NCBI GenBank assembly: GCA_019057385.1 | Contig: JAHQJS010000003.1 | Location: 32,001-96,000 of the forward strand | Length of the DNA stretch: 64,000 bases | Reading direction: 5' to 3' | Source of the DNA: Candidatus Borrarchaeum weybense | GTDB taxonomy: Archaea > Asgardarchaeota > Sifarchaeia > Borrarchaeales > Borrarchaeaceae | Part shown: in pieces, positions 1 to 64,000 of the stretch | Layout of the letters: every line of letters starts with the position of its first letter | Numbering within the stretch: the stretch's first letter is position 1 | Notes under the pieces: generated by a model | The model's database searches: none | What the model was told of the DNA's origin: nothing | Seen by the model: only the letters and a program-made list of their open reading frames with translations | Made by a program: the position numbers and the translations under genes

Positions 1-184
1 CGTCTATTTTAATCATTTTTATTGGCAACATTTTCCTATCTATAACTTCCAAAAGACATTGTTCCATTTTAGGACAAGGGCCGCATAAGGGGGAGGTAAA
101 AAAGAAAATCTCCAGAAATGAATCGTAGTTATTACTTGAATCATGATTATGGCTTTTGATTTTTTCTTCATGAATGTTAGACAT
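1..184 (-). CDS. Thioredoxin-fold protein with CGPC motif (3' end outside window)
   Basis: Manual translation from ATG 184: MSNIHEEK...LEIFFFTSPLCGPCPKMEQCLLEVIDRKMLPIKMIKID; overlaps the stop of the upstream paralog; not in ORF track. Confidence 0.75.
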   Translation of the reverse strand, partial: MSNIHEEKIKSHNHDSSNNYDSFLEIFFFTSPLCGPCPKMEQCLLEVIDRKMLPIKMIKID

Positions 185-524
185 GACTTACACCACCAAT
201 AGAAGTCATAGATGATTGATGTTTAAATTCTGAAGATGAGTAAAGCTTTACCAACTCGTCTAGCTCTTCTTCACAATTTCCATAGATTTTCATAAAATTT
301 CGGAAAATTAGTGTAGGACATGCTACTATATTATGTTCTTCCGCTGCCTCAGGAGCTCTTAAAACATCTATTTTTGTTACTTTTATAGGCAATTCTCTTT
401 GCTCAATTGCCTTTAGAAGTCGCCTCTCTAGTTTAGGTTGATGACTAGTAGGCGAAGTGAAGAACAGAATTTCTAGATTCGGATCTTGATTATGATTTTC
501 ATACTCTGCTAGATTGTTCGACAT
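177..524 (-). CDS. Thioredoxin/KaiB-like fold protein lacking CxxC
   Basis: LEILFFTSPTSHQP (CxxC replaced), KIDVLRAPEAAEEHNIVACPTLI; paralog of 1..184; start taken at ATG 524. Confidence 0.7.
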   Translation of the reverse strand: MSNNLAEYENHNQDPNLEILFFTSPTSHQPKLERRLLKAIEQRELPIKVTKIDVLRAPEAAEEHNIVACPTLIFRNFMKIYGNCEEELDELVKLYSSSEFKHQSSMTSIGGVSHV

Positions 525-1152
525 TTTTAACCCCACCAAAACTCATTTCTCGGGCGATAACTCGCCGAATTAACTCTTTAAAGACAAAATCCACGTTTTT
601 TCCTGTTTTGGAACTTGTTGGTATGTATTCGTCGATTTCGTTTTGTATACAAAACTCTTTAATAATTTCTTCATCCAAAAGATTTGTATTGTCTGCTTTC
701 GTTCCAACAAGAATTGTTACGGGATTTTCGGTATTCCCCCTGATAAGTTGTAGCCATTCCTTAACACTTAGTAACGTGGAAAAATCTGATAGGTCAAAGG
801 CCAATAACACGCCACTGGCGCCGATACAATAATCCGGCAAAATGAATCTAAATCGTGGCTCGCCTCCAAAATCCCATATTTGAATTTTTATTTTATGCTC
901 CTTGAAATCACAGGCTTGACTGAAAAAGTCTGAACCAACTGTTAAACTCATGCTTTCAATAAAGTCATTTGAGATGTATCTGTTTAGTAAACTTGTTTTA
1001 CCTACTCCCCCGTCACCTGCGACAATTATTTTCATGCGATTATATTCCGTTTTCATTTTCGGACACTCTTCCAAAATAGTTTTCTCACCGTTTTCAATGC
1101 CAACGATGTTTAATGGGTTGTACAAAGACATTGTCGAAACTTTTTTCACCAC
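499..1152 (-). CDS. Rab/Ras-like small GTPase
   Basis: G1 GDGGVGKT, G3 WDFGG, G4 TKAD, G5 SSK; true start may be ATG 1131 or later. Confidence 0.9.
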   Translation of the reverse strand: MVKKVSTMSLYNPLNIVGIENGEKTILEECPKMKTEYNRMKIIVAGDGGVGKTSLLNRYISNDFIESMSLTVGSDFFSQACDFKEHKIKIQIWDFGGEPRFRFILPDYCIGASGVLLAFDLSDFSTLLSVKEWLQLIRGNTENPVTILVGTKADNTNLLDEEIIKEFCIQNEIDEYIPTSSKTGKNVDFVFKELIRRVIAREMSFGGVKNVEQSSRV

Positions 1153-1291
1153 CTAGTCAGAAGGGAACAGGAAAAACATCTTCTTTGTAGAAGAGAAAAC
1201 GCTTTGTGTGATCTCTTTTATTCTCATCTATTTTTTTACTTAAATCATTCATTTCCATCTTGCTATCTCCTTTGATTCGTTCGTTTCCCAG

Positions 1292-1642
1292 TTATGAAGC
1301 GAGGAAAAGTGTTGTAGCATCGGATGTCAAAAGAGCTTTCTCATTTCTTTGCATCAAATCGAGGAGCTTCGTCCTGTCAAGGACTCCTGACAAGAAAGCC
1401 TCTACACCAACGAAAATATCTGCGATTGCTGTCATAAATTGCGAAAACAGTTGATAATCACGCGGTAGTACTTGTTTCGCATCTACGACTTCCCAGAACC
1501 TGTAGATGTATTCTTTTAACGGATTTAAAAGGTTTTTAAGATATATATCTGCATATTTTCCGTCTTCCTTGAAACCAACTTCCACGATTTTTCCAAACAC
1601 GTTTTTAAGCACATCTTGTATATCCCATTCCATGCGCGTCAC
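1292..1642 (-). CDS. Hypothetical protein
   Basis: 116-aa ORF, no recognised motif. Confidence 0.4.
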   Translation of the reverse strand: MTRMEWDIQDVLKNVFGKIVEVGFKEDGKYADIYLKNLLNPLKEYIYRFWEVVDAKQVLPRDYQLFSQFMTAIADIFVGVEAFLSGVLDRTKLLDLMQRNEKALLTSDATTLFLAS

Positions 1643-1925
1643 CCCAGCAAATTTTGATTTTTTGGTTGCCGCGATCGAAATTTTTTTGAAGAAAAAATTT
1701 TTTCATCGCGAAGCCAATCAAAAGAAGAAACGCATCAAACCTTGATAAATTCTGTCCCAATCTTTTGTTTTCTGTGCGGAGAAGATGCGTCTGCAATTCT
1801 TAACATTAATAGGTAATACGGTAATGTTCCCAAAATTGCATATTCATTTTACAAAATCACAAAAAGCCTATGACATGTTTATGAGTTTGGAAAAATTGAG
1901 TAAAAATCATAGAGCGAAAAAACAA

Positions 1926-2888
1926 CTATACCTTTTTCAGCAGATTCATCAACACTCTTGGAATTTCGGAGTGTGAATGAACTTTTGCATAACGTCCTTT
2001 TCCAAATCTTGCCAGATCTTTACATATATGTTCTCCTTTTTTTCTGGCAGAGTTTTGGGAAGGCGACTGGATGACATGAAGTTTTTGGAAACTACGGGCA
2101 AATGGTCTGGGATCTCCTCCTTTATTGTATTCTCCGTCCGTTACAATAATGCCCCATTTTCGTGGATTCTGCCTTTTTTTCTCTAATTCTTTTAGTCCTT
2201 CTTTTAAAGCTGCTTCTATATTGGTGTATCCAGCGGGTTCCATGTCAAGAATTCCTTCAATCAACTCGGAAATTTCAGTATTCGCATCTATTTTTTTGAT
2301 AGTATTTGCGTCATTATTGAAAATAATCACTGAATATTCATCCTTATGCATATGATGCGACAGTACTGCGACTGTAAGACACGCGTTTACCAGCTTTTCA
2401 CCATACATCGACCCTGAGGTATCTAACATCAACACGCCTGTCTTTTTTCGTTCGGTTTTTTCTATGCCTACGATGTCGCTATATTTAAGATGTTCTGAAT
2501 TCTGTTCCAAGAAGCGATCAATAGTTTCTTCCACAGAGAACTCAGACATTCCAGGCACATATATAGTATCCCTCTTTAGATCGCCTCTTAATCCCCGCCC
2601 ACTTATCCGCATAGCGGATTTTATGATAAAATTTCGCGTTAATCTCCGAAAAATCGGGAGATATCCTTGAGAAAATGACTTCTTAAGGAGAAAGAATAAC
2701 TCGGGAATGGCTTCTGAACTCTTCTGAATATTATTGGAAAATAATTCAACACCATCTTTAGAAGATAATGTATCAGCTACAGCTCGTTGACTGCACATTG
2801 AGAGCCCTAGAAGAGCAGAAAGATTCTCATTTTGAATGGCAGTTTCAGCAAGTCGAGAGATCGTGCTATAGGGAAGACCTTCTGCCAA
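1926..2888 (-). CDS. vWA-domain protein (MoxR partner)
   Basis: MIDAS DTSGSM, GYTNI, IIVTDG; frame stays open upstream to ~3083 with no ATG/GTG/TTG. Confidence 0.85.
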   Translation of the reverse strand: MAEGLPYSTISRLAETAIQNENLSALLGLSMCSQRAVADTLSSKDGVELFSNNIQKSSEAIPELFFLLKKSFSQGYLPIFRRLTRNFIIKSAMRISGRGLRGDLKRDTIYVPGMSEFSVEETIDRFLEQNSEHLKYSDIVGIEKTERKKTGVLMLDTSGSMYGEKLVNACLTVAVLSHHMHKDEYSVIIFNNDANTIKKIDANTEISELIEGILDMEPAGYTNIEAALKEGLKELEKKRQNPRKWGIIVTDGEYNKGGDPRPFARSFQKLHVIQSPSQNSARKKGEHICKDLARFGKGRYAKVHSHSEIPRVLMNLLKKV

Positions 2889-3037
2889 CTGAGAATAAGA
2901 TTTTGGAGATTTTTTGGATCCGGCTGCAATTTCAGATTCTAAGATATCTTCTTTTGAGAAATTCCATGATGGAGAAAATTCTTTTTGTGATACATCATCA
3001 AGGACATCTGGTTGAAATGAAAATGTCCTCTCCTGTT

Positions 3038-3886
3038 CTAAAAATCCCCCAATACATATCCTACGATTTCTCGTATAACATCTTCAACCGATTTCTCTAA
3101 TCCATCCTCAAGTTCGATCTTGGTTGCCAACGCCATAATTGCGCTGCTTACCCAATCTTCATACGTTGGGGAGTCATAAAATCGAATAATGTTTGCGAGA
3201 TCAATAGCACCTCTAACTGAGGACCCTCGTCGAAGGTCAGCATAACCTCTTGTAGTACGCACAATTGCGACTACTTTTTTGATGGTATCTTCATCTTCAC
3301 ATTGGGATTGGAGTTTCACAATTCGTCTTTCTTCCTCTTCATCTTGGAAATCTAATTTGACCCATACAAATCGGTCTCTTAGAGCTTCACAAAGAGAAGT
3401 TGTGCCAATAAATTCTTCAGGATTTTGAGTAGCAATTATCTGAAAACCGTTTTCTCCTGTAACTGTTCCAAGTTTGGGAATAATGATTTGCCGTTCATCA
3501 AGAGCAGGTAAAAGCACGTTTTGCGTGCCCTCTGGAAGTCTATTAGCCTCATTAATAAATAAAATTGCGCCAGCCTGCATAGCTTCAGTTAAAGGACCAG
3601 GCACAAAAGAATTCCACGTCCATCCTTCTTTAACAACTAATGGAGGGTCGAATATACCAGTCAATTTCGTTTCTGTAAAACGTTCGTCACCATCGACCCT
3701 CAGGAAGTCTTTGTTAAAATGTGATGCCACAGCTTTTGCTAAAGTTGTTTTTCCAACTCCAACTGACCCTTCAATAAGAGCATGTTGTCCAGCAAGATGA
3801 GCTATGACCACTTTCTTGAGTTCATGCTCTCTTCCAACGATATCATAATTGGTTTGGATCTCTTGGGCTATTTCGTTAACATTCAT
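3038..3886 (-). CDS. MoxR/CoxD-family AAA+ ATPase
   Basis: Walker A GSVGVGKT, Walker B FINEANR, ATQNP, ALRDRF. Confidence 0.9.
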   Translation of the reverse strand: MNVNEIAQEIQTNYDIVGREHELKKVVIAHLAGQHALIEGSVGVGKTTLAKAVASHFNKDFLRVDGDERFTETKLTGIFDPPLVVKEGWTWNSFVPGPLTEAMQAGAILFINEANRLPEGTQNVLLPALDERQIIIPKLGTVTGENGFQIIATQNPEEFIGTTSLCEALRDRFVWVKLDFQDEEEERRIVKLQSQCEDEDTIKKVVAIVRTTRGYADLRRGSSVRGAIDLANIIRFYDSPTYEDWVSSAIMALATKIELEDGLEKSVEDVIREIVGYVLGDF

Positions 3887-4111
3887 TTTTCTATTTCACC
3901 TAAGCTGTATGAAATTCATATTGTCATAAAATTCTTACAATTTTGGTTATTGTAGTCGAGTTCCAAATGTTTGTAACGGAACTGATTAAAAACATTTTGC
4001 ATTATTCGAAAAGCGTTTCTTAGTATCCAATTCTTCCCTGAAAAGAAACGTACCTGATTTAAAATACAAAAGAAACTATCTTATGCCTGTATTTAACAAA
4101 GATTTAATTAA

Positions 4112-4642
4112 CTAAGAAGCTGAAGTACCATTCTCAATTGTGCGTCTTAATTTCAGCAGTTTTTCCTCAAGTGTCGATACTATTTGTTCGTTTTGTTGAT
4201 GGTTTAGCACTCCACCACAAGTTGGACATTTAAATGAATTTTCTACAGCTTGATTGAATGTACAGCGAGGGCAAGTTGGTGTCGAGCATTCAAAAAACAT
4301 GTTCATTTGCTCGTATGAGAGCCGATCTTCAAGTATTTTTAGCACTTGTCTCTTTCGTTTCAGTAACAGTTCTTTTACGCGGTCAGGAACCAATTTCCAA
4401 TAATATACGAACCATCCAGTATTCTGATCTCGCGTTCTCCTATACGCAGCTAACTGATTATCATACAATTTATAGAGGATTTTCCTTACAACGTTTAATC
4501 TGAGTTCAGTTTCTGAAGCAATTTCTTCATCTGTTATTTCTTGTTCTTCAGATAAGATCTCAATTATCTGGAGTGCGTCATTGCCTCCGATCTCTTCTAC
4601 GAAGGTATTAAGTATATCTTGGTGCTTTGTCTCTTGCTGGAT
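4112..4642 (-). CDS. tfe: Transcription factor E alpha subunit (probable ATC start)
   Basis: Extended frame gives winged helix ITDEEIASETELRLNVVRKILYKLYD, GWFVYYW and Zn ribbon FKCPTCGG; AGGAGG 8 nt before ATC 4642. Confidence 0.85.
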   Translation of the reverse strand: MQQETKHQDILNTFVEEIGGNDALQIIEILSEEQEITDEEIASETELRLNVVRKILYKLYDNQLAAYRRTRDQNTGWFVYYWKLVPDRVKELLLKRKRQVLKILEDRLSYEQMNMFFECSTPTCPRCTFNQAVENSFKCPTCGGVLNHQQNEQIVSTLEEKLLKLRRTIENGTSAS

Positions 4643-5204
4643 CTTCGATTCCTCCTAGAAGCGGTAGCTAAACCGCCTTTTTTTCTGGACGTCAATGAAC
4701 GCCATGTAGCTTTCCTTGAAATACCCCCATCTCATAGTATACGATGTTAAAGTTTAAATGTCTTTTATTAGGAGTAATCGCACTATTGTAATGATCTATT
4801 AGGACAATTATGGATTCTCATATCTTTAGTTGTGTGTTAATAACCACGATTTTGGGAGAATAGCAACTTAGATCAAGAAATTCTATGTATCCAGAGTTTT
4901 GCTTAATAGAAAAAATCTGACATAATAGTGGTAAATAGTAAGAAGTTCACAGAAATAAGATCTTATAGCGCGTTCTAGAAAAAAAATTCCGTCAATGCCT
5001 GAAAAGGTAGTCAATCATATTTATTAAAACGCAGGTAGCGACATGTTTCCTTGCAGATAAGAGCAATTTGCTTTTTTCAATTGAACAAATGATCGCTTTT
5101 ATTTCACTACATTTTGATATAGTGATATTTTTTATTATACTGGTTCAATATTCTTTAAAAAACACGATGTTTCTTAAAGTTCAGCGAGTATAACTTTACC
5201 TTTG

Positions 5205-5762
5205 TCAAGAATTGCACTCCATCACGCGTTTACCTCGTGCAGTCGGAATTATTTTTAATTTAGCCCCCTTAAATTGTATACTTCCCCTAACAGCGTTTCC
5301 TTCGAATAATCGATCCAAAAAAATGCAAAGGGCTGCGATTTCAGAATGTGGCTGGTTCGTAACAGCAACATTATACTCCGATATCTGGTAAATCTCTCCG
5401 GGTACCTTTTCTGAACCTACAATGATTAGTTTTTTCTTTGGTGATTGCTTTATCCCTTCGATAACTTCAGGAAGTGGAAGCCCATACATCGTTAAATGAA
5501 TAACCTCTCCTCCCTTAGTTTGCCATCTTTCAATTATATCACTCCATGAGCCCCCCATTTCAACAAAGAATGGTCCTCCGAATCGTTCTACTACTCCCTC
5601 TATATTAACTTTAAGTTCTTTATCAGTTGTATCGAAGAATATCCCATCCGCTCCAAATGCTCTGGCAACAAGCGCGGTATGTGTGCTAACTCGCTTATCA
5701 CGTGCGGGACGATGACCATATCGTAAAATTGCGACTTCTTTCGACAAATTTATCCCTTCCAA
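5205..5762 (-). CDS. trm56: tRNA (cytidine56-2'-O)-methyltransferase
   Basis: LRYGHRPARDKRVSTH, HLTMYG, GSEKVP, NQPHSEIAAL. Confidence 0.92.
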   Translation of the reverse strand: MEGINLSKEVAILRYGHRPARDKRVSTHTALVARAFGADGIFFDTTDKELKVNIEGVVERFGGPFFVEMGGSWSDIIERWQTKGGEVIHLTMYGLPLPEVIEGIKQSPKKKLIIVGSEKVPGEIYQISEYNVAVTNQPHSEIAALCIFLDRLFEGNAVRGSIQFKGAKLKIIPTARGKRVMECNS

Positions 5763-5844
5763 CAGAATATTAGGATCAGTCTAATAATATTTTTAAGTTA
5801 TTCATTCTAAGTTAAACAAATGCAAACAAAAGTGTGAAACCTGG

Positions 5845-7065
5845 ATGACGCCTGTTAGTAAAGGAGAAAGAATATCATTTCCATTACGTAAAATTACTGA
5901 AGGAAGAGTCTCTTTCTATATACCAGATACCGCAGAAAAGGATACAAATTTTGTAAAGACACCTGTTTTTTATAATCCATTAATGGAATTGAATAGGGAC
6001 ATATCACTACTAGCAGTTCAGGTGTTTCAACAAGAAGAAAAACAACGCCAAATTCGGTTCTGTGAACCATTAACAGGTTGTGGAGTCCGAGGTATTCGAA
6101 TTGCATTAGAAATTCCTGATGTTCAACAAATACATCTTAATGATAAAAACAAGTCTGCATACGAACTGACAAGAGAGAATATAAGAGAAAATGAATTGCA
6201 AGATAAAGTTACTGTATCAAACGAAGATGCGAACCTCTTTCTTGATAAGCAAACTTCAAGCGGAAATCGATTTGACGTTATTGATATCGACCCCTTCGGA
6301 TCTCCTGTAACGTTCATTGATTCTTCCGTCCGTGCACTTAGAAAAAAAAATAGTTTATTGTGTGCTACAGCAACTGATATGGCTCCTCTTTGTGGTGTCT
6401 ATCCAAACGTTAGCCTTAGAAAATACGGAGGATACTCCTTAAAGACAAAATATTGCCATGAAATCGCTGTTAGACTATTAGCAGGATGTATTGTAAGGAC
6501 CGCCGCTCGATTTAGCATGGGCACCAAAGTGAGATTCGTCCATAGTACAGATCACTATATTCGAGTTTATGTGGAGACAGATCATGGTGATACAAAAGCA
6601 AATATCTCTTTGCAGGAATTGGGTTATGTGTTACATTGTTTTTCATGTAGTTATAGAGAGCTTGTTAGAGGAATGTCTACTCATCTCGTTCAGTTTTGTC
6701 CTAATTGCAATTCAGTTTTATCAATTGGTGGGCCTTTATTCGCGGGGGAATTATTCGATAAATCGTTTTGTGAAAGAATAAAAAGTGAAGCTGAGAAAAG
6801 AAAGTTTGATGATGCAAAAAAACGTGTTACACGCCTTTTAGATAGGGTTATTGAAGAAGCAGACGGTCCTCCTCTATATTATGATGTTCATTCATTATGC
6901 GACGAATTATCCATTCGAGTTCCAAAAATAGAGCACGTAATGAGCGATTTAGAGAAAAATGGTTTTAAAGTAACAAGAACGCATTTCAAGCCTACTGCGC
7001 TTCGTACTGATGCAGGTGTAGAAGATGTTAAAGGTGTATTAATGAAATGTGTGAAAATCGAATGA
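5845..7065 (+). CDS. trm1: tRNA (guanine26-N2)-dimethyltransferase
   Basis: VFYNP, GCGVRGIR, IDIDPFGSP, TATD, Zn finger, RTHF. Confidence 0.93.
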   Translation: MTPVSKGERISFPLRKITEGRVSFYIPDTAEKDTNFVKTPVFYNPLMELNRDISLLAVQVFQQEEKQRQIRFCEPLTGCGVRGIRIALEIPDVQQIHLNDKNKSAYELTRENIRENELQDKVTVSNEDANLFLDKQTSSGNRFDVIDIDPFGSPVTFIDSSVRALRKKNSLLCATATDMAPLCGVYPNVSLRKYGGYSLKTKYCHEIAVRLLAGCIVRTAARFSMGTKVRFVHSTDHYIRVYVETDHGDTKANISLQELGYVLHCFSCSYRELVRGMSTHLVQFCPNCNSVLSIGGPLFAGELFDKSFCERIKSEAEKRKFDDAKKRVTRLLDRVIEEADGPPLYYDVHSLCDELSIRVPKIEHVMSDLEKNGFKVTRTHFKPTALRTDAGVEDVKGVLMKCVKIE

Positions 7066-7071
7066 GGCCTG

Positions 7072-7995
7072 TCAGTGAAGTAACTTAAGAAGTTCTTCAC
7101 TAATTTCTTTAGCTTTTGAAATATCCTTTGCAAGATCAATAGTATTTCTTAAAGTAAGTGAATCAAAAGTGATTTCCTTAATATCTTCTCGGTTGTCTTG
7201 TACAAGATCTTTTAGAGGGCTTAGTTTTTGATGTGATAGAAAGAAAATCGGAAATAATTTTTGCCCGACTTCAAACCCATTTTGTGTGGCTAATTCTATA
7301 AACCTTTTATCAGCTTCTTTTTGATCCATTTTTTCTTTATTCCAAACAAGACGTGCTATTATAGAGACACGATCACCCGTAGTTTGAAGCCTTGGTTGAA
7401 GCAGTGCCATCTCTGATGATTTGGCGCTTTCTACAAGTTTTCCCCATCTCTCAACATGATAAGGGATGTAAATCACCCAATCTCCTGTAAATTTCAGTTC
7501 TACTTCAATTTGGGGAGTTTGAAAAATTGCGACTCCGCGTGAAAGATTAATTCGCGTTAATCGAAAATTATCTTCTGTTAAAATATTCGCATGTTTTTCA
7601 CATCGAAGGGGAAAATCATGACCCGATGGGATTTTAAAAAAGAAGTGTAGCATAACTGATTGAAACCCCCAGATCACTCTAGAAATTTGAGATGCAGGAG
7701 TCTCTTGAATTTCCAACATTTGTCGTGCATTACAACGTGGGAATGTATGCTGACAATAACGGATATAATTAATACGAAGATCTAGTTTTTGATTTATTTG
7801 TTCTAATTTACTTCGAATTCGTTCGTGGTCCTCAAAAAAAAGATTTCTACACAAACCAACTAGCAAAGAAAGGTCTACAAGATCACTAGATTTGCGTTCA
7901 TAAATAATTATATCGTCTAAGGCTCGCTGATAGAAATCAGAGTATACCTTTGCCTTGACATTCTCAAGAATATTTGGGGTCATAGTAACGACCAA
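7072..7995 (-). CDS. Hypothetical protein
   Basis: 307-aa ORF coupled to rlmE. Confidence 0.6.
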   Translation of the reverse strand: MVVTMTPNILENVKAKVYSDFYQRALDDIIIYERKSSDLVDLSLLVGLCRNLFFEDHERIRSKLEQINQKLDLRINYIRYCQHTFPRCNARQMLEIQETPASQISRVIWGFQSVMLHFFFKIPSGHDFPLRCEKHANILTEDNFRLTRINLSRGVAIFQTPQIEVELKFTGDWVIYIPYHVERWGKLVESAKSSEMALLQPRLQTTGDRVSIIARLVWNKEKMDQKEADKRFIELATQNGFEVGQKLFPIFFLSHQKLSPLKDLVQDNREDIKEITFDSLTLRNTIDLAKDISKAKEISEELLKLLH

Positions 7996-8569
7996 CTACA
8001 TATATTTCAGAACTTCTTTTTCTCGAAGCATCAGGCTTGCTTATCAAGACTTTCTCAAAGATTTTTTTCATTTTATCAATGAACTCTTTAAAAAACTCTC
8101 CTTGAAAAACCTTAACGATGAAGTTACCTCCCCTAATGAGAAAATGGTTACACAGCCCTAATGATATCTCAGCTAGATATATTTGGCGGGCATGATCGAT
8201 CTCCCAGTTTCCGCTTACATTAGGGCTACAATCAGAGGTTATTACATTAAAGCTAGTGTTATATTCTTTAATTTCAGTTATAGTATTTTCGTCCGTGATA
8301 TCACCTAAAATTAACTTCACCTGGGGAATCGGAGTTATAGGCTGTAAATCAACCCCTACAACTATTCCCTCACCCACAAGGTCTTTAATCGCTTTTAGCC
8401 AACCACCTGGAGCGGACCCTAAATCTAAAACACTGTCGCCTTGCTTTATTAACTGGAATTTGTTATTTAACTGAATGATTTTAAAAGCAGCTCTTGAGCG
8501 GAGATTCTCTTTTTTAGCTTTTTTGTAATAAAAATCCTTTTTTCTTTCGTTTAACCACCGTTTACCCAT
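7964..8569 (-). CDS. rlmE: 23S rRNA 2'-O-methyltransferase RlmE/FtsJ
   Basis: RSRAAFK, DLGSAPGGW, KVFQG, SRKRSSEIY. Confidence 0.93.
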   Translation of the reverse strand: MGKRWLNERKKDFYYKKAKKENLRSRAAFKIIQLNNKFQLIKQGDSVLDLGSAPGGWLKAIKDLVGEGIVVGVDLQPITPIPQVKLILGDITDENTITEIKEYNTSFNVITSDCSPNVSGNWEIDHARQIYLAEISLGLCNHFLIRGGNFIVKVFQGEFFKEFIDKMKKIFEKVLISKPDASRKRSSEIYVVGRYYDPKYS

Positions 8570-8647
8570 CTATAAATGCTCCTCAATTAATTCATAGTTT
8601 AATGATAAAAAATACCTCTGTTTATATCCCCTTCCCTTATTGAACAT

Positions 8648-9055
8648 CTATGACGATGCATTATTCAAAGAAGTTTTCGCGAGTTTTAGAAGCCAGTGAT
8701 CCAAACGGACACAAAAAACGGGCGATATTGATTGTAGATCTCCACATCTCGCCAAATCACCGCAAGTGAAACAGGGACATCCCCCAAGAGTATTTTCAGA
8801 TCCAATTTTCGAGGTACTTGAGGTTTTTGCAATAAGTCTGAAGCTCCATCTTCCATCCACAAGTTCCTTTTTTCTGTTAATTAGGCCTTTTTTTTCTAAG
8901 CGTACAGCTAGTCTTGAACCTTCTCGGCTTGTAGTTTCCAGCTTTTTCCAAAGATCAGACTGCAAAATACCTTGCACTCCTGTATTAAGAATGATCTTCA
9001 TTGCATTATCTTCTAAAGTTGTCACTCTTGTCTTTCTCCTAAACTCCAGTATCAT
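8648..9055 (-). CDS. TFE-beta / Rpc34-like wHTH protein with Fe-S motif
   Basis: GILQSDLWKKL...RLEKKGLI plus CPCFTC-x5-C...SPVFC-x2-LDHW. Confidence 0.75.
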   Translation of the reverse strand: MILEFRRKTRVTTLEDNAMKIILNTGVQGILQSDLWKKLETTSREGSRLAVRLEKKGLINRKKELVDGRWSFRLIAKTSSTSKIGSENTLGGCPCFTCGDLARCGDLQSISPVFCVRLDHWLLKLAKTSLNNASS

Positions 9056-9283
9056 TGATTTATTGTATCATTTCATTTCTTGTATTGGTTCAACTGCATA
9101 TATAATGGAGATCTAATTATTCTCAAATATTCTTAAACTCAATTCTATGTAGTATGTAAGTTCTAACATTTAAAGTATTGTTAATTAGGTAATGCGCGGC
9201 ATTTTTTATTCTAAAAAATAAAGGGTTTCATGTGTTTGCCTTGCAGTGATCTGATTTTAATTGATCTTCTAAAAGAAAGTTCT

Positions 9284-9973
9284 TTATAAATCTAGCATAT
9301 TGTTGGCTTCTTCTTTGCTTTTATCCTGGCTTCCCTTCTTCTCTAACAACCTCTTGATATGTCTCATCCTAACAAAAGATTCCCTTTCACGTTCTTCTAG
9401 GTACTGTTCAATGAAATTGATTGTTGTTGCAAGACGCGGGATAATTACATAATTCAAGGCATTAACCCGACGTTTAGTGCTGATAATCTCATCGGCTAAC
9501 CGTTCCATTGTTGCGATGACTTGGGCGTAGTTGCAGATCTTTTCAAGTATCTTCTGGAAAAGGGTCACTGATTCGTCTAGCGTTGTCGGTGTGTCTATAA
9601 ATCCGTAAAAGGGTGTTGTTTCATTACCTTCACGTTTTTTCTCAAGATGTAAAACAGGGACCCGGACTCCCATTAGATTTCTTGTTTCGGCTTCTATTTT
9701 GAACAAAGATGGTGCTATTGCAGAGATTTCTTTGAGCCTCATCGCCCCTAAAACCATTTTGGTTTCTTTTAACGAGGTAAATGCTCTTGAAACCATTTCA
9801 GAGAGTTCTGTTCGTACTGTTTTAACGTCTTCTAGAATCGCAAAGAACTCCATAATAAGGGCATCCATTTTTTCACTCAAAAGTCCGTGACCTTTCACGG
9901 CAAGTGACTGTCTGTCTTTTAAAGACAATAATTCCATTCTTGTGGGTCGGACGCCCGCCATAAGTTCACTCAT
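9284..9973 (-). CDS. atpD: A/V-type ATP synthase subunit D
   Basis: PTRMELL, GHGLL, NLMGVRVP, TKRRVNALNYVIIP. Confidence 0.93.
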   Translation of the reverse strand: MSELMAGVRPTRMELLSLKDRQSLAVKGHGLLSEKMDALIMEFFAILEDVKTVRTELSEMVSRAFTSLKETKMVLGAMRLKEISAIAPSLFKIEAETRNLMGVRVPVLHLEKKREGNETTPFYGFIDTPTTLDESVTLFQKILEKICNYAQVIATMERLADEIISTKRRVNALNYVIIPRLATTINFIEQYLEERERESFVRMRHIKRLLEKKGSQDKSKEEANNMLDL

Positions 9974-10033
9974 TTACTTTTCCTCCGTGATCCTCATATA
10001 AAGGAAAGAATATTAGTAAAGAATATCTTATTC

Positions 10034-11428
10034 TTACTGCGCGCGATATGAAGGATGCCATTTTTTAATTGTATCAGGGTCGATCCTTTTGAGTTCTTTT
10101 TCGGGTAATTTTGTAAGAAGTTCCCAGCCAATATCCAATGTCTCATCGATTGAGCGATCCTCATCCATCCGTTGGCTTGTGAATTCTCGTTCGAAGCGCT
10201 CACTGAACTCTAAGTATCTTTTATCTCTCTCTGTAAGCGCCTCTTCTCCTACTACTGCTACAAGTTCTCGCAGATCTCTTCCTTCAGAGTAACCATAGTA
10301 CAACTGGTCGGCAACTTCTCTGTGGTCTTCACGTGTTAGTCCTTTTCCAATACCTTCTTTCATCAAGCGTGATAGTGAAGGTAAGACGTCGATTGGTGGA
10401 TAGATCCCGCGTCGATGCAATCCCCTATCGATGTAAATTTGTCCTTCGGTTATATAACCGCTTAGGTCGGGTATGGGGTGTGTTATATCATCCGAAGGCA
10501 TTGTAAGGATCGGCATCTGTGTGATTGTACCCTTTCTTCCTGTAATTCTTCCTGCCCTCTCATAAATGCTTGCAAGGTCGGTGTAAAGGTAACCTGGATA
10601 ACCCCTTCTAGCCGGTACTTCTTCTCGGGCAGCAGAAATTTCCCGTAGGGATTCGCAATAGTTCGTCATATCTGTAAGAATAACCAAAACCTGATAATCT
10701 TGTTCATACGCGAGATACTCTGCACAAGTTAGTGCTACGCGTGGTGTAATTATACGCTCGACAGCAGGATCATCAGCCAGATTCAGAAAGAGAGTAACAC
10801 GTTCTAGCGCACCTGTCTCCTCAAAGTCTCTACGGAAGTAAGCTGCCTCTTCATAAGTAATACCCATGGCAGCGAAAACGATAGCAAACTCTTCCGCCTC
10901 TCCTAAAACCTTAGCTTGCCGTGCAATTTGAGCGGCGATATAATTGTGTGGAAGCCCTGCACCTGAGAAAAGTGGCAGTTTTTGTCCACGAACGAGTGTA
11001 TTTAATCCGTCTATTGTAGAAATGCCTGTTTGGATAAACTCTCTTGGATAAGTTCGCGCTTCTGGGTTAATTGGAGCGCCTGTAATGTCGAAATGGTCAT
11101 CAGGAATAATCTTCGGACCACGATCTATCGGTTCTCCACTTCCATCAAAAACACGTCCTAATATATCGGCAGAGACAGGAAGTTTGAGTGTTTCACCAAG
11201 AAATCTTACTGACGTTGCCGATGTGTCCAAGCCAGATGTACCTTCAAAAACCTGAACTACGGCAAGGCTCTCTGTTACTTCAAGTACTTGTCCTCTTCTT
11301 CTTTCACCAGAAGGTGTTTCTACTTCAACAATTTCTGCATATCCTACACCTGACACGCCTTCAACAAAAAGAAGTGGACCTGTAACTTCGCTAGAAGTTC
11401 TATATTCCTTCATAGTATCATAAGTCAT
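10034..11428 (-). CDS. atpB: A/V-type ATP synthase subunit B
   Basis: [42 protein letters not shown]; start ATG 11428 after GAGG. Confidence 0.95.
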
Positions 11429-11545
11429 AATAATTACCTCATTGATGAAATTTAATTCATGGACTTTTGTCAAGTGTATTTTTCTTTTAAAATTTTGCTA
11501 ATTATTAATAATATTCCTCACATCTATTTCAGAAGGTTGAATTGA

Positions 11546-12028
11546 ATGGACCTAGAATCGTGGGAAAAACTTAGGAAAATCCAAGGGATTGCCAACTACC
11601 AATTTGGGGAAAATATCGGAGACCTGTTATTCCCTTCAGAGGTAGTTATAGCACTTTCACCAAGTACAAAGCGGATTCGTCATGTTTACTTGAATGATGA
11701 ACTGCTTGCAACATTACGCCCTAAAGATGGACTTTTTGCTTTGACCATAACCGGAGCGCAACAAATTCTTGAAAAAACAAGAGGAGATATCCGCTTTAAG
11801 GTTCAAGTCAATGATGAATCTGTTCCGTTTGTTAGAAAAGGCAGAAATGTATTTGCAAAACATGTAATCTATACAAGTCCTGATGTTCGTCCTAAGTCTG
11901 AAGTGATTGTAGTAGATAGTCTTAATAACCTTCTTGCTGTTGGAAAAAGTGTATTATCTGGAAATGAAATGCTCGCCTTTCAAAAAGGGATAGCAGTAAA
12001 AGTAAGGCGAGGTATTGGTGAAAAATGA
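11546..12028 (+). CDS. PUA-domain RNA-binding protein
   Basis: IANYQFG, GRNVFAKHV, GIAVKVRRG. Confidence 0.8.
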   Translation: MDLESWEKLRKIQGIANYQFGENIGDLLFPSEVVIALSPSTKRIRHVYLNDELLATLRPKDGLFALTITGAQQILEKTRGDIRFKVQVNDESVPFVRKGRNVFAKHVIYTSPDVRPKSEVIVVDSLNNLLAVGKSVLSGNEMLAFQKGIAVKVRRGIGEK

Positions 12029-12207
12029 TATAATATTTACTTATATTAATGCCTAATGATAACTTACACATCTCATGATTAAATTATAATAAGGGTATAG
12101 GATACCGTCGGTTGTCGTCTCCTGAAACCAGAACTTTGTCTTATCACCATTTTTTTATATAGTTCAACCTACATATAACTCAAAAATTTTCTAAGGAGAA
12201 CGAAAAA

Positions 12208-12582
12208 ATGGTCAAAAAAGGGAAGAAGATTTCTCCAAGACAAATGAAGCGTATGATGAAACAAATGGGTCTAAAAGAAATAGAAGATGTACAAGAAGTC
12301 ATCATCCGGACTTTGGAGAAAGAACTAGTAATAAAAGAACCTCAAGTCACTGTTATGACACAAGCGGGACAAAAACTCTGGCAAGTAGTAGGGCAGAGTG
12401 CAGAAGAAAGACCACTTTCTGGTGAAGTAGAAGACGAAGCTGTAGCAGTGATTCCAGAAGAGGATGTTCATTTAGTAGCCCAGCAATCAGGAGTTGATGT
12501 CGAAACAGCACGTGCTGCGCTTGTAGATGCTGGTGGTGATTTAGCGAAAGCCATACTTGCTTTGAAAACTCAATCATTATGA
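12208..12582 (+). CDS. nac: Nascent polypeptide-associated complex protein
   Basis: PRQMKRMMKQMG, C-terminal UBA-like GDLAKAIL. Confidence 0.9.
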   Translation: MVKKGKKISPRQMKRMMKQMGLKEIEDVQEVIIRTLEKELVIKEPQVTVMTQAGQKLWQVVGQSAEERPLSGEVEDEAVAVIPEEDVHLVAQQSGVDVETARAALVDAGGDLAKAILALKTQSL

Positions 12583-12591
12583 TAACACGAG

Positions 12592-13455
12592 GTGCGTAAA
12601 AATCATATGGTAAGTGTTAACTCGCTTCATCAAAAGTGCCGAGACACTATCCCTGAAGAACTCCTCCCATATCTACCTCGCAGATGGTTTATTTTAGGAC
12701 ATGTGCTTCTTTTTCAACTTCATCCCAAGTTAGATCCATGGAAAGAAATGATTGGTAAATTTTTATTAGATGTAGATCATAGACCTGTAAGAACCGCGAT
12801 CATGCAGATTGGAACCATATCTGGCGATTTCCGAATACCTCAATACAAATTTGTTTATGGAGATCCGCACACTGAAACCATACACAAAGAAGTGGGCTGT
12901 ATTTTCAAACTTGATCCAACAAAAATAATGTTTTCTCCTGGAAACACTGAAGAACGCCAACGATTGCCGGGATTTGTCCAAGAGAATGATGTGGTCGTAG
13001 ATTTTTTTGCTTGTGTTGGACAATGGTCGATTCCTATAGGGAAACATAGCAAACCAAAAAAAGTCTATTCAATCGAACTCAACGAACTTGCTTTTTCATA
13101 TTTGTGTGAAAATATTCAACTTAACAAACTTGAGGATCAAATTATTCCTCTATTAGGAGACTGCAATGAAATAGCACCTGAAAAATGTGCTGATCATGTG
13201 ATTCTAGGCTACTTGTTTAATACAGATAAATACCTGCAAAAAGGCATCAATGCATTAAGATCAAAAAAGGGTGGATGGATACACTATCATGAGACTCTAC
13301 CTCACCATGAGTTCCCCTATTTGTCTATTAAAAAAATAAAAACAGCGAGTGAAGCACTTGGATTCGAAATAAAGGAAAAAAAAGTAAGACTCATAAAAGA
13401 TTATGCCCCGGGCATCGTTCATGGAAGAGTTTCAGCTTATCTAAAGCCTTTATAG
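12592..13455 (+). CDS. Trm5/Taw2 (TYW2)-family SAM-dependent tRNA modification enzyme
   Basis: MFSPGNTEERQR, VVDFFACVGQW, IELN, IHYH. Confidence 0.85.
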   Translation: MRKNHMVSVNSLHQKCRDTIPEELLPYLPRRWFILGHVLLFQLHPKLDPWKEMIGKFLLDVDHRPVRTAIMQIGTISGDFRIPQYKFVYGDPHTETIHKEVGCIFKLDPTKIMFSPGNTEERQRLPGFVQENDVVVDFFACVGQWSIPIGKHSKPKKVYSIELNELAFSYLCENIQLNKLEDQIIPLLGDCNEIAPEKCADHVILGYLFNTDKYLQKGINALRSKKGGWIHYHETLPHHEFPYLSIKKIKTASEALGFEIKEKKVRLIKDYAPGIVHGRVSAYLKPL

Positions 13456-13481
13456 AATGAACTCTATGTAATGTTGTTTAT

Positions 13482-14675
13482 ATGACATTACCTCTAGAAG
13501 GAATCAGAGTCCTTGATTTATCACGACTTCTACCAGGACCATTTGCTACTATGTTATTAGCTGATTTTGGAGCTGAAGTGATAAAAATTGAGGATCCGAT
13601 TCAAGGAGATTATATGCGCTGGTGGCCACCATTTTACACTAAAGATACAAACAAAGAGAGCGCAGCCTTTCTTCATCTGAACCGAAATAAGAAGTCTATC
13701 ATTCTTGATTTAAAGGATCCAGAAGGGCAGGAGATTTTCTATAGATTAGCCGAGAAATCTGACGTGGTTCTTGAGAGTTTTAGACCAGGGGTTGTGAAAA
13801 AACTTCAGATAGATTATGATACAATAAGTAGAGTTAACTCCCAGATTATATACTGCTCATTGTCAGGATATGGTCAGACCGGACCATACAGAGACCTACC
13901 AGGCCACGATGTGAATTATCTAGGAGTTGCAGGGGTTGCAAGTTTAACAGGAGAGCCAGATCAACCAAAATTAATTGGTGTGCAAGTGGCAGATATTGGT
14001 GCTGGAAGTTTAAATACGGTCTTAGCAATTTTAATGAGTATAATTGCACGTAACAAAACAGGACGAGGGCAATATATTGACGTTTCAATGCTTGATGGAG
14101 CGATGACTTGGTTAGCGTTTGCGTTTCCTCGTTTTTGGGCATCAAAGGAAATTCCCATGAGAGGTGATGACTTGCTTACGGGCGGGCGTCCGGGATATGG
14201 AATTTATAAGGCTAAAGATAATAAATTTGTGGCAGTTGGAGCATTAGAAAAAAAGTTTTGGAGAAACCTTTGCACCACAATCAAACGAGAAGATTTACTT
14301 GAGCCAGCTGATATGGAAAAAAAAGAAATTAGTGAAATCCTAAAAAAAGTCATATTGACCAAAACCAGAGATGAATGGTTTGAACTATCAAAACAGACCG
14401 ATATTTGCATTTCACCAGTCTATGAATTAGACGAGATAATGGCGGATCCACAAGTTCAAGCACGTGAAATGATTGTAGATTTTAAAGATGAGCGCTTTGG
14501 CAACATTAAGTACATAGGTATGCCATTCAAGCTTTCAGAAACGCCTGGCAATATAAGAACCAGAGCGCCAGGGTATGGGGAACACACTGAAGAGATTTTA
14601 AGATCTCTTAATTATTCAACGCAGGAAATTGAAACACTTCGCAAAAAAGAAGTGATTAGTCCTAAATATAAATAA
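13482..14675 (+). CDS. CaiB/BaiF family III CoA-transferase
   Basis: LDLSRLLPGP, NRNKKS, FRPGV, GYGQTGP, GHDVNY. Confidence 0.92.
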   Translation: MTLPLEGIRVLDLSRLLPGPFATMLLADFGAEVIKIEDPIQGDYMRWWPPFYTKDTNKESAAFLHLNRNKKSIILDLKDPEGQEIFYRLAEKSDVVLESFRPGVVKKLQIDYDTISRVNSQIIYCSLSGYGQTGPYRDLPGHDVNYLGVAGVASLTGEPDQPKLIGVQVADIGAGSLNTVLAILMSIIARNKTGRGQYIDVSMLDGAMTWLAFAFPRFWASKEIPMRGDDLLTGGRPGYGIYKAKDNKFVAVGALEKKFWRNLCTTIKREDLLEPADMEKKEISEILKKVILTKTRDEWFELSKQTDICISPVYELDEIMADPQVQAREMIVDFKDERFGNIKYIGMPFKLSETPGNIRTRAPGYGEHTEEILRSLNYSTQEIETLRKKEVISPKYK

Positions 14676-14751
14676 CGGAAAGTTTCGATTCAGAAATAAT
14701 CAATGCAACAAAAAATAGGTGCTAAAAAATAGTGCAGAATAACCCTACGAA

Positions 14752-16095
14752 CTAGGCGTAGAACTGCGCTTTTCTTTCATCCGCTCTGCTTTTGCCTAAA
14801 ACTTTCTCAATAGCATTTTCGAAATCTTCTACTGTAGCTAGAATTGACTCATCCTCATCTTCAGGATTTGCAATTATTCGACGAATTGCAAACATTCCTG
14901 CTTCTGTGCAAATATTTTTTATGTCTGCTCCAGATGCACCCTCACTTGAATTCATCAACCGAGTAAAATCAATTTCAGAATCTAATTTCATATTACTGGA
15001 ATGAATTTTGTAAATTGACGCCATAGCTTCCCTATCTGGCAAAGGAACCTCAATAATCCGATCAAAGCGACCAGGTCGAAGAAGCGCTGGATCTAGTATA
15101 TCTGGACGATTGGTTGCAGCGACAAGTTTAACATCCCCACGAGGATCAAATCCATCCATAGCACTTAGTAATTGCATAAGTGTCCTTTGTACTTCTCTAT
15201 CACCGCTTGTAGCGATTTCCAGTCTCTTTCCACCAATAGCGTCAAGTTCATCAATGAAAACAATACTTGGTGATTTTTCTCGTGCGAAAGTGAATATTTC
15301 ACGCACTAATCGCGCTCCTTCTCCAATATACTTCTGAACTAATTCAGATCCAATAACGCGAATAAATTTCGCTGAAGTCTCGTGGGCAACAGCACGAGCA
15401 AGTAGTGTCTTACCAGTTCCTGGTGGTCCGTAAAGGAGAAGTCCTTTCGGTGGCTCAATGCCCACTTGTTCAAAAAGTTCTGGTCTTAACATGGGTAACT
15501 CAACAATTTCACGTATTTCTTTAATTTGGTCAGAAAGTCCTCCTATATCTTGATAAGTAACCTGTGGTGATTCTTCTACTTCCATTCCACGAACCATAGG
15601 ATCCATGACAGGAGGCAAAATTTCAACTATTGACATCGAACGTTGGTTAAGAGCAACACGTGCTGAATTTGTAACCGTAGAAGGGTCAAGAGAGGGTGAA
15701 ACTTGAACCACGAAGTGAGGACCCGTAGTACTCTTCACAATAACGCGCTTATCTTGTAAGACATCAATAATGCTACCAGCTAAAAGTGGAGGTGCGCGTA
15801 ATTGCTCAAGCTCAGTGTGCAATGTTTGAAGTTCGCGTTCTAGTTTTGTCTTATCAGTTTTGAGTATTTGTTTTTCGGTCTCAAGCGTTCTAATTCTTTG
15901 CTCAAAGTGTTTCATCATTCCCGTTTTTCTATCCATTTTCGAGACTAGTTCCTCAAGTTCGCGCTCTAGTTTGATTTTATCAGCCTTAAGTATCTCTCTT
16001 TCGGTCTCTATCATACGAATTCTATTTTCAAGTGTTCTTATCACATCACTTGCAAATTCTTCTCTGTCGTTTGATGATCCTGTACCTTCGTTCAT
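14752..16095 (-). CDS. pan: Proteasome-activating nucleotidase
   Basis: Coiled coil, OB fold, GPPGTGKT, FIDELDAI, RPGRFDR, C-terminal HbYX-like FYA. Confidence 0.95.
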   Translation of the reverse strand: MNEGTGSSNDREEFASDVIRTLENRIRMIETEREILKADKIKLERELEELVSKMDRKTGMMKHFEQRIRTLETEKQILKTDKTKLERELQTLHTELEQLRAPPLLAGSIIDVLQDKRVIVKSTTGPHFVVQVSPSLDPSTVTNSARVALNQRSMSIVEILPPVMDPMVRGMEVEESPQVTYQDIGGLSDQIKEIREIVELPMLRPELFEQVGIEPPKGLLLYGPPGTGKTLLARAVAHETSAKFIRVIGSELVQKYIGEGARLVREIFTFAREKSPSIVFIDELDAIGGKRLEIATSGDREVQRTLMQLLSAMDGFDPRGDVKLVAATNRPDILDPALLRPGRFDRIIEVPLPDREAMASIYKIHSSNMKLDSEIDFTRLMNSSEGASGADIKNICTEAGMFAIRRIIANPEDEDESILATVEDFENAIEKVLGKSRADERKAQFYA

Positions 16096-16304
16096 TAAGT
16101 TCCCTCAGTTCACTCATTAGTCTTATTGAACGTAGTAACGAATAAATGTGTTTTTATATTTCTATGCATTAAAGCACTTTTCTCAAAGACAAAGATTTCT
16201 TTTCTTCAGAAAGATATATTCGACGATACAATGCGAGGTCCTCCTGAAAGCTTGGGGTTTATTAATGAACCGTAATACAAGGTATAAAGGAGAAGTCGAT
16301 CATC

Positions 16305-17738
16305 ATGATCCAGACCATCAAATTCAGGATGTATCCTGATGGGATACAAGAACGCAAACTCCATGAGATCTTCACAATCTATAACCGGGTGAAACGCATC
16401 GGTTATAACCTATTGTTTCATGGCGACGATTATATGGCAGCAAGCTTCGGTGAGGACAAAACCATACAACTATGTTTGATGAGTCTGTGTTACAATAACC
16501 CTTATGTCAACACCATCTTGAATGATAACAAGGCGAAACTGGAAGCACAACAAACATGGCTGGAAAAACGACGGAAATACATGAAACAGCAGATAAAGGT
16601 CATTACTAAGAAAATCAACGCAATAAAGGAGAAAAATAAACATGGCAGACGGTTAAAAGGGTTATACGCGCGTAGATCTTCGATAATGGCTAAATTAAAC
16701 AATTTGCACCTTGAACCCGTGGTATTCGGCACTAAGAAATTGTTCAGAGACCGAATTCTTGGAAAAATAAGTAGAGAAGAGTTCAGGATAAGGCGTGATT
16801 CTTCCTTTAGTTGTATCGGAAAGAAACAGCACGGAGTTAAAAACCTGAATATCAAGGTATTGCCTGATAAGACAGTCAAGATACGAACTTTCTCTAAGCA
16901 AAAGGGACGGAAATGGCTTATTATCCATATATCAGTGAATCATGTGCAGGAAAAGTGGTTTCAACAAATTCTTAATGCTGATAAATGCACAGTGACAGTG
17001 AAAAGGAAACTCTTCAAGGGAGAAATACGCTACTTTGTCCATGTGTCGTATGAACTCCCAGAACCCGCACCAAGTTATGGCTACGAACATGGTGCCATCG
17101 GCTTAGATTTCAACTATAATTTTATTGCTCTTACCAATGTGGATAAAAACGGTAATTTACTCTCCTACCATAATATATCATTTGGCAACCTTCACAGCTA
17201 TCGAACAGATAAACGTAACTTGTACATCTCCTACAAGATGGATAAGATCGTCAATTATTGCATTAATAAAGATAAAGGCATCGTGGTTGAGGATTTGCAA
17301 TTCAACCAAGAATTTTCATATAATACAAAACGCAACCGAAAATTAAGCAATATGAAGACCACCGCCTTGCAACTATTAGAGAGAAAGTGTAAAAAGCGCG
17401 GTGTATCCATTCGAAAGGTATTCCCAGGATATACCTCTATCATGGGCAGATATAACTATTCAAGGTTACATAATTTGTCGGTACATCACTTAGCAAGTTG
17501 TGTAATAGCTCGAAGAGGTCTGGGCATTAAGGAAGCATTTCCATCCATTTACGATTGGGTACTTTCACAAGTTGAGGAGTTCATAGAACCTCATTTGAAA
17601 AAGGGTAGTCCTTACCGTAGATGGTCGATGATCCATGACCTTTTTGAGCACAGCGGGATAACCTCCTTCAAGACTGCCGAAATACTTAAAAAAACCGTAT
17701 TAATGAAGCATGTGTTGAACTCGGTGACGAGCGCATAG
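16305..17738 (+). mobile_element. tnpB: TnpB-like (IS200/IS605 OrfB family) protein, no transposase; possibly truncated
   Basis: N-terminal TIKFRMYP, RuvC-I IGLDFN, RuvC-II VVEDL, YTS, HHLASCVIARRG; frame continues 30 codons past TAG 17736-38. Confidence 0.75.
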
Positions 17739-17908
17739 CCCGATAACCTTAAGGCTGGTCTTTCCTCTCATGGAAAGATTGATGATTATTATAAAGCGTG
17801 GGATTTTATACATAATGACCCCGTTTTATAAATAATTGTAAGGTTTCACAAAATTCTCACTGTGCTCTAATTCTTGGATGTCTACTGTACAAATTTGAGG
17901 AGATAAAT

Positions 17909-18478
17909 TTGCCCAAAAGAAACGTAGTAAGATATTGCGAGATATGTGGAAATGTAATTGAGGGTAGAGGGATTGAAAGATTGATTGAAGGTACGAAAAT
18001 GATCGTTTGCATTAGTTGCGCGCGTTTTGGCGAAGCAACTAAAAGATCTCCTCCAGTCACTGCAGAAACTTCTGTAATCCCTGTACGAAGAAAAAGAAAA
18101 ACTACTACCCGCACACACACTCCTAAAAGCAAGAGAAAAAAAGTTACTATTCCTTCTCCAGAAAAGTTCTTCAGTCGTTATGAAATCGTAGAGGATTACT
18201 CAGCGATTATTCGAAAAGCACGTGAAAAAATGGAATTGACACAAGAAGAACTTGGACAAGAATTAAACGTAAAGGGATCTGTGATTCAAAAACTTGAGAC
18301 TGGTAAAACGAAACCCACAGATCCAAAATCCATTATAAAATTGGAGTCAATTCTGAACATCAAAATCCACAAACCTATTGAGAAAGAAGAGTATACACCC
18401 CCTAAAACGAAAGGGACAGATTTTACTACACTTGGGGAAGTTGTGAAATTTCGCAAAAAGAAGAAGGACGAAGAGTAA
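17909..18478 (+). CDS. mbf1: Archaeal MBF1
   Basis: CEICG...C-x2-C Zn ribbon, HTH IRKAREKMELTQEELG, TLGE. Confidence 0.9.
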   Translation: MPKRNVVRYCEICGNVIEGRGIERLIEGTKMIVCISCARFGEATKRSPPVTAETSVIPVRRKRKTTTRTHTPKSKRKKVTIPSPEKFFSRYEIVEDYSAIIRKAREKMELTQEELGQELNVKGSVIQKLETGKTKPTDPKSIIKLESILNIKIHKPIEKEEYTPPKTKGTDFTTLGEVVKFRKKKKDEE

Positions 18479-18497
18479 CTAGGAGAATTAGGAAAAT

Positions 18498-19361
18498 ATG
18501 GTATACGAGTCATTCGAATTGACGGATGACCTTAGAGAAGCCTTGCCAGGAAAATTCATTGAACTTTCGGATGGAATTGTCCATTATGAATTAGAAGGAT
18601 CCAGTAGAGACGTTGTTGTTCTGGTGCATGGGTTCTCATCACCGTTTTTCGTGTGGGATCAAAACTTCAAGTTTTTAGTAAAAAAAGGCTTTAAGGTATT
18701 GAGATACGATTTATTCGGTCGAGGCTATTCGGATCGCCCTAAAGTAAAGTATAACATGGATCTTTTCATCCGACAACTCTTCGAATTGGTTAATCAGCTT
18801 GGCTTAACACAACAAAAATTCAGTCTTGTTGGACTTTCAATGGGTGGTGGAATTTGCGTCGTTTTCGCTGATAAATATCCTGAATTAGTGAAAAAAGTAT
18901 CGCTGATAGATCCCATTGGATTTCCTATGGGAAGAAGTGCCTTTTCATCGGTTTTAAAGACACCAGGATTGAAAAAATTGATACTAAGGCGTCTTAATCA
19001 TGAAAAAATGATTGAGAATCAAAAAGGAGACTTCTATCGTTACGATAGGATCAATGAGTATCTGGAAAAATATGCTGAGCAAATGAGATACACTGGCTGG
19101 CTAAGAGCTATTCGATCTACTATTCTAAATCTGCCATTTGGTAATTTGAAAAAGACCTATGAAAGACTTGGAAGCAGGAAATTACCTGTGCAACTTTTTT
19201 GGGGAGAGTTCGATCAAACGATACCGTTTTCCAATAGTCAAAAGATTCGTGATGCAGTACCTGATATAAGGTTTCACCTAATCAAAGAATGCGGACACAT
19301 GCCTCACTATGTCCGCCCTAATGAGGTAAACCCGCTACTACTGAACTTTTTGCAACAGTAA
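18498..19361 (+). CDS. Alpha/beta hydrolase
   Basis: LVHG, DLFGRGYS, GLSMGG, CGHMPH. Confidence 0.9.
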   Translation: MVYESFELTDDLREALPGKFIELSDGIVHYELEGSSRDVVVLVHGFSSPFFVWDQNFKFLVKKGFKVLRYDLFGRGYSDRPKVKYNMDLFIRQLFELVNQLGLTQQKFSLVGLSMGGGICVVFADKYPELVKKVSLIDPIGFPMGRSAFSSVLKTPGLKKLILRRLNHEKMIENQKGDFYRYDRINEYLEKYAEQMRYTGWLRAIRSTILNLPFGNLKKTYERLGSRKLPVQLFWGEFDQTIPFSNSQKIRDAVPDIRFHLIKECGHMPHYVRPNEVNPLLLNFLQQ

Positions 19362-19486
19362 GAAATCATTGAAGATATTAGTTGCGTGAAAGAAAGGTAA
19401 GTTTAATGCAATTTATTTTTCTCAAAAATATCGGGATTTCATCGTTTTCAGTTAAAACAAATCTATAGTCAAATAAAAAAATCGAT

Positions 19487-20764
19487 CTAAAATTCGTTTT
19501 GGGTAACAAAAGATCCATTAAGGTTGTTTACATACTTTTTTGCTCTAGTTATTACCTGAGATGACGCTTCAATTTCAAATGAGATCTCCGAGTTCATATT
19601 CTGTTGATCAAGGACATATGTCTGATCATAGAGCCATGAAATAAAACTCATGACTTTACCGTTTGAAGGAACAGTAATATATGCACGTTTAGTAGGAATA
19701 AAATCCATAATAGTTTCTCTTATTCTATTTAGATTGATTTTTTGAAGTGCTGAAATAGGTATACAAATTTTATCTCTGAAGAGTTGCATTTTTTCTTCGA
19801 TTTCAAATTCATCACAACGATCTATTTTGTTTGCAACAACAAAATAGGAATTCATGTTAACAGTTATTTCTTTTAGTGTTTGTAGACAAACTGTGTACTT
19901 TCGTATTATTTCATCTTTTGTATCACTAAGATCTACTAAAATAGCAATTACGTCTGATAAGTTTATCTCCTCTAATGTACTATGGAAGGCGCGGATCATA
20001 TCATGAGAAAGGCCGTCCACAAGTCCTACAGTATCTGTTATTAGAATCTTACAACCTCTAATATTTAGAAGTCTAGTAAACGTATTCAATGTTGTGAACA
20101 GTTTGTTTGCTACAGGAACAGAACTCTCAGTTAATGCATTGAGTAATGAACTTTTACCACTATTTGTATAACCCATCAATGCAACAAGTGAGAAGTCTAA
20201 TCTTTTTCTTCTTTTTCTACTGATTGTTCTTCTTTTCCTATATTGTTCTAATTCATTTTCTATTCTCTTGATCTTTCTTTTAGTGCTTTCAAAATGTTTT
20301 TCAACAGCATATTGACCAGGTCCATGAAATCCTGGTAATTCAGTCTTCTTAGAAAGACTGACATATTCCTTTAAACGTGGAAGCGCATACTTAAGACTCG
20401 CAAGTTCAATTTGCAGTTTTGCTTCCTTAGATCCTGCTCTCAGGGCGAATATTTCAAGTATTAGTTCAGTTTTACTGATAACTTCACAGTTAAGTCGCTT
20501 CTGAAGATTATAAATCTGAATAGGTTTTAATTCGTTCTCAAAAATAACTTTGGTAGGCATAATTTGATTTACAAGTTCCTCTAATTCCTTAACCTTTCCT
20601 TTTCCGATTTGAAATGCAGAATTTGGTTCTCCAATTTGCTCTAATACATCAATAACTGTGTATCCAGCGTCTAAAGCAAGTCTATTGAGTTCTGCAATTC
20701 TCGATCTTTCTCCTCTATGTCTTCGCTCTACTAAAATCGCTGTAGCGGTATATGGTTCACTCAT
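19487..20764 (-). CDS. hflX: GTPase HflX
   Basis: EAKLQIELA, GYTNSGKSS, LFTTL, DTVG, NKID. Confidence 0.93.
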   Translation of the reverse strand: MSEPYTATAILVERRHRGERSRIAELNRLALDAGYTVIDVLEQIGEPNSAFQIGKGKVKELEELVNQIMPTKVIFENELKPIQIYNLQKRLNCEVISKTELILEIFALRAGSKEAKLQIELASLKYALPRLKEYVSLSKKTELPGFHGPGQYAVEKHFESTKRKIKRIENELEQYRKRRTISRKRRKRLDFSLVALMGYTNSGKSSLLNALTESSVPVANKLFTTLNTFTRLLNIRGCKILITDTVGLVDGLSHDMIRAFHSTLEEINLSDVIAILVDLSDTKDEIIRKYTVCLQTLKEITVNMNSYFVVANKIDRCDEFEIEEKMQLFRDKICIPISALQKINLNRIRETIMDFIPTKRAYITVPSNGKVMSFISWLYDQTYVLDQQNMNSEISFEIEASSQVITRAKKYVNNLNGSFVTQNEF

Positions 20765-20949
20765 ATCTGATATCACTTACTTCAAGTAAATAATTTAATG
20801 CAAAAAATTTGATCTGTCCATTTTAAATGTCATTTTAGGCTTTAATTAAACTTCGATATGGTATAAAAAACTAGATTTCTCTTAATATGACTTAGAAACC
20901 ATATTTGAAAACAATACAAGTCACAATTGAAGTGTAAATTGTGAGTTGA

Positions 20950-21507
20950 ATGTCTGATTATACCCCTCTTAAAAAGATAAATGCCCTTATACAAGGACCT
21001 CCCAGGACTGGAAAGAGTACATTAGTCGCTAAGCTTTGTTCTATGTTAGAAACAAAGGGATACAATATAGGAGGCATTCAAACCCCAGAGATTAGAGAAA
21101 AAAATAGACGAGTTGGTTTTTGGGTAGTTGATCTTCATACTGAAAAAAAGGAGATTTTAGCCCACGTTGAAATTAAAAGTAGATTTAGAGTAAGTAAATA
21201 TGGTGTGGATCTTAACTCTTTCAATGAACTTGCTATCACTGCGATCAAATCTGCTATTGAAAATTATGATATAGTTGTAATTGATGAGATTGGTAAAATG
21301 GAACTATTTTCTGAAAAATTTCAAGACGTCGTGATAAGAGGATTAAATTCGAGTAAACCAGTCATCGGCACGATGGGCAAGATTAATCATCCTTTTGTGC
21401 GATTATTAAAGTCTAGATCCGACGTAAATGTATTAACAATTGATAGAGGGAACATGGAAGATACTTATCAAGAAATATGTAGGCTTCTCGGTCTAAGAAC
21501 TATTTAA
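20950..21507 (+). CDS. THEP1-type NTPase
   Basis: GPPRTGKST, VSKYGVD, VIDEIGKMEL. Confidence 0.9.
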   Translation: MSDYTPLKKINALIQGPPRTGKSTLVAKLCSMLETKGYNIGGIQTPEIREKNRRVGFWVVDLHTEKKEILAHVEIKSRFRVSKYGVDLNSFNELAITAIKSAIENYDIVVIDEIGKMELFSEKFQDVVIRGLNSSKPVIGTMGKINHPFVRLLKSRSDVNVLTIDRGNMEDTYQEICRLLGLRTI

Positions 21508-21581
21508 TCAGTTTGCTCAAAGATAGATATTTATAAAAGAATTTAATCAGTTTATACAAAACTTGATAGTTTGCCCAGAAG

Positions 21582-21815
21582 GTCAACTACCCCACCCTAA
21601 AGGGTAGAGGCTTGTGAAAATCAAGCCTCTTAGTTGATTAGAGGGCTTCCGTTTATTAGGGGAAGCAGCAGTTGTTTAGGTTATGACACCCTGGGGTGTT
21701 CCACTAGCCCCTTGCTCTGTCGTCCGCTGATTATAAGTCCTGAGGGGTAGGGACGGTGTCACGGGCATGAAAGCCTTTACAACAGCCTCGAAGTGGACCA
21801 ACCTACTTTAAAGCA
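21582..21815 (+). ncRNA. IscB omegaRNA (HEARO-like) scaffold; guide expected just upstream (~21560-21581)
   Basis: GC-rich structured leader starting GTCAACTACCCCACCCTAAAGGG directly upstream of iscB; TATA-like TTTATAAAA at 21530; 3' end approximate. Confidence 0.75.
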
Positions 21816-21836
21816 ATTTAAAGGAGACGATAGGTC

Positions 21837-23039
21837 TTGAGAGTACCTATCTACGTGTTAAACATGAGAGGGCAACCGCTTATGCCAACCACTCAAAAAA
21901 AAGGAAAAAAATTATTAAGAGAGGGTAAGGCAAAGGTTGTAAAACGATGTCCTTTTACTATTCAATTAACCTATGCAACTGGAGAGGCAAGACAGCCTAT
22001 TAAACTAGGAGTGGACATAGGATATACGAACATTGGCTTTAGTGCAACAACAAAAAGGTTAGAGGTTATAAGCGGAACTTTAACACTTCGCAAAGACATT
22101 TCCAAAAAGATAGATGAACGACGAAGGTATCGTAGAACTCGTAGAGGCAGATTGTGGTATAGAAAACCGCGTTTTTTTAATAGGAAAAAGGACGAAGGAT
22201 GGATAGCCCATAGTACTCATCACAGGTTAGCTTCTCATCTTAGCCTAGTTAAAAAACTTAAGTCTTTACTGCCGATAACCTTCAAAAGAATCGAGGTCAG
22301 CAATTTAGATACACAAAAAATGCAGAATCCTGAAATTACAGGAATGGAATATCAACAGGGCGAACTTCAGGGCTACGAAGTTAAAGAATACCTTTTAGAG
22401 AAATGGGGGCGTACATGTGCCTATTGTGGCAGATCAGGCGTTCCCTTAGAAGTAGAGCATATTATCCCTTCTAGTAGAGGTGGAACAGATCGCGTGTCGA
22501 ATTTGACGATCTCATGTAGAGCCTGCAATGTAAAGAAGGGAGATCAGACTGCCGAGGAGTTTGGATACCCTGTCATCCAGCAACAGGCAAAGCAGCCTCT
22601 TAAAGCAGCTGCATGTCTGAACAACATTCGTTGGAGGATAGTGGAGCAGTTAGGAGCAGAACATACTTACGGATACATTACCAAATACCAGCGTAACAAG
22701 TTAGATCTGGAAAAGTCTCATGTTAATGACGCGTTCGTAATCTCAAGCGGCACCAATCAAGAACGATGTCGTCCTTATCAAGTAATTCAAGTTAAGAGGA
22801 GAAACCGTTCCTTACAATTGAACCGTAAAGGCTTCAAACCGTCAATTAGGAGACAACGATACCATTTACAACCCCACGATCTAGTAAAATTTGATGGTAG
22901 CACTTATAAAGTAAAGGGAGTCCATTGTTATGGAACACGGGTTATATTAAAAAATGTGAAGGGACAAGACAAGAGTGTAGTGATCACCAAAGTGGAATTA
23001 GTTAAATACGGAAAAGGATTATTATTCAACTTATGTTAG
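21837..23039 (+). CDS. iscB: IscB RNA-guided endonuclease
   Basis: PLMP, RuvC-I LGVDIG, Arg-rich bridge helix, HNH CAYCG...EHIIPSSRGG...NLTISCRACN, RuvC-III SHVNDA. Confidence 0.93.
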   Translation: MRVPIYVLNMRGQPLMPTTQKKGKKLLREGKAKVVKRCPFTIQLTYATGEARQPIKLGVDIGYTNIGFSATTKRLEVISGTLTLRKDISKKIDERRRYRRTRRGRLWYRKPRFFNRKKDEGWIAHSTHHRLASHLSLVKKLKSLLPITFKRIEVSNLDTQKMQNPEITGMEYQQGELQGYEVKEYLLEKWGRTCAYCGRSGVPLEVEHIIPSSRGGTDRVSNLTISCRACNVKKGDQTAEEFGYPVIQQQAKQPLKAAACLNNIRWRIVEQLGAEHTYGYITKYQRNKLDLEKSHVNDAFVISSGTNQERCRPYQVIQVKRRNRSLQLNRKGFKPSIRRQRYHLQPHDLVKFDGSTYKVKGVHCYGTRVILKNVKGQDKSVVITKVELVKYGKGLLFNLC

Positions 23040-23097
23040 GCTAAACGCCTCTTTCCTGCCCATCCTAATAGGGAAAGAGCTTACAAAAGCGGGAGTA

Positions 23098-24081
23098 GTG
23101 AACTTAATGTTCGGCAATCGCTCTGAGCTCGCTCAATACGTGCAAAAACTGTTTGTTCAAAAAAAGTTTGCTATCAGTGGACAGTGTAATCTTAAATCTG
23201 CCTGTTTTGATTTTTTTGCCCGAAAGGATGTAATATTATGGCTTATTAAAGTGTTAATCAATATCGACAGTCTACAACAGTATCATGCAGATGAATTGAA
23301 ACTTCTGGGTAACTTATTTTCAGGAACACCTTTACTTGTTGGAGAAAAAACGCACAGAGAACTATTAGAAGATGGTGTGGTGTACAATAGATATTCAGTT
23401 CCTGCAGTGAACCCACCTACCTTAGCGTCTATTCTATTTCATGAATTCTTTCCAAAAGTATTTGCAAAACGTGGTGGCCTTTATGCTAGAATTCTTGGAG
23501 AAACCTTAAGAGAAAGAAGAGAAGAAGAGAATTTATCACGGGCTCAACTTGCAGAAAAAGTTGGTGTTTCAGAACGCTGCATTTACGAGTATGAACGTGG
23601 AACAATGGATGCTAGTAAAGAAAACCTTCTGCGACTAGAAAAAATTCTTGATACCGACTTAAGTTTACCAATTGATCTTTTAGAGTATGATTTCGGCAAT
23701 ATAAAACAACATACTCCAGCAAAGATTGATGATTTTGAACAAAATATCCAAGAAAAATTACTAGAAATAGGTTTTGATGTTTTCTGGACGGAATGTACGC
23801 CATTTAACGCTATCACAAAAGAAAAAGAAACAGAAAATGAGACTCAAAAGTTAATTATTGCTGGTGTAGGACATAAATCCGAAAAAAACATCAAAAAGAG
23901 AGTTCAAATAACAGGAAGCATTTCTGATATCACGAGAAAAATTGCAATGTTTGTGTTGGAGGGGTCATCAACCAAAAATATCGAAGGCGTACCAATTATG
24001 AGACTCAAAGAATTATCAAAATTTGAGACTCCAAATGAATTAAAAAGAACGATTAAGAAGCGTAAGGGTAGTTCTAGTTAG
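23098..24081 (+). CDS. Conserved archaeal XRE-HTH transcriptional regulator (COG1395-like)
   Basis: FDFFAR, KVLINIDS, LEDGVVYNRY, HTH LSRAQLAEKVGVSERCIYEYERG. Confidence 0.8.
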   Translation: MNLMFGNRSELAQYVQKLFVQKKFAISGQCNLKSACFDFFARKDVILWLIKVLINIDSLQQYHADELKLLGNLFSGTPLLVGEKTHRELLEDGVVYNRYSVPAVNPPTLASILFHEFFPKVFAKRGGLYARILGETLRERREEENLSRAQLAEKVGVSERCIYEYERGTMDASKENLLRLEKILDTDLSLPIDLLEYDFGNIKQHTPAKIDDFEQNIQEKLLEIGFDVFWTECTPFNAITKEKETENETQKLIIAGVGHKSEKNIKKRVQITGSISDITRKIAMFVLEGSSTKNIEGVPIMRLKELSKFETPNELKRTIKKRKGSSS

Positions 24082-24761
24082 CGTTCTCCTCGAACATCAA
24101 AAAATTGTGTAATTTTTGCATTTTTTTGCAAATCTCTCATCTTAACAAATGTGTGCCAGCTTTTTCGTACGAAAAAAGGAATATTTCTATTTTTTATCCA
24201 ATCTTTCAAGGAACTTATAGTTTGTGGGTCAGAAGGATATCCGCTTCCTATATCCTGAAACTTAGATTCCTTTCTCAGTGCTTCTATAGCGCGGTCTCTT
24301 GTTACTTTAGCAATAATTGATGCGGCAGCTACCATTGGGTACAATTCATCAGCTTTGTTCTCAGCAATTATTGTAGTGTTTTTGTAAACGAGATGTTGTT
24401 TTAACATCTCCGTGAATTTCTTAGGGTTAGATGTGATAGCATCAATATATACCATTGAAGGTTTTAGAGCGTCAATTATCTCGCCCATTTTTTGTATTTC
24501 GAGCAGATTTAAGTTCGATTTAATATCGAAAACTGAATCATCTATCTCCCGAGGTTCGACCTCTATAATCTTGCATTCTTTACACAAATTCATGATTTCA
24601 GGAAACAATGCTTCTCTTTTCTTAGGCGTCAGTTTTTTTGAGTCTTTTACACCTATATTGATAAGTTCATTTATGTCAGTTTTTTTAAAAGATACTCCAG
24701 CAATAACTAAATTCCCTAGAACCGCCCCTCTACCAGCCTCATCAATTCCAAGGATTTTCAC
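24078..24761 (-). CDS. rnhB: Ribonuclease HII
   Basis: GIDEAGRG, DSKKL, AASIIAKVTRD, GSGYPSDP, C-terminal PIP box; start taken at GTG 24761. Confidence 0.92.
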   Translation of the reverse strand: MKILGIDEAGRGAVLGNLVIAGVSFKKTDINELINIGVKDSKKLTPKKREALFPEIMNLCKECKIIEVEPREIDDSVFDIKSNLNLLEIQKMGEIIDALKPSMVYIDAITSNPKKFTEMLKQHLVYKNTTIIAENKADELYPMVAAASIIAKVTRDRAIEALRKESKFQDIGSGYPSDPQTISSLKDWIKNRNIPFFVRKSWHTFVKMRDLQKNAKITQFFDVRGER

Positions 24762-24837
24762 TGGACCATCTTGAGGAAGAGTACTAAGAGGCGTATTGAG
24801 GTGAAAGTGAGAACTTTTACCTGTAATACACTTTGAG

Positions 24838-25299
24838 TTAGATGGTGCTAGCGCCGGCGCTAAATCCGATCGTAAAAAGTGTTTTAAATTTTTTCCTAAA
24901 CGCACGCAAATCCGCCCAATAGAAATACTTTGGAAGATCAAGATTAAATATTTTATACTGATTGATGGGATCGTCAATTAAGTCAATGAGTTTTCGAGCT
25001 ACTAAATTTTCAAGTTTTCCTCCATTAAGAACAAAAATAGATTTCCCGAGATCAGTACGACGAATAAAAAGAAATGGCAACCTCAGCTGAGAATGAAACT
25101 CTTCTGGTAATTGTGATTTTAATTCTGCTAACTCATTTTTGTTAAAGATGAATTTCGTCCCATCTTTCGTCAAAACAGAGGGTTTGTCTTCTTTTAAAAG
25201 TGTATCAAGAGTCTTAAATTGTCGTGGTAGATGATTATTTATTTTTGCGATGTCTAATTTGAATAAAATATCTATGGACTTCTTGGGAGTTGATTTCAC
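24838..25299 (-). CDS. DUF61-like conserved archaeal protein
   Basis: INNHLP...TLDTLLKE...KDG...LRLP pattern. Confidence 0.65.
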   Translation of the reverse strand: MKSTPKKSIDILFKLDIAKINNHLPRQFKTLDTLLKEDKPSVLTKDGTKFIFNKNELAELKSQLPEEFHSQLRLPFLFIRRTDLGKSIFVLNGGKLENLVARKLIDLIDDPINQYKIFNLDLPKYFYWADLRAFRKKFKTLFTIGFSAGASTI

Positions 25300-25400
25300 C
25301 TTTTGTCACTGCCTTGACATAGAAAATTAAGACTCGTATTAAAATAAATAAGATGTTAATTAAACAAATTTAAGGAAAGAATAGTTATTTTTATTAAAAA

Positions 25401-25562
25401 TTAACGTGCCTGACCAACTTCGCGCCCTTTTACATATCGTTTAAGATAATTTTTCTTATTTCGCATTCTCGGTATTGCTGAATGTCTCTCTTTACCCTTA
25501 ACCTTTGGTGTCTGGGAGCGAACCTTACCTGCTTTGGTCAATGAACCATGTGAACCTGGCAT
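25401..25562 (-). CDS. rps30e: Ribosomal protein S30e
   Basis: Manual translation [21 protein letters not shown]...; 53 aa, below ORF-track cutoff. Confidence 0.93.
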
Positions 25563-25690
25563 TTCTTATTCACCTCACTACTCAATCTGTACGTGAGATT
25601 TATAAATTTATGCTTACTGCTTACCACGGTTGTTGAGGAAATACTTCGCAAGTTTCCATTTTCTTGCGTTCTAAGAAAGGAGGTTTTTTA

Positions 25691-25843
25691 ATGGAAGTTA
25701 AATTACAAGTAAACGATGACGTAATAAAACTTCATCCGTTTGTTAAAGCAGTCTTTCGTAGTGTCGTATTTAGTCTTATTAACGAGTTAAGGGATATACC
25801 TGAAACCATTCGAGAAGTGCAACTATCTATAAAAGCAGACTAG
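25691..25843 (+). CDS. Small protein (50 aa)
   Basis: SD AAGGAGGT; MEVKLQVNDDVIKLHPFVKAVFRSVVFSLINELR... Confidence 0.6.
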   Translation: MEVKLQVNDDVIKLHPFVKAVFRSVVFSLINELRDIPETIREVQLSIKAD

Positions 25844-25898
25844 ATGCATTTCACAATATTTGCACTTGTATTTTCTAAAATACATTCTTGTCCATGCA

Positions 25899-26828
25899 TT
25901 AGATAAGTTTCTTGAGGAGTTCATTATAGGCTTCCTGATATAATGGTGTTTCCACTCCTAATTCCTTGCCAGTTTTTACAATATAACCAGCAAATGTCTC
26001 AATTTCTGTTGTTTTTCTTCCACTTTCGAAATCTCTTTGCATCGAAGTTTTTGTCTCATATGGAAAGCCGGACGCCTTCTCCAAGGACAATGGAATGATA
26101 TCCTCCGGTAAAAATATTCCTCTCTTTTTGGCAATTAAATTAACTTCTTCCATAAGCCCTTTCAACATTTGCTTGTTATTTTCATTTTCAATAATTGCAC
26201 CAAGAGGTTTTCGTAACAATGAGTCGATTGTTGCCAGCGGACCAATAAAAATGTACTTAGTCCAAACTTGGACTGAGATGTCGGCAGTTAACTCTGCCCT
26301 TATATCGGCATTCCTTAATATTTCCTCAATATACCGATATTTTTCGGGATCGTTGTTTTCAGGTCCAAATATCAATTTTCGGGGACCACCAATTTGTCTT
26401 ATGACACCAGGCGCCTGAATGGTAGAACTAATGTATACGCATCCATTCAGCACCGTGCTCCTTGTTAGTATAGTTCTTAATCTATCTGTGTTATCGACTC
26501 CATTGAGGATGGTAATAGCTACAGTTTTTTCGTGGATATTGTCTATTAGTTGTTGTGCTGCAGATTCAAGATCATAAGTCTTTACACAGAAGAGCACAAG
26601 ATCTACTAATCCTAGATCTTTTGGATCATCTGTTGCAGTAGTAGGTATCGCTGTAAATTCCCCCTCTTCCTGAGTTATCACTTTGAGTCCATTTTTCCTG
26701 ATTTCGGCTAAATGTTCGCCACGAGCTACGAAAAAAATATCATGTTCACCTGTGCTGCCATATTTCTGTGCTAGCTTCCCTCCATAATATCCTCCCACTC
26801 CTCCTATACCAATAATCGCTATCTTCAT
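25899..26828 (-). CDS. panE: Ketopantoate reductase
   Basis: GIGGVGG, CVKTYD, LNGVD, WTK, SMQRD, TEIE. Confidence 0.88.
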   Translation of the reverse strand: MKIAIIGIGGVGGYYGGKLAQKYGSTGEHDIFFVARGEHLAEIRKNGLKVITQEEGEFTAIPTTATDDPKDLGLVDLVLFCVKTYDLESAAQQLIDNIHEKTVAITILNGVDNTDRLRTILTRSTVLNGCVYISSTIQAPGVIRQIGGPRKLIFGPENNDPEKYRYIEEILRNADIRAELTADISVQVWTKYIFIGPLATIDSLLRKPLGAIIENENNKQMLKGLMEEVNLIAKKRGIFLPEDIIPLSLEKASGFPYETKTSMQRDFESGRKTTEIETFAGYIVKTGKELGVETPLYQEAYNELLKKLI

Positions 26829-26887
26829 GAACTTCCCTCCTATTGTCTTATCTCAAATAATCTGTTCTTGTTGCGACAAAACTTGTT

Positions 26888-27544
26888 TTAGGAAATAAGT
26901 TGACCGATCACCATACAGTGATCTTTATCAAAAGGTTTCAGACTTTCAATGTTCTCTTCCACTACGAAACCACTTTTTTTAAGAATATCAATTTCCTCTG
27001 AGAATATCTTAGATATCTCTTTGGAGGAATCTATACTTCTTGCTTTAATAGCCAGCATCGCAAAACCTCTTTTTTTAAGAAAAAGTTTTGCATTATCAAC
27101 TAAAATGATCGCCTGAGCAGGCTGGGCAACATCTTGATAAATCACATCTACAGGTCCAATAAACATCCTGTAAGTTTCTGGAAACCTCGCATCCGCTAAT
27201 ATTGGAATCATATTGGATCTGTTTTCACATACTCGTAACAAATCTCTCGTCGCACGAGGGGAAAATTCTACACAGTACACTATACCCTCTTGTCCTAAAA
27301 TATCTGAAACATGACTAGCTGTTGTGCCTGATGCAGCTCCCAAGTAAAGTACATGCATTTTTGGTTGGATAGGGATTTGTTTTAACCCTTTTCGAATAGC
27401 TGCAGCAAATTTACTACGATACGGATCCCATTCGCGAAATTCTTCCCCTTCGAATTGAAGTAAACGCTCCCCGTAGACGGTTTTCCCCGGAGCTAGATTC
27501 TTTGTTGCGATCCTTTTTTCTATAAAATGAATATTTTCGTTCAT
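26888..27544 (-). CDS. flpA: Fibrillarin
   Basis: VYGE, WDPYRSK, VLYLGAASGTTASHVSD, DVAQP. Confidence 0.95.
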   Translation of the reverse strand: MNENIHFIEKRIATKNLAPGKTVYGERLLQFEGEEFREWDPYRSKFAAAIRKGLKQIPIQPKMHVLYLGAASGTTASHVSDILGQEGIVYCVEFSPRATRDLLRVCENRSNMIPILADARFPETYRMFIGPVDVIYQDVAQPAQAIILVDNAKLFLKKRGFAMLAIKARSIDSSKEISKIFSEEIDILKKSGFVVEENIESLKPFDKDHCMVIGQLIS

Positions 27545-27546
27545 AT

Positions 27547-28800
27547 TTACCCCTCAGGCGGTTTTTTCTTCTCGTGCATTCTCTTTCCCTTGCCTTTCTT
27601 TTTCTTCTTCTTTTTCTTTTTCTTTTTTGCTTTTACTTCTTTTCTTACAGGTGGAGAGGGATATTTTTTCTCAATCTCTTCAATACGCTTCATAATTTCG
27701 ATAACTAATTCGTCTCCAATAAACTCGCCTGCGTAAGCATCTACTCTTGCTGCTATCGTTAGCTTTCCAGCTATCGCTCTTGCTATTTTACCTCGCAACC
27801 ACCACTTAGCATTGTGAATCTCAGGTTTCTGAAATAATACACCATGTTTCGGAGGTTTACTCCCAGTTTTAATGGCTCTAAATAGTGCTTTCTCCGCACC
27901 TAGGACTTGAACTGTGCTAGCGGGAAGACGTGCTAGTTCAAGAAGACCTCCTGCAATGCTAATAATTCGAGCCCCTAGTAGTGCGCCGACTATTGCAGTC
28001 ACATTTGGCGCAACTTCACGCATTGTAGTTTCAATATAGTGCTCACTTTCTTTCCTGACTTTGTATAAGTCATCTGTAATTCGTGCAAACTTAACAAGCG
28101 ATTCTAGATCTGCTTCATCCATTTCTGCTCCAATTGAGTTTTTAACATAACCCTCTATCTCTTTTGCCTTGTCTAAAGGTACGCCTGTTATTCTTTGAAT
28201 TTCCGAAACTAAAAAGCGATCGCGTGGACCCAATGCTCCTACTAATCCAACATATATTTCGTGATTTTCGACTTTATCCAATTCTGGAAAATGAAGACCA
28301 TACCATTCTCGGATTCGAGTTGAGAATAAATTTAACGTTTGATCGATATCATCTATAGCTTTAATCGCTTGTGCAACCATTTTATCTCTTCGTTCAGAGG
28401 CACGCTTTATCTTCTTTTGTGATTGCAGCAAACCTACTGATTGTAATATAAACTGGAAGTTATTGATCCCTTCTTCTTTTGCTATACTGAAGGACTGTTC
28501 ACGAAAATTTTTGAATATTGAATTTCCTTTTTCAGTTAACGTTTGAATATCAAATTGCTCCTGAATATTCCTTGCTAGTTTTTCGTCTTCAAGGACGATT
28601 TCTTGAACCTCTTTTTGCTTTAGTACACCTAGAACATCTTTTAATTCGTCAATAAGTTGTCCTGATTGAAGAAGTTCAATTTTTTCTACAATTTTCTCTG
28701 GCGTACTTGGAAAAAGCGCACGATAAATAATTTCGCTATTCTCATCGACCCCATAGATTCCTGCAACATTCTCCACAATATATGCACGTATTGATGTCAT
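27547..28800 (-). CDS. nop5: Nop5/Nop56 box C/D RNP protein
   Basis: EWYGLHFPEL, STVQVLGAEKALF, PKHG, GKIAR, Lys-rich tail. Confidence 0.95.
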   Translation of the reverse strand: MTSIRAYIVENVAGIYGVDENSEIIYRALFPSTPEKIVEKIELLQSGQLIDELKDVLGVLKQKEVQEIVLEDEKLARNIQEQFDIQTLTEKGNSIFKNFREQSFSIAKEEGINNFQFILQSVGLLQSQKKIKRASERRDKMVAQAIKAIDDIDQTLNLFSTRIREWYGLHFPELDKVENHEIYVGLVGALGPRDRFLVSEIQRITGVPLDKAKEIEGYVKNSIGAEMDEADLESLVKFARITDDLYKVRKESEHYIETTMREVAPNVTAIVGALLGARIISIAGGLLELARLPASTVQVLGAEKALFRAIKTGSKPPKHGVLFQKPEIHNAKWWLRGKIARAIAGKLTIAARVDAYAGEFIGDELVIEIMKRIEEIEKKYPSPPVRKEVKAKKKKKKKKKKKGKGKRMHEKKKPPEG

Positions 28801-29089
28801 TCAGATCCCATCTTCTATTATTAAGTTTTTAAGAACTTAATAGAATATCACGTATCTTTTGTATCTACTGGATTTTATTTCTCACGAGAAAATAAGGGTT
28901 TTTTCACCATTTTAATGTTTTTCCAAAAACTTATTTATCCTTTTAGAAAGCAATACTTGTTTATAATTCGAGAGAATAAATTATCTTATTCTAAATTATA
29001 TTTCACAATAGTGGGAGCGTAAAATATTTCTAGAAATTTGATTTCAAGAAATGTGTAGATACTCAAATGCGTTAAGAAGGAACTAATAA

Positions 29090-30445
29090 ATGATAGTCAC
29101 AGATTTGGTAAATTTAGCAAAAAAATCGGTCAAAATATTTAACGAACATGTTATTAAGGAAAACCTAGAACCACCAATGAGAGCCTATATTAGAGAATTT
29201 CCTACTAAATTTGAATTAACCGAATCAGGACACAGTTGTGGATTTTCAGGAGAAATAGTTCATAAACCGGACTGGTCTATGATAATATTTAATTTCATAG
29301 ACAAAATCAAAAAAAAGCCAGCCTTCGCACAACTTGCTCAATCAATTGCAGCAAGATATAAAAAGAACATCCAAGATCTGGCCGAAGGGTGCAATGAGTT
29401 AGCACAAGTCACTTTTTGGTTGGAGCGATTTATTCAGAAGATAATTTATAATAATTTAGATAAAGAACTTTCAGAAAATCAAATTATAGAATATGCTGTA
29501 TTGTTTAATTCTGATCTTGAATTAAATCCTTCAGAATATAATTACACTTTCTATTTAAACGGTATTTTCTTAGAATGTGAATCGGTAAAGATTAATGATA
29601 ACGTAATCATTAGAAAACCGCAAAAAGAGGATTTTGAATATACTAGAGATATTTTCTTCGATATTCCAAGACATCATCATATTAGAATTCCTTCATCAAT
29701 ACTGGAAATGAATATGATCGCTAAAGATAACAAAGAATGTAGAGCCTACGCCAATAGAATACTTAACGCATTAAGGCTATATAAACTGGGTTCAATTTAC
29801 CCTATTAATCAGATTGAAACTAGAAAGTCTATCATTTGGGGAGGTTCTCAAATAAGTTGGAATGGAAATTATACTTCCATCAAAAATTATACTGTAAATG
29901 AAACTGAACTTAAAGATTTTATTGATATTGTTATTGAAATTGAACAGAAATTGAATTTTAACAAAAAAGAAAAGAAAAATTGGGGGCTCCTTATTTCTCT
30001 TGAAAGATACAACTCTGCTCTTCTAGAATCTTTAGATATTGATCGAAAAGTAATGACTACAATTATGGGATTAGAATCTTTATTTTCTCTTGAAAAGGAT
30101 AGGGGCGAAAATGCGTATAAATTGGGCGTTAGAGTTGCGAAGTTACTCGGATTTATGAGACCGGATATTGAAGAAGTAAGAACATTGATAGAAAGTGGGT
30201 ATAAATTCAGAAATGATGTTGTTCACGGTATGTATATTAAACAAAACCAAAGAGAGAAAATGGAAAAAAACCTCCTGAAACTTCTCGACTATCTAAGAAT
30301 GTCTTTAATATTTTTTCTGATAAATCAACAACAAGGAAAAAATAAGTTAGTTGACATAATCGATAAATCACTAATAAGCGACAATTATGGCGAACAACTG
30401 AAAAGATTATTTCAAAACGGTATTATTATCTGTCCAAACATGTAG
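29090..30445 (+). CDS. ApeA/HEPN-like protein (putative RNase, defence cargo)
   Basis: C-terminal GLESLF...YKFRNDVVHG (RxxxxH); AT-rich island. Confidence 0.65.
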   Translation: MIVTDLVNLAKKSVKIFNEHVIKENLEPPMRAYIREFPTKFELTESGHSCGFSGEIVHKPDWSMIIFNFIDKIKKKPAFAQLAQSIAARYKKNIQDLAEGCNELAQVTFWLERFIQKIIYNNLDKELSENQIIEYAVLFNSDLELNPSEYNYTFYLNGIFLECESVKINDNVIIRKPQKEDFEYTRDIFFDIPRHHHIRIPSSILEMNMIAKDNKECRAYANRILNALRLYKLGSIYPINQIETRKSIIWGGSQISWNGNYTSIKNYTVNETELKDFIDIVIEIEQKLNFNKKEKKNWGLLISLERYNSALLESLDIDRKVMTTIMGLESLFSLEKDRGENAYKLGVRVAKLLGFMRPDIEEVRTLIESGYKFRNDVVHGMYIKQNQREKMEKNLLKLLDYLRMSLIFFLINQQQGKNKLVDIIDKSLISDNYGEQLKRLFQNGIIICPNM

Positions 30446-30550
30446 AAATCTCTAATAGATGAGTTTGAGTTATCTTAAATTTCAAACGACTCAGTTGAGC
30501 AAAAATAGATAATAATTAGTATAGATGTTTAAAATAAGTTAGTGGTATGA

Positions 30551-31612
30551 ATGGTATCTAAGATTAATCACTTTACCGATGCAGGAGAACTGTTTAGAAG
30601 ATTGGATACAATAGAAAGATTCCCAAATGTGCCTATTAAAACGGTATTGTTCATCTATGATTTCAGGTACAAATTATTAGACATCTTAGATAGAATAACA
30701 CCCCAGGAATATCAAAAATCGTCTTATAAAATTAAATTTGAAAACGATGATGTTGTCTTGTTAGATGTGAAGATCGTAAAAGATTTAGATATAATTTCAA
30801 GTGATAGGAGAAAAGTATTTCTTATAATAGATAAGAATAAGCCATTTTGTATTTTGATTACAAATTCTGAGGGAAATTATTTCAAAAAAGTATTATCATT
30901 TTTCAATAAACATTATCCGCTATTATCAAGAATTTTTTTACGCTCAAATGAAATAAAAGACTTATTAAACTATCTAGAGGAAAAAGAAGAAGCGAAGTTG
31001 ACCGTTTTAAGTTATGTTGTTAAAAGATACTATGTAAGGCCAGAGACAAGAATTGCCTATGAGAAAATCAGTTTTAGAGAAGTCTTTGATAAGGCATCAG
31101 ATGATTTTCTTTGGGTAGATAGTATTTATTTAGCAATTGAAAAAAGATCCAAGAGTAAAATTAGGATAAATAGACGAGGAGTCATATCATATTATAGGAA
31201 TTTAGATTATTCAAATATTCATTTGATTCTTATCTCTCAAATTCTTATTAAATACTCAAAAATATATACAAGTATCCTAATGGAAAGATCGAGAAGTCTT
31301 GAAAATTTAGAACCCCGACCAGTAAGGTTTTTTATAAACGAAGACGTCTTCAATTCATCAGAAGATATCGATAGGTTCTTAGAAGCTTTGCATAAATATT
31401 TGCTTAATTGGGGATATTCAACATTATTTAAAGAAAGAAACTACCTTTATCTCATACTTCACGATTATCAAACAGGTTCAAGTTACGATATTTTGATCAG
31501 TTCTCCTTATGAAATATTTGTTACTCCACAAACTCAAGTTACGAGCATTTCTTTTGGCGCTCTAGTCAACTTTCTTGTTGATAATTATGATGGAGTTGTT
31601 GAAAATGTCTAA
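30551..31612 (+). CDS. Hypothetical protein, coupled to the next gene
   Basis: 353-aa ORF in island. Confidence 0.7.
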   Translation: MVSKINHFTDAGELFRRLDTIERFPNVPIKTVLFIYDFRYKLLDILDRITPQEYQKSSYKIKFENDDVVLLDVKIVKDLDIISSDRRKVFLIIDKNKPFCILITNSEGNYFKKVLSFFNKHYPLLSRIFLRSNEIKDLLNYLEEKEEAKLTVLSYVVKRYYVRPETRIAYEKISFREVFDKASDDFLWVDSIYLAIEKRSKSKIRINRRGVISYYRNLDYSNIHLILISQILIKYSKIYTSILMERSRSLENLEPRPVRFFINEDVFNSSEDIDRFLEALHKYLLNWGYSTLFKERNYLYLILHDYQTGSSYDILISSPYEIFVTPQTQVTSISFGALVNFLVDNYDGVVENV

Positions 31613-32705
31613 AGATAATAATGAAGAATTAATGAGATTTAGAAAAATAGATATCAGCAACTATATCAAAGCGCTAAAATCTCTGATATGTTTAAGGAAA
31701 ATGATTATAAACGAGTTATCAGGTGAATTCTATTTTGGTAGTAAGTTAAATTACAAAAATAAACAAGGAGATCCTCAAACACCTGACTTTATTACAAAAC
31801 TAAGCAATACTGCATGGATAGGAGAGCTTAAAAGATCGCTTCCTGAACCTAAAAATTTTACTTCTGAAGAAGAATATGTCGAGAAAATTGTAGAAAAACT
31901 TATCGAACAGTTGCAAAAATATGATGAATCTTTTAAGGAATTAGATTCTTATCAGCATGATATTATACTAATGACTCCATCATTAGCAACAGATGCAATA
32001 GGCGTTTTGAAGTTTAAGTATCTAGAAAAAGAGAATGTCAATAATCTGTTTAAACACAATTTTGCACTTCTTCTTTATACACTTGAATCAGGAGCAAATA
32101 ATACCGAGTTCATATACATTAAATTGGATTATGGAACTATTACTGATAAGAAGGCTACAGATATTTTAAAAGTTGGTTACAAAAAGGTTTTAGGAGAATT
32201 AAAAGAAGATTTAGCGAAATTTAAAATATATGAAGAAAGTAAACAAACACCTTTTGAATATGTAATGGTTCTGCTTTGGACACAGATATTCCCTGAGATA
32301 ATCAAAAAAAGTCGTGTAGAGAAGATAATCGAATGGAAAGACAGGAAGGAACACATATTCGAAGTAAAATTAGATGAGTTAATTGAATATCTACATAAAA
32401 TGTATACATTGCCATCTTTGAGTGCAACTGACAAAAAGCAATTTACAACCAAGATAATACAGAAAGCCATGACTATGTTTTCAAAGGTTAAAATTAAAAG
32501 TGAAAGAACTAGAAAACTCGAACCTTTGGTTACGTATGGTGAAAAAGACGGTTCTATGGTATTTAGAGTGGTTTATAAAAAACTTCGGGAGAAGAAAGAA
32601 TTGGACTTCATTCTTAAGTCGATTTATTTGGAACAAGGTGAAATTGAAGACAAGGAAACTCAAAGAGAATTAATTAATTATCCACGATTAGATACATGGT
32701 TTTAA
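31605..32705 (+). CDS. Putative PD-(D/E)xK nuclease-domain protein
   Basis: TPDF...WIGELKRS...QLQKYD; start taken at ATG 31605. Confidence 0.55.
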   Translation: MSKDNNEELMRFRKIDISNYIKALKSLICLRKMIINELSGEFYFGSKLNYKNKQGDPQTPDFITKLSNTAWIGELKRSLPEPKNFTSEEEYVEKIVEKLIEQLQKYDESFKELDSYQHDIILMTPSLATDAIGVLKFKYLEKENVNNLFKHNFALLLYTLESGANNTEFIYIKLDYGTITDKKATDILKVGYKKVLGELKEDLAKFKIYEESKQTPFEYVMVLLWTQIFPEIIKKSRVEKIIEWKDRKEHIFEVKLDELIEYLHKMYTLPSLSATDKKQFTTKIIQKAMTMFSKVKIKSERTRKLEPLVTYGEKDGSMVFRVVYKKLREKKELDFILKSIYLEQGEIEDKETQRELINYPRLDTWF

Positions 32706-32936
32706 AATTTTAAATAAAAAGTAGTTATAAATTGATTCGCTGTTCTGTTAGTTATAGCGAGAGAGTTCTTTTTCCATAATTTTCTATACTAAAAACCGCT
32801 TAGAACAATTTTTTCAAAGAAAGGAAGTCAACTATACACCCATTTTATTAGAGGAGATGGGAAAACCTAATTTTTTTGATGGGTTTATAAATCTAGTTAT
32901 AGAATGTATAAATGAGATTATATCGAGGTTGGAAAT

Positions 32937-33758
32937 ATGAGAAAAACAAAAAAACTGATGATGATTCATGCCTATACTCCCATTGCAAAACCGATCAACA
33001 CCTCTGTTCAAAAAAATTCAACCATGCTGTTGTTAGGTCAAATTCCCTACGAAAACGGGTCAAAAATATTCACTACTAAGCTTTATTATATCAAAGGATT
33101 ACGTGGAATGCTAAGACATGCCTGTATGAGCCTTGCTCAGGATTGTAGTATCGAGGTGTGTCATACCAGCGAAAAAACTGAACTCAAAGACGGTACAAAG
33201 GTGACTCCCTCAGGGTTTCATCCACTGGGTGAATGTGAACCTCCATGCATCCTCAAAAGAATTTTTGGTACATTTCGCGAGGAGTCCTCAATATCTGTCT
33301 TGTCAGATCCTATAGCTTCTATTAAGCACAAAGAATTTACCACTGAAGTTCCTGTGCAAAAGGTACATATCGCTAGCGAATATAGAATAGCGAAATCGTT
33401 CACGGGTATACCTATTCAGGACTTCAAGGAATCGTATTTCTCAGGGTATTTTAGTTTCTGTATTGATGTAACTGAATTAACTGACTATGAAATCAAGTTT
33501 CTCATGGAATCTCTACTCTACATTGAAACACTTGGTGCTGGTAAGCGTTCGGGTTATGGACGTATCAAAATTATTAGTTTCGAGTTTCAGAAGGTTGAAA
33601 TTACCAGAAAGATCGACCGCGAAAATGGAAGTTATAAAGTTGTTGAGAATGAGTCGATAACGCCCTTAGAACTCGATGATATCGAGAGTTGGAGGGATTC
33701 AATACCTTCATGGACACAAGGCACGCAAGATGGTATGCTACCTGTTCTTAACGAGTAG
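32937..33758 (+). CDS. cas7: Divergent Cas7-like RAMP (locus A)
   Basis: IKGLRGMLRH, Cys cluster CH...CEPPC, IFG, G-rich loop LGAGKRSGYGRI; close paralog of 61174..61983. Confidence 0.8.
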   Translation: MRKTKKLMMIHAYTPIAKPINTSVQKNSTMLLLGQIPYENGSKIFTTKLYYIKGLRGMLRHACMSLAQDCSIEVCHTSEKTELKDGTKVTPSGFHPLGECEPPCILKRIFGTFREESSISVLSDPIASIKHKEFTTEVPVQKVHIASEYRIAKSFTGIPIQDFKESYFSGYFSFCIDVTELTDYEIKFLMESLLYIETLGAGKRSGYGRIKIISFEFQKVEITRKIDRENGSYKVVENESITPLELDDIESWRDSIPSWTQGTQDGMLPVLNE

Positions 33759-33932
33759 CACGTTCTTGTGCATGAGACTGCTCATCTATAAAGGTCTGAC
33801 GCCTTTGATGAGGAGGGATGACTCGCAGGGGACGATAAATGTCGTAAACATGTTTATGAGTTTACTAAGTCTATCGACTAACCTTGCAAAGCCTCTCTTA
33901 AGCGATGGCAAGTTAAACGCTTGTCATCGCTT
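33731..33932 (+). ncRNA. Putative guide RNA 1: scaffold 33731-33843, guide ~33844-33889, hairpin 33900-33932
   Basis: Scaffold shared with 59913-60028 and 61025-61139; 33865-33889 matches pyrD 34041-34065 (24/25). Confidence 0.7.
33900..33932 (+). terminator. Hairpin after guide 1
   Basis: AAGCGATGGCAAG/CTTGTCATCGCTT stem (one G-U), followed by T-rich tract. Confidence 0.55.
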
Positions 33933-34037
33933 CCATTTTATCCTATTGTTTCTTCTATACTTCTTCAGAAAAAGTTAAGAAGTCTAATATAAAAGTAAGA
34001 GTTAAGATAAACGAATGAAAGTGAAGTTTAGATTTTT

Positions 34038-34982
34038 ATGCTAACTCTATCGACTAACCTTGCAACATTACAACTTAAGAATCCTGTTATGTTAGCTGCT
34101 GGAGTTCTCGGTATTTCGGGACCAGTACTTAAACGGGTAGCGAATGCCGGTGCGGGTGCGGTTGTCACAAAATCTATCGGTCCTGAGCCCAGAGAAGGTT
34201 ACAATAATCCAACAGTCGTTCCTTTAAATGAATTTAGTTGTTTGAATGCTGTTGGGCTTTCAAACCCTGGGTATTTAGAGTTTTCCAAAGAAATAATTTT
34301 GGCAAAACAAGAAAACGTTCCAATAATTGTTAGTATATTTGGCGCAGATATTGATGAATTTTGTACAATTGCGAAGAAAATGGAAAAGAGTGGTGCTGAT
34401 GCACTTGAACTTAACCTTTCATGTCCTCATGGAGGAAAATATGGTGCATCTATCGGACAGGATCCACAATTATCAGGTGAAATTGTATACGCCGTAAAAA
34501 ATACCGTGCAGATCCCTGTTTTTATTAAACTCACACCAAACGTGACTGATCTGATTCCTATTGCAAAAAGTGCTGAAAATAATGGTGCCGATGCTATTAC
34601 TGCAATCAACACAGTACGCGCTATGTGCATAGACATTGAAACTGGGCAGCCCTTATTATCAAACGCGTTTGGAGGGCTTTCTGGGCCTGCAATAAAACCA
34701 ATCGCAATCAAACATATTTATGATCTCTATAAAGAAGTAGGGATCCCTCTTATCGGTGTGGGTGGTATTGTTTCTTGGGAAGATGCAATAGAATTCTTTC
34801 TTGCTGGAGCTACTGCAATTCAAGTAGGGACTGGGCTTCTGCGGACATCATTCCTAGACATGTTTAATGAATTAACCGAAGGAATTCTAAGTTATCTCAG
34901 AAGAAAAGGCTATACTCGTTTAGAAGAAATCATTGGACTTACTCATAGACTTAAATCTTATAGGGGATCTTTACACGAGTAA
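34038..34982 (+). CDS. pyrD: Dihydroorotate dehydrogenase B catalytic subunit
   Basis: KNPVMLAAG, LNAVGLSNPG, ELNLSCPH, KLTPN, GGLSGPAIKP. Confidence 0.95.
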   Translation: MLTLSTNLATLQLKNPVMLAAGVLGISGPVLKRVANAGAGAVVTKSIGPEPREGYNNPTVVPLNEFSCLNAVGLSNPGYLEFSKEIILAKQENVPIIVSIFGADIDEFCTIAKKMEKSGADALELNLSCPHGGKYGASIGQDPQLSGEIVYAVKNTVQIPVFIKLTPNVTDLIPIAKSAENNGADAITAINTVRAMCIDIETGQPLLSNAFGGLSGPAIKPIAIKHIYDLYKEVGIPLIGVGGIVSWEDAIEFFLAGATAIQVGTGLLRTSFLDMFNELTEGILSYLRRKGYTRLEEIIGLTHRLKSYRGSLHE

Positions 34983-35028
34983 TATTCTATAAAAGCCCCC
35001 TTTAAATCTTATAATGCGTTCAAAAAAG

Positions 35029-35625
35029 TCAAAGTTCATCTATATTGATTATCTTTGTAAACTGCTTCACCAATTTTTGAAAGGCCGTATGAGCAAGTTT
35101 TATCGATTCTTCATATTGGGCGGGAATTCTAGACAACTTTACGGTAGTCGCTTGAATAGGGCTGGTTTCAAATGTTTCTTTTGCAGTTTCTGCAACTTCT
35201 TTCAGTTTTTCAAGTTTAAGTTCAGTCCTTCTTGATTGTAAAATCTTTGTGTATATTAACGCTAACCGAAGAAAAATATATGTCACCTCTGGAATTGTAG
35301 GGATGTATTCACGAGAATCCCTAAGAGATGTCCCCTCTTTTCTTAGGAAACCAGAGTCATGCAGTTTTTTAGCGTGTATTGCAATTTGCGCGCTATTTCT
35401 CCTTCCTAATTCATTTGCTAAATCCTTCAATCGGGTGGCGCTATCAAAGACTGTCGTTTTCAATATAGCAAGTCTTTTATCGCTAGCAAGTACACTAAAT
35501 AGATCACATAGAGCATTTATGTCATCCTCAGCGAAGGATATCATATTTAACCCAGCAAATAAGAGAGTACTACCTTCTTTTGCCTTTTTTTGGTTCGATT
35601 CTTGATTTTCCTTTTCTTTTGGCAT
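35029..35625 (-). CDS. ArsR-like winged-helix protein
   Basis: FSVLASDKRLAILK...LKDLANEL...HAKKLHDSGFL. Confidence 0.6.
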   Translation of the reverse strand: MPKEKENQESNQKKAKEGSTLLFAGLNMISFAEDDINALCDLFSVLASDKRLAILKTTVFDSATRLKDLANELGRRNSAQIAIHAKKLHDSGFLRKEGTSLRDSREYIPTIPEVTYIFLRLALIYTKILQSRRTELKLEKLKEVAETAKETFETSPIQATTVKLSRIPAQYEESIKLAHTAFQKLVKQFTKIINIDEL

Positions 35626-36329
35626 TATTATCAACTTTTGTCGAGTTATATTGTTATAACGCCCTATCATGTTTGTCTTTTGATATTATTATTAAGTTGT
35701 GTCGAATATATATTATAATACTATGTGTTATATTTATATATTTCTAAAAACAAAAGCTTTATTCTTCAAAAAAAAAGATTTATTATGAGTTTAAAATCGC
35801 TTCAGGTGCTTCTAGTGCTTCAAAAAACATTGGTGGTCGTCTTATACAATATAAGACGCTTAAGAGTGTTTACCATGGAAAAGGTATACCCGGATCCAAC
35901 AATTCGCCCTCCTGAATGTTTTTTTAAATAGTTTTTTAAAAAATAATAGATAACAAAATACATATTTTGAGCGTTGGGCATTATTTGGTCGCAAATATAA
36001 GGGCCACGTATTTTTCCGAAACTCAGATTCTCTTTAAAGAGAATTATAGTTACAAGAATAAAAACTAAGATTCAATAAATGAAAGTAAATGTCGTTATGA
36101 CAAAATGCTCACAAAATTAGAGACACTCTTGAGGCTAGACAAATAAACTAAAATTTGAATAATTGGAAGAACTTCCAAAAGATGTTGTTCAAGTCCACAT
36201 TATTTACTTACATTTATATTCTTCAACAGGCTTTATTTCTATTGTAATGCATACTAATATCAAACTGAGCGCAACGGAATAAACGTGCTACAGAATTCAC
36301 AGAATTATATTCTTCTTGGGCGAGAGTAA

Positions 36330-39300
36330 ATGGATTTTAAAAGCGAAATGCAATTTTTTTTCAATTTGCGTGACCTAACAGCACGAAAAGGGAAAATACA
36401 TAATATACTCTCTCAATTAGAAAAAATGCAACAAAGGAACGATCCAGTCATCAGTTTAAACATGGCTGAAGCACTTATTGAAAATTGCTTATTAATTGAC
36501 AACGATGAAGATCGTCTACAACATTACAACCGAGCACTTGAACTAGTTCAGATTGCACGTCTTATTTTGAAAGAAAAAAGCCAGACGAGGCTGCTTCTAC
36601 GATCATACCATCTTGAATGCTTTATAAAGTACCATACCATGAAATACAGAGATGAAGAAGCTTCTATTCTCGACATCTTTAATTTGGGTGGGAAAATCAT
36701 CAAAAGAGTAACACAGGCCAAAACAAACGATCCATATACGGAATATGATGACTACTGTTCTTTAGGCTGTGTTTGGCGTGCCTACGGACTCATGTCGCAA
36801 CTTATCCATAAATTTCAGAAATTAAATGTTGAACAAAGACGCGATATGTTAGAGAACGCTAGAGCATTGACACATAAAGCTGTAGATGCGAGTAACAGTA
36901 CAAATAACAGAGATGCAAACGTTTTGTCAGCTTATATTTTTGCTTTTGTCGAAACGTCACAAATGGTTCTACGTGGTGATAAAGCTACTACTGAAAAAGA
37001 TTTTATTAAAATTATAGGCCTTTACGATGTCTTGTTTGAGGCTGCTCACTCGTATGGCTCAATCGAGTTCGAATATTTGGCTTTATTAAACCATACACGG
37101 TTAAATTTATCACGCTATGCCTACACAATAGGGACAAATGAGGAAAAAAGAGAGTTACTCCATGATATATTGAATGATTGTAAGAAACTAGAAGAATACA
37201 ATAACTTAATTCGAATGCCACACTTCCTGTTTTATTATTATACCGTGCGAACTGAAGCCTACTTAAGTTTCCTTTATTTTGAAGTTTTTAGTGAAAAAGA
37301 ATATAACTATTACGTTAACAAAGCTTTAAAATCTGCAGAAAAACTGAAGTTCGTATACGAATCTAAAGATATGATAAGCGAACGCGATAAAATTGACTTA
37401 CATCATAACCTTATCTTTGTATATATGATGACCGCGTCTTTCGCCACTTCACAAAAAGAAAAACATGAATATTTGAAAAAATGTGAGGAATTACTTCTAG
37501 AAGATGAACAAAGTACAGCTGTCTGGTCACAGAGAGCGTACTCCATTTGGCGTGATCTTTCTTCAATTTACTTGGACCTTGCAAAAGTCGAGCGTAATCA
37601 TATATATTTCGAAAAATGCGTATTCTATGCAAAAAAGGCATACTATTCAGCGCTGGAAACTGAGGTCTTCACAGACGCGTTTTTTGAAGCATATAAAATT
37701 GCCATGATCGCTGAAAGTTTCCAGAAGCATAATTTGTCTATAAAGCATTATAATTTAGCCCTTCAGTTGTTAGCCAAAATAATTCAGGCAGGGAAAGATT
37801 ATCCGTACTATAGAAATTTAGAAACCTATCTATCAGCTCGGTTGCTGGGCGTAAAAGCTAAGGAAGAACATCGTAAAGGTAGTTATATACAAGCTACGAA
37901 CTTATATCGCGAAGCAAGTTCTATTTTGCGACCAAATAAGCTTTATTTATATGAAAGCCTACTGTATAACATTTACGCGTTATTTGAAGATGCGTCTACA
38001 CGTTTTATAGAGGAAAAATATAAGGAAACATTTACCATTCTTTCTAATATTACCTGCTTATTTGATGAAACTGCAAAACACTATGCTGAAGATTATAAAC
38101 CCCAATTTCAGTATTTTATCGATAGACGCGCTTATGATCTACAACTTGATTATTTCGAATCTTCAAAGACTTTTTGCCTTGCTCAGTCGAATATTTTACA
38201 GGCATTAATTTATCGTAGTACTGGAGACAGTGAGAGATCAATAAAGTTGCTAAAGGAAGCCAATACTCTACTCAAACCATTTACAGATCGAAATATTCAC
38301 ATAGCAGGCTATTCTTCATTTGCAAAAGGACTATACGGACTTGAAAAATCCGAACTTAACATAAGAAACGGTGAATATAAACGCGCAGCATCATATCTTG
38401 CAAATGCATCTGATCAATTTGAAACTGCATCAAAAGTGTTAGCATCTGACGAACAACTAAGACAGTTATGTGATGGACTAAAATTCTTTTGTCGGGGATG
38501 GATGAATACTTTAGAAATTATGCGCCGTGACATAGACCATAGCACCACAGAATTGCATACTAATTTTACTCTCGCTAGTCAATCTTTCGTAAATGCAACC
38601 AGATCCTTGAAAATGTTCAAGAAGACGTCCAAAGGAGTTTCTGGATTCGAGAAATTATTGAGTTATATCTATTATTCATTATTATTCCAAAAAACTGATG
38701 ATCTTGCAGAAAAAAGCAAGTTTAAGGATAATATGACTGCAGTGCTAGGTGAGGCACTGCAATATTTTAAAGACGCTGAAGATATGGAACGATATAGGTT
38801 TACAAAAGATATAATCACTACACTACTTCAATTGGAAGATATACGCGAAAACATCTTGAAACCCATTACCATACCATTTACACTATATACACCAATATTT
38901 GACTCTACGACTATAGTCGAGCCCAGTAGCGTAAACATTGCAATATCACTTGATAAGGATCAAGTAGAGGTTAATGACGAAATACAGTACACAATAGAAA
39001 TCAATTCCGATAATTCAGTCTATATGAAACAAATTGATGGTTTGATCCCAAAAAAAGGTGTAAAAGTGGTCTCAAATTCGCAATTGGCAAAGAACGGTAC
39101 GATAGAAATAAATCGCTTTTTATCTCCTGGTAATCCAATAAAAATTGAATTCCAAGTTCAGGCATCCACACCGCTTCATAACAAAGCACATCCACGATTA
39201 TTATATCTCAACACAAAAAACGAGAAATGCCGCGCTTTTACATTGCCTCTTACGTTACAAGTGTACCCCAAAAATGCATTAAAATCTGGCGTGGTATGTA

Positions 39301-40217
39301 CAATCAATGAAAAAATCAATCTAGTGAAGGGTATTTTGAAGGAACTAGGAATCATCCTAGGGGAATTTCCGGTCCTATACCATGACATTAATTCATATCG
39401 CGAAGCTTTAGCAGAGTATTATTTCCGTTATAAAACCGACGAGGGTGGGAAGAAGCACCGTTCAAAAAAGACAGACATTTCCAAGATCCCAATACAACAG
39501 ATGGCTTTTGTAGACCCTCTTGGTGAAGTAAATATCCTTTATGATCTGGAGACATATCTCTATCCGCAATCTATTGCGAATCTTCTGGGCATTATCATAC
39601 ATGAAAAATTCGGTCATGGTTTCTTTCAACAGTATACATCATTAGGGAAAAAATTGCTAGAACTGGAATACCACCAAAAAGGTGTAGAATTACTTATGAA
39701 AGAGCTAGAAAAAATATCAAATAAGTATGCTATGGGGATTCAATGGCTTGCCGTTTCTACATTGATCGTCGATGAAGGGTTCGCAACTTGGCTAGAGTTA
39801 AAGACTTTCGAAAAACTGCTTGAAAAAATATCAGATAAAGATTCACAGTTTATTCAACAGATACATCACGAGATAGAAAGTTTCAGAAAAACGGTATTTG
39901 AAAGCGAAGAACTCAATGTGAAGCATGAGTATTTTGCCTTAAAATATGAGAAGACTGTTATCAATCCTTACGCAGAAGGATACGATTTGTTCTCACAAAT
40001 TGAAGAGAAATACGGCGAAAAGTGCGTACCGAAAGCATTAGAAATCGCTGCAAATGTCCCCTTGACAAAGCGACAGATCTCTCTTATGCCAAATACGATA
40101 AAAAATGATAAAACCTGTGCTGATAAAAGATTAGAAAAAATAGCGTGCTCAGATCTCAAAATAGAGCGAAACAATGTTGATATGTTTGAGAAAGCTGCCA
40201 AGGAATTGTTTTTGTAA
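36330..40217 (+). CDS. 1295-aa helical-repeat (TPR-like) protein with beta-rich domain and C-terminal HExxGH metallopeptidase-like domain
   Basis: Repetitive helical pattern; IIIHEKFGHG...DEGFATW...NPYAEG. Confidence 0.6.
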   Translation: MDFKSEMQFFFNLRDLTARKGKIHNILSQLEKMQQRNDPVISLNMAEALIENCLLIDNDEDRLQHYNRALELVQIARLILKEKSQTRLLLRSYHLECFIKYHTMKYRDEEASILDIFNLGGKIIKRVTQAKTNDPYTEYDDYCSLGCVWRAYGLMSQLIHKFQKLNVEQRRDMLENARALTHKAVDASNSTNNRDANVLSAYIFAFVETSQMVLRGDKATTEKDFIKIIGLYDVLFEAAHSYGSIEFEYLALLNHTRLNLSRYAYTIGTNEEKRELLHDILNDCKKLEEYNNLIRMPHFLFYYYTVRTEAYLSFLYFEVFSEKEYNYYVNKALKSAEKLKFVYESKDMISERDKIDLHHNLIFVYMMTASFATSQKEKHEYLKKCEELLLEDEQSTAVWSQRAYSIWRDLSSIYLDLAKVERNHIYFEKCVFYAKKAYYSALETEVFTDAFFEAYKIAMIAESFQKHNLSIKHYNLALQLLAKIIQAGKDYPYYRNLETYLSARLLGVKAKEEHRKGSYIQATNLYREASSILRPNKLYLYESLLYNIYALFEDASTRFIEEKYKETFTILSNITCLFDETAKHYAEDYKPQFQYFIDRRAYDLQLDYFESSKTFCLAQSNILQALIYRSTGDSERSIKLLKEANTLLKPFTDRNIHIAGYSSFAKGLYGLEKSELNIRNGEYKRAASYLANASDQFETASKVLASDEQLRQLCDGLKFFCRGWMNTLEIMRRDIDHSTTELHTNFTLASQSFVNATRSLKMFKKTSKGVSGFEKLLSYIYYSLLFQKTDDLAEKSKFKDNMTAVLGEALQYFKDAEDMERYRFTKDIITTLLQLEDIRENILKPITIPFTLYTPIFDSTTIVEPSSVNIAISLDKDQVEVNDEIQYTIEINSDNSVYMKQIDGLIPKKGVKVVSNSQLAKNGTIEINRFLSPGNPIKIEFQVQASTPLHNKAHPRLLYLNTKNEKCRAFTLPLTLQVYPKNALKSGVVCTINEKINLVKGILKELGIILGEFPVLYHDINSYREALAEYYFRYKTDEGGKKHRSKKTDISKIPIQQMAFVDPLGEVNILYDLETYLYPQSIANLLGIIIHEKFGHGFFQQYTSLGKKLLELEYHQKGVELLMKELEKISNKYAMGIQWLAVSTLIVDEGFATWLELKTFEKLLEKISDKDSQFIQQIHHEIESFRKTVFESEELNVKHEYFALKYEKTVINPYAEGYDLFSQIEEKYGEKCVPKALEIAANVPLTKRQISLMPNTIKNDKTCADKRLEKIACSDLKIERNNVDMFEKAAKELFL

Positions 40218-40239
40218 GGTCAGGAAAGGTGATAATACC

Positions 40240-41052
40240 ATGAACAAACCTATTGTGTTACCCATCGAAAAAATCGAAACAAACACTCCCTCTATCAAAA
40301 CCTTTTTCATGAAAGTTCCTTTAATAGCCCAGCAAGGAATTCCAGGTCAATTTCTTATGGTATGGACATTCAATGATGAAATTCCTATGTCCTTATCTCA
40401 TATTAATCCCAAAAAAGAACTTATTGGAATTACTGTGAAAAAAGTAGGATCTTCTACAGAAATGATGCATTCTATGAGCGAAGGTTCACTTGTTGGTGTG
40501 AGAGGCCCCTATGGGAATGGGTTTAAAATTGCAGGTAGTCGCATATTGGTCGTTGGAGGAGGAGTCGGTATGGCATGCCTCTTTCCACTTATCCTACAAC
40601 TTGTTGAAGCGCAGAAATACGTGACTGTCCTTATTGGGGCGTTAACTAAAGATGAACTCTTATTTCAGAAGCCGCTGCAAAAGTATACAACACGTGAAAC
40701 ATTTCGCTTATCAATAGCTACAGATGATGGATCAATGGGCTTTCACGGGCTAGTGACAGAGTTGATGGATGAAACTCTTCAAATGGAGACGTTTGATCAA
40801 ATCTATGCTTGTGGTCCTGAACTTATGCTTAAAACTACGTTTAATATTGCAGAATCACAAAATATTGCTTTCCAAGCAAGCCTTGAGAGATATATGAAGT
40901 GCGGCATTGGATTATGTGGTAGTTGCTGTATTAATGAGCAAATCGTCTGTAAAGATGGCCCGATTTTTGAATCTAATGTACTTCGCACTATGCATGAGTT
41001 CGGGAATTCTAAGCGAGACCCTTCAGGTAGACTTATCTCTATTACTGACTAA
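40240..41052 (+). CDS. pyrK: Dihydroorotate dehydrogenase electron-transfer subunit
   Basis: PGQFLMVW, RGPYGNGF, GGGVG, ACGPELM, MKCGIGLCGSC, CKDGP. Confidence 0.93.
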   Translation: MNKPIVLPIEKIETNTPSIKTFFMKVPLIAQQGIPGQFLMVWTFNDEIPMSLSHINPKKELIGITVKKVGSSTEMMHSMSEGSLVGVRGPYGNGFKIAGSRILVVGGGVGMACLFPLILQLVEAQKYVTVLIGALTKDELLFQKPLQKYTTRETFRLSIATDDGSMGFHGLVTELMDETLQMETFDQIYACGPELMLKTTFNIAESQNIAFQASLERYMKCGIGLCGSCCINEQIVCKDGPIFESNVLRTMHEFGNSKRDPSGRLISITD

Positions 41053-41139
41053 AATTGTGAACAAACGAAGTCTTTTAAAGATTTTAAGTCTTTAAGACAA
41101 ATGAATCTACGTTTTAAAGAGAATTGAGGCGCAGTTATA

Positions 41140-42735
41140 GTGTCCAGTACGTTAGAAGAAAGAGTTTGTAGAGGAATTATTGAGGATTTACTTACGACTT
41201 TATCTGAGGTAGATGCACAGCTTGTTCAAAAACTCAAAAAACGTCATGCAAAGAAATATCCTTCAGTAGGTATTGTCTCGAATGCGACTATTCTTTCCCA
41301 CACAACTCCAGAGGAAAAAATGCTTCTTCTTCCTATATTAAAGACAAAGAGTATGCGAACAATCTCAGGTGTTGCTGTTGTTGCAGTTATGGTGAAGCCT
41401 TATCCCTGCCCTAATCAGTCATGTATCTATTGTCCAACTTTTTCAGATATTCCAAAGAGTTATACTGGTCACGAACCTTCAACGATGCGAGGTATACAAA
41501 ACGATTACGACCCCTATTTGCAGGTAAAGACAAGACTTAATCAATTGGAACTAATTGGTCATGCCACAGATAAGATTCTCCTATCCTTGAAAGGCGGAAC
41601 GGTTACTTATTTACCCTATGAGTATCAACTAAGTTTCGTTCACAGATGTCTTGAAGCCCTATGTGATGAACGGTATTCTGATTTTGAAGAACTCAAAAGG
41701 GCTGTCGAAACAGCACAACGAAAACTTGTGGGAGTTATCGTTGAAACCCGTCCAGATTACTCTAAGATTTCTCAAACGGATGAAATGCTTCATTTAGGCG
41801 TCACTACTGTTGAATTGGGTGTACAAACTATTTTTGATGAAGTATTTGAAATATGCAAAAGAGGTCACACAGTTCAGGACGTTATTGACGCAACTCGTAT
41901 TTTAAAGGATGCAGGAATGAAAGTTGCATATCATATTATGCCAGGTCTTCCAGGATCTAATGAAGAAAGAGATCTAATAATGTTTCAAGAGGTCTTTGAA
42001 AATCCTTTTTATAAGCCGGATAATTTGAAGATTTACCCCTGTTTAGTTATTAAAGGCACAGAGTTGTACGAATTGTGGCAGAGCGGAAATTACAAACCCT
42101 ATAACGCCGAAACAATGACAAATCTATTATCGCATGTTTTACCGAACATTCCAAGATGGATTCGTATACAACGAATTCAAAGAGATATTTCTGCAAAGAT
42201 GATTGAAGATGGTGTTAAGAAAGGCAATCTTAGAGAGCTTGCTCATGAAGAACTAAGTAAGAGTGGAATAACATGCTCTTGTATTAGATGTCGCGAACAA
42301 GGTATCGTTTATCGGAAATCAGGAATCACTCCAAAAATAGAAAATCTTGAGACCCTCATAGAAACGTTCAATGCTTCAGAAGGAATCGAAAATTTTATAT
42401 CTTACGAGGACGCAGTACAAAAAATTCTGCTTGGATTTATACGATTACGTGTTCCTTCTGAGAAGGCACATCGGAAAGAAATCAATGACATGAGAACAAC
42501 TATCGTAAGAGAATTGCGTGTTTTTGGAGAACTAGTTCCCATTGGAGAGAAACCAAGGCATCATCAAGTGCAACATCGAAAAATTGGAGAATTACTATTA
42601 AATGAGGCTGAACTCCTCAGCAAAGATGAATATGATTCCAAAAAAATTTCCGTCCTTAGCGGTTTAGGTGTAAAGCCCTGGTTTTACAAGCAAGGATATA
42701 CGCGTGATGGAGTTTATGTAAGTAAAAGATTATGA
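41140..42735 (+). CDS. elp3: Elp3 radical-SAM/KAT tRNA U34 acetyltransferase
   Basis: RTISGVAVV, CPNQSCIYCP, ETRPD, LKIYP, QHRKIG. Confidence 0.93.
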   Translation: MSSTLEERVCRGIIEDLLTTLSEVDAQLVQKLKKRHAKKYPSVGIVSNATILSHTTPEEKMLLLPILKTKSMRTISGVAVVAVMVKPYPCPNQSCIYCPTFSDIPKSYTGHEPSTMRGIQNDYDPYLQVKTRLNQLELIGHATDKILLSLKGGTVTYLPYEYQLSFVHRCLEALCDERYSDFEELKRAVETAQRKLVGVIVETRPDYSKISQTDEMLHLGVTTVELGVQTIFDEVFEICKRGHTVQDVIDATRILKDAGMKVAYHIMPGLPGSNEERDLIMFQEVFENPFYKPDNLKIYPCLVIKGTELYELWQSGNYKPYNAETMTNLLSHVLPNIPRWIRIQRIQRDISAKMIEDGVKKGNLRELAHEELSKSGITCSCIRCREQGIVYRKSGITPKIENLETLIETFNASEGIENFISYEDAVQKILLGFIRLRVPSEKAHRKEINDMRTTIVRELRVFGELVPIGEKPRHHQVQHRKIGELLLNEAELLSKDEYDSKKISVLSGLGVKPWFYKQGYTRDGVYVSKRL

Positions 42736-44652
42736 TAAAAACTCCTGTAAAAGTTGTTTGAGCAATGAACTTACAGTTTTTCCATCGATTTTTCCACGTA
42801 CCTTTTTCATCACTTCTCCCATGAGAGGCTTAAGTGCATCCATTTTCCTTTCTTTAACTAAGTCTTCATTTTTTGCGATTATTTCTTTAATAATGTTTGT
42901 TACCTCATCCTTTGATAGAGTGGTGAGACCTATACTTCTCACAAGTTCATCTAGCGGTTTATCTGGATCTTTTGCCACTGATTCCAATACTTCTGGGAGC
43001 GCTTCTTTTGCGAATTTTTCTTGGGAGAGAAATTCAAATATTTCATAGAACTTATCTTCTGTTATATTTTCGAATGGAACACCTTCTCTTTGTAGGTATT
43101 TAGATGTGCCGATTATGGTACTCGCCACTAACGTAGGTTTTACTCCCAGCCCACTACTAGCAATTTTATCGAACCAAAAAACATTCGGATGAAGGACTAG
43201 CTCGTCAGCTAATTCTTCTGAAAGTCTATATTTTTCTATAAAACGCGTTTTCTTTTCTTCTGGAAGTTCAGGAAGGTGTTGTTTGATCTCTTCTACCATC
43301 TCTGAAGATATACGAAAGGGCACAGCATCAGTTTCAGGATACATCCTTGCCGATCCTGGAAGAGGTCTTAAAAAGGCAGTTGTTCCATCTGGATTTGGCC
43401 TTCGGACTTCCTTTGGAACGTGTGTGATATAGATTTTCGCTAAATTACATATGGTCCAAATCGCTTGCTCACATTTCCCTTTGGGACCTATTACAAGAAC
43501 GAAACCATCTTCAGTTCCACATTCTAAACTTTGTCTCACTTCGTTAACATCATCTTCAGAAATCCCATAATTAGGCAATTCATCTGAATGCAAAATACCC
43601 CCAAGTCCAGCATAGATTTTAACCGCATCCGCAAATTCTGTTCCCAATCTACGACCAGGTTGAAGTTCTCTGCCTAGTAAGCCTCCAAATTTCGAAAGTT
43701 TTACACCTAAGGCGTGTTCTCCTTTTTTCAGGGCTTTCTGCAGGAGTTTGGCTTTCGTTTCAGCAAAAATAGTTGAAACATCTTTGTGTTCTATAGTGAT
43801 GTCATCTTCTCGAACTACTCGCTTTTCCAGCACTTCTCGAATTTGTATCATGTTTTGTTGTCTTAATACCTCATTTTTCACGTATTCCCCGATAAGGTCC
43901 AATTCTTGTGCACCCTTAATTTCTACGCGAGCTCCATCCCTTATTGATACATTGACATCCTGTCGAATTGTTCCTAATCCTCTCTTTACCTTACCAGTGG
44001 CGCGCAAAATTGCACCAATTCGTTCAGCAACCGCTTTAGTTTGCTCAGGACTGTGAATGTCAGGATCGGTTCTGATCTCTATCAGCGGAATTCCAAGACG
44101 ATCAACTCGGAATGTAGTTCCTTCTTTTGTTTGTTCTATGATCCTTGCAGCATCTTCTTCCACGTAAAGTTGCGTAATGAACACTTTTCCTTGTGAGGTC
44201 ATAAGGTAGGAATCTTTTGTTCCAATCGCAATTTTTGCAGTCCTCTGAAAACCCATAGGCGTAGATCCATCAACGATTGTCTTTCTCATCACTTGAACTT
44301 CATCGATTGGTCTCATTTTGAAAATGAATGCAATTTCAAGAGCTATACGAACAGCTTCTTCATTTATGGGGGTGGGTGGTTCTTCGTCCAGTTCAATCAA
44401 GCATGTTGTATCTGAATACCCCTCGTAAATCACTCTTGCCTCTTTTTTTGCTTCAAATGCTGCCGCTAAATCAACTTCTCCGGTTTCTCCGGCAACAGCA
44501 CGTAACCGCCTCTTGACCTTTATGTCGGGTTCATCAGTTCGTACCAAAGAAGGACATCGACAAAATAGTTTAGTAGTATCTAGTTGTTGATGAAATTCTA
44601 GACCTACCATAAGTCCAAGTTCATCATAATTCAGTGCTTTTTCATCCACCAT
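42730..44652 (-). CDS. gatE: Glu-tRNA(Gln) amidotransferase subunit E
   Basis: GLEFHQQL, DRLGIPLIEI, GLGTIRQDVNVSI, RMYPETD. Confidence 0.95.
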   Translation of the reverse strand: MVDEKALNYDELGLMVGLEFHQQLDTTKLFCRCPSLVRTDEPDIKVKRRLRAVAGETGEVDLAAAFEAKKEARVIYEGYSDTTCLIELDEEPPTPINEEAVRIALEIAFIFKMRPIDEVQVMRKTIVDGSTPMGFQRTAKIAIGTKDSYLMTSQGKVFITQLYVEEDAARIIEQTKEGTTFRVDRLGIPLIEIRTDPDIHSPEQTKAVAERIGAILRATGKVKRGLGTIRQDVNVSIRDGARVEIKGAQELDLIGEYVKNEVLRQQNMIQIREVLEKRVVREDDITIEHKDVSTIFAETKAKLLQKALKKGEHALGVKLSKFGGLLGRELQPGRRLGTEFADAVKIYAGLGGILHSDELPNYGISEDDVNEVRQSLECGTEDGFVLVIGPKGKCEQAIWTICNLAKIYITHVPKEVRRPNPDGTTAFLRPLPGSARMYPETDAVPFRISSEMVEEIKQHLPELPEEKKTRFIEKYRLSEELADELVLHPNVFWFDKIASSGLGVKPTLVASTIIGTSKYLQREGVPFENITEDKFYEIFEFLSQEKFAKEALPEVLESVAKDPDKPLDELVRSIGLTTLSKDEVTNIIKEIIAKNEDLVKERKMDALKPLMGEVMKKVRGKIDGKTVSSLLKQLLQEFLS

Positions 44653-44661
44653 TTTAATCAC

Positions 44662-46032
44662 CTAATACAAAAAAGCTCTCTCATCCGTTCTTTTAGTGAT
44701 TTCACCTGCCATATTTGTCAACATAAGACGTTTTACTTCCTCTCGTTCTTGCGTATGCCCTAAAACCCATCCCAATTTTAAATAGGCGGTTTCTGGGAGC
44801 ATGTCTTCAAGATATAAGACTCCCGCATTGCTCATCAGTCGAAGATTTCGATAAACATAAGGATTGACTCGACCATAAAGGCATTGTGACGTCATTCCTA
44901 TAAAGAGATCCATTTCTAAGGCACTCTTCACATGAGGCAACCATGAACGATGTTTTTCGTTTTGTGGTGGAGAAGTAGGTGTATGTCCGAGCCCAGTGCC
45001 CTCAATAATGATACCTCTATAGCCTTTGTCAACTAAAAAGTCAATTATCTCTGGGTTCGAACCAGGGTATGCTTTAATAAGGGCAATTTTTTCCTCAAAC
45101 GCCGTATCTGCAACTACTTCAGTTTCACTTCGTTTCTTATATTCAGCATCTTCACGAAATTCCATCTTTCCGTCTGGCCAAATCTTTCCAATCGGCAATT
45201 CATTAATGGGGCGAAATGTGTCACGTCGACTTGTATGCATTTTTCGTACCTTTGTCCCTCTATTAATAAGGCAATATGAATCATCTGGCTCTCCGTGCAT
45301 ACATATAAATACCCCTGCCAGATCTGCGTGACCTGCTAACCATGATGCGCAAATTAAATTAATCGCACCATCGAAACTGCCACGATCAGATGAGCGTTGT
45401 GCTCCTGTAAGTATAACTGGCTTTGAAAGATCACGTAACATAAAGCTTAGCATCGCTGCAGAATATCCCATACAATCTGTCCCGTGAGTTATAACAACTC
45501 CTGAAGCACCTGAATTCAATTCTTTTGCGGCATCGTCAGCCATTTTTTTCCATTCATTGACCCATAAATCCTCGCTCGCAAGATTAAAAAGAAGATTACA
45601 TCCCTTAAAACGAACGATCTCCGAAAGTTCGGGTATAGCGAAGAAGAGTTCCTCGGGGGTGAACGCCATAACAACGCCACCTGTTAAATAATCGATCCTA
45701 CTAGCAATCGTGCCACCGGTTGCAAGTAATGAAATCTCTGGAAGATCAGCTTTTTGCTCAGGAAATGTTTTCTGAAAACTTTCAAGACTGATGCCTTTAT
45801 CTATTCGAACTAACTCGACACCCGGCTGGTACGCAATACTTACGTTATATCCATCATCCTGTTTTATTACAATGCTCGAAGGATCTCCAATCTCAATACG
45901 AGGCAAAATGTAGCCCTCATAACTCATATCCTCAGATGTAATTCGAATACGGTCACCAGGCTCTATTTCTTTCTCTTTAAGGATATTTCTAACCTCTTGT
46001 GAGTAGTGAGCAAAATAACTTTGTTCTTTCAT
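44662..46032 (-). CDS. gatD: Glu-tRNA(Gln) amidotransferase subunit D
   Basis: TGGTIASRIDY, HGTD, GAQRSSDR, KMHTSRRD. Confidence 0.95.
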   Translation of the reverse strand: MKEQSYFAHYSQEVRNILKEKEIEPGDRIRITSEDMSYEGYILPRIEIGDPSSIVIKQDDGYNVSIAYQPGVELVRIDKGISLESFQKTFPEQKADLPEISLLATGGTIASRIDYLTGGVVMAFTPEELFFAIPELSEIVRFKGCNLLFNLASEDLWVNEWKKMADDAAKELNSGASGVVITHGTDCMGYSAAMLSFMLRDLSKPVILTGAQRSSDRGSFDGAINLICASWLAGHADLAGVFICMHGEPDDSYCLINRGTKVRKMHTSRRDTFRPINELPIGKIWPDGKMEFREDAEYKKRSETEVVADTAFEEKIALIKAYPGSNPEIIDFLVDKGYRGIIIEGTGLGHTPTSPPQNEKHRSWLPHVKSALEMDLFIGMTSQCLYGRVNPYVYRNLRLMSNAGVLYLEDMLPETAYLKLGWVLGHTQEREEVKRLMLTNMAGEITKRTDERAFLY

Positions 46033-46389
46033 TAATTGTGCCTCCTTTTTCGCATGATTTGCATGCAGACTGGCCTAGATTTGAGTTTATTTGAATTTAA
46101 GGTTAAATGTAAGATAAGATCGCTGTTCTATATTTTAAACCATGATTTTAATCTTCTTCAAACAACAGTTTTCCATTTAATACGCATAGAAATTTAAGTT
46201 AATTTATTAGTGTTAATGCAAGAAACACCTTAAAAATTGTTGAAGGCAACTTGCGCTTTACATTCGAAAAAAGGAGCGTCGCATTGTCATATCTTTAATT
46301 TCTGAATGTAAAGCTAAAAATTTATAAAGTCATTTCAACGTTCCCTTGTATTCAAAATTCTTTAGGCTTCTTAAAACGGAGTTAAAATA

Positions 46390-48210
46390 ATGTGTGGTAT
46401 TGTAGGTATTGTTCTCAATCAAGGTAACGTCGCACCTCTGTTACGAGAATCTCTTAAGCGACTTGAGTATCGAGGTTACGATTCTGTGGGTATGGCTACT
46501 ATTGCAAATGCTCATATGATTTTAAAGAAAGATAAAGGAAAAATAGATGTTGTAAATGAAAGACTTAATCTTGATGAACTACCTGGCAGTATTGGAATCG
46601 CACATACGCGATGGGCAACCCATGGAATTCCTACTAAGGAAAACGCTCATCCTCACACAGATTGCAAAGAGAAAATAGCTGTCAATCATAATGGCATCAT
46701 CGAAAACTTTGTAGAATTACGTAAAGAACTAACAGAGAGAGGTCATCACTTTAAGTCAGATACAGATACTGAGGTGGTGCCTCACCTCATCGAGGAGTTC
46801 ATGGAACAGGGTTTAAACTTAAAGGATGCCACAATTCAGGCTCTAAGACGTATAAAGGGATCTTATGGTTTAACTATTATTTCAGCAGCAGAGCCAAGAA
46901 AGATTATATGTGCAAGAAATGGAAGCCCACTTGTCTTGGGGATAGGAGACCAAGTGATATGTTGTGCATCTGATATTCCAGCGTTCTTACCCTTGACTAA
47001 TAAGGCAATAATACTTCATGATGAGGAACTGGCTGTTCTTACACCCAATGAATATCAAATTTTTTCTGTTCCTACTCAAAAAATGGTTTCCAAGGACATT
47101 ACTACCATAAAATGGACTCCAGAGATGGCATCAAAAGGTGGATATTCCTATTTTATGCTAAAGGAGATTCATGAACAACCAAAAGCCCTACGCGATACAT
47201 TAAGGCAACGACCTGAACGTCTGGAAAAAATTGCTGAAGTATTAGATGAGGCATCCAAGATCTTTATTACCGCAGCAGGTACCTCCTTTCACGCAGCACT
47301 CACTGCAAGATATCTTTTTTCACAACTGTGCAATGTATTTCCTACAGCTCTCTTGTCGTCAGAGTTTCCAGAGGCAATTGGCCCTTCGTTTCCATCAGAC
47401 GCCTATGTAATAGCTGTTAGCCAATCTGGTGAAACTGCTGATACAATAAGGACTATTAATTTCGCGAAAGAACGGGAAGCGACTATTATCTCAGTTGTCA
47501 ATACAGTCGATTCGTCGATCACACGCCTTTCTGATCACGTCATTTACACCCAAGCGGGGCCTGAGATCGGGGTAGCCGCCACAAAGACCTTTACAACCCA
47601 AGTCGCAACTTTATCCATGATTGCACTTAATTTAGCACTACGCAAAAAATGCAAAGATATTGAGACGATATCAAATCTACAAAATGCGCTTTATAAAATT
47701 CCTAATATTGTACAAACCGTTATTACAAAAGAGGAAGAACATGTAAAGCGCCTAGCAGAACAGTTTGCCCATATGCAAAATTTTCTCTTTTTGGGAAGAG
47801 GCATTAACACGACAACCGCTGCTGAAGGATCCTTAAAATTAAAGGAAATTTCCTATGTTCATGCTGAGGCGTACCCTGCGGGGGAAAGTAAGCATGGACC
47901 TATTGCGCTCATAACTCCCGGATTCCCGATAATGTTTATTGCCCCTCCAGACGAGACATATGATCATATAATCGGAAACATCATGGAGATGAAAGCGCGA
48001 GAAGGTACAATTATCGCATTTATTGACGAACAGGATCAAACAATTCGAGAACTTGCTGATCATTCTGTAAATATCCCAAGTGTACCTCCCCTTTTATCTC
48101 CAATACCGTACGTTGTGCCACTTCAATTATTTTCGTATTATGCAGCCGTAAAACTTGGTTACTCTCCAGATATGCCTCGTTCACTTAGCAAAAGTGTCAC
48201 AGTATTATAG
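46390..48210 (+). CDS. glmS: Glutamine-fructose-6-phosphate transaminase
   Basis: MCGIVG, LEYRGYDS, HTRWATHG, SQSGET, KSVTV. Confidence 0.96.
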   Translation: MCGIVGIVLNQGNVAPLLRESLKRLEYRGYDSVGMATIANAHMILKKDKGKIDVVNERLNLDELPGSIGIAHTRWATHGIPTKENAHPHTDCKEKIAVNHNGIIENFVELRKELTERGHHFKSDTDTEVVPHLIEEFMEQGLNLKDATIQALRRIKGSYGLTIISAAEPRKIICARNGSPLVLGIGDQVICCASDIPAFLPLTNKAIILHDEELAVLTPNEYQIFSVPTQKMVSKDITTIKWTPEMASKGGYSYFMLKEIHEQPKALRDTLRQRPERLEKIAEVLDEASKIFITAAGTSFHAALTARYLFSQLCNVFPTALLSSEFPEAIGPSFPSDAYVIAVSQSGETADTIRTINFAKEREATIISVVNTVDSSITRLSDHVIYTQAGPEIGVAATKTFTTQVATLSMIALNLALRKKCKDIETISNLQNALYKIPNIVQTVITKEEEHVKRLAEQFAHMQNFLFLGRGINTTTAAEGSLKLKEISYVHAEAYPAGESKHGPIALITPGFPIMFIAPPDETYDHIIGNIMEMKAREGTIIAFIDEQDQTIRELADHSVNIPSVPPLLSPIPYVVPLQLFSYYAAVKLGYSPDMPRSLSKSVTVL

Positions 48211-48369
48211 AGCAGGCAAAGTGCAAAAGAGTTTTCATTAATTTTGAATTTTCTTCTGAAACCCGAGGAGAAGACTTTATAGTAGAAGAAATAAGCATTT
48301 TGTGATTAATTATTTAATGAAATTATATTTTTAGAATGCTGGGAGGGAAATGGGCAAATTGTTTTAGAA

Positions 48370-48894
48370 ATGAAATTAAAAGAAATTAGAATACGCGTCG
48401 ATAAGTTTTCGGACGATGATGTTGAAAAATTCGTTGAAACATATCCTCTTCTTAAAAAATATTATTCAAAATTAAACGCAATAAACGGTGATTGCAAAAA
48501 GTGTGGATGTTGCTGAGTTGGGGGGATTTCACTATCAGAGGTGGAACTAAACGCAATTCGAATGTTTATACCTGAGATTGATGACTTTATGGAAACAACT
48601 ACACGTAAAGACCTAATTACTGGTGAGATTATCAAGTATCCCGTATCAATGCGTACAAAATATGGCTACTGTATTTTTAATGCAGATGACGGAGCATGTA
48701 TTATTCACAAGATTCGACCAATCCTTTGTCGGGTGTTTCCTTTTTTTCCGAAGGAACAAGGCACTTGTGTGAAAGATGTAACCTTCACTGGCCTAAGTAT
48801 AGATGAAGGAAAAGAAATTTGGATGAATCACTTTTTGGAAATCAAAAAATCAACAAACAAGACCGTAAGTCCAAGTTTATGTTCAAAACCCTGA
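48370..48894 (+). CDS. YkgJ (CxxCxxCC) family protein with in-frame TGA at 48514-16 (Sec recoding or pseudogene)
   Basis: ATG 48370 in frame with ORF 48541; CKKCGCC[TGA]VGG ... CIF...CIIHKIRPILCRVFPF. Confidence 0.7.
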
Positions 48895-48944
48895 ATCTTC
48901 ATAGTATCTTATGAACACATATAGTAACTACGGTACTCTTTCGA

Positions 48945-49370
48945 CTAACTTAACAAATTAAGTTGTCTTAGCAAATTAATTGCCGTTTTAGTTACATCCA
49001 GAGAAAAGAGATCTTTAAGAAGAACCCATCTGACATCTTCTGCGTCTGATCTTGGAGAAATCTCACCACTTTCTCTCGTGGCAAAAAAGTCGATAATGAC
49101 ATAATGATATTGCACTTTCCTGTTGTCATCTTTAATTACTACATCAATGACTCCTGCAAGATCGCCGATTTTTACCGAAAGACCAGTTTCTTCTTTAACT
49201 TCCCGTTTTGCAGCCTCTCTAACTGCTTCTCCAACGTTTACTAAACCTCCAGGAAAGGACCATTTTCCTCTACCTGGTTCGTTTCCCCTTTTGACCATTA
49301 ATACTTTTTCACCATCTAGGACTATTGCACCAACGCCTACAAGAGGTCTTGTTGGATAATTTCTTTTAAT
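48945..49370 (-). CDS. Nudix hydrolase (probable ATT start)
   Basis: Nudix box GGLVNVGEAVREAAKREVKEETG; N-terminus KRNYPTRPLVGVGAIV lies upstream of first ATG. Confidence 0.88.
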   Translation of the reverse strand: MKRNYPTRPLVGVGAIVLDGEKVLMVKRGNEPGRGKWSFPGGLVNVGEAVREAAKREVKEETGLSVKIGDLAGVIDVVIKDDNRKVQYHYVIIDFFATRESGEISPRSDAEDVRWVLLKDLFSLDVTKTAINLLRQLNLLS

Positions 49371-49620
49371 GTATATCCTCTCCAGTAAATACGACTTTTT
49401 AGTTCTCTATGAATCGTTCTATCCCATTAAAAGCTTTTGATTGTATCTCAGTTTATCATTTTTTTGGATGAGGTGTTTTTGTGCTGTGAATATATAATTT
49501 ACCTGAATTTCAACACCATTGAAAAGAAATAAATAGCGATGCTTAATTGATTCATACGATTCATGTTTAGGATTTACAGGATTAGAGTACAAATGCACTC
49601 ATAATTGGAGATTAAAACAA

Positions 49621-50451
49621 ATGCACTCTTTAGAAATAAACCCTGAAATTACTGTAAGTAGGATCAGTAAATTTATAGTTAAGCGCATTGATGATGCGAA
49701 AGCTAATGGAGTAATTATTGGTTTAAGTGGTGGAATAGATTCATCTGTAACTGCCGCTTTATGTGTGCGTGCTTTAGGTCACGAAAAAACCTTTGGGCTG
49801 TTAATGCCAACACAGACAACTCAACAACAAGACATTGATGACGCAATTAAAAGTGCCACTTTACTTGGTGTGAAATATGCAATTGAGGACATATCGCCAT
49901 CCTTAAACGCTTTCAAACAATTCCAAGTATTCGATCCAGAAAGAAAAATTGTAAACGGTAACCTTGCAACTAGGTTTAGGATGGGTCTCTTATATTATTA
50001 TGCTAATCTACATAATTGGCTAGTAATTGGCACGGGTAATAAAAGTGAACTTTTAGTAGGATATTTTACCAAATTTGGTGACGGAGGCTGTGATATCTTA
50101 CCCTTAGGCGATCTATTTAAGTGTCAAGTCAGACAACTAGCTGAATATCTCGACATTCCCCCAGAAATAATCAAGAAGGCGCCTTCAGCAGGACTTTGGC
50201 CCGGACAAACAGATGAATCAGAATTGGGAATATCATATAATGACTTAGATATTATCTTAAGTAGTCTTGAGCAATTAATGACACCAGATGAGATTTCTAA
50301 AGAATTCAATATTCCATTAGAAATAATAAAAAAAGTAGAAATCATGCTTCGTAAGAGTCAACACAAAAGAATAGGACCAATGGTATTCAAAATGGGATCT
50401 CGAACACCTGGCTTCGATTGGAGACTCTCTATTATATCTGGAGAAACGTAA
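49621..50451 (+). CDS. nadE: NH3-dependent NAD+ synthetase
   Basis: GLSGGIDS, GTGNKSE, GYFTKFGDG, PSAGLWPGQTDE. Confidence 0.95.
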   Translation: MHSLEINPEITVSRISKFIVKRIDDAKANGVIIGLSGGIDSSVTAALCVRALGHEKTFGLLMPTQTTQQQDIDDAIKSATLLGVKYAIEDISPSLNAFKQFQVFDPERKIVNGNLATRFRMGLLYYYANLHNWLVIGTGNKSELLVGYFTKFGDGGCDILPLGDLFKCQVRQLAEYLDIPPEIIKKAPSAGLWPGQTDESELGISYNDLDIILSSLEQLMTPDEISKEFNIPLEIIKKVEIMLRKSQHKRIGPMVFKMGSRTPGFDWRLSIISGET

Positions 50452-50520
50452 ACAAAATCACAAATTTCTCTTTAGAAACTTTCAAGAATAGAACTAATAA
50501 TATATTTAAGAGGGTTAAAA

Positions 50521-52026
50521 TTGACTTCTTCCGCAACTAGAAAAACAGAGTTTTCTGAACCAATTTCAGATGTGAAAATAGGCTTGGAAATACATGTACA
50601 ACTTACAGCTTTGACAACAAAATTATTTTGTGGATGTCCTACTGATTATCGTGGTATGCCTCCAAACTCAGTTTGTTGTCCAATTTGCCTTGGCCTACCT
50701 GGAACATTACCTGTAACTAATAAACGTGCTATAGAATTAGCAATGATGGTTTCGCTTGCACTTAATTCGAATATATCAAGAAATAGTTCGTTTTACCGTA
50801 AAAACTATTTTTATATTGATTTGCCAAAAGATTTTCAAATTTCACAGTACGACAAAGCAGGTGGCGTCCCAATAGCGATTGGAGGCCACGTTGATTTTGA
50901 AATGAATCATCAAAAAAAAGTAATAAGAATTCGTCGTCTCCAACTTGAGGAAGACCCAGGCCGTTTAAAGCATATTGGTATGATTGATAAATCTCCTTAT
51001 ACTTTGGTTGATTACAACAGATCGGGAATAACTCTTCTAGAAATAGTGACTGAACCTGATTTTTCCACACCTGAAGAAGCGCGCATCTTTCTTCGAAAAC
51101 TACGTTCAATACTTGAGCACTTAGGTGTAACTGATGTAAATTTACAGGGCTCTCTTCGATGCGATGCAAATATTTCTGTAGGAGACGGAAGACGTGTTGA
51201 AATAAAGAACATTAGTTCGTTTAAAGAAGTTAAACGTGCTTTAAACTATGAAATTATTAGACAAAAACAAGCTCTTCGACGCGGGGAGTTTATAGCACAA
51301 GAAACTCGACATTGGGACGAAGATCGCAGAATAACTTTTACTCTTCGAACGAAGGAGGAAGAACATGACTATAGATACTTCAGGGAACCTGATCTACCGA
51401 TTATTGAAATTTCAGATGAATGGATTAAAAAAATCAAAACAACCATGCCTGAGCTACCAGATGCTCGAAAAGAAAGATTTCGGAGAGATTATCAAATCCC
51501 TGTTTACGATGCAGAAGTATTGACAAGTGAGAAATATTTAGCAGATTTCTTTGAAACATGCATAACTTATGACGTGGGTGCAAAAAAAGTCAGTAATTGG
51601 CTTATGAGTGATTTTTTACGTTTTGTAAACGAACTTGATCTTGAATTTACTGAGATTCTCCTTACACCAGAAGATTTAGCAAATATGATCCGTTTAATTG
51701 ATCAAGAGCTGATTAGTGGAAAAATTGGTAAGACAGTTCTGCGGGAAATGCTTGCTACAGGAAAGACCCCGCAGACCATAATAGAAGAACTTGGTCTTAA
51801 GAAAATTGATAACACTTCTATCATTTCTGATAAAGTAAAAGAAGTCTTTGAAGAATACCCAGATGCCGTTCGCGATGCCATGACTAACAAGAATGCTATT
51901 CGTTATCTTGTAGGACAGGTAATGGCGAAAACCAGAGGAAGGGCAGATCCTGTTTTAACAAATGAAATCATTGAATTAAAATTGGAAGAATTGAAGTCCA
52001 AGAATACACAATTCGATGAAAATTGA
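50521..52026 (+). CDS. gatB: Asp-tRNA(Asn)/Glu-tRNA(Gln) amidotransferase subunit B
   Basis: IGLEIHVQL, RKNYFY, EIVTEPD, RCDANIS, DYRYF. Confidence 0.95.
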   Translation: MTSSATRKTEFSEPISDVKIGLEIHVQLTALTTKLFCGCPTDYRGMPPNSVCCPICLGLPGTLPVTNKRAIELAMMVSLALNSNISRNSSFYRKNYFYIDLPKDFQISQYDKAGGVPIAIGGHVDFEMNHQKKVIRIRRLQLEEDPGRLKHIGMIDKSPYTLVDYNRSGITLLEIVTEPDFSTPEEARIFLRKLRSILEHLGVTDVNLQGSLRCDANISVGDGRRVEIKNISSFKEVKRALNYEIIRQKQALRRGEFIAQETRHWDEDRRITFTLRTKEEEHDYRYFREPDLPIIEISDEWIKKIKTTMPELPDARKERFRRDYQIPVYDAEVLTSEKYLADFFETCITYDVGAKKVSNWLMSDFLRFVNELDLEFTEILLTPEDLANMIRLIDQELISGKIGKTVLREMLATGKTPQTIIEELGLKKIDNTSIISDKVKEVFEEYPDAVRDAMTNKNAIRYLVGQVMAKTRGRADPVLTNEIIELKLEELKSKNTQFDEN

Positions 52027-52028
52027 AT

Positions 52029-53039
52029 TTAACTGTTCATTAAATTTTTGTCAATAATTCTATCTATCGTCTCATTAACTCCATCCCCAGTGAGTGCGTT
52101 TGTTTCAAAGCATTCGTCATTAATTAGTTCCAGGAGTTCGTCACTCCTGCTTTTGTCTACTAAATCTATCTTGTTCACGACAAGATAAAGTTCCCCAAAA
52201 AGTTCTTTAAGATCCTCATATAAAGAAATTTGCTCCTTCAATGGATATCCACAAGTTTCTGAGGGATCTACAATATACAGAATAACATGAGCCAAGTATT
52301 TTAATGCAGTAATTGCCTGTAATTCTATTGGATTCCTTTTATCGAGTGGACGATCAAGAAGACCAGGGGTATCCACAAGTTGATATATTGAAAGACCTCT
52401 TTGTATATGGCCTATCGTTACAGCTCGCGTGGTGAAGGGATATTCAGCTATTTCTGGTTTTGCCGTAGATGCATGTGCCACAAAACTACTTTTCCCAACA
52501 TTCGGGTATCCCGCAATAACTATCGTAAGTTTTTTAGGATCAACCGATGGCAATTTCCGTAATTTTGGTCTAGCTTCTTGAATTATGTTTAAATTGTTCT
52601 TAATTCTATTAATTATTGAACTTATACGCCCGTATGCCGCTCGACTTAACTTAATAACCTCAGTTAATTCTTTTGCTCTCTTGATTTTGTAGATATAGTT
52701 TTGAATTAGTTTCTTAACCACTCTACGTGTACCATAAATTGAGCCAAGCGCATTTTTGAGTTGATCTCTGCCAACCAGTATATCAGCTAATTCAGAATAA
52801 AATGGATGTACATCATCTATCGAAGGAATCTGTTTTACTATGCGTTTGAGTCGTGAATCTAGAAATCCCTCTATAACTCTTAATTTCTTACTTTCCTTTC
52901 GTTTCGTCCTTATGATGCGTGGCACTTTTCTGGGAATCTTAACTTCAGTACGAGACGCTTTTCGAAATGCTTGATCCAAGAGTTCCTTTGCAGTAGGGAC
53001 GTAGTTAATCTTGGTAAATGGATTTCCGTTATTAGAAAT
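52029..53039 (-). CDS. NOG1-family GTPase (probable ATT start)
   Basis: GYPNVGKSS, YPFTT, DTPGLLDR, NKID; conserved NPF...VPTAKELLD precedes the first TTG. Confidence 0.9.
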   Translation of the reverse strand: MSNNGNPFTKINYVPTAKELLDQAFRKASRTEVKIPRKVPRIIRTKRKESKKLRVIEGFLDSRLKRIVKQIPSIDDVHPFYSELADILVGRDQLKNALGSIYGTRRVVKKLIQNYIYKIKRAKELTEVIKLSRAAYGRISSIINRIKNNLNIIQEARPKLRKLPSVDPKKLTIVIAGYPNVGKSSFVAHASTAKPEIAEYPFTTRAVTIGHIQRGLSIYQLVDTPGLLDRPLDKRNPIELQAITALKYLAHVILYIVDPSETCGYPLKEQISLYEDLKELFGELYLVVNKIDLVDKSRSDELLELINDECFETNALTGDGVNETIDRIIDKNLMNS

Positions 53040-53078
53040 TTATGACACCTTCTTTGCAGAGTATATAGTTCTAATCAA

Positions 53079-54551
53079 CTATTTTGCAGTAGAAGAAGAA
53101 TCTTCTGTTCTGAACATGCTTTTTAATTGGCTCATTTTTTCCATTGTGAGATTGAATAACTGTTCCGAAATTATAGATTCTTCTTTAGCATATTCAAGTT
53201 TTTCTAAATCGATGACACGTGTAAAATCTTCAGTTCGGATTAAATCGACTTCAAGATCAACGTATCTGATCCGATGAGGTTCTGGATAGAGTCCTGGATA
53301 GATCTCCACTGGAGTATTTATATTGAGATACTCTCCTTTGTAAATTCCATCTCGCGAGAAATATGTCGTTTTTACAAAAAATTCTCCTTCAATTATTTCC
53401 ATAACACCATAATCACCTTCTTCTTTGGGAAGATTAAGACCATCAAATTTTCCTCCAGCCTTAAACATTCGTTTTATGAGTAGTTTTCTTTCATTTGGAT
53501 CGCTTTTTATTACATACCCAGGCGATAGAAAAAGTGTCCTTCCATTAAACTTAACGTGGTCAATACAGACTTCAGAGCCTAATGAAGGAAATGTTTCAGA
53601 AAATACGAAATCTGCAGCCTCGTTAATAATAACATAATGTTCAGGCAATTTGGCAAGAATTCTTTCACCAAAATCAACTAATAATGATAAATCGTAACCC
53701 ATTGCTTTGAGTTGGTGATGGTTTCTAACTGTTGCAACAACTTCGCTTCGAATTTCATCAAGTTTTACTTTGGAAAGACTTGGAAATTCCAAAAAAGTTG
53801 TTGTATTCTCTTCATATACGGCTGCTGGCGCTTTGGTCTTTTCCGCTTTCTTAGATATCATCTGTGCTAATTTTTTTAAGTCCTCGATTTCGGCAATAAG
53901 CACTGTTACATCTTCTGAGGCTGCGGCTGTGCGCCATAAAACTCCCCATGAATCAGGTTTGATGGTTTTCCCCAAAAAGAATAACTCATCTCGTTTTTTC
54001 CCACGAATTTTATGACTTATCCGAACCACATTTTCGGGAATCAAGACAGCATATTTGCCAGCTATTGTTATGTTTGGCTGTACTTCAGATAATCCAGGTC
54101 TAACTTTTTCTACACGTACAAGAAGTTCGTCACCTTCATTGATTTCTTCATTAAAGTTAGTATTATCCAGATGAAGTATGCCGTCTGTTCTCCCTAAATT
54201 TAATATCGCGTAATCTCGCTCCAAATTTACTCTCGTGACAATTCCTTTATAGAAGCCATTTGGACTAACTTTTGTATAAAAAACCGTAAGATCAGGAAGA
54301 AGCGACCGTAAAATTTCAAGCAATTCTTCAATAGTCTCTTCTTTCCCATTGAGTTCTACGCCCTGTCTATTCCGTCTGTCAAAAATATCTATATCGAAAG
54401 GCACACGTAAATCCTCAATTGCTCCCTTGAAACGTTGCAAAATAACAGTTGAAGGATATGTTAGTTTAAATCCATGATCTATGAGGATTTTTGCTAATGC
54501 GGTCGAATATATTCCTCTGAGGCGAACTGTTGTTGCCTTTTTTTCCATCAT
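53079..54551 (-). CDS. FAU-1 (DUF402) RNA-binding protein/ribonuclease
   Basis: VRLRGIYSTAL, S1 domain, YLNINTPVEIYP, YVDLEVD. Confidence 0.85.
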   Translation of the reverse strand: MMEKKATTVRLRGIYSTALAKILIDHGFKLTYPSTVILQRFKGAIEDLRVPFDIDIFDRRNRQGVELNGKEETIEELLEILRSLLPDLTVFYTKVSPNGFYKGIVTRVNLERDYAILNLGRTDGILHLDNTNFNEEINEGDELLVRVEKVRPGLSEVQPNITIAGKYAVLIPENVVRISHKIRGKKRDELFFLGKTIKPDSWGVLWRTAAASEDVTVLIAEIEDLKKLAQMISKKAEKTKAPAAVYEENTTTFLEFPSLSKVKLDEIRSEVVATVRNHHQLKAMGYDLSLLVDFGERILAKLPEHYVIINEAADFVFSETFPSLGSEVCIDHVKFNGRTLFLSPGYVIKSDPNERKLLIKRMFKAGGKFDGLNLPKEEGDYGVMEIIEGEFFVKTTYFSRDGIYKGEYLNINTPVEIYPGLYPEPHRIRYVDLEVDLIRTEDFTRVIDLEKLEYAKEESIISEQLFNLTMEKMSQLKSMFRTEDSSSTAK

Positions 54552-54619
54552 CTCTTCCTCATTATTTATCTAGTCTAAAATGCTATAAAAAGTCAATCCG
54601 CTATCCCATGAGTAAAGAG

Positions 54620-54796
54620 TGGTGCGGGGGATGGGATTTTCGTTCTGGCGGTTTATCGCCAAGGAATTCGAACCCACGCAGGCGATCGCGAAACCTAAGG
54701 CATCTAATGCTTCTCTACGCCACAGGATCCTGAGTCCTGCTCCTTTGGCCAAGTTCCCGTTACTCTCCATCGAGAGGAGACCTCGGACACCCCCGC
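54620..54796 (-). tRNA. tRNA-Leu(CAG) with encoded CCA and three introns (~54781-54754 D-loop, ~54714-54684 variable arm, ~54666-54637 T-loop)
   Basis: Removing the inserts gives GCGGGGGTGTCCGAGCTTGGCCAAAGGAGCAGGACTCAGGATCCTGTGGCGTAGGCCTGCGTGGGTTCGAATCCCATCCCCCGCACCA, a typical archaeal tRNA-Leu. Confidence 0.88.
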
Positions 54797-54945
54797 ATTG
54801 AAATTCATCACGATCTGATCGCTTCTTTAAAGACATCTATTTAAAAATATAGGGAAACAGATCTACAAATATCATATGCATCTTAAAACCGTATTAGAGA
54901 TACCTGGTGCCATTTTTTAATTTGTATAGAGGCTATCGAATCTTA

Positions 54946-55470
54946 TTATGATTTCGGGACCTTTAAATCGCTCAGAGACCATTTCTCTTTACGAACATTA
55001 AGTACAATTGAGGTATTTGTACGCTCTATGTCGTGTATAGAAAGAACTTCCTTAATAAACTTATCAAGATCATTTCGAGAACTAAAGCGCGAAATTACTG
55101 CTATGTCATACTCCCCTGTAATATCATATACCGCCATTACTGGATCATGCTGCGCTATCTTTTCCTCCACCTCAACGAGTTTTCCTCCACTAACCCTTAC
55201 AAGGGTTAGCGCAGTAAATTCATAGCCCAATTTCTCATAATCTAAGACAACAGAGTATCCTTTTATGACCCCTTCCTTTTCAAGATTTTTCACACGATTA
55301 TGTACTGTTCCAGCAGCTTTCTTGCGTCCAGTTTTTTCAAGTTCCTCGGCAATTGAACGGTAACTAAGACGTGCATCCTCTTGAAGAAGTTTTATGATAT
55401 CTAAATCTGTCTCATCGATGGTAAATTCACGTTTTTCTTGTTCTTCTTCTTCTTCTTCTTCTTGTGGCAT
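54946..55470 (-). CDS. Lrp/AsnC family regulator
   Basis: IDETDLDIIKLLQEDARLSY, LEKEGVIKGY, ITGEYD. Confidence 0.92.
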   Translation of the reverse strand: MPQEEEEEEEQEKREFTIDETDLDIIKLLQEDARLSYRSIAEELEKTGRKKAAGTVHNRVKNLEKEGVIKGYSVVLDYEKLGYEFTALTLVRVSGGKLVEVEEKIAQHDPVMAVYDITGEYDIAVISRFSSRNDLDKFIKEVLSIHDIERTNTSIVLNVRKEKWSLSDLKVPKS

Positions 55471-55505
55471 TTTTGCACACAGCCTAATTATGTTGCTGTT
55501 TTTGC

Positions 55506-57170
55506 TCACCTTTCAAGATGAGACACACTAACTTGTACGATTTCTTTAAGTAGTTGGTGTAATTTCTTTGTGAGTGTACCTGCATATAATTCTTCTGGGA
55601 TGATAAATAAAAGATATCCTAATTGTTGACATAAAGAAGTCATTTTTTGAGTTATAAAGGAGTTCCACTGAGAGGCATTATTGAAGAGAATGATGATTCT
55701 GTAGTTTGATTTATGAATATTGAGATATTCTTCAAAACTTTCCCAAGCAAACTTAAGGCTTGCTCGATCAATGATTCTTGAAGTTTCATACTGAGAAAGA
55801 GGATATATATTTTCAACTTCACTAGGAACGCATCCAAAAGGAATAACAAAAGTCACCAAATGTAAATAAGGAAAATATTCACTAAAAACTTCTTTTAAAC
55901 TCTCAATTAATCGGATATGTCCAGGAGATGATCGAAATGGTTTTATGTTCGTCTCAGGGAGAATAGTTAGAATTGGAGCGTCTGATGGTGGATGATAGTA
56001 CGTTGTTACATGCTCTTGATGCCTAACTAGATTAGGTCTGGATAATCCTTCTTTTCCATAAAAAAACAAGGCCCTTCTCTTTGAGATAGGATCAAACTTT
56101 TCTAGCCAATCACGGTATTTTTTTAGATGAGAAAAGGCTTGTAAAAACCTGGGATGCATGCGTGCCCTTGCTTCCAGGAGTTCCCAGAGTCGTCCGTCTA
56201 AAATTGCTTGACGTATTGTACGAATTTCTTGGAGAGAAATATACAAATTGTGACTTGCCAAAAGTTCATATCTCAGTTCTGCATTAGTTGCTTTTAACTC
56301 TGAAGGTGTATATTTGATACAAACAGGACATGAACACGGAAATACCTCTAATGAATCCAATAGATAAGTACCACTTGGAGTCATGTAACGGTTTTCTTTT
56401 GCAAACAATGCATAAGCAGCTGAATCAAAAGTATCGCAACCTAAAGCAATAAGCAATGAGAAAAAAAGAGGATGTCCAGCACCAAATAAGTGAAATGGTC
56501 GTTGAATTGGTAAATTCATCTTTGCAGTAGCAATACCTTCAACTAACTTTGTGAAATTATATTGCTCCATAAACGGAGTAACGCTTCCAAGAGCATACAT
56601 ATCAAAAGAGAGATCATACATTGTTTTTGCACAATGCTCAATAAGTTCTGAGTAAGCACCACCTTGAATAGGTCCCACCCAAAGAATATCTTCAACATTT
56701 CTAAGATTCAGACTCTCCTTCGCTCTCTGTAACGTCTGTGCGACATTATATTTAGCTTGTTCATAGGTAAGATCAGGACCGATAGGGAGGTCTAATATAA
56801 CTGCAATGTCAGAATGAATTTTTTCTTGAAAATCAATTACCTCTTCAGGGGTTATTGATACACCACCGTAATGTAGGATCTGAAATGCGCCTGAATCAGT
56901 CATTATAGGACCATTAAAATGGAAAAAAGAGTGAAGATCCGATAGATTCTCACTGCTTCTTGCAATATATTGTTTCAGTAGGTACGCACTTGTAATAATT
57001 ATTTCACAATTAAATTCAGTTTCGAGTATTTTAGGAGAAATCGGCTTTTTTGTCGGAATTAAAACAGGAATTAAAGCAGGAGTATTGACAACGCCATGGC
57101 GGGTGTAAAGCTTGCCAATACGACCTCCAACATCATGTTCTATAACTTCAAAACTCAAAGAAACTTTCAC
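55506..57170 (-). CDS. tgtA: Archaeosine tRNA-guanine transglycosylase
   Basis: GRIGKL, MTDSGAFQ, HLFGAGHP, DTFDSAAY, CSCPVC, HNL. Confidence 0.92.
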   Translation of the reverse strand: MKVSLSFEVIEHDVGGRIGKLYTRHGVVNTPALIPVLIPTKKPISPKILETEFNCEIIITSAYLLKQYIARSSENLSDLHSFFHFNGPIMTDSGAFQILHYGGVSITPEEVIDFQEKIHSDIAVILDLPIGPDLTYEQAKYNVAQTLQRAKESLNLRNVEDILWVGPIQGGAYSELIEHCAKTMYDLSFDMYALGSVTPFMEQYNFTKLVEGIATAKMNLPIQRPFHLFGAGHPLFFSLLIALGCDTFDSAAYALFAKENRYMTPSGTYLLDSLEVFPCSCPVCIKYTPSELKATNAELRYELLASHNLYISLQEIRTIRQAILDGRLWELLEARARMHPRFLQAFSHLKKYRDWLEKFDPISKRRALFFYGKEGLSRPNLVRHQEHVTTYYHPPSDAPILTILPETNIKPFRSSPGHIRLIESLKEVFSEYFPYLHLVTFVIPFGCVPSEVENIYPLSQYETSRIIDRASLKFAWESFEEYLNIHKSNYRIIILFNNASQWNSFITQKMTSLCQQLGYLLFIIPEELYAGTLTKKLHQLLKEIVQVSVSHLER

Positions 57171-57204
57171 ATCGTTTCTTGGTTACTAAGAACTTCATAA
57201 CTGA

Positions 57205-57645
57205 TCAAGATGTTTTTCCGCTGGCTTTTTCTTCCATATATTTATCATAAACCGCGCTAATCCTCTCAGCAAGAGGGCCTTCGCCTTCAACTCCAGCTTC
57301 GGTTACAGTTATTTTGTTGTCTAAAACCGAAATTACTCCTGCTGATTCGTGTAGTTTAACCTGACCAGGTTGTGGAAAAAGTTTCGAGATTTCATCTGCT
57401 AATCCTTTCATATCAAAAGGTTTTTCTACTTCGAAAATGGCGGCGATTTCGTGACCTAGAATAAAAGCACGATGATATTTAATTCCTTCAGAATCATTTG
57501 TATTGATCAGACAAAATGAAAGCGTATTCTGATCAAAACCCTGAAGTTCACCTTCAAAAACTTGCTTTGCGACCGTTACGACTCGCACTTTCTTGTTCAT
57601 AAGGTTCTGAAGTTCGATGAAGAATTTTCGTGTGCTACTTGACAT
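57205..57645 (-). CDS. Sm-like (Lsm) protein with C-terminal extension
   Basis: Sm1 KKVRVVT...FEGELQGFD; archaeal C-terminal domain GVEGEGPLAERI. Confidence 0.8.
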   Translation of the reverse strand: MSSSTRKFFIELQNLMNKKVRVVTVAKQVFEGELQGFDQNTLSFCLINTNDSEGIKYHRAFILGHEIAAIFEVEKPFDMKGLADEISKLFPQPGQVKLHESAGVISVLDNKITVTEAGVEGEGPLAERISAVYDKYMEEKASGKTS

Positions 57646-57761
57646 TATACGTTCCTCCCATCTAAAACCCATTAAGAACTAAGGATTTTTAAATTAATCC
57701 CATTAAATTTTTATGACAAAGAAAATTTTTGGATATATCTACGAATTGTAAATGAAAGATT

Positions 57762-58121
57762 GTGAGAAAAATGGTACAAACTATTTTCAGTGTGCAAAGA
57801 ATTGAACCTACTGACCTTGAGGATATTTTTAAGATAAGGTTAACATCCCAAGATGGGAAAATGGAGCTCTCATTTGAAATAATAGAAAATCTATTTGATT
57901 TTAAAGAAAATACTGAGTTGGATATTTATATTGATAAAATACCTCCTAAGAAAGCTGATGCAGCTAATATACTTATGCAAGGAGATGTTTTTAAGGTACA
58001 AAAAAAACAGGACGTAGTTCAGGTTTTTGGCTCACTTGGAGGACTGCAACTTCGTCTTATTCATCCTAAGAGTAAAGAACTATTTCAAGCAACAGACCCT
58101 CTTATTTTAGCAATTTTTTAA
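57762..58121 (+). CDS. rpo8: RNA polymerase subunit Rpo8/RPB8-like
   Basis: LMQGDVFKV...GSLGGLQLRL resembles the RPB8 GGLLM signature. Confidence 0.7.
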   Translation: MRKMVQTIFSVQRIEPTDLEDIFKIRLTSQDGKMELSFEIIENLFDFKENTELDIYIDKIPPKKADAANILMQGDVFKVQKKQDVVQVFGSLGGLQLRLIHPKSKELFQATDPLILAIF

Positions 58122-58134
58122 TGGAGCTGGAGAT

Positions 58135-58872
58135 ATGTTCAAAATAAAGAAAGCTATAACTAAGCGTGATTTTTTAGATAATATTCTCATAACAGGTTTT
58201 CATGGAATAGGAGAAGTCGGATATATAGCTTCAACTCAACTAATAGAGGCCTTCGAGGGTGAACGTATAGGCATAATTGATAGTGAAACGTTACCATCTT
58301 TTGTTGCAATGGACAAGAATAGATTATCCCTCCCCTTTGAAATATTTAAATTTGATAGGTTTGTGACTATTTTACCCAACTTTCAGCCCAATCCTCAAGA
58401 AATTCATGGATTCTGTAAGGGGATTGTTGAATGGGTAATCTCTAATGAATTTAAGGAAGCATTTCTAATTGGAGGACTTGATAATCGATTCCAAAAAAGT
58501 GACGAAAAACCGTACAGGTGTGTACTCACACAGAAATATGAAGAAAAGGCAAAGAAATTGGACTTACCGATGCTTGAGCGAGGATTGTACGTCACCGGTC
58601 CGCTCGCATTGCTTCTTGCTTACTTTGAGATGGAAGATTTTCCAGCATTAGCTGTACTTCCGTACGGAAAAAGAGATCGTCCAGATCCGCGGGCGGCTTC
58701 AATAGCAGTTGAAGAATTTAGTAAAATCTATAATGTTGAAATAGACATATCAGAATTGCTAAAGGACGCACAAAGAGTAGAAGAAGAACTAGAAGAAATG
58801 CTAAGGCAGCAAAAAGAGAAAATGATGGAAGAAGCTCAGAGTCCAATTGACCGAACCAACTATTACATTTAG
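58135..58872 (+). CDS. PAC2-family proteasome assembly chaperone
   Basis: ITGFHGIGEVGYIA, GPLALLL, PDPRAA, C-terminal YYI. Confidence 0.85.
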   Translation: MFKIKKAITKRDFLDNILITGFHGIGEVGYIASTQLIEAFEGERIGIIDSETLPSFVAMDKNRLSLPFEIFKFDRFVTILPNFQPNPQEIHGFCKGIVEWVISNEFKEAFLIGGLDNRFQKSDEKPYRCVLTQKYEEKAKKLDLPMLERGLYVTGPLALLLAYFEMEDFPALAVLPYGKRDRPDPRAASIAVEEFSKIYNVEIDISELLKDAQRVEEELEEMLRQQKEKMMEEAQSPIDRTNYYI

Positions 58873-58995
58873 TATGAATTAAATCTTATCGTTAGTTCTT
58901 TCATCAATATAAGATAACTTAGTTTGATTCTTACCGTTCCTTTCATAATAGACATCTATTACAGCGAATAGTGTCTATCCACCCACGATAAGAAC

Positions 58996-59266
58996 ATGAG
59001 TGGAGGGCCCGCTAGGACGGTTAAGCGGGATACCTACCGCCATATAGGGTGCAGGCCTTGCGTGAACGAAACGATGATTTATTATCAGCGTTCCCGCAGA
59101 ATCGACGGCGTACGGGAGTGCTGGGCTGAAGTCCGTGAAGTGGTCCCGGGGCGAATGCTTAAACCTCCGGGTGCCTCATCTTACCATCAATTCTCACTTA
59201 TATACTGGAGGACCTGCTTTATAAACACCACGCCTCACGCGTTCACTGTGGAACCCCTTGCCCGCG
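58996..59266. ncRNA. Unidentified GC-rich structured intergenic RNA candidate
   Basis: GC-rich stretch in AT-rich DNA with several hairpins. Confidence 0.35.
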
Positions 59267-59304
59267 AAAGAATCGTCTATATTTGTCTATAAAATAAATA
59301 ACTG

Positions 59305-59595
59305 TTAATCACCCTCTTGTAACTTTTGTTTGATCACAAAAACTCGTATTTTTTCCTCTGCAATTATAAGTGTATCATTGATGGATTTAATTACAGAATG
59401 AGGAATTAAAATTGTTCCTTTCTCATCGCGCGGAAATTTTTCAATATCTGGATGTTTAGTAGGCTTCACACACACCGCTAATAGGTGGCCATCTCGCGAA
59501 TTAATTATGAAATCAACTACCTTTCCCATAGCAGAACCTTTTTCATCAGTTACAGAAATACCAACTAAGTCCCGGATATCGATGATTTCCGACAT
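59305..59595 (-). CDS. PRC-barrel domain protein
   Basis: DLVGISVTDEKGSAMGKVVDF...ILIPHSVIKSINDTLII. Confidence 0.85.
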   Translation of the reverse strand: MSEIIDIRDLVGISVTDEKGSAMGKVVDFIINSRDGHLLAVCVKPTKHPDIEKFPRDEKGTILIPHSVIKSINDTLIIAEEKIRVFVIKQKLQEGD

Positions 59596-59846
59596 TTTTC
59601 ATCCCATCAGACCTTGCATGAGTCGGTCTATGTTAAATCAATATTTTTTGCTATTAATATCATCTGCTTCGAGTTATAAATTAGTCAAGTCATATTGACA
59701 GAACCTTTTCAAAAAGCAAAAATGAGAGTAGAATTGGAAAATTCAAAATTCGATTCAATAAATCTCGAATGAAAAGTGAAAACTAAAGAACGCTGTGCAA
59801 TTATCTTCGTTTAAATCATACAAAAGTCTATCATAATGCAGGAAAT

Positions 59847-60028
59847 AGGAGGGAATAATCCCTCCTTATCTAATATTTACAGGAATGCCGATTAAGTCGC
59901 GGATATTTTTTTGACATTTTTCGTCCCCTGCGAGTCATTCATTCCCAACAAGTGAGGCGTCGGACCTCTAATTTGGTTCAGTCTCATGCACAAGAACGTG
60001 TCCCCCGTGATATACGAAGAACATTCCG
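59847..60028 (-). ncRNA. Putative guide RNA 3: scaffold 60028-59913, guide ~59912-59875, hairpin 59866-59847
   Basis: Scaffold copy; 59906-59877 matches PRC-barrel gene 59579-59550 (25/30); perfect AGGAGGGA/TCCCTCCT stem. Confidence 0.7.
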
Positions 60029-60061
60029 CCTTGTAACTCATTAAACCTCTTGAAAAGAGTC

Positions 60062-60069
60062 TATATAAA
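60062..60069 (-). promoter_or_regulatory. TATA box for guide RNA 3
   Basis: TTTATATA ~34 nt upstream of the scaffold, just after the cas5-HD stop. Confidence 0.5.
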
Positions 60070-60091
60070 CACCGCGATTCAAAACAAAGAT

Positions 60092-60919
60092 TCATTCTTG
60101 CCATGTATACAAACCACTCTTCAAGTCATCAAGATAGAGATTTACCATAAGGAGTAGGTGATTTTTTAAAGATGAAAAGCCAAATTTTAGCGCTTCGCTG
60201 ATCTTATCAAACGCTTGACATTTTCGAATATAAGTATAAAGAGCATAAGGGGAATATTGACGCCTTTCTATCTCTATTTTTAATACATCGAAATCAATTT
60301 TTTCTAATTCTGTCACACGATAACGAGAGGACGCTGACCATCTAAATTTTCGAGAAATCATTGCAGATAGTCGGTCATAATGTTGTAATAAATAAAGCCA
60401 AAGAAAATCTTTTTCATCTATATCATAATTGTGATGATTCTTTGCAAGTTTGAAGACATCTTCGTCAGCTATATCAACATCAGTATAAATTTTACTTGGA
60501 TGTCGATCAGTGCCTACAAAATCATGCAGGAGCATTGCTATAATTAACTTTTCCTGCATATCTGAGAGTTTAGGAAGTTTCTTACGAATCTTAATTCTTC
60601 TTGTAGTATAGAGAGGCTTTTTCTTGAGTTTTTTGAGAGAAGTCCAAAAGATTCGTCCCATCCCCTCACATGTATAACTTCCAACACTATCAATAGCAAG
60701 TGCTTCTTCAAGTTTATGTTCTGAAACGATAAACTCAATATTACCAAACCACGCCCTAAAGGTCATTGGCGCACGTCTTTGTCCTACCGTTAATTTTCCG
60801 AATACCCTGGGACGACCTTTTATGGTCATCGCTCCAACGTCGGTAACTCCAAAATGTCTACGCTTTGAAACAATAGGAGTTTTTGTATAACCAATTAATT
60901 TAAAGTATTTCTGTGGCAT
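60092..60919 (-). CDS. Cas5-like RAMP fused to permuted HD nuclease domain
   Basis: N-terminal YFKLIGYTKTP and G-loop GSYTCEGMGRI; LLHD...NHH...YDRLSA...SLKNH. Confidence 0.7.
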   Translation of the reverse strand: MPQKYFKLIGYTKTPIVSKRRHFGVTDVGAMTIKGRPRVFGKLTVGQRRAPMTFRAWFGNIEFIVSEHKLEEALAIDSVGSYTCEGMGRIFWTSLKKLKKKPLYTTRRIKIRKKLPKLSDMQEKLIIAMLLHDFVGTDRHPSKIYTDVDIADEDVFKLAKNHHNYDIDEKDFLWLYLLQHYDRLSAMISRKFRWSASSRYRVTELEKIDFDVLKIEIERRQYSPYALYTYIRKCQAFDKISEALKFGFSSLKNHLLLMVNLYLDDLKSGLYTWQE

Positions 60920-60944
60920 TTTATTCCCTCTTATAAGATTTTAC

Positions 60945-61139
60945 CTCCTCTTTGAACAAAAGAGAGGAGATATAAACCTTGCCAAAGTAAACACGTTTGC
61001 AACTGTTGTTTGTAAAGTGGGTATGACATTTTTCGTTCCTTGCGAGTCATCCGTCCCCAACAATTGAGGCGTCGGACCTCTAAGCTGGTTCAGTCTCATG
61101 CACAAGAACGTATCACTCACATCAGTAAGTGATAAACCG
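60945..61139 (-). ncRNA. Putative guide RNA 2: scaffold 61139-61025, guide ~61024-60970, hairpin 60969-60945
   Basis: Scaffold copy; 61021-60970 aligns to cas7 promoter 62071-62019 (7 mismatches, 1 gap). Confidence 0.72.
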
Positions 61140-61173
61140 TAATGAGATGAGAAAAAAAGTTGAAATAAATGTG

Positions 61174-61983
61174 TCACACAGCCACCTTCTCATCCTGTTT
61201 ACTCATAGTATTCAAAGAAGTTCTCCAATCCTCGATTTTACTTAGAGAAAGCGGAATTTCAGTGGTTTCTTCTATAATTTTATAGTTTCCTTCGCTATCC
61301 TCTTCGACTCTTCGAAAAGTCTCAACCTTCTGAAGAGCAATATTAAGGATTTTGACGCAACCATATCCACTTGACCGTCCTGCCCCAAGAATTTCTACGT
61401 AGAGCATTGCTTCTATAAGAAACTTGATTTCAACATCAGTTAGATTAGTGACATCAATTTGAAAGGAAAAAAATCCACTGAAATAACTCTCACGAAAGTC
61501 TTGGATGGGAGTACCATCATAGGCAAGCGCTATTCTGTTTTCACTAGAGATGTGGACATTTTGAACTGGCACTATTGTTATAAAATCTTTGTGTTTAATC
61601 GAGGCAATAGGGTCTGCTGCGACAACAATAGAGGACTTTTCACGGAAGGTGCCAAAGATTGTTCTGAGAATACAGGGAGGATCGCATGTACCAAGCGCAT
61701 GAAATCCTTGCGGAAGAACACTTTTACCATCTTTAAGTTCAGTTTTTTCAGAACTATGACATACTTCGATGTTGCAGTCTTGAGCAAGTTCCATACAGGC
61801 ATGTCTTAACATCCCTCGGATACCTTTAATGTAATAAAATTTAGTATTGAACGTTTTTTCTCCATTCACATAAGGAAATTTCCCTAACAAGAGCATGCTA
61901 GAATTTTTCTGAATCGAGGCATTGATAGGCTTTGCTATGGGTGTAAAGGCGTGAACAACTATCTGGTTTTTGATTTTTCTCAT
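61174..61983 (-). CDS. cas7: Divergent Cas7-like RAMP (locus B)
   Basis: IKGIRGMLRH, CH...CDPPC, IFG, LGAGRSSGYGCV. Confidence 0.8.
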   Translation of the reverse strand: MRKIKNQIVVHAFTPIAKPINASIQKNSSMLLLGKFPYVNGEKTFNTKFYYIKGIRGMLRHACMELAQDCNIEVCHSSEKTELKDGKSVLPQGFHALGTCDPPCILRTIFGTFREKSSIVVAADPIASIKHKDFITIVPVQNVHISSENRIALAYDGTPIQDFRESYFSGFFSFQIDVTNLTDVEIKFLIEAMLYVEILGAGRSSGYGCVKILNIALQKVETFRRVEEDSEGNYKIIEETTEIPLSLSKIEDWRTSLNTMSKQDEKVAV

Positions 61984-62017
61984 GTTTCCAACCTCAAATA
62001 TATTTAGTACAAGTACC

Positions 62018-62090
62018 TATATAAACCTTGCTCAAAATAAACACTTTTTCTACTCTTGTTAGTAAAATGGGGTTTAAAATGACTTCCTTT
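62018..62090 (-). promoter_or_regulatory. cas7 promoter (TATA TTTATATA 62025-62018); homologous to 32821-32890; matched by guide 2
   Basis: AAGGAAGTCA...CCCATTTTA...GGTTTATA...GAGGTTGGAAA-n-ATG upstream of both cas7 copies. Confidence 0.65.
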
Positions 62091-62326
62091 TTAGAAATAA
62101 AGTATTTTAAACAGGTTTTATGTGAAAAACCATTGTATGTTTAGAACCTGATTTATAAATCACAATGTAACATTCAATTTACATCATCATTTTTTTAAAA
62201 GAATAGTTGTTTGATTTAACAAAATTAAGTTTCTTCGGGAATTCAAAAAGAGTACATTGATGGTATCAACTAAACTAAAAATCGTTCGAAAAAAATAATT
62301 GTTCCATTGATGGTTGCTAATAAAAA

Positions 62327-64000
62327 TTAGGGCAATAGATCTTTTACTGTAACTGGAGGACCCTTTTTCTGTGGTTTATAGATGCCTTCTAAATGTTGGA
62401 ATCTTTCAAACATTAAGTGGAGAGTTTCCTTATCTGGAGCGTAAATAAAGGGGATGAATCGCTTATTTTCTAGCAAAAAATCCTTGAGTTGTACTGCACA
62501 CTGCCTTAAAGCCTCCATTACTGTCATCTTCTGTTCAAGATAGTATATTTCTTGATTGAGTATATCATCAACTAGTCTCTCAACTTTGTAGTGTCCATTC
62601 CATGTTAGGTGATAGAATTGTTCGTGTTCAAGCGTTTTACGCTTCTTGAAATCAGCTTTTGTAAATTCACCATACAAACATGCTAAAATTAGGGTGAGCC
62701 TGAACAAGGGAATAAACATTTCTCGAAAATCAAAGATAGTGCCTAGAAAGGAGCGTTGGGTTTTTTTAAAGTGCAGTATCAGTTCATCCGGTACCCAAGA
62801 AAATCCTACTTCAGCGAGTGCTTTTCGACAGTAAAGGTTAAGATGACGATAAACAGCATTGAGTGCAGCACTAAAGGGTGTACGTGCTTTTACTTCTCCT
62901 AAAAGGACAACGGTGGAAATATAGCGTTCTAGGGTACGACTAATGATCTCAAAGTAGGTTCCTCTTAGCAAACGTTTAGGGATTTCCCAGGCAACTCCTT
63001 CAACTAAGCCTTCAAACCCACGGAGGTTGTCAATATTACCCCTCCAATAGAGAAAAGTATATGCTACTCGATCCAGCAATTTAGATAAGAGCTCTTGAGC
63101 ATTTTCAGCAGATAACAACCCCTCTTTTTCAACTTGGAGTACTGAATTGGCTAGACCTATATCTTTACTTATTGTCAGAAGCCATGCTAGCAATTTGCCT
63201 CGTTCTGTTCCTCTGATTCGCTGAGCGGCATATTTCAGTTCGTCGGCTACCTGTTGTTTCTTTGGAGTTAGTTTATTTTGTGCAAAGAAACTACCTTTTG
63301 GTGTATTTGCATCAATGAGTTTCTTGCTATATTTCTTACGAATGTATTGCGATATATCGCCACCTTCAATGATGATATTACGGATAGCACCGACTAAATA
63401 CCGTTTTGTTTCTCTTCCGTCTTTTAGTGTATGAACAAATCGTTTTTTTCTAATATCGAGCCTTTCATTACACTTGACACGGATATTTCGTTTTGGTCTT
63501 CTGATATAGACCTTTGTCTTTTTAACTCTCTGAACATAATTCCCGGGCTTACCTATAAGCAGTTCTAAATTTGTTTGCAATACATCACGATAACCCGGTT
63601 TTATTACAAGTTCACCATTAACGGTCAAATGATAACTGGAATTGCATTCAGGACAGACTGTATATTCCATATATGAGGACGGTAATTCCACAATGCCACG
63701 AGGTTTACAGTTTAAACATGTAATGCTGCCATTTGTTTCTTGCAATATTCTTATTTTACGTTTTTTTAACCTTTGAACATTTTCGTGATGTTCGCATGCA
63801 CTCTTCCTTGGTGTGGCGTAAGGATTTCTTGCTCGTTTTCCTACTTGTTTGTTTAATTTGCAGTTTAACACACAAACATGTGCATGTTTCGATCTTCGAC
63901 GGTCCTTTATAGGGTTTATCTGAATGAACTTACAAGATCCACAGGTGAGCCGAAGATGTTCAGGAATACTTGCGTTCACATCAGCTACATAGATTTTGGG
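62327..64000 (-). CDS. cas1: Large divergent Cas1 with N-terminal Zn-finger-like motifs (5' end outside window)
   Basis: LRGFEG, PFSAALNAVYRHL, ALAEVGF...ILH, IFDFREMF follow the Cas1 E/H/D-E catalytic motif order; several CxxC pairs; frame open to window edge. Confidence 0.75.
   Translation of the reverse strand, partial: PKIYVADVNASIPEHLRLTCGSCKFIQINPIKDRRRSKHAHVCVLNCKLNKQVGKRARNPYATPRKSACEHHENVQRLKKRKIRILQETNGSITCLNCKPRGIVELPSSYMEYTVCPECNSSYHLTVNGELVIKPGYRDVLQTNLELLIGKPGNYVQRVKKTKVYIRRPKRNIRVKCNERLDIRKKRFVHTLKDGRETKRYLVGAIRNIIIEGGDISQYIRKKYSKKLIDANTPKGSFFAQNKLTPKKQQVADELKYAAQRIRGTERGKLLAWLLTISKDIGLANSVLQVEKEGLLSAENAQELLSKLLDRVAYTFLYWRGNIDNLRGFEGLVEGVAWEIPKRLLRGTYFEIISRTLERYISTVVLLGEVKARTPFSAALNAVYRHLNLYCRKALAEVGFSWVPDELILHFKKTQRSFLGTIFDFREMFIPLFRLTLILACLYGEFTKADFKKRKTLEHEQFYHLTWNGHYKVERLVDDILNQEIYYLEQKMTVMEALRQCAVQLKDFLLENKRFIPFIYAPDKETLHLMFERFQHLEGIYKPQKKGPPVTVKDLLP

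Follow-up and report, generated by a model that had tools for sequence, protein, structure and literature searches.

The window analysed here, a stretch of 64,000 nt from the genome of Candidatus Borrarchaeum weybense, holds three copies of a structured RNA together with genes for RAMP proteins. The original prediction had put the copies at 33731-33843 (+), 61139-61025 (-) and 60028-59913 (-), and a covariance model (CM) confirmed all three at these sites. Copy 1 lies in an element inserted at the start of pyrD, for which the features are as follows.

28790-34040, +, inserted element 1, 5.25 kb as against 130-143 nt in three sister genomes
32937-33758, +, Cas7-like RAMP gene (273 aa) before copy 1; PF03787 E 1.3e-6, PADLOC Csm3 E 1.8e-7, cas7 HMM 6.7e-161
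33723-33851, +, scaffold of RNA copy 1, CM 119.8 bits; 5' part overlapped by the last 36 nt of the cas7-like ORF
33852-33889, +, G, 38-nt 3' extension of copy 1, a copy of the native pyrD start region
33900-33932, +, putative terminator-like hairpin AAGCGATGGCAAG..CTTGTCATCGCTT, then a T-rich run, after copy 1
34041-34065, +, G', host target copy immediately beyond the insertion, covering the first dihydroorotate dehydrogenase codons

Besides the cas7-like gene and the RNA, element 1 encodes a 451-aa protein with a distant ApeA/HEPN lead in Atlas and two unknown proteins of 353 and 376 aa; Pfam at E<=5 returned noise alone for the unknown proteins. After the RNA follow G and a tail of about 150 nt with a promoter-like TATA and a new ATG for pyrD.

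Copies 2 and 3 lie in a second element, a cassette made up of a helicase-Cas1 fusion, cas7, a first RNA (RNA1), RAMP-HD, a second RNA (RNA2), G and a 285-nt tail that gives the host gene a new ATG. The ORFs of at least 150 aa listed in this 6.9-kb insert are the helicase-Cas1 and the two RAMP genes.

59550-59580, -, G', host target copy immediately beyond the element, where a small host gene has its 5' end
59581-59586, no strand, right copy of a 6-bp target-site duplication (RATGAT); the left copy is beyond the window, at about 66504-66509
59587-64000, -, inserted ARAMP cassette, continuing to about 66503 in window numbering
59847-59866, -, putative terminator-like hairpin AGGAGGGATTATTCCCTCCT, then a pyrimidine-rich run, after copy 3
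59875-59906, -, G, 32-nt 3' extension of copy 3; 31/32 against the empty site of sister genome G004, 23/30 against its own flank
59905-60036, -, RNA copy 3 (RNA2, the terminal copy of the cassette), CM 143.9 bits; paralogue homology stops at its 3' end
60092-60919, -, small RAMP-HD gene (275 aa), from the motifs in alignment A5
61017-61147, -, RNA copy 2 (RNA1, after cas7), CM 132.9 bits
61174-61983, -, Cas7-like RAMP gene (269 aa); Pfam RAMPs E 2.9e-6, PADLOC Csm3 E 2.3e-8
62327-64000, -, Cas1-like C-terminal part of a 1327-aa SF2 helicase-Cas1 fusion; the gene starts beyond the window

On its 3' side copy 2 is flanked by the promoter/5'UTR of the RAMP-HD gene. This flank nearly repeats the region upstream of cas7, with the duplicate 1054 nt upstream (45/53). 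An aNOP56 gene also lies inside the window.

A folded RNA family linked to RAMP genes

All three window copies share the invariant core ACGTTCTTGTGCATGAGAC, a hairpin with a CYGAC loop, a first hairpin of 9-10 bp with variable sequence, and a 3' block GATGAC..GCARGGRACGAWAAAWGTS. With nhmmer and the CM we found 25 copies in the own genome (4.18 Mb, G000). The family was present in six of six genomes of the class, with 3-33 copies in each of the other five, and metagenome contigs gave 58 matches on 49 contigs, a recurrence far beyond chance. The holders are Candidatus Borrarchaeum and Candidatus Sifarchaeum, which we take to be Asgard candidate names, and a Promethearchaeota archaeon. An exact-word scan of genome contigs gave four matches in unrelated organisms, none of which was confirmed by the CM. 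The RNA had been put forward as new, and this holds for Rfam (release 15), which gave no match to it at the gathering threshold or at E<=10; between 59800 and 61300 the latter threshold returned only chance-level matches of 16-19 bits, on other stretches than the RNA copies. The sole Rfam match of the window is HEARO at 21582-21802, which is unrelated to the family.

The tie to Cas-like genes that had been claimed from the window extends to the genome, where 21 of the 25 copies follow a cas7-like or RAMP-HD gene at a distance of at most 100 nt or lie within such a cassette. The cassette order is helicase-Cas1, cas7, RNA1, RAMP-HD, RNA2, and every cassette carries one to three copies of the RNA. 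Paralogous cassettes are 77-87% alike, exactly as far as the 3' end of RNA2.

The Cas7-like RAMP protein is of type III affinity (PF03787 E 1e-6; PADLOC Csm3 E 2e-8 to 1e-10). The small RAMP-HD protein has an N-terminal glycine-rich EGMG loop followed by invariant H132-D133, H140, H162-H163 and D182, and weak HD/Cas3_HD leads in Atlas. It gave no Pfam match, a profile search of PDB sequences was empty, and its AlphaFold2 model from an 8-sequence alignment (mean pLDDT 46) was too poor for a fold search; its putative assignment is by motifs alone. For the helicase-Cas1 fusion, Pfam detected DEAD and Helicase_C on the full protein, and the PADLOC Cas1 profile gave E 2.4e-10 on a split paralogue and a weak match on the window protein. 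No CRISPR array was found near the cassettes and, judged by gene size, no cas2-sized gene between the cassette genes.

The scaffold of about 125 nt folds into the helices P1, P2a/P2b, P3 and P4. P1 is a variable, always paired 5' hairpin, the long-range P2a/P2b closes the core, P3 and P4 form a kinked arm, and the 3' end reads ...GACGAWAAAWGUS. Among 73 distinct sequences standard pairs fill 94.5% of the cells, as against 39-57% when the partners are slid by 1-3 columns, and 18 of 25 pairs have changed on both sides; none of 500 shuffles reached the observed values. The covariation first proposed from three copies is thereby borne out, in P3 for instance by CCAAU/AUUGG, CUCAUC/GAUGAG, GGGCUAUC/GAUAGUUC and GAACCGUC/GACGGUUU. 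The proposed long-range helix CGUUCUU/GGGRACG is paired in 95.5% of the cells and includes three U-G pairs. As these would be C-A on the opposite strand, the RAMP-sense strand is the functional one, and of the two strands the sense strand gave the more stable fold in 100 of 113 copies, in agreement with the cas7-sense preference that had been suggested.

A K-turn composed of CUGA and GAUGA, also part of the original prediction, found no support: no more than 54 of 113 copies have CUGA after GAGA, and the Sifarchaeum copies have CGGG, CGAA or CGAG instead. Elsewhere, where P3 joins P4, 66 of 113 copies fit a K-turn-like loop, in two opposite orientations. RNAalifold on alignment A3 gave an alternative pairing of ACGUU with 5' GRCGG. 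We rejected it in favour of P2a because A-to-U changes at column pair 8/52 give four U-U mismatches, and because C-to-U and A-to-G changes in the 3' strand all keep P2a paired; strong double changes are absent from both helices alike.

It should be noted that the family is multi-copy and dispersed, that the solo units of about 290 nt in the Sifarchaeum genome (G005) are sharply bounded, and that the own genome is rich in other MITE-like repeats. The RNA could on these grounds be a selfish MITE-like repeat whose hairpins act in the single-stranded DNA of transposition, and which hitch-hikes beside RAMP genes without a function for them. We consider this very improbable, as the gene-RNA-gene-RNA order is constant in eight own-genome cassettes and in the cassettes examined in G004, the three conserved U-G pairs are poor in DNA, and terminal inverted repeats were not seen in the units. 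Judged from the sequence comparisons, the family is an uncatalogued folded RNA of about 125 bases that accompanies the ARAMP genes of some Asgard archaea.

Promoter-like and terminator-like motifs

A TATA-like motif recurs at a fixed distance from the RNA. Seventy matches start 25-34 nt upstream, where other 5-nt bins hold 1-7, and 43 of 111 copies have the motif at that distance (control windows 13 and 8). Each copy appears to be a transcription unit of its own, with a putative TATA-like box about 27 nt upstream, directly behind the RAMP gene. The original prediction had speculated that the RNA might replace Cas6 processing; a better lead is that, with such a promoter and the terminator-like hairpin on terminal copies, a processing step may not be required.

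The same arrangement might be read as a cis-acting part of the RAMP mRNAs, whether a stabiliser or processing site in the 3' UTR or a leader to the gene that follows, which would set the dosage of both RAMP proteins and have no role in trans. The RNA is invariably found close behind a RAMP stop codon (which it overlaps in copy 1), the promoter/5'UTR of the next gene comes directly after RNA1, and several relatives have 0-10 nt between the end of the RNA and a host-gene ATG, all of which would suit this reading. We still find it improbable: the TATA-like motif belongs to the RNA itself, compensatory changes preserve the fold in about 30 solo copies of G005 and four orphans of G000 that have no RAMP gene beside them, and conservation stops at the 3' end of the RNA, the next stretch being site-specific.

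Cassette insertion and the match between tail and target

Both window cassettes are insertions missing from sister genomes. For element 1, homology with G004:C56, G001:C88 and G003:C285 restarts at window 34037-34041; for the second element, the flanks are contiguous in G004:C28, G002:C29 and G001:C123, where the empty sites hold a single RATGAT and G000 has two. The G of copy 1 is identical to the native site of G004 at 36 of 38 positions and to window 34041-34065 at 24 of 25. The many copies per genome, the mobility of the cassettes and a 3' tail copying the insertion site go beyond the original prediction.

The succession of terminal RNA, 25-38 nt that repeat the host DNA of the element boundary, and a terminator-like hairpin is found in seven independent elements, namely four own-genome loci, G004:C24 and the metagenome contigs L143 and L141. 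At the four own-genome loci the tail-target scores were 17.5-22.5, where 60 random 2.5-kb windows per locus reached 14.5 at most, and a reverse-strand control gave a best score of 16.5, reached once. Elsewhere the match was 22/23 (G004:C24), 26/32 (L143) and 44/49 (L141). The RNAs of window copy 1 and of G004:C24 (a solo unit of 480 nt) are 91% identical; their tails differ, and each matches its own site. At the C5 locus the homology boundary lies at most 5 nt from G', and the tail, separated from the flank by the RAMP-HD gene, lies 1.7 kb within the cassette. Since no further target copy was found within 11 kb upstream of the RNA at the four own-genome loci, and since the C5 tail is internal, the target copy travels inside the element.

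Several findings count against the tail being a guide. The duplicated stretches vary in length (23, 25-38, 32, 34, 49, 65 and 113 nt), a match can be detected for no more than about 15-20% of copies, what follows RNA1 copies is a promoter and not a tail, and at the C6 locus the RNA directly adjoins host DNA, so that the "tail" is plain host flank. Further, some small units have the target on both sides (L088, in the order T-A-T-B-T, L134 and L056), and in the Sifarchaeum genome (an 80%-complete assembly) with its 33 RNA copies an intact cas7 or RAMP-HD gene was not found. The tails of C4:423754 and C4:1004295 gave no match in five relatives, and blastn-short with all tails against the own genome returned paralogues and chance words of 15-17 nt alone.

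The repeats of tail and flank might instead be att sites or long target-site duplications left by integration itself, through site-specific recombination via a host-derived segment or staggered integration of the Cas1 type. The RNA would then be no guide; it would have another role in the element, for example as an end that the integrase recognises, as a regulator or for stability. Cas1-family integrases do duplicate their target, about 14-15 bp for casposons and the repeat in CRISPR arrays, and variable repeats of 23-113 nt would accord with such duplications, as would the target flanking small RNA-ending units, in L088 as three copies of 22-29 nt where the empty site in G000 has one, in L134 over 113 nt and in L056 over 38 nt. 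To us duplication seems rather unlikely. It is opposed by the missing upstream target copy at the four own-genome cassettes, by the 6.9-kb insert of copy 3, which is bounded by the 6-bp duplication and has the extra target copy inside, and by the RAMP-HD gene that separates the two target copies at C5, and it leaves unexplained the selection on the RNA fold, the strand-specific U-G pairs and the promoter.

A possible guide RNA and its relation to known systems

The reading we prefer, and to which we would give an even chance, is that the RNA is the scaffold of a guide RNA for a RAMP effector, used in site recognition or homing. The scaffold would be the RNA partner of the ARAMP module, a Cas7-like protein and the small RAMP-HD, usually with the helicase-Cas1 fusion. 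Transcription of the terminal copy would run 7-16 nt on, through the 25-38-nt boundary copy, to a GC hairpin and a U-rich run. RAMP proteins would bind the scaffold and the 3' stretch would act as guide; being sense to the co-oriented host gene, this stretch can pair only with the template DNA strand and not with the mRNA. The pairing may mark the site at which the mobile cassette attaches when it integrates, homes or is retained; the helicase-Cas1 is the candidate integrase and the HD domain the candidate nuclease.

Further, we speculate that ARAMP cassettes are new RNA-guided mobile elements, in which a long-scaffold RNA directs a minimal complex of Cas7 and RAMP-HD to the site and helicase-Cas1 integrates the cassette, a possible extension that we hold only tentatively. 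The target would typically be the first codons of a host gene, for which the cassette tail would give a new promoter and start codon, and solo RNA units (G004:C24, Sifarchaeum) would be non-autonomous riders.

Makarova et al. (CRISPR J 3:156, 2020) reportedly described ARAMP (Asgard RAMP) as array-less CRISPR derivatives. In reviews the gene set is given as a type-III-like Cas7 that has diverged, another small RAMP with a fused nuclease domain and a distinct Cas1, and the systems are called array-less and enigmatic in mechanism, with an RNA unmentioned (PMC8730458, PMC12669027). The gene set found here, with its type-III-like Cas7 and distinct Cas1 homologue, the absence of a nearby array and the Asgard host group are the same; the cassettes differ from ARAMP as reviewed in carrying one to three structured RNAs of 125 nt and in being insertions. 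We found no link between ARAMP and an RNA in the literature searched; the original 2020 description lay outside this search and might mention a repeat.

The layout resembles that of OMEGA systems (omega RNA/HEARO of IscB, TnpB), where a long structured scaffold is likewise encoded at the effector gene's 3' end, with the mobile element ending there too, the guide 3' of the scaffold corresponds to DNA next to the element, and ORF-less copies are dispersed in genomes. In contrast, there is no sequence or Rfam relation, the partners here are class-1-type RAMP proteins and not the RuvC nuclease of IscB/TnpB, and the guide-like stretch of the cassettes is an internal copy 150-1700 nt from the flank. 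An OMEGA-like layout, with the RNA 3' end as element boundary, is seen at the C6 locus and in the solo units of G005, not in cassettes.

In CAST (I-F3, I-B, I-D, V-K) the guide of homing or atypical crRNAs matches the attachment site adjoining the element end (PMC11406308, PMC9881144). Such elements likewise carry a Cas effector module and a site-matching guide near one end. Here, however, a CRISPR repeat is missing, the scaffold measures about 125 nt, helicase-Cas1 takes the place of the Tn7 proteins as candidate integrase (gene content being taken from ORFs of at least 150 aa), and target and insertion point are directly adjacent, where in CAST about 50-65 bp separate them.

As in type III crRNA (8-nt 5' tag plus spacer), the guide-like part is mostly 25-38 nt and the partners resemble Csm3/Cas7; the 3' block GGGGACGAGAAA of the scaffold presumably also resembles the end of type III-A repeats (..GGGGACGAGAAC). 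Unlike type III crRNA, the RNA has a conserved structure of 125 nt in place of the 8-nt tag and one unit per promoter, with no array, Cas6 or Cas10. The units do not form a CRISPR array, as they are about 125-130 nt long and 1.1 kb apart with genes between. Kinship with the one CRISPR array of the genome (contig C4, 148.7-152.3 kb) was rejected, its 37-nt repeat being unrelated. The bridge (seek) RNA of IS110/IS1111 is likewise a structured RNA at a mobile-element end that specifies the target by base pairing, as proposed here, but it binds target and donor via internal loops and has a DEDD/serine recombinase as partner, whereas here the variability sits in the 3' tail, and P1, also variable, is paired throughout.

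In the current CRISPR classification ARAMP and HRAMP, its relative in haloarchaea, stand as array-less type III derivatives, and the RNA may be the guide that ARAMP was thought to lack. A promoter-driven scaffold RNA in every cassette, with a tail copying the insertion site, would make the mechanism of ARAMP directly testable, and a compact DNA-recognition module of two proteins and one RNA would interest tool builders. If true, this would point to Cas effectors and mobility having joined a second time and independently, here through a Cas1-family integrase and in the archaea most closely related to eukaryotes.

Fold and strand of the scaffold RNA

The three repeat stretches that the original prediction placed in the window were borne out as described.

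Copies of the scaffold RNA in the window
33723-33851 (+): copy 1
61017-61147 (-): copy 2
59905-60036 (-): copy 3

Common to all three are the invariant ACGUUCUUGUGCAUGAGAC, a 5' lead that is conserved and single-stranded (..CAAGRCGGWAUG), a P3/P4 arm with the terminal hairpin GAGGUC-YSAC-GCCUC, a 3' block GRAUGAC(UC/AG)GCAR-GGRACGAWAAAWGUS, and a 10-bp hairpin, P1, whose sequence differs in each copy. As anticipated, no Rfam family matched the RNA at gathering thresholds or at E<=10. The sole Rfam match in the window was a full-length HEARO/IscB omega RNA at 21582-21802 (+) (116.8 bits, gathering score 83), which is unrelated to the scaffold RNA.

The predicted structure with covariation was substantiated in an alignment of 73 distinct sequences from six genomes, which was put through a pairing test with 500 shuffles: 94.5% of the cells were standard-paired versus 39-57% with the partners slid, and none of the shuffles attained the observed values. 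Both sides had changed in 18 of 25 pairs, and the covariation lay mostly in P1 (9 of its 10 pairs); in P4, columns 87/97 went from G-C to A-U in 23 sequences. Helix P3 is absent from the model and was assessed by folding each copy separately, where it covaries plainly (CCAAU/AUUGG, CCAUC/GAUGG, CUCAUC/GAUGAG, GGGCUAUC/GAUAGUUC and GAACCGUC/GACGGUUU). P2a, a long-range helix between CGUUCUU and GGGRACG, was paired in 95.5% and is nearly invariant, such variation as it has being G-U to A-U or wobble-compatible. As P2a holds three conserved U-G pairs, which would be C-A on the opposite strand, and as the sense-strand folding energy was lower in 100 of 113 copies, the functional strand is fixed as RAMP-sense, in agreement with the cas7-sense strand proposed before. 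The K-turn suggested from CUGA with GAUGA did not hold, as it is unconserved: 54 of the 113 copies have CUGA. The P3/P4 junction of 66 of the 113 has an internal loop resembling a K-turn; Sifarchaeum copies carry the bulge of this loop on the 5' strand, short-P3 copies on the 3' strand.

Distribution, putative promoter and neighbouring genes

A profile from the three window copies detected about 25 copies in the organism's own genome (4.18 Mb, 8 contigs, 37% GC), and 25 were confirmed by a covariance model built on an alignment of 22 of the own-genome copies. The model matched all six genomes belonging to the class, each having 3 to 33 copies; at the sensitivity used it matched none of 55 further genomes from the phylum. 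An exact 18-mer of the RNA core was found in 49 metagenome contigs and one IMG/VR contig, and the contigs found in this way gave 58 covariance-model matches. Public contigs with the RNA are titled Candidatus Borrarchaeum, Candidatus Sifarchaeum or Promethearchaeota archaeon, all of which we take to be names of Asgard archaea. The IMG/VR contig with the core word (IMGVR_UViG_3300014613_000006 = Ga0180007_10000723, L177/L142; 51.5 kb, filed as viral) had no RNA copy by the covariance model at E<=1e-4.

The aNOP56 gene at 27547-28800 marks the window as archaeal DNA. Each RNA of the window stands 3' of a gene of about 270 aa, and the expected tie to Cas-like genes was recovered, as two of these three genes match the RAMP superfamily and Csm3. 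In the third, a putative RAMP-HD gene, a RAMP-type loop rich in glycine precedes invariant HD..H..HH..D motifs; this gene gave weak HD leads and otherwise no database match, and its predicted structure model was too poor for use. The typical locus order is an SF2 helicase/Cas1-like fusion (about 1330 aa), the cas7-like gene, a first RNA (RNA1), RAMP-HD and a terminal RNA (RNA2). The own genome has 11 loci with these RAMP genes, and 21 of its 25 RNA copies lie at most 100 nt after a cas7-like or RAMP-HD gene or within such a cassette. This gene set is ARAMP, an array-less type III derivative whose mechanism is described as 'enigmatic' (PMC8730458, PMC12669027). The protein module is already known; neither of these two reviews speaks of an RNA, and the RNA family was found in neither Rfam nor the publications consulted. 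We hold with high confidence that this is a real, structured RNA belonging to ARAMP.

Outside the window, a diverged cas7/RAMP-HD pair at G000:C5 80591-82271 of the own genome (HMM E 8e-72 and 3e-52) had no detectable copy of the scaffold RNA, and may be another ARAMP subtype with a different RNA. The only canonical CRISPR array of the genome, at G000:C4 148700-152300, has a 37-nt repeat (ATTTCAATCCTTATTACTTAAGGAATTCTTTTGCAAC; the opposite strand ends in ATTGAAAT) unrelated to the scaffold RNA.

Upstream of the RNA, TATA-like motifs peaked 25-34 nt before the model start, with 70 matches there and 1-7 in each of the other 5-nt bins; 43 of 111 copies had such a motif in this range, compared with 13 and 8 in control windows. 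In copy 3 the box (GGTGTTTATATAG) begins some 44 nt ahead of the model start, and that of copy 2 (ACATTTATTTC) lies behind a T7 run following the cas7 stop codon. Such spacing is that of archaeal promoters, and judged by sequence the RNA appears to be a gene of its own with a putative promoter.

Sifarchaeum subterraneum (80% complete) had 33 copies, mostly in solo units some 290 nt long that are bounded on the right by the 3' end of the RNA; no cas7 was found in this assembly, and RAMP-HD occurred as broken fragments only. We find it very improbable that the scaffold RNA is a selfish repeat. The solo units (L055-L074) have a common conserved 160-nt upstream part (..TCTACTATAGTTTCGGGTCCTCGTCTCCAACCGCAAGCGGGGAGACTCGTCCCC..) with a hairpin of its own.

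Inserted cassettes and site-matching tails

Inserted elements of the window and their flanks
28790-34040: element 1, with copy 1, between aNOP56 and the dihydroorotate dehydrogenase gene
27547-28800 (-): aNOP56, flanking element 1
34038-34982 (+): dihydroorotate dehydrogenase gene (pyrD), flanking element 1
59587 to ~66503: cassette with copies 2 and 3, flanked by the 6-bp duplication RATGAT

The flanks of the cassette of copies 2 and 3 are contiguous in three sister genomes; the insertion point lies about 10 codons into a small host gene, which receives a new ATG from the tail of the cassette. Compared with three sister genomes, element 1 replaces a spacer of 130-143 nt, and the native start regions of aNOP56 and pyrD are replaced by element sequence with new start codons, the 117-nt native spacer of the sister genomes being absent. 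Element 1 has the cas7-like gene and neither helicase-Cas1 nor RAMP-HD; its other three ORFs encode unassigned proteins, one with a distant ApeA/HEPN lead. Paralogous cassettes are 77-87% identical, the 3' end of RNA2 being the exact point where the likeness stops. Two MITE-like repeats of about 320-380 nt lie at G000:C3 ~90.9-91.3 kb (window 58933-59314) and 99.1-99.4 kb (L021 1934-2315 and 10118-10437); both are missing from the sister genome at these sites, and dozens of copies occur genus-wide.

Behind the terminal RNA of four own-genome elements, a stretch beginning about 7-16 nt after ...AAAWGUS recurs downstream on the same strand.

Tails of terminal RNAs and their downstream matches
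Copy 1: 24/25, +189
Copy 3: 23/30, +325
C4:339346: 27/34, +520
C5:119712: 27/31, +1729

These tails scored 17.5-22.5 versus at most 14.5 in 60 random windows for each locus, and reverse-strand and random controls stayed below the tail scores, repeats excepted. At the three loci with a placeable junction, the downstream target copy lies 0-15 nt from the boundary of sister-genome homology. In the C4 element it lies 115 nt into an ftsY-like gene whose part before the target copy is far more diverged than the remainder, as if the element had supplied it. The tail of copy 1 is identical to the native pyrD start of sister genome G004 at 36 of 38 positions; that of copy 3 matches the G004 empty site at 31 of 32 and its own flank at only 23 of 30, where the host gene has three amino-acid changes. 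Behind each tail come a short linker, a hairpin rich in GC and a run rich in U or pyrimidines. The same pattern was found at G004:C24 (22/23) and in metagenome contigs L143 and L141; most tails had no match in anything searched. At L044 (G004:C78) and L050 (G001:C156) the RNA extends exactly to the ATG of an acyl-CoA-dehydrogenase-like gene. The first 50 nt of this gene are repeated 1.2 kb downstream, where a second gene of the kind starts; the arrangement is a tandem gene pair or else the tail/target pattern in a long form.

The tail runs in the sense direction of the co-oriented host gene, hence pairing would be possible with the template DNA strand and not with mRNA. No such tail follows the RNA1 copies; on their 3' side lies the promoter/5'UTR of RAMP-HD, which nearly copies the region upstream of cas7. 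A purely cis-regulatory element strikes us as quite unlikely.

A possible guide RNA or a by-product of integration

Taken together, the fold and strand, the promoter, the linkage to RAMP genes, the position at the end and the site-specific tail are most simply explained by a guide RNA whose 5' part is a long scaffold; we rate the chances of this reading as even. It is further supported by RNAs that are nearly identical but stand at different sites, each with a tail of its own that matches the site. The main rival, which we consider unlikely, sees in the repeats att-like or long target duplications that the integration chemistry leaves behind. This would account better for the small units, which can have the target on both sides, and worse for the cassettes. 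Some findings fit less smoothly. Across elements the duplicated stretch varies from 23 to 113 nt, G004:C24 has three target copies versus one in the G000 empty site, and in L134 and L056 an upstream target copy lies 722 and 1206 nt before the RNA. In the own-genome C6 cassette the RNA ends directly against conserved host DNA. Between cas7 and RAMP-HD, the C5 cassette carries in order an RNA, a tail, a hairpin, a promoter and another RNA; these parts seem to have been recombined from RNA1 and RNA2 types, and the extra unit (L022 5540-5718, G000:C5 ~119.5-119.7 kb) looks like a two-unit array or an RNA1/RNA2 recombinant.

The strongest point for a guide is that the target copy lies clearly inside the inserted DNA in two full cassettes. 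For copy 3 this follows from the 6-bp duplication, which surrounds the whole insert, and no further target copy was found in 11 kb upstream of RNA2; for C5 it follows from the RAMP-HD gene standing between tail and flank. As a guide, the scaffold RNA would work like an omega RNA or the homing crRNA of a CAST, but its partner would be a class-1-derived effector, with the long scaffold placed 5' of the guide.

Follow-up and report, generated by a model that had tools for sequence, protein, structure and literature searches.

In OMEGA systems (IscB and TnpB of IS200/IS605 elements, with their omega-RNA), the guide is DNA that flanks the element. Casposons are self-synthesising transposons based on Cas1. 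ARAMP (Asgard RAMP) systems were reportedly described by Makarova and co-workers in the CRISPR Journal in 2020; to our knowledge they have been placed since then among the CRISPR derivatives that lack an array, their Cas1 being unexplained and no RNA being known. Published descriptions present ARAMP as a type III derivative without an array, whose Cas1 is distinct and whose mechanism is enigmatic (PMC8730458; PMC12669027), and a literature search of sources other than the primary ARAMP paper returned no description of an ARAMP RNA.

The locus considered here lies in a window of 64,000 nucleotides (the whole stretch of DNA that was analysed) from Candidatus Borrarchaeum weybense; coordinates refer to this window unless a contig is named. 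The genome analysed (G000, 4.18 Mb) was compared with four sister genomes (G001-G004), which are few and mutually related. At the end of an island in the nop5-pyrD interval, the segment that follows a conserved RNA scaffold is probably the lineage's own former pyrD 5' end, which, judging from the sequence comparisons below, was derived from the flank of the insertion and came to occupy the guide position of an ARAMP scaffold RNA.

The proteins of this family (helicase-Cas1, a Cas7-like RAMP, and a putative Cas5-HD) constitute an ARAMP system. As in the published systems, the host is an Asgard archaeon (nop5 and fibrillarin are archaeal, and the closest relatives of cas7 are in Ca. Borrarchaeum yapensis and in Promethearchaeota and Heimdallarchaeota MAGs), a Cas7-like RAMP is accompanied by a second gene of RAMP size with an HD-like motif, a Cas1 domain is present, and no CRISPR array is adjacent; the one array of G000 found in a k-mer scan (C4:148434-152129) is far from all ARAMP loci. 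Whereas the published descriptions (PMC8730458; PMC12669027) mention no RNA, every ARAMP locus found here carries one to four scaffold copies with variable tails, and the loci, again unlike those described, end insertions that are dated by empty sites in sister species.

ARAMP proteins and the scaffold family

A full locus comprises, in order, the gene for a protein of 1327-1363 aa, cas7, a scaffold with its tail, a gene for 270 aa that shows an HD-like motif, and another scaffold with its tail. The large protein begins with a Hel308-like helicase. Its Cas1 domain was recognised by fold search alone, sequence searches for such a domain (Pfam, PDB phmmer/hmmsearch, and ESM Atlas) having returned nothing; the C-terminal 328 aa of the 1327-aa protein have a predicted Cas1/casposase fold (pLDDT 72.7), for which the top 50 PDB matches in Foldseek are all of the Cas1 family (6opm_B, E 9e-7, TM ~0.6). 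The 270-aa gene is designated a putative Cas5-HD on the basis of an HD-type motif identified by eye (LLHDFV..RH, NHHNY); profile searches with it were empty, and its AlphaFold model is poor (pLDDT 59) and retrieved nothing in Foldseek. The affinity of Cas7 is with type III systems, as indicated by Pfam RAMPs (1.3e-6), PADLOC Csm3 (1.8e-7), and a weak match to an NCBIfam type III RAMP.

The pyrD locus is a satellite of these full loci. Its Cas7-like RAMP gene (32937-33758, plus strand) is intact and encodes a protein of 273 aa, 64-73% identical to nine paralogs in G000. The satellite is without Cas5-HD and helicase-Cas1, so any activity must come in trans. No recombinase, RuvC, or TnpA gene was recognised in the island, and neither Tn7-like transposase genes nor a CRISPR repeat-spacer unit was found in the island or the full loci.

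The scaffold of about 88 nt was delimited by alignment of the three copies in the window; the copy at pyrD (33757-33843, plus strand) overlaps the stop codon of the cas7-like gene. G000 has 26 copies (nhmmer), and the four sister genomes add no fewer than 25. Forty-three distinct copies from the five genomes can be aligned, with an outer stem and an apical hairpin conserved; covariation is modest, with double-sided change in one of 14 predicted pairs. Rfam holds no family matching the scaffold. At pyrD the scaffold is followed by an 8-nt 'handle', GTAAACAT (33844-33851, plus strand); the same 8 nt follow the closest scaffold relative, on contig C95 of G004 (L054/L072), after which the two sequences diverge. 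The 3' end of the scaffold reads AAAGGTG in many copies and, with an ATG 8 nt further on, resembles a site for ribosome binding; the main role of the scaffold could be that of a mobile leader.

Insertions of this element family terminate in the scaffold and about 8 nt, at or a few nucleotides before the start codon of a housekeeping gene, whose first ~12 codons thus become the variable 3' part of the putative RNA. A 1222-nt insertion at C4:1262997, whose empty site is seen in G001, has the scaffold and 8 nt (AAAAAATG) at its end, and in the sister genomes the genes for S19e, a phosphoglucomutase-type protein, an aconitase-family protein, and an acyl-CoA dehydrogenase start exactly 8 nt past the scaffold. 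The arrangement is like that of OMEGA elements, in that a mobile insertion closes with an RNA scaffold and flanking host DNA serves as the guide; the boundary between scaffold-bearing edge and host DNA is seen at C4:1262997, at pyrD (33851/33852), and at the housekeeping starts. The loci differ from OMEGA in having a multi-subunit RAMP effector and helicase-Cas1 instead of a RuvC nuclease and TnpA, and their RNA is unrelated; moreover, some of the guides are internal and terminated, and one class appears to target the system's own promoter.

The pyrD locus and its ancestral state

In the window, pyrD (dihydroorotate dehydrogenase; 34038-34982, plus strand; Pfam DHO_dh, 1.8e-74), whose orthologs in the same genus are 81-91% identical, has fibrillarin and nop5 upstream on the opposite strand (nop5, 27547-28800, minus strand; Pfam Nop and Nop5 N-terminal domains). 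A preliminary description of this DNA proposed comparison with strains in which the nop5-pyrD interval is empty. The interval is empty in sister species: in G004, G001, and G003 the two genes lie back to back about 150 nt apart and pyrD starts ATGAGT..., and a JGI metagenome contig has the same empty site, identical to the G004 type. The island of G000 (28790-33851, plus strand; 5.06 kb), absent from the sister species, contains three AT-rich cargo ORFs and the cas7-like gene, with the scaffold at its right end. It replaces 117 nt, comprising the ancestral nop5 start and the intergenic promoter region, and those 117 nt are gone from the genome. Homology of nop5 to its relatives stops at 28789, the position up to which the 5' part of G004 nop5 aligns (107/113, blastn), and the first codons of nop5 (28790-28800) have been rewritten by the left end of the island (MTSIRAYIV versus MKRAYIV). 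No terminal inverted or direct repeats above shuffled controls were found at the ends of the island or of a second insertion, the C5 element described below.

To the right of the island the ancestral pyrD sequence occurs in two pieces. The 38-nt start of G004 pyrD maps to 33852-33889 (plus strand; 36/38, blastn, query positions 231-268), a segment that consists of 4 nt of leader, the ATG, and 11 codons of the former pyrD; G004 pyrD then resumes at 34041 (93/95, blastn). The last 25 nt of the first piece (33865-33889, plus strand) and the first 25 nt of the second (34041-34065, plus strand), the latter being codons 2-9 of the present pyrD and the point from which ancestral homology runs on, form a direct repeat in which the sole mismatch is G at 33869 versus C at 34045. 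The 24/25 match had been reported at these positions in the preliminary description, which also read the left copy as a pyrD-like start (MSLLSLSTNLAK); both observations are borne out, and the match is far above chance. When the 70 nt following the scaffold are searched against the whole 4.18-Mb genome (blastn-short), the pyrD copy is the only strong match (E 2.6e-5), and an ungapped local comparison of a 60-nt segment with its own 1.5 kb downstream scores 22.5, against a mean of 8.9 and a maximum of 11.5 in 60 shuffles.

The left copy keeps 13 further ancestral bases that are missing from the present pyrD (4 nt of leader, the ATG, and three codons). It had been stated that the first ~21 nt after the scaffold do not match the target. 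This is true of the 8 nt of the handle, which is shared with the scaffold relative in the sister genome; the other 13 nt (GTTTATGAGTTTA) match the ancestral pyrD of the sister species.

Between the two pieces lies a stretch of 151 nt (33890-34040, plus strand), unique by blastn, that has no counterpart in the sister species or elsewhere in G000. It consists of 10 nt, a hairpin (33900-33932) followed by a T-run, an AT-rich stretch with a TATA-like box (~33986-33996), and the new ATG (34038-34040). The hairpin, already noted between the repeat copies, proves terminator-like, with 14 pairs before the T-run. Local and semi-global alignments of the 105-108 nt upstream of the present pyrD ATG with the ancestral intergenic region are not significant against shuffles and composition-matched windows; a hint of such homology in a MAFFT alignment was discounted on the same controls. 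The 176-bp change is thus composed of 151 nt of new DNA and a 25-nt duplication, and it separates the RNA gene from pyrD.

The order of the events can be approached through the two repeat copies. Both carry one base that is absent in G004, and their sole difference is a change derived in the left copy; on both counts the two copies are sisters that arose within this lineage, neither of them imported. In addition, one marine-sediment metagenome contig from an unrelated sample, about 95% identical in pyrD, fuses 33864 directly to 34041, so that the scaffold is followed at once by an intact ancestral-type pyrD. This joined form is known from one contig of 369 nt, of which all but the 44 leftmost letters were read, and a G000-like form that lost the DNA between its repeats could also have given rise to it. 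A pattern scan of JGI metagenomes for the ancestral joined pyrD start yielded one contig, with the empty site of G004 type, and no scaffold-to-pyrD junction. The contiguous ancestral leader, the lineage-specific base common to both copies, and the joined contig speak against the earlier proposal that the segment was captured from an ortholog; what stayed beside the scaffold looks like the original start, and the one that pyrD uses today like a rebuilt start. The preliminary description had named a local duplication of the pyrD start, independent of the scaffold, as a finding that would refute its reading. There is indeed a local 176-bp duplication, but its position is tied to the scaffold, because the ancestral sequence begins exactly at the end of the conserved scaffold sequence.

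Tails at other loci

The tails that follow the other scaffold copies match two sorts of sequence. Internal tails, located after cas7, correspond to a stretch of 41-53 nt immediately before that same gene, TATA box included, in seven loci; in the full locus within the window, for example, the internal guide (60970-61024, minus strand) matches the promoter of its own cas7 (62019-62071) at 45/53 positions. Tails and promoters covary across three diverged clades, with scores of 30-41 within a clade and 8-19 against the other clades. The TATA box is mutated in the tail copies, and since it is spoiled there, the internal tails are not simply duplicated promoters. The covariation argues that the tails may serve to recognise DNA. 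Guide-like RNAs partly complementary to their own cas promoter are also known among CRISPR-derived autoregulatory RNAs (the long-form tracrRNA of Cas9, and repeat-like RNAs; bioRxiv 10.1101/2023.03.03.530964); the likeness is limited to the internal tails and does not extend to the pyrD tail, and the scaffold is no CRISPR repeat.

Terminal tails have same-strand matches in the 5' region of the host gene next to them. In the full locus within the window, the terminal guide (59875-59906, minus strand) has its target at 59548-59579, the 5' end of the adjacent PRC-barrel gene (Pfam PRC); it matches this gene at 25/30 positions (score 17.5, null maximum 12.5) and the orthologs at 31/32 (G004) and 30/32 (G002). 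The terminal tail beside an FtsY-type GTPase matches at 28/34, with five of the six differences synonymous. Further examples are at the purA leader of G003 (27/30) and at L050 in G004 (22/23). Because most of the mismatches between the PRC and FtsY guides and their targets are synonymous, the comparisons suggest that import from another lineage fits these two better than origin in place. Internal units can match flanking DNA as well: in the C5 element, an insertion of 10,561 nt with a precise empty site in G004, one internal scaffold-tail unit matches host DNA 5 nt past the right junction (27/31). Among 49 distinct tails, 14 have high-scoring same-strand matches and one has a borderline match on the opposite strand. 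Two further guide-target matches in sister genomes were discounted: at L061 a full acyl-CoA dehydrogenase gene is followed by a tandem paralog, and the match at L069 reflects a duplicated 3' portion of a small ORF.

An element-borne guide that matches a conserved host gene beside the element end is also a feature of the homing spacers of CRISPR-associated transposons (CASTs; types I-F3, I-B, and V-K), and such matches occur here at pyrD, the PRC-barrel gene, the FtsY-type gene, purA, and the C5 junction. Unlike in CASTs, Tn7-like genes and CRISPR repeats are absent, Cas1 is the candidate integrase, and the target abuts or overlaps the junction (-13 to ~+130 nt) instead of lying ~50-65 bp away. 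The order of guide, hairpin, new promoter, and gene seen at pyrD recurs at the PRC-barrel and FtsY-type loci. At the PRC-barrel locus, a supposed scaffold relic before the ATG was rejected, the match extending over 15 nt (E 0.12), and faster divergence of the target region, a post hoc observation at one locus, gives a Fisher p of 0.008 against G004 and 0.14 against G002.

Probable origin and possible role of the guide segment

The position of the left copy, directly after a scaffold and handle and beside a Cas7-like gene, supports the earlier suggestion that it occupies the guide position of a scaffolded RNA gene. In the account that fits best, the right end of the island (scaffold plus 8 nt) landed 4 nt before the ATG of pyrD, and the pyrD start would thereby have become the variable part of the scaffold RNA. 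The 176-bp duplication-insertion would have come later, supplying the RNA gene with a terminator hairpin and pyrD with a new promoter and ATG. The scaffold RNA would be bound by Cas7 and Cas5-HD made at the satellite and other loci, and the guide would base-pair with the template strand of the DNA at a pyrD start; it has the same sense as pyrD mRNA and so could not pair with it, which leaves template-strand DNA as the only bindable partner. The full 38-nt match is found only in unoccupied or ancestral alleles, the present pyrD retaining the scaffold-distal 25 nt. Because of this limit, and because the genes flanking other scaffolds are functionally unrelated, a target-site guide, whether for homing or for policing occupied versus empty sites, would seem to fit better than a repressor of pyrD. 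With function included, the reading of the flank-derived former pyrD start as an acting target-site guide is tentative, its probability falling a little short of even.

The former start could instead be inert. Here the scaffold would be a mobile 5' leader or expression cassette, and the old pyrD start a by-product of insertion and duplication that has no guide function at this locus. The scaffold end is indeed Shine-Dalgarno-like and lies 8 nt before the start codons of essential genes, the satellite has neither Cas5-HD nor helicase-Cas1, and the events are too recent for conservation over 38 nt to inform. Scaffold-linked tails elsewhere, however, covary with cas7 promoters in three clades and have terminators behind them in place of genes; an internal tail of the C5 element matches the element's own junction 1.7 kb away; and cas7 at pyrD is intact. 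We regard inertness as doubtful, though it is the strongest of the alternatives. A guide acquired before insertion, as in CASTs, would place the 38 nt inside an element extending over 28790-34040, captured earlier from a pyrD allele, and RNA-guided integration would have cut its own target. The common layout at the PRC-barrel and FtsY-type loci, the closeness of the PRC guide to the G004 and G002 alleles rather than to its own host, the synonymous differences between the FtsY guide and its target, and the Cas1 integrase domain of the full loci all fit, and the import-like differences at these two loci suggest that such a route may operate in the family. At pyrD, in contrast, the copies are sister sequences within the lineage, the ancestral leader bases of the left copy are contiguous with the ATG, a joined form without the 151 nt exists, and the 151 nt are unique, with no shared element end; for this locus the acquired guide is unlikely.

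A role in regulation, which the preliminary description had put up for testing, is less likely still. A ribonucleoprotein that binds the present pyrD start in the manner of CRISPR interference, tuning pyrimidine synthesis, would draw on the 24/25 complementarity to the template strand over codons 2-9 and on the family's habit of matching the promoters of its own cas7 genes. Yet the match covers only the scaffold-distal 25 of the 38 nt and is accounted for by history, the RNA is sense and would have no action on the mRNA, and the neighbours of other scaffolds (S19e, FtsY, purA, PRC-barrel) have unrelated functions, all of which makes this role improbable. As for a duplicated att site left by a tyrosine or serine integrase inserting into the 5' end of pyrD, integrative elements do leave marks of this sort, namely direct repeats in the 5' end of a gene whose promoter and start codon have been replaced. 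The geometry of the repeats excludes it: they flank only the 151 nt and not the island, as the preliminary description had argued, and there is no third copy in the genome and no recognised recombinase in the island, so that an att origin is hardly credible.

A broader proposal, that ARAMP loci are RNA-guided mobile elements driven by Cas1, is speculative and, on balance, doubtful. Cas7 and Cas5-HD would form an R-loop at the 5' end of a gene, and helicase-Cas1 would insert DNA at the edge of the R-loop, leaving the scaffold beside the protospacer. The 25-nt duplication and the 151 nt at pyrD would then represent a Cas1-type staggered integration into the element's own R-loop, which would mechanistically resemble the duplication of repeats in CRISPR adaptation. 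The parallel with casposons lies in the Cas1/casposase fold, the best structural match (6opm), and in the occurrence of integrative elements in archaeal genomes; unlike casposons, the elements here showed no PolB, terminal inverted repeats, or 14-15-bp target duplication, and their Cas1 forms one protein with a Hel308-like helicase and is associated with RAMP genes and RNAs.

The pyrD locus and its paralogs offer a candidate RNA for ARAMP and a first sign of guide-like RNAs tied to insertion sites. Three regularities can be tested: the scaffold lies at the insertion end, the tails match the system's own promoter or the start of the host gene at the insertion site, and tail and match share a strand. 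Should the RNA be functional, these loci would represent a new class of compact modules in which RNA-guided recognition of DNA is tied to an integrase, and would bear on how CRISPR adaptation and guide use became coupled. If the mobile-element reading is true, they would be a third independent union of guide RNA and integrase, after CRISPR-associated transposons and OMEGA, and a living intermediate between casposons and CRISPR. Even the least exciting interpretation leaves a family that rewires promoters and start codons in essential Asgard genes (pyrD, nop5, S19e, and ftsY).

Two other systems deserve mention. Vipr is described as an ancestral RAMP (bioRxiv 10.64898/2026.04.26.720920); the VIPR system was set aside as a counterpart, the tails inspected having no alternating GGY/NN repeat. 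The window also contains a HEARO RNA (21582-21802), the only Rfam match of this kind, which belongs to a separate IscB; the HEARO/IscB pair occupies 21582-23039.

Internal scaffold tails and host targets

The internal scaffold tail of the Asgard RAMP (ARAMP) locus, the variable guide-like sequence that follows the conserved scaffold (window 60970-61024, minus strand), matches the locus's own cas7 promoter (62019-62071, minus strand), and tails at six other loci, on contigs C4 and C5 of the source genome (G000), likewise match their own cas7 promoters. The match reaches up to the TATA box, which is mutated in the tail copy, and tail and promoter covary across three clades. From this sequence pattern, the internal scaffold tail is a candidate autoregulatory guide.

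The terminal tail of the same locus matches a host PRC-barrel gene (target region 59548-59579, minus strand). Of the 32 target positions 6 differ from sister genome G004, as do 11 of the other 241 positions of the gene (Fisher p 0.008); no significant contrast is seen when G002 is the reference (p 0.14). The divergence hints weakly at escape from self-matching.

The nop5 side and cargo of the island

At its left end, the insertion between nop5 and pyrD has overwritten the first nop5 codons (28790-28800) and swapped the nop5 promoter for its own sequence (28801-29089); the Nop5 N-terminus here is MTSIRAYIV, where three sister species have MKRAYIV. Because nop5 codons are rewritten and the promoter is replaced, the island must have outward-reading expression signals at both ends, serving two essential operons.

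The island carries three AT-rich cargo ORFs (29090-32705) with GC of about 0.28, lower than the 0.40-0.45 or so of the cas7 gene and host flanks. No Pfam family was assigned to any of the three; PADLOC matches the third weakly to HEC-02B (5.7e-5). The coding region of nop5 (28678-28698) and this third ORF (31881-31901) share a 21-nt inverted repeat (20/21; E 2.7e-4 by blastn within the window), which may be chance in AT-rich DNA.

Scaffold arrangements elsewhere, a CRISPR array and an IscB element

A complete ARAMP element of 10,561 nt with three scaffold units lies at C5:117988-128548 (partly in stretch L003), and G004 has the precise empty site (L039 3487/3499). Ca. Borrarchaeum yapensis JAEOSF010000044.1 holds four scaffold units within 1.7 kb (L076 4665-6345), three of them spaced only 230-270 nt; together they make up a short tandem run of scaffold-tail genes.

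Scaffolds also stand directly before genes. In four stretches from sister genomes G001 and G004 (L045, L053, L061, and L068) the start codon of an S19e, phosphoglucomutase-type, acyl-CoA dehydrogenase, or aconitase-family gene lies exactly 8 nt 3' of the scaffold, whose end, AAAGGTG, resembles a ribosome-binding site. In one ARAMP variant (C4:903456-903956; L048, L059), what comes 8 nt after a scaffold is a 96-aa ORF in which a GIY-YIG-like motif was recognised by eye; this ORF is kept in G003 and G004.

The sole canonical CRISPR array found in G000 (C4:148434-152129, at least 49 repeats) is not close to any ARAMP locus. The window itself contains a separate RNA-guided element (21582-23039), in which a HEARO (omega) RNA, scoring 116.8 bits in Rfam, precedes a 400-aa IscB with RRXRR and HNH domains.

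Follow-up and report, generated by a model that had tools for sequence, protein, structure and literature searches.

A candidate mobile Asgard RAMP element with putative self-programmed guide RNAs in Candidatus Borrarchaeum weybense

Genes and RNA units of the locus

We analysed a 64,000-nucleotide stretch of the genome of Candidatus Borrarchaeum weybense (hereafter the window). A sequence-only reading had described on its minus strand the order cas1-like gene, cas7-like gene, RNA 2, cas5-HD gene and RNA 3, and our gene calls and scaffold positions agree with that order. The features of this locus, and of a second island in the same window, are as follows.

62327-64000, minus strand: helicase-Cas1 gene, 3' portion with the Cas1 domain; its ORF is cut by the window edge
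62019-62071, minus strand: cas7 promoter region, -88 to -35 from the ATG, with a TATA box at its end; twin of the RNA 2 tail
61174-61983, minus strand: cas7, a type III-like RAMP of 269 aa (Pfam RAMPs, 2.9e-6; PADLOC Csm3, 2.3e-8)
61023-61139, minus strand: RNA 2 scaffold (class A, between cas7 and RAMP-HD), 119 bits with the covariance model
60970-61022, minus strand: RNA 2 tail, covering positions 3-55 beyond the scaffold end; differs from its twin in the cas7 promoter at positions 8, 14, 20, 26 and 38
60943-60969, minus strand: hairpin read from the sequence, between the RNA 2 tail and the start of RAMP-HD
60092-60919, minus strand: RAMP-HD fusion ('Cas5-HD', 275 aa), residues 1-106 RAMP, residues 119-275 Cas10-type HD
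59911-60028, minus strand: RNA 3 scaffold (class B), 131 bits with the covariance model
59305-59595, minus strand: host PRC-barrel gene, with the element inserted in its original 5' part
28777-33851, plus strand: second island (three unknown ORFs, cas7b and RNA 1), absent between Nop5 and pyrD in G004, G001 and G003
32937-33758, plus strand: cas7b, 64% identical to cas7
33731-33845, plus strand: RNA 1 scaffold, after cas7b, 110.6 bits with the covariance model

The cas1-like ORF does carry a Cas1 domain, but it represents only the C-terminal 550 aa of a DEAD-helicase/Cas1 fusion of 1327 aa, whose full ORF reaches window-equivalent position 66310, beyond the window. The N-terminus of this protein is DEAD/Helicase_C, and its C-terminal part matched PF01867 Cas_Cas1 with E 2.7e-5 (23.9 bits against a cut-off of 22.3, profile positions 9-265 of 283); the paralogue P0088 matched the same profile at 3.9e-9. 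Cas7 also gave weak gRAMP/Csx7 matches. The predicted structure of RAMP-HD had a pLDDT of 87.8, and in a wide search with VIA-align its residues 119-275 matched 6ifk_A with Z 8.7, identifying a Cas10/Csm1-type HD domain with invariant HD residues. Residues 1-106 resembled Cas6, Cmr3, Csm4 and Csf chains (Z 6-7.9), scores that do not separate Cas5 from Cas6, and a Foldseek comparison of the model with the PDB returned weak RAMP rows only, with E at best 2e-3. All 84 of 84 named RAMP-HD homologues were from Asgard archaea (Borrarchaeum, Promethearchaeota, Heimdall- and Thorarchaeota). Pfam, PADLOC and structure comparison agree on the RAMP, HD and Cas1 identities given in the sequence-only reading. 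Other window genes are of archaeal or Asgard type (Rpb8/RpoG, Nop5, PAC2).

Asgard RAMP (ARAMP) modules (Makarova et al. 2020, CRISPR J 3:156, as summarised in PMC8730458 and PMC12669027) are array-less and type III-derived, and combine a diverged Cas7 and Cas5-like RAMPs with a nuclease and a distinct Cas1 in Asgard hosts; the earlier statement that such array-less modules were already known was right. Our locus has the Asgard host, a diverged Cas7 nearest to type III, a distinct Cas1 and, as had been noted, no CRISPR-like array or regularly spaced repeat family within the 64-kb window; of the Cas5-like RAMP with nuclease, both the RAMP and the nuclease are present, with RAMP scores compatible with either Cas5 or Cas6. 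The protein part of the locus is an ARAMP member. Two features set the locus apart from what is described for ARAMP: between its genes lie copies of a 118-nt RNA that continues into a variable tail, and the module is an insertion. The ARAMP passages of PMC8730458 and PMC12669027 describe no RNA component, which agrees with the earlier statement that no RNA was known for these modules, and likewise no mobility, target duplication or target.

Each RNA unit consists of a structured scaffold, a linker of ~8 nt, a variable segment of 30-50 nt and a terminator-like hairpin. Three such units had been proposed, including one after a second cas7, and all three were recovered with the covariance model at 110-131 bits, with a scaffold of 118 nt rather than ~115 nt. 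The scaffold pairing held in 95.8% of cells, in comparison to 44-54% when the partners were slid; helix 1 showed compensatory changes and helix 2 many U-G pairs, which would be C-A if the other strand were read. No known Rfam family was found at the scaffold sites. A true HEARO RNA was detected by Rfam elsewhere in the window.

The 4.18-Mb genome contains 24-25 scaffold copies at ~10 loci. The proposed search of Asgard genomes with a covariance model extended the scaffold to two genera of one class-level lineage, but gave no matches under strict filters in 55 other genomes of the phylum. No scaffold was found at the Heimdall/Thor ARAMP loci either, where the cas7 and RAMP-HD genes overlap and thus leave no space for an RNA between them. 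The suggested linkage to Cas7 holds for full modules, in every one of which class A copies are kept at an internal position, and the scaffold co-evolves with the RAMP proteins of its own locus. It does not hold for many copies that are solitary, some of which adjoin intact host genes, nor for genome G005, where ~29 copies form the right part of a MITE-like repeat of ~290 nt without neighbouring cas genes or a recognisable target duplication (own-flank scores were not above cross-flank scores).

Insertion boundaries and terminal tails

Genomes of the same genus have empty sites at the position of the module, which is therefore a 6.6-kb insertion in the PRC-barrel gene; its gene content is helicase-Cas1, cas7 and RAMP-HD only. 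Five islands found here have no counterpart in G004/G002, although the sites are otherwise collinear, and G004-specific insertions have matching empty sites in this genome. The right boundaries of four of the five islands lie 0-48 nt from a scaffold 3' end, and at the C4 339-kb island the last sequence absent from the empty site lies ~400 nt past the scaffold. At the PRC locus, the 3' end of the RNA 3 scaffold is the right edge of sequence common to paralogous module copies. These alignments show the last scaffold at, or within a few hundred nucleotides of, the right end of the insertion. Mobility of the module had no place in the sequence-only proposal for this locus. The right-hand junctions of the two insertions in the window contain a first target copy (T'), a segment X and a second target copy (T):

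59875-59906, minus strand: RNA 3 tail T', a copy of codons 11-21 of the host PRC-barrel gene in its original form (31/32 identical to the G004 empty site)
59847-59868, minus strand: hairpin after the RNA 3 tail, read from the sequence
59587-59874, minus strand: segment X of the PRC locus, absent from empty sites and genome-unique, with a hairpin at its start
59550-59605, minus strand: T of the PRC locus, second, diverged target copy, forming the new 5' end of the PRC-barrel gene
33852-33889, plus strand: RNA 1 tail T', 38 nt long, copied from the 5'UTR and first codons that pyrD originally had (36/38 against the empty site of G004)
33890-34040, plus strand: segment X of the pyrD locus, with a hairpin at ~33900-33932, promoter-like DNA and a new ATG
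34041-34065, plus strand: T of the pyrD locus, second target copy, at the present start of pyrD

All three unique segments had been said to match elsewhere in the window, and they do so at 62019-62071 (RNA 2), 59550-59605 (RNA 3, 75% over 56 nt) and 34041-34065 (RNA 1, 24/25); of 300 random genomic windows, none reached the score of the RNA 1 match or of the RNA 3 match. The end of segment X at the PRC locus carries a motif resembling a scaffold 3' end and supplies the present ATG of the PRC gene. The idea that X is a repeated mini-element was rejected, as the three X segments are unique. Composite junctions of the form [scaffold][T'][X][T] may represent a single element that contains a guide internally, or the remains of an older element to which a later insertion was added.

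Other loci gave further examples. In L068, a clean 38-nt duplication flanks a 1.1-kb element. At the C5 locus an internal extra RNA unit copies (32/38) host DNA that begins exactly at the right junction of the island, and in L069 the host DNA 19-46 nt left of the insertion reappears as the tail in reverse complement (27/28), an inverted arrangement that neither target duplication nor read-through can produce. As these alignments show, the terminal RNA (RNA 3, RNA 1) has a variable segment copied from the host target; in many cases this segment is the right-hand member of a 38-39-nt target duplication. Duplication lengths vary (7, 8, 22-33, 38-39 and 129-164 nt), and no left-side duplication of the module tails was found within 12 kb on either strand in this genome. 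Apparent guide matches of L064 and L108 in relatives were discarded, since they come from a tandem paralogous acyl-CoA-dehydrogenase-like gene that starts at the scaffold end. The left flank often ends in TTGA: this holds for the PRC insertion and perhaps for that at C6, and TTGA stands beside 8/10 G005 repeats, but it is missing at C5 and L069; we keep it as a target-adjacent motif only as a lead.

In simple insertions the terminal tail is flanking host DNA, and it would thus be present with or without a function. The expectation of genomic matches for the 3' segments was borne out for the internal (class A) tail in seven loci, whereas most class B tails have no further match in their own genome. 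Among class B mismatches, 12/26 fall in the six-nucleotide register described below and 7 in the half-period register; since the latter is also enriched, we do not claim a 6-nt periodicity for class B, and its in-register excess may reflect codon third positions rather than Cas7 geometry. In the resident second target copies, changes are mostly off-register (11/15).

The internal tail and the cas7 promoter

The RNA 2 segment and the cas7 promoter are 85% identical over 53 nt (BLAST E = 9e-11). In all seven loci with an interpretable alignment, the internal tail matched its own cas7 promoter with a score of 29-41, in comparison to 8-19 for the cas7 promoters of other lineages' loci; an eighth, weak class A scaffold (C4_1003) has a tail without a cas7 promoter match. 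Tail and promoter co-vary across four diverged lineages, and their identity within loci is 85-97%, although the Cas1 proteins of these loci are only ~35% identical. The substitutions between the two follow a strict pattern: 21/30 in the four lineages fall on positions 8+6k (P = 1.4e-10; 2.7e-4 in each of two single lineages) and only 2/30 in the half-period register. Mismatches at every sixth base are as expected for Cas7-bound guides.

The proposal that the RNAs are guides gains real support for RNA 2 from the co-variation and the 6-nt mismatch period, as far as comparison of loci can tell. It did not carry over in the same form to RNA 1 and RNA 3, which are not freely acquired but copy host DNA of the insertion site. 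The TATA box of the RAMP-HD gene, however, also forms the end of tail A, ~45-50 nt upstream of the RAMP-HD start codon; a duplicated promoter subject to gene conversion is therefore a partial alternative.

Guides, by-products or transposon ends

The balance of this evidence tilts, by a modest amount, towards a mobile ARAMP element with self-programmed guide RNAs. Such an element would carry two genes for a 118-nt structured RNA beside those for Cas7 and RAMP-HD, with the helicase-Cas1 fusion as its likely integrase. Cas7 and RAMP-HD would assemble on the scaffold RNAs as a small class 1 effector; RNA 2 would guide this complex to the cas7 promoter, resulting in autoregulation, and the terminal RNA would guide it to the element's own target sequence, where it could serve homing or retention at empty alleles, target immunity, or the direction of Cas1 integration. 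A stronger form, in which ARAMP as a whole would be a transposon with a Cas1-helicase that produces a class 1 guide RNA for itself, is tentative and in our opinion rather doubtful: on integration, ~38 bp of the target would be duplicated immediately after a resident scaffold gene, the transcribed scaffold-plus-target RNA would load the Cas7/RAMP-HD complex, and the complex would either find that sequence again at empty alleles, for homing or retention, or direct more Cas1 integration. Another guide, built into the element, would silence the element's promoter.

The main competitor, which we consider unlikely, is a mobile element whose scaffold is an RNA or protein-binding part and whose adjacent segments are mere by-products without RNA-guided recognition, class B tails being target duplications or flanks and the class A tail a duplicated promoter, kept similar by gene conversion or a shared regulator. 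The identity of tails with host flanks or 38-nt duplications, the TATA box at the end of tail A and the frequency of solitary scaffolds all suit it. However, neither gene conversion nor protein binding explains the 6-nt mismatch period of a non-coding promoter twin, the tail/promoter identity persists despite the divergence of Cas1, and the internal copies in L069 (inverted) and at C5 are neither flanks nor simple duplications.

Less probable still is that the 118-nt element acts as DNA, as a folded transposon right end recognised by helicase-Cas1 in the manner of the hairpin ends of IS200/IS605. The position of the scaffold at or near the right end of insertions and within the G005 repeat, which lacks a target duplication, and the frequent TTGA at the left flank would fit; the internal class A copies of full modules would not, a fold of several helices, with its long-range pairing and numerous U-G pairs, is more in keeping with RNA, and both the co-evolution with the RAMP proteins and the periodic tail/promoter pattern point to a Cas7-bound RNA. 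We regard as highly improbable a CRISPR-like defence with single guides taken by Cas1 from invaders, which would be the 'programmable' complex of the sequence-only reading in an immune sense, or a regulator of neighbouring host genes, in spite of the presence of Cas1, the lack of second genomic matches for most class B tails and the targets of RNA 1 and RNA 3 at starts of neighbouring genes. Every traceable tail is host DNA from the insertion site, the neighbour matches stem from target duplication (in L064 and L108 from the tandem paralogous gene), and the tails have the sense of the neighbouring mRNA and thus cannot pair with it.

The self-programmed element would share features with several known systems. 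OMEGA systems (IscB/TnpB with omega-RNA, IS200/IS605) also have a long structured scaffold at the transposon right end and a 3' guide formed by the adjoining DNA, so that each insertion programmes its own guide; there, a single RuvC effector and TnpA are used, whereas our element has no RuvC protein and would use a multi-subunit Cas7/RAMP-HD complex, with helicase-Cas1 as the putative mobility enzyme and long target duplications. Tn7-like CASTs with homing guides are likewise mobile elements that carry a nuclease-poor class 1 effector, and their guide matches the chromosomal DNA next to them, but the three genes here include no TnsA/B/C or TniQ, there is no CRISPR array, and the distance from guide match to element end is not fixed. 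CreR and the long-form tracrRNA of Cas9 (ref. 21 in PMC8730458) are guide-like RNAs of cas loci that partly match their own promoter; here the match covers ~50 nt with a strict 5+1 pattern, and a 118-nt scaffold replaces the CRISPR repeat. In common with casposons and CRISPR adaptation, Cas1 is the sole candidate integrase and a target stretch is duplicated on integration, like the CRISPR repeat at spacer insertion; by contrast, the element has no PolB or Cas2, its Cas1 is fused to an SF2 helicase, and the duplication is ~38 nt rather than 14-15 nt. Reading of the junctions revealed no terminal inverted repeats there. Type III CRISPR-Cas differs from the locus, which has no array in the window and in which no other large ORF of the element matched the Cas10 Palm/cyclase domains, the HD domain of Cas10 being present alone, on a 275-aa protein.

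What appears to be new is an ARAMP module that is an insertion and carries scaffold RNAs whose variable ends copy the insertion site or the module's own promoter; an ARAMP element with its own long-scaffold RNAs is likely to be a new kind of RNA-guided system. Both ARAMP and HRAMP, its relative in haloarchaea, are textbook examples of enigmatic CRISPR derivatives: they have Cas7, Cas5 and even Cas1, but, to our knowledge, lack an array and have no described RNA. A scaffold-plus-guide RNA of their own, if true, would explain how they find their targets, and would be the first known class 1 effector with a long single-guide-type RNA in place of array-derived crRNA. The 5+1 mismatch pattern is a concrete, testable prediction, and a small, putatively programmable DNA-binding system of three proteins may interest tool builders. 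Mobility, target duplications of ~38 bp and target-copied guides would tie a Cas1 integrase to RNA-guided recognition outside CRISPR immunity, a link that bears on how adaptation modules and effectors first joined. If confirmed, the element would be a multi-subunit counterpart of OMEGA systems and possibly a living link between Cas1 transposons and CRISPR adaptation.

Genes of the module

On the minus strand, the ORF cut by the window edge is followed by cas7, a 275-aa RAMP-HD ORF and a host PRC-barrel gene.

Genes and predicted scaffold RNAs in the window
62327-64000, minus strand: helicase-Cas1 ORF, cut by the window edge
61174-61983, minus strand: cas7 (Pfam RAMPs 2.9e-6; PADLOC Csm3 2.3e-8)
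61023-61139, minus strand: RNA 2 scaffold, after cas7 (covariance model)
60092-60919, minus strand: RAMP-HD, 275-aa ORF
59911-60028, minus strand: RNA 3 scaffold, after RAMP-HD (covariance model)
59305-59595, minus strand: host PRC-barrel gene
32937-33758: cas7b, second cas7
33731-33845, plus strand: RNA 1 scaffold, after cas7b (covariance model)

In the genome, the edge ORF reaches a full length of 1327 aa, with DEAD/Helicase_C domains at its N-terminus and a C-terminus that matched Cas1 (PF01867) above the gathering cut-off over almost the full profile; a paralogue matched the same family with 3.9e-9. The RAMP-HD protein has 84 homologues, every named one from Asgard archaea, and its residues H132, D133, H140, H162, H163 and H254 are invariant. 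Its structure was predicted with confidence (pLDDT 87.8) and comprised an N-terminal RAMP domain, matched by Cas6, Cmr3, Csm4 and Csf chains at Z 6-7.9, and a region (residues 119-275) that aligned over 143 residues with the Cas10/Csm1 HD domain (6ifk_A; Z 8.7, rmsd 3.3). The gene set is an array-less Asgard RAMP (ARAMP) module. Published accounts present ARAMP as derived from type III, with its own distinct Cas1 and a mechanism called 'enigmatic' (PMC8730458, PMC12669027); no description of an RNA component was found in the literature searched.

The window also holds a HEARO RNA (Rfam RF02033, 116.8 bits; 21582-21802, plus strand), the omega-RNA of IscB/IsrB-type elements, with short direct repeats directly upstream (21502-21571). 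This site is a second RNA-guided mobile element, unrelated to ARAMP. A 1295-aa ORF (36330-40217, plus strand) matched no Pfam family.

The predicted scaffold RNA and its distribution

The sequence-only reading had described each RNA as a scaffold, a unique segment and a hairpin, and this anatomy, like its gene order, proved right. With the covariance model that we built, the three scaffolds scored 110-131 bits; Rfam contained no known family at their sites. The genome carries 24-25 copies in about 10 loci, six of them with a helicase-Cas1 (32-73% pairwise identity). When 22 copies were aligned, 95.8% of cells were paired, in comparison to 44-54% with the partners slid, and compensatory changes were present at four pairs of helix 1. 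Helix 2 is long-range and rich in U-G pairs, which establishes the cas-gene strand as the RNA strand. Scaffolds situated between cas7 and RAMP-HD form class A, and those behind the RAMP-HD gene or a lone cas7 form class B; a hairpin of variable sequence is located 45-95 nt downstream of nearly all copies.

The covariance-model search of Asgard genomes suggested with that reading detected scaffold copies in four genomes of the genus, in one from a different family within the class, and in 0/55 other genomes of the phylum; none was found at the Heimdall and Thor ARAMP loci. In the scaffold-bearing genome G005, the scaffold recurs about 29 times as the right-hand portion of a sharply bounded ~290-nt repeat that has no cas genes nearby, and in the same-genus genome G004 one lone partial scaffold is the remnant of a whole-module deletion. 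Other lone scaffolds adjoin intact host genes (G000:C4:1262884-1263003 in this genome, L064 and L108 in relatives); there, the gene starts at or in the scaffold 3' end, which resembles a ribosome-binding site plus ATG. This genome also has another, divergent ARAMP type (G000:C5:80663-82259), in which the cas7 and RAMP-HD genes overlap (39% and 34% identical to the window's versions) and which, like the Heimdall locus L144, is without scaffold RNA.

Insertions and their target copies

The window module is an insertion. In the sister genomes G004 and G002, the PRC-barrel gene is unbroken and continues directly into DNA found left of helicase-Cas1 in this genome. The 6.6-kb insert, bounded by window 59907 and window-equivalent 66503, interrupted the original gene behind roughly its first 10 codons; sequence common to paralogous modules ends on the right at the scaffold 3' end. 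The 32 nt behind the scaffold (59875-59906) are original codons 11-21, identical to G004 at 31/32 positions. Next comes a unique 288-nt segment with a hairpin at its start and a motif resembling the scaffold 3' end, the source of the new ATG, at its end, and then a second, more diverged copy of codons 11-21, with which the present gene begins.

The pyrD locus follows the same pattern. Nop5 adjoins pyrD in the same-genus genomes G004, G001 and G003; in this genome the two are separated by a 5-kb island that terminates in cas7b and RNA 1. Behind the island come 38 nt from the original start of pyrD (36/38), a unique 151-nt segment and the second copy. The tails of RNA 1 and RNA 3 are copies of the element's own integration target, not acquired spacers. 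Three more islands are missing from G004/G002: a simple one at C6, with plain flank as its tail; one at C5, where an extra internal scaffold bears a 38-nt copy (32/38) of host DNA starting exactly at the right junction; and one at C4 (339 kb), where a 35-nt copy behind the scaffold and the second copy have 356 nt of unique sequence and 129 nt of duplicated host DNA between them.

Conversely, the sites of G004-specific insertions are empty in this genome. The L068 element, 1.1 kb long, shows a clean duplication of 38 nt of target, and the copy behind its scaffold matches the empty site at 38/38. At L070 the target is present three times (target, element, target, unique segment, target). The L069 tail matches, as reverse complement (27/28), the host DNA that lies 19-46 nt to the left of where the element inserted; the end duplication is only 7 nt. 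Tail copies extend over about positions 9-46 behind the scaffold.

A 377-nt stretch (58934-59310) with a 98-aa ORF (58996-59292) has no counterpart in the collinear regions of G004 and G002, and many sister-genome contigs carry further copies of its first ~130 nt; the stretch is probably a small mobile repeat. A dispersed ~320-nt repeat (L064:646-970 in G004; about 20 places in this genome, e.g. C3:99118-99436) has one copy just left of the ARAMP insertion, outside the window, between the insertion and the LPG-synthase gene. Low G+C (29-32%) marks the left portion of the pyrD island (28777-32705), which holds three ORFs (451, 353 and 376 aa) of no Pfam family, the third with a weak PADLOC HEC-02B match; the island's left end supplies a new Nop5 start codon (MTSIRAY vs MKRAY).

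Class A tails and the cas7 promoter

Class A tails matched the region -90 to -35 upstream of their own locus's cas7 in 7/7 loci with interpretable alignment; for the eighth class A scaffold, the weak C4_1003, no tail-promoter match was found. Local scores were 29-41 within and 8-19 between lineages, whose Cas1 proteins are only ~35% identical to each other. Over four lineages, 21/30 tail-promoter substitutions fell at positions 8, 14, 20, 26, 32, 38, 44 and 50 (P = 1.4e-10; two lineages taken singly gave P = 2.7e-4 each), and every other register held ≤2. In type I, III and IV structures, the guide on the Cas7 backbone pairs in 5-nt segments with every sixth base flipped out. Selection for Cas7-type pairing would leave just such a 6-nt period in a non-coding twin, and neither a promoter nor a gene-conversion process known to us would yield it. 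The earlier guide-RNA proposal has gained strength for RNA 2, by its promoter-matching tail and mismatch register.

In class B, 12/26 mismatches lay in the same register (P = 4e-4). The half-period register held 7, so that codon third positions may explain this enrichment, and we did not count it as support. In the resident second target copies, 11/15 changes were off-register, which, small as the numbers are, would fit escape from self-targeting.

In the most coherent model, the Cas1-helicase of a mobile element would serve as its integrase, and the insertion itself would programme its scaffold genes, as happens in OMEGA transposons. A further, built-in guide would act as a repressor at the element's own promoter, similarly to CreR and the long tracrRNA in CRISPR systems.

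Follow-up and report, generated by a model that had tools for sequence, protein, structure and literature searches.

ARAMP (Asgard RAMP) was described as a CRISPR-like module that derives from type III systems and lacks an array (Makarova et al. 2020, CRISPR J, reviewed in PMC8730458 and PMC12669027). Its reported components are a Cas7-like RAMP, a further small RAMP-like protein that has a nuclease domain, and a distinct form of Cas1, without a CRISPR array or cas2, and its mechanism is called enigmatic; neither account mentions an RNA partner, a target or mobility (PMC8730458, PMC12669027). In the window, by which we mean the whole 64,000-nt stretch of the Candidatus Borrarchaeum weybense genome analysed here, we found a gene set that fits ARAMP, with a Cas7-like RAMP, a candidate second RAMP-like subunit carrying HD-type motifs, a distinct Cas1, no array and no cas2. 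The locus differs from the described module in that a structured RNA follows each RAMP gene, in that the terminal RNA contains an insertion-site copy, and in that empty alleles, when compared with it, reveal the module as an insert. The gene module itself is already known. In the literature that we searched there is no account of an ARAMP RNA or of an insertion-site copy in that RNA, and none of ARAMP as a mobile insert recognised from empty alleles or of replaced gene ends; the empty-allele comparison and the three-copy layout described below are new in this analysis.

CASTs (types I-F3, I-B and V-K) use dedicated homing guides. The present locus resembles these elements, of which I-D and I-B examples are given in PMC9881144, in that a guide-like segment borne by the element matches a conserved host gene beside it in a fixed orientation, with mismatches tolerated at synonymous positions. 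Unlike CASTs, it has no Tn7-type genes, no array and no repeat-flanked spacer, its putative integrase is a helicase-Cas1 fusion, insertion lies at or inside the matching site rather than ~50–65 bp away, and the element also replaces a gene end. Elements of the TnpB/IscB kind (IS200/IS605, IS607) are similar in having a scaffold RNA at the element end after the effector gene, with the guide 3′ of it beside the host flank, and a homing role is plausible here as there. Their effector is a single RuvC protein, whereas here it would be a multi-subunit, RAMP-based one; the guide-like segment here is ~30–40 nt long and closed by a hairpin, and a separate, diverged target copy lies downstream. The genome also carries a classical OMEGA element, as indicated by a HEARO RNA (IscB-type omega RNA; RF02033, 116.8 bits) at a separate locus of the window, 21582-21802 (+).

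Casposons share with the locus a Cas1/casposase fold (best match 6opm) and insertion beside a tRNA gene and into gene ends. The differences are that PolB, terminal inverted repeats and a clear 14–15 bp duplication are missing here, that Cas1 is fused to a Hel308-like helicase, and that RAMP genes and RNAs are present. Elements that carry replacement gene ends are known from phage 21 and e14 in icd and from tRNA-targeting integrases. As with phage 21 and e14, the native gene end is orphaned and an element-borne, diverged copy completes the gene; those elements have tyrosine integrases and leave two copies of the site, whereas here a third, native-like copy is joined to a conserved RNA scaffold.

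The order of features on the minus strand is helicase-Cas1, Cas7-like RAMP, scaffold block, RAMP/HD protein, scaffold block, a 32-nt segment, a hairpin, ~250 nt and the PRC-barrel gene (Table 1). Helicase-Cas1, RAMP and RAMP/HD are the only ORFs of the insert at this locus: cas2, cas6, cas10 and PolB are absent among them, as are the Tn7-like genes TnsB, TnsC and TniQ among the three proteins, and a single RuvC-type effector is absent from the insert. CRISPR-like tandem or direct repeats, and with them a CRISPR array, were absent from the 64-kb window.

Table 1. Coordinates of features at the PRC-barrel locus and at locus A (positions in the window; L001, coordinates of the wider locus).
Feature	Position	Strand	Basis or remark
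Helicase-Cas1 fusion, C-terminal part	62327..64000	-	ORF (63979-62327) runs off the window; complete at L001:4327-8310
Cas7-like RAMP gene	61174..61983	-	PF03787 RAMP, E 2.9e-6, above curated cut-off
Scaffold RNA copy 2 (inner)	61022..61140	-	nhmmer and covariance model matches
Inner RNA tail	61021-60970	-	conserved between loci; resembles stretch upstream of cas7, 62071-62033
RAMP/HD protein (putatively Cas5-like/HD), 275 aa	60092..60919	-	HD-type motifs; N-terminus small and RAMP-like
TATA-like octamer upstream of RNA 3	60062..60069	-	read from the letters
Scaffold RNA copy 3 (terminal)	59913..60028	-	profile and covariance model matches, alignment
Variable tail, 'guide 3'	59875..59906	-	copy of native PRC-barrel nt 30-61
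8-bp hairpin closing the tail	59847..59866	-	read from the letters
Insert-borne filler, present PRC upstream region	59596..59846	-	no counterpart in empty alleles
Resident diverged target copy inside working PRC-barrel gene	59548..59579	-	26/32 to tail
PRC-barrel gene, replaced start	59305..59595	-	PF05239, E 2.2e-9; empty-allele comparison
Locus A insert, 5.25 kb, adjoining pyrD	28790..34040	+	G004 empty allele; three unknown ORFs besides the parts below
Locus A Cas7-like gene	32937-33758	+	
Locus A scaffold 1	33731-33846	+	
Locus A tail 1	33852-33889	+	
Locus A hairpin	33900-33932	+	

The complete helicase-Cas1 fusion is 1327 aa long. Its N-terminal half contains DEAD and Helicase_C domains and corresponds to a Hel308-like helicase. 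No match to its Cas1 part was obtained by sequence with Pfam, NCBIfam or phmmer against PDB, and it came to light by fold search only. An AF2 model of the last 370 aa (pLDDT 68.8) matched casposase 6opm (E 1.5e-8) and Cas1 4n06 (E 1e-7), and every one of its 46 PDB matches at E ≤ 1e-3 was Cas1, so that the model assigns the C-terminus to the Cas1/casposase fold. The Cas7-like protein (269 aa) also has weak type III RAMP matches in NCBIfam, and both copies of the window meet the PF03787 cut-off (E 2.9e-6 and 1.3e-6). The RAMP/HD protein has no Pfam match. In eight paralogues the HD, H, NHHNYD and D motifs are invariant and are accompanied by a G-rich loop; its model (pLDDT 57.8) gave a Foldseek list made up mostly of Cmr, Csm and Cas6 RAMPs, none of them a significant match (best E 0.066).

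The RNA that follows each RAMP gene of the module is a structured scaffold of ~115 nt. With a profile built from the three copies of the window, nhmmer recovered 26 copies in the genome, and an alignment of 23 of them displays a variable 5′ hairpin, preserved through compensatory changes, together with a long-range stem and an internal stem-loop. A covariance model detected the RNA in each of the other four genomes of the genus, in a single genome from another family, and in none of the 55 further genomes searched in the phylum. It is not an Rfam family: the only Rfam match in the window was HEARO, and L001 gave nothing at E ≤ 0.01. Two groups of RNAs can be told apart. Inner RNAs, located between RAMP genes, have conserved tails, and RNAs at module ends have variable ones. 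A terminal RNA consists of the conserved scaffold, a variable segment of ~32 nt and a hairpin. The tail copy begins 7 nt past the scaffold end at the PRC locus and 6–9 nt past it in every locus; tails are mostly 25–45 nt long, reaching ~75 nt in G004 C46b. Strong hairpins of unrelated sequence begin 45–61 nt past the scaffold end in 14 of the 26 genome copies. The solo scaffold of G004 C24 is preceded by a TATA-like box similar to that of RNA 3. As to the inner RNA, its tail (61020-60982, -) resembles the stretch upstream of cas7, including the scaffold-end-like GGAAGTCAT; the two lie ~1.1 kb apart, and the resemblance recurs in all seven loci of the genome. It could reflect autoregulation or duplication of a promoter-RAMP-scaffold unit.

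The point of departure was a claim, in an earlier note on this DNA, that the minus-strand segment 59906-59877 matches 59579-59550, at the 5′ end of the adjacent PRC-barrel gene, at 25 of 30 positions. This was borne out. The segment lies directly behind the third copy of the conserved scaffold, the identity is 25/30 and extends to 26/32 (59906-59875 vs 59579-59548), and the PRC site is the best non-self match of the RNA 3 tail in the window and genome-wide; the next best 30-mer to the guide-3 segment on either strand of the 64-kb window has 19/30. Using an ungapped local score (+1/-1.5), the 65-nt tail of RNA 3 scored 17.5 against the 2.5 kb downstream. In the shuffle test that the note had proposed (n = 500), the null had a mean of 9.36, an sd of 1.05 and a maximum of 14, and no shuffle reached the observed score. 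Among cross-locus tail pairs the 99th percentile was ~14, the few pairs above it being homologous conserved tails. With 0/500 shuffles at this level and the next best 30-mer at 19/30, a chance origin of the match was ruled out. The TATA-like octamer and the 8-bp hairpin that the note had ascribed to this RNA can likewise be read in the sequence.

What the matching segments represent became apparent from empty alleles. In the congeners G002, G004 and G001 and in three metagenome contigs, a tRNA-like gene is followed by ~400 nt and an intact PRC gene, and the site is empty. In B. weybense, sequence from the tRNA side runs into native PRC nt 1-29 and breaks off at L001:8504/8503, beyond which lies the helicase-Cas1 gene. 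An orphan native PRC 5′ fragment (L001:~8504-8535) is thus found at the far, tRNA-side end of the insert, and could be detected only by empty-allele comparison. The tail behind scaffold 3 resumes at native nt 30 and is contiguous with this fragment. Since nt 1-29 lie at one end and the tail starts from nt 30 at the other, the module is a ~6.9-kb insert inside the PRC-barrel 5′ end, and the ARAMP cluster is, as far as such alignments tell, an integrated mobile element. By the same comparison 'guide 3' is native sequence adjoining the insertion point: the tail is identical to G004 at 31/32 positions, to G002 at 30/32 and to the resident gene at 26/32. The note had taken the differences for orthologue divergence, which holds with respect to G004 and G002, and the tail for a diverged copy of the neighbouring gene, which does not. 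The tail reproduces almost exactly the native 5′ end as it was before the insertion, and it is the neighbour's 5′ end that is diverged and borne by the insert. Consistent with a replaced start, the upstream region of the resident PRC gene is unrelated to that of the empty alleles, ATG TCG GAA stands in place of the first eight native codons, and the 5′ ~115 nt are ~13% diverged from G004 vs 1–2% for the 3′ 170 nt.

We found no terminal inverted repeats joining the insert ends and no clear target-site duplication at the junctions, where an overlap of at most 8 nt may equally be due to homology of the replacement gene end. Simple attL/attR repeats bracketing the module were considered and rejected, there being no third copy of any variable tail within ±15 kb. 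Metagenome contigs yielded no other occupied PRC allele, a second scan returning intact native alleles only, and the matches listed for contigs of four DNA runs include no joint across the insert. In another sample of the same study, one 99%-identical contig follows L001:8504-8799 only up to the left junction and then departs, which is consistent with a strain without the insert. At the beginning of the PRC gene, 59605-59586 (-), which takes in the start codon, is identical at 17/20 positions to the scaffold 3′ end (direct repeat D11). The PRC ATG could come from an older scaffold copy or the remnant of an earlier insertion, and this scaffold-end-like 20-mer could be a flank by which the resident copy is recognised as self. 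The filler as a whole was tried as a decayed older scaffold; nhmmer gave a 17-nt match only (E 0.19) at PRC and nothing at five other loci.

We give roughly even weight to and against the proposal, drawn from sequence comparison, that the terminal tail is a crRNA-like homing guide of a Cas1-based integrative element. The tail would be transcribed, RAMP proteins would hold the scaffold in an RNA-protein complex, and the tail would direct this complex to DNA by pairing with the template strand of an unoccupied allele. Helicase-Cas1, with Cas1 as the presumed integrase, or cleavage and then recombination, would set the element at the 5′ edge of the site. The element would also supply a replacement gene end, in which a new upstream region and start codon precede a diverged target copy; in this way the host gene would stay functional, and the resident copy would be a poorer match for the guide and probably be protected by its mismatches. 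The general pattern, which recurs at ftsY, pyrD and a Cys-rich gene, comprises three copies: an orphaned native end, a native-like copy at the scaffold and a diverged copy in the working gene. An RNA-guide role is suggested by the third copy lying always directly behind the scaffold, short and ending in a hairpin whose distance from the scaffold is constrained. The strict co-orientation of the matches, and tails that fit empty alleles better than resident copies, also point to a homing guide, and further support comes from the recurrence of the three-copy layout at ftsY and its mirror image in G004 C24, and from an element that encodes a Cas1/casposase fold, a RAMP and an HD-motif protein and has no array. 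Counting against it are the missing terminal inverted repeats and the lack of a clear duplication.

To determine how general the match is, each tail was scanned against its own 2.5 kb downstream. Tails of five of the ~16 terminal RNAs in the genome were above the null, all of them co-oriented with their targets, and no inverted tail match occurs in this genome. Besides PRC (25/30), these are pyrD (24/25), ftsY (28/34, with mismatches mostly at third codon positions) and a Cys-rich gene (16/17); the fifth tail matches, at 27/31, the tail of the next RNA in its own locus. At L011 (C5 ~117950-119840, -), which has three scaffold copies, the first tail matches at 27/31 a segment 50 nt behind the third. 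In other genomes, for which the note had proposed such a test, the downstream scan gave further tail-target cases in congeners, and none among the ~30 copies of G005, a genome of another family. The remaining ~11 of 16 terminal tails have no detectable target nearby, genome-wide or in congeners; two of them lack a match at ≤3 mismatches in five genomes, and the rest gave nothing significant genome-wide. These unmatched tails and the ~30 G005 copies argue against a homing guide. So do scaffolds in G004 and G001 that abut an intact acyl-CoA dehydrogenase gene and have no separate tail or hairpin. Guide-target matches at L049 and L066 were discarded, since the scaffold there lies 9 nt upstream of the intact native acyl-CoA dehydrogenase gene and the match is a tandem paralogue.

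The earlier note had placed the target at the start of the next co-oriented gene. Co-orientation held throughout, and the gene start did not, as the ftsY tail corresponds to codons 39-50 and two G004 targets lie in the 3′ part of their genes. Tails were compared with the intact congener allele and with the resident copy at six loci, and in all six the tail was closer to the intact allele: PRC, 31/32 vs 26/32; pyrD, 36/38 vs 29/38; G004 C24, 27/29 vs 24/29; G004 C46, 66/76 vs 57/76; ftsY, 30/35 vs 28/35; and L004b, 25/32 vs 23/32. The margins at ftsY and L004b are small, and that these tails are barely closer to empty alleles weighs against the homing guide.

These comparisons also bear on a guide without any role in mobility, whose complex would bind the 5′ end of the neighbouring gene and tune its transcription. 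Guide-based tuning of transcription is known from TldR and from type IV-A interference, and it would account for the matches in PRC, pyrD, ftsY and L004b, which coincide with the beginning of the next co-oriented gene or lie close to it; the likeness of the inner tail to the region upstream of cas7 in 7/7 loci would allow autoregulation as well. We nevertheless regard regulation as improbable. Intact alleles from other genomes agree with the tail more closely than does the gene supposedly regulated, two G004 targets are in the 3′ part of the gene (that of C24 at the 3′ end), and the inner-tail likeness is explained equally well by duplication of the promoter-RAMP-scaffold unit. In addition, the tail is the sense strand and for this reason cannot pair with the mRNA.

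The geometry that the note had seen at locus A also proved real, with 33865-33889 identical to 34041-34065 at 24/25 positions. The G004 empty pyrD allele aligns to 27420-28789 and again from 34041 onward, and tail 1 matches the start of the intact G004 pyrD gene, including bases that are missing from the present pyrD start. Locus A has no Cas1 and no RAMP/HD gene, a further point against the homing guide. At the left junction (28789/28790) the first codons of the divergent upstream gene are replaced (MK... in G004, MTSI... here), and ~130 nt of ancestral intergenic DNA are missing.

At ftsY, the native promoter and codons 1-38 are found at the far end of a ~10-kb insert and are near-identical to the G004 and G002 empty alleles. 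The tail is followed by the hairpin and then by a new upstream region. The working gene begins with a copy of codons 1-38 that is 67% identical to the native fragment over 30 aligned residues, continues with a second copy of codons 39-50 and is native-like from there on. At the left end of this insert (C4 ~349293-349200, -), the 3′ end of a partial scaffold lies 40 nt inside the junction and is 85% like C3:20289-20365; such left-end scaffold pieces look as if they had been left behind by earlier insertions into this site.

Three copies of the site also have to be accommodated by the strongest competing explanation, in which a protein (Cas1 or an unrecognised recombinase) specifies integration into gene ends, the element brings a replacement gene end as phage 21 and e14 do, and the tail is a passive leftover of the split native gene or an attachment-site arm with no guide role. 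Several observations fit it. In the empty allele the tail directly follows the orphan fragment, just as a native right flank would; in G004 and G001 the scaffold adjoins an intact native gene; many tails are unmatched; and non-native replacement gene ends are classical for integrative elements in general. Classical integration, however, results in two site copies, and these loci have one more, right after the scaffold and with the hairpin at a constrained distance. A leftover would have to be cut to the same short length at six independent loci. Taken together, we judge a passive relic rather unlikely, while not negligible.

The mirror-image layout of G004 C24 is of particular relevance to this question. 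There a scaffold without cas genes is located near the 3′ end of a gene, and a diverged 3′ end that includes a stop codon of its own completes this gene. It is followed by ~170 nt in which a TATA-like box occurs, by the scaffold, by a 29-nt tail that is 27/29 identical to the intact allele of B. weybense, and by a hairpin; the orphaned native 3′ end lies ~150 nt past the hairpin. The left gene retains a complete, diverged copy of the site, which argues against the passive relic in that the tail is not the sole remnant of the split gene.

Alternatively, the element might end at the scaffold, as in TnpB/IscB-type systems, and the tail might be host flank into which transcription continues; a second event, such as repair after self-cleavage or co-conversion during homing, would then have brought the hairpin, the filler and the diverged gene end. 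This reading would suit the start of the tail 6–9 nt past the scaffold in every locus, its contiguity with the orphan fragment, the acyl-CoA dehydrogenase loci, which resemble a simple state, and the native/foreign junction in the working gene, which falls at or beyond the end of the duplicated segment. It is improbable nonetheless, as two coordinated insertions would be needed at six loci, the G004 C24 tail spans the start point of the orphan copy, and the hairpin lies at a constant distance, from which it can be argued that the tail is inside a designed RNA gene. Flank-derived and regulatory guides are both less likely than either the homing guide or the relic. Not all geometry is constant: the insertion point is at the edge of the matching segment at PRC and ftsY and 7–13 nt inside it at G004 C24 and pyrD, and the distance from tail to resident copy ranges from 67 to 600 nt. 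Variability in both respects speaks against the homing guide.

Extending the homing-guide reading to the whole module, we tentatively suggest that ARAMP may be a natural 'home-and-rescue' system, although on present evidence we would not call this probable. A type III-derived RAMP complex with a single scaffolded guide would target a conserved host gene at its native 5′ or 3′ end, helicase-Cas1 (or cleavage and recombination) would carry out insertion, and a diverged replacement gene end would maintain the function of the host gene and leave the occupied allele a poorer match for the guide. If this is true, it would be the first Cas1-based RNA-guided mobile element, and array-less ARAMP would obtain its missing RNA and target. 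If the tail is indeed a guide, RNA steering would extend to Cas1 integrases, alongside Tn7-like and IS200/IS605-type transposases, and the combination of this guide with a diverged replacement gene end would resemble, in nature, the engineered gene drives of the rescue type. Should it be a relic, the data still show ARAMP modules to be mobile inserts by which the ends of housekeeping genes such as ftsY and pyrD are rebuilt. In either case a module listed since 2020 as enigmatic gains experimental handles, namely a conserved RNA with one variable segment, the DNA sequence that this segment copies and exact insert boundaries.

Three further features flank the PRC locus. A GC-rich, apparently structured region downstream of the PRC gene (58990-59290, -) is without an Rfam match, and its last ~75 nt match many congener contigs. 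The tRNA-like gene on the other side (L001:~8853-9027, -), which was missed by ARAGORN, contains inserted segments and has acceptor-stem-like ends, GCGGGGG...CCCCCGC. Beside it, L001:9117-9436 (C3 99117-99436) has a contig depth ~40-fold higher than its surroundings and includes a 149-nt segment that is replaced by 36–38 nt in many contigs; this stretch looks like a multi-copy small element or RNA family.
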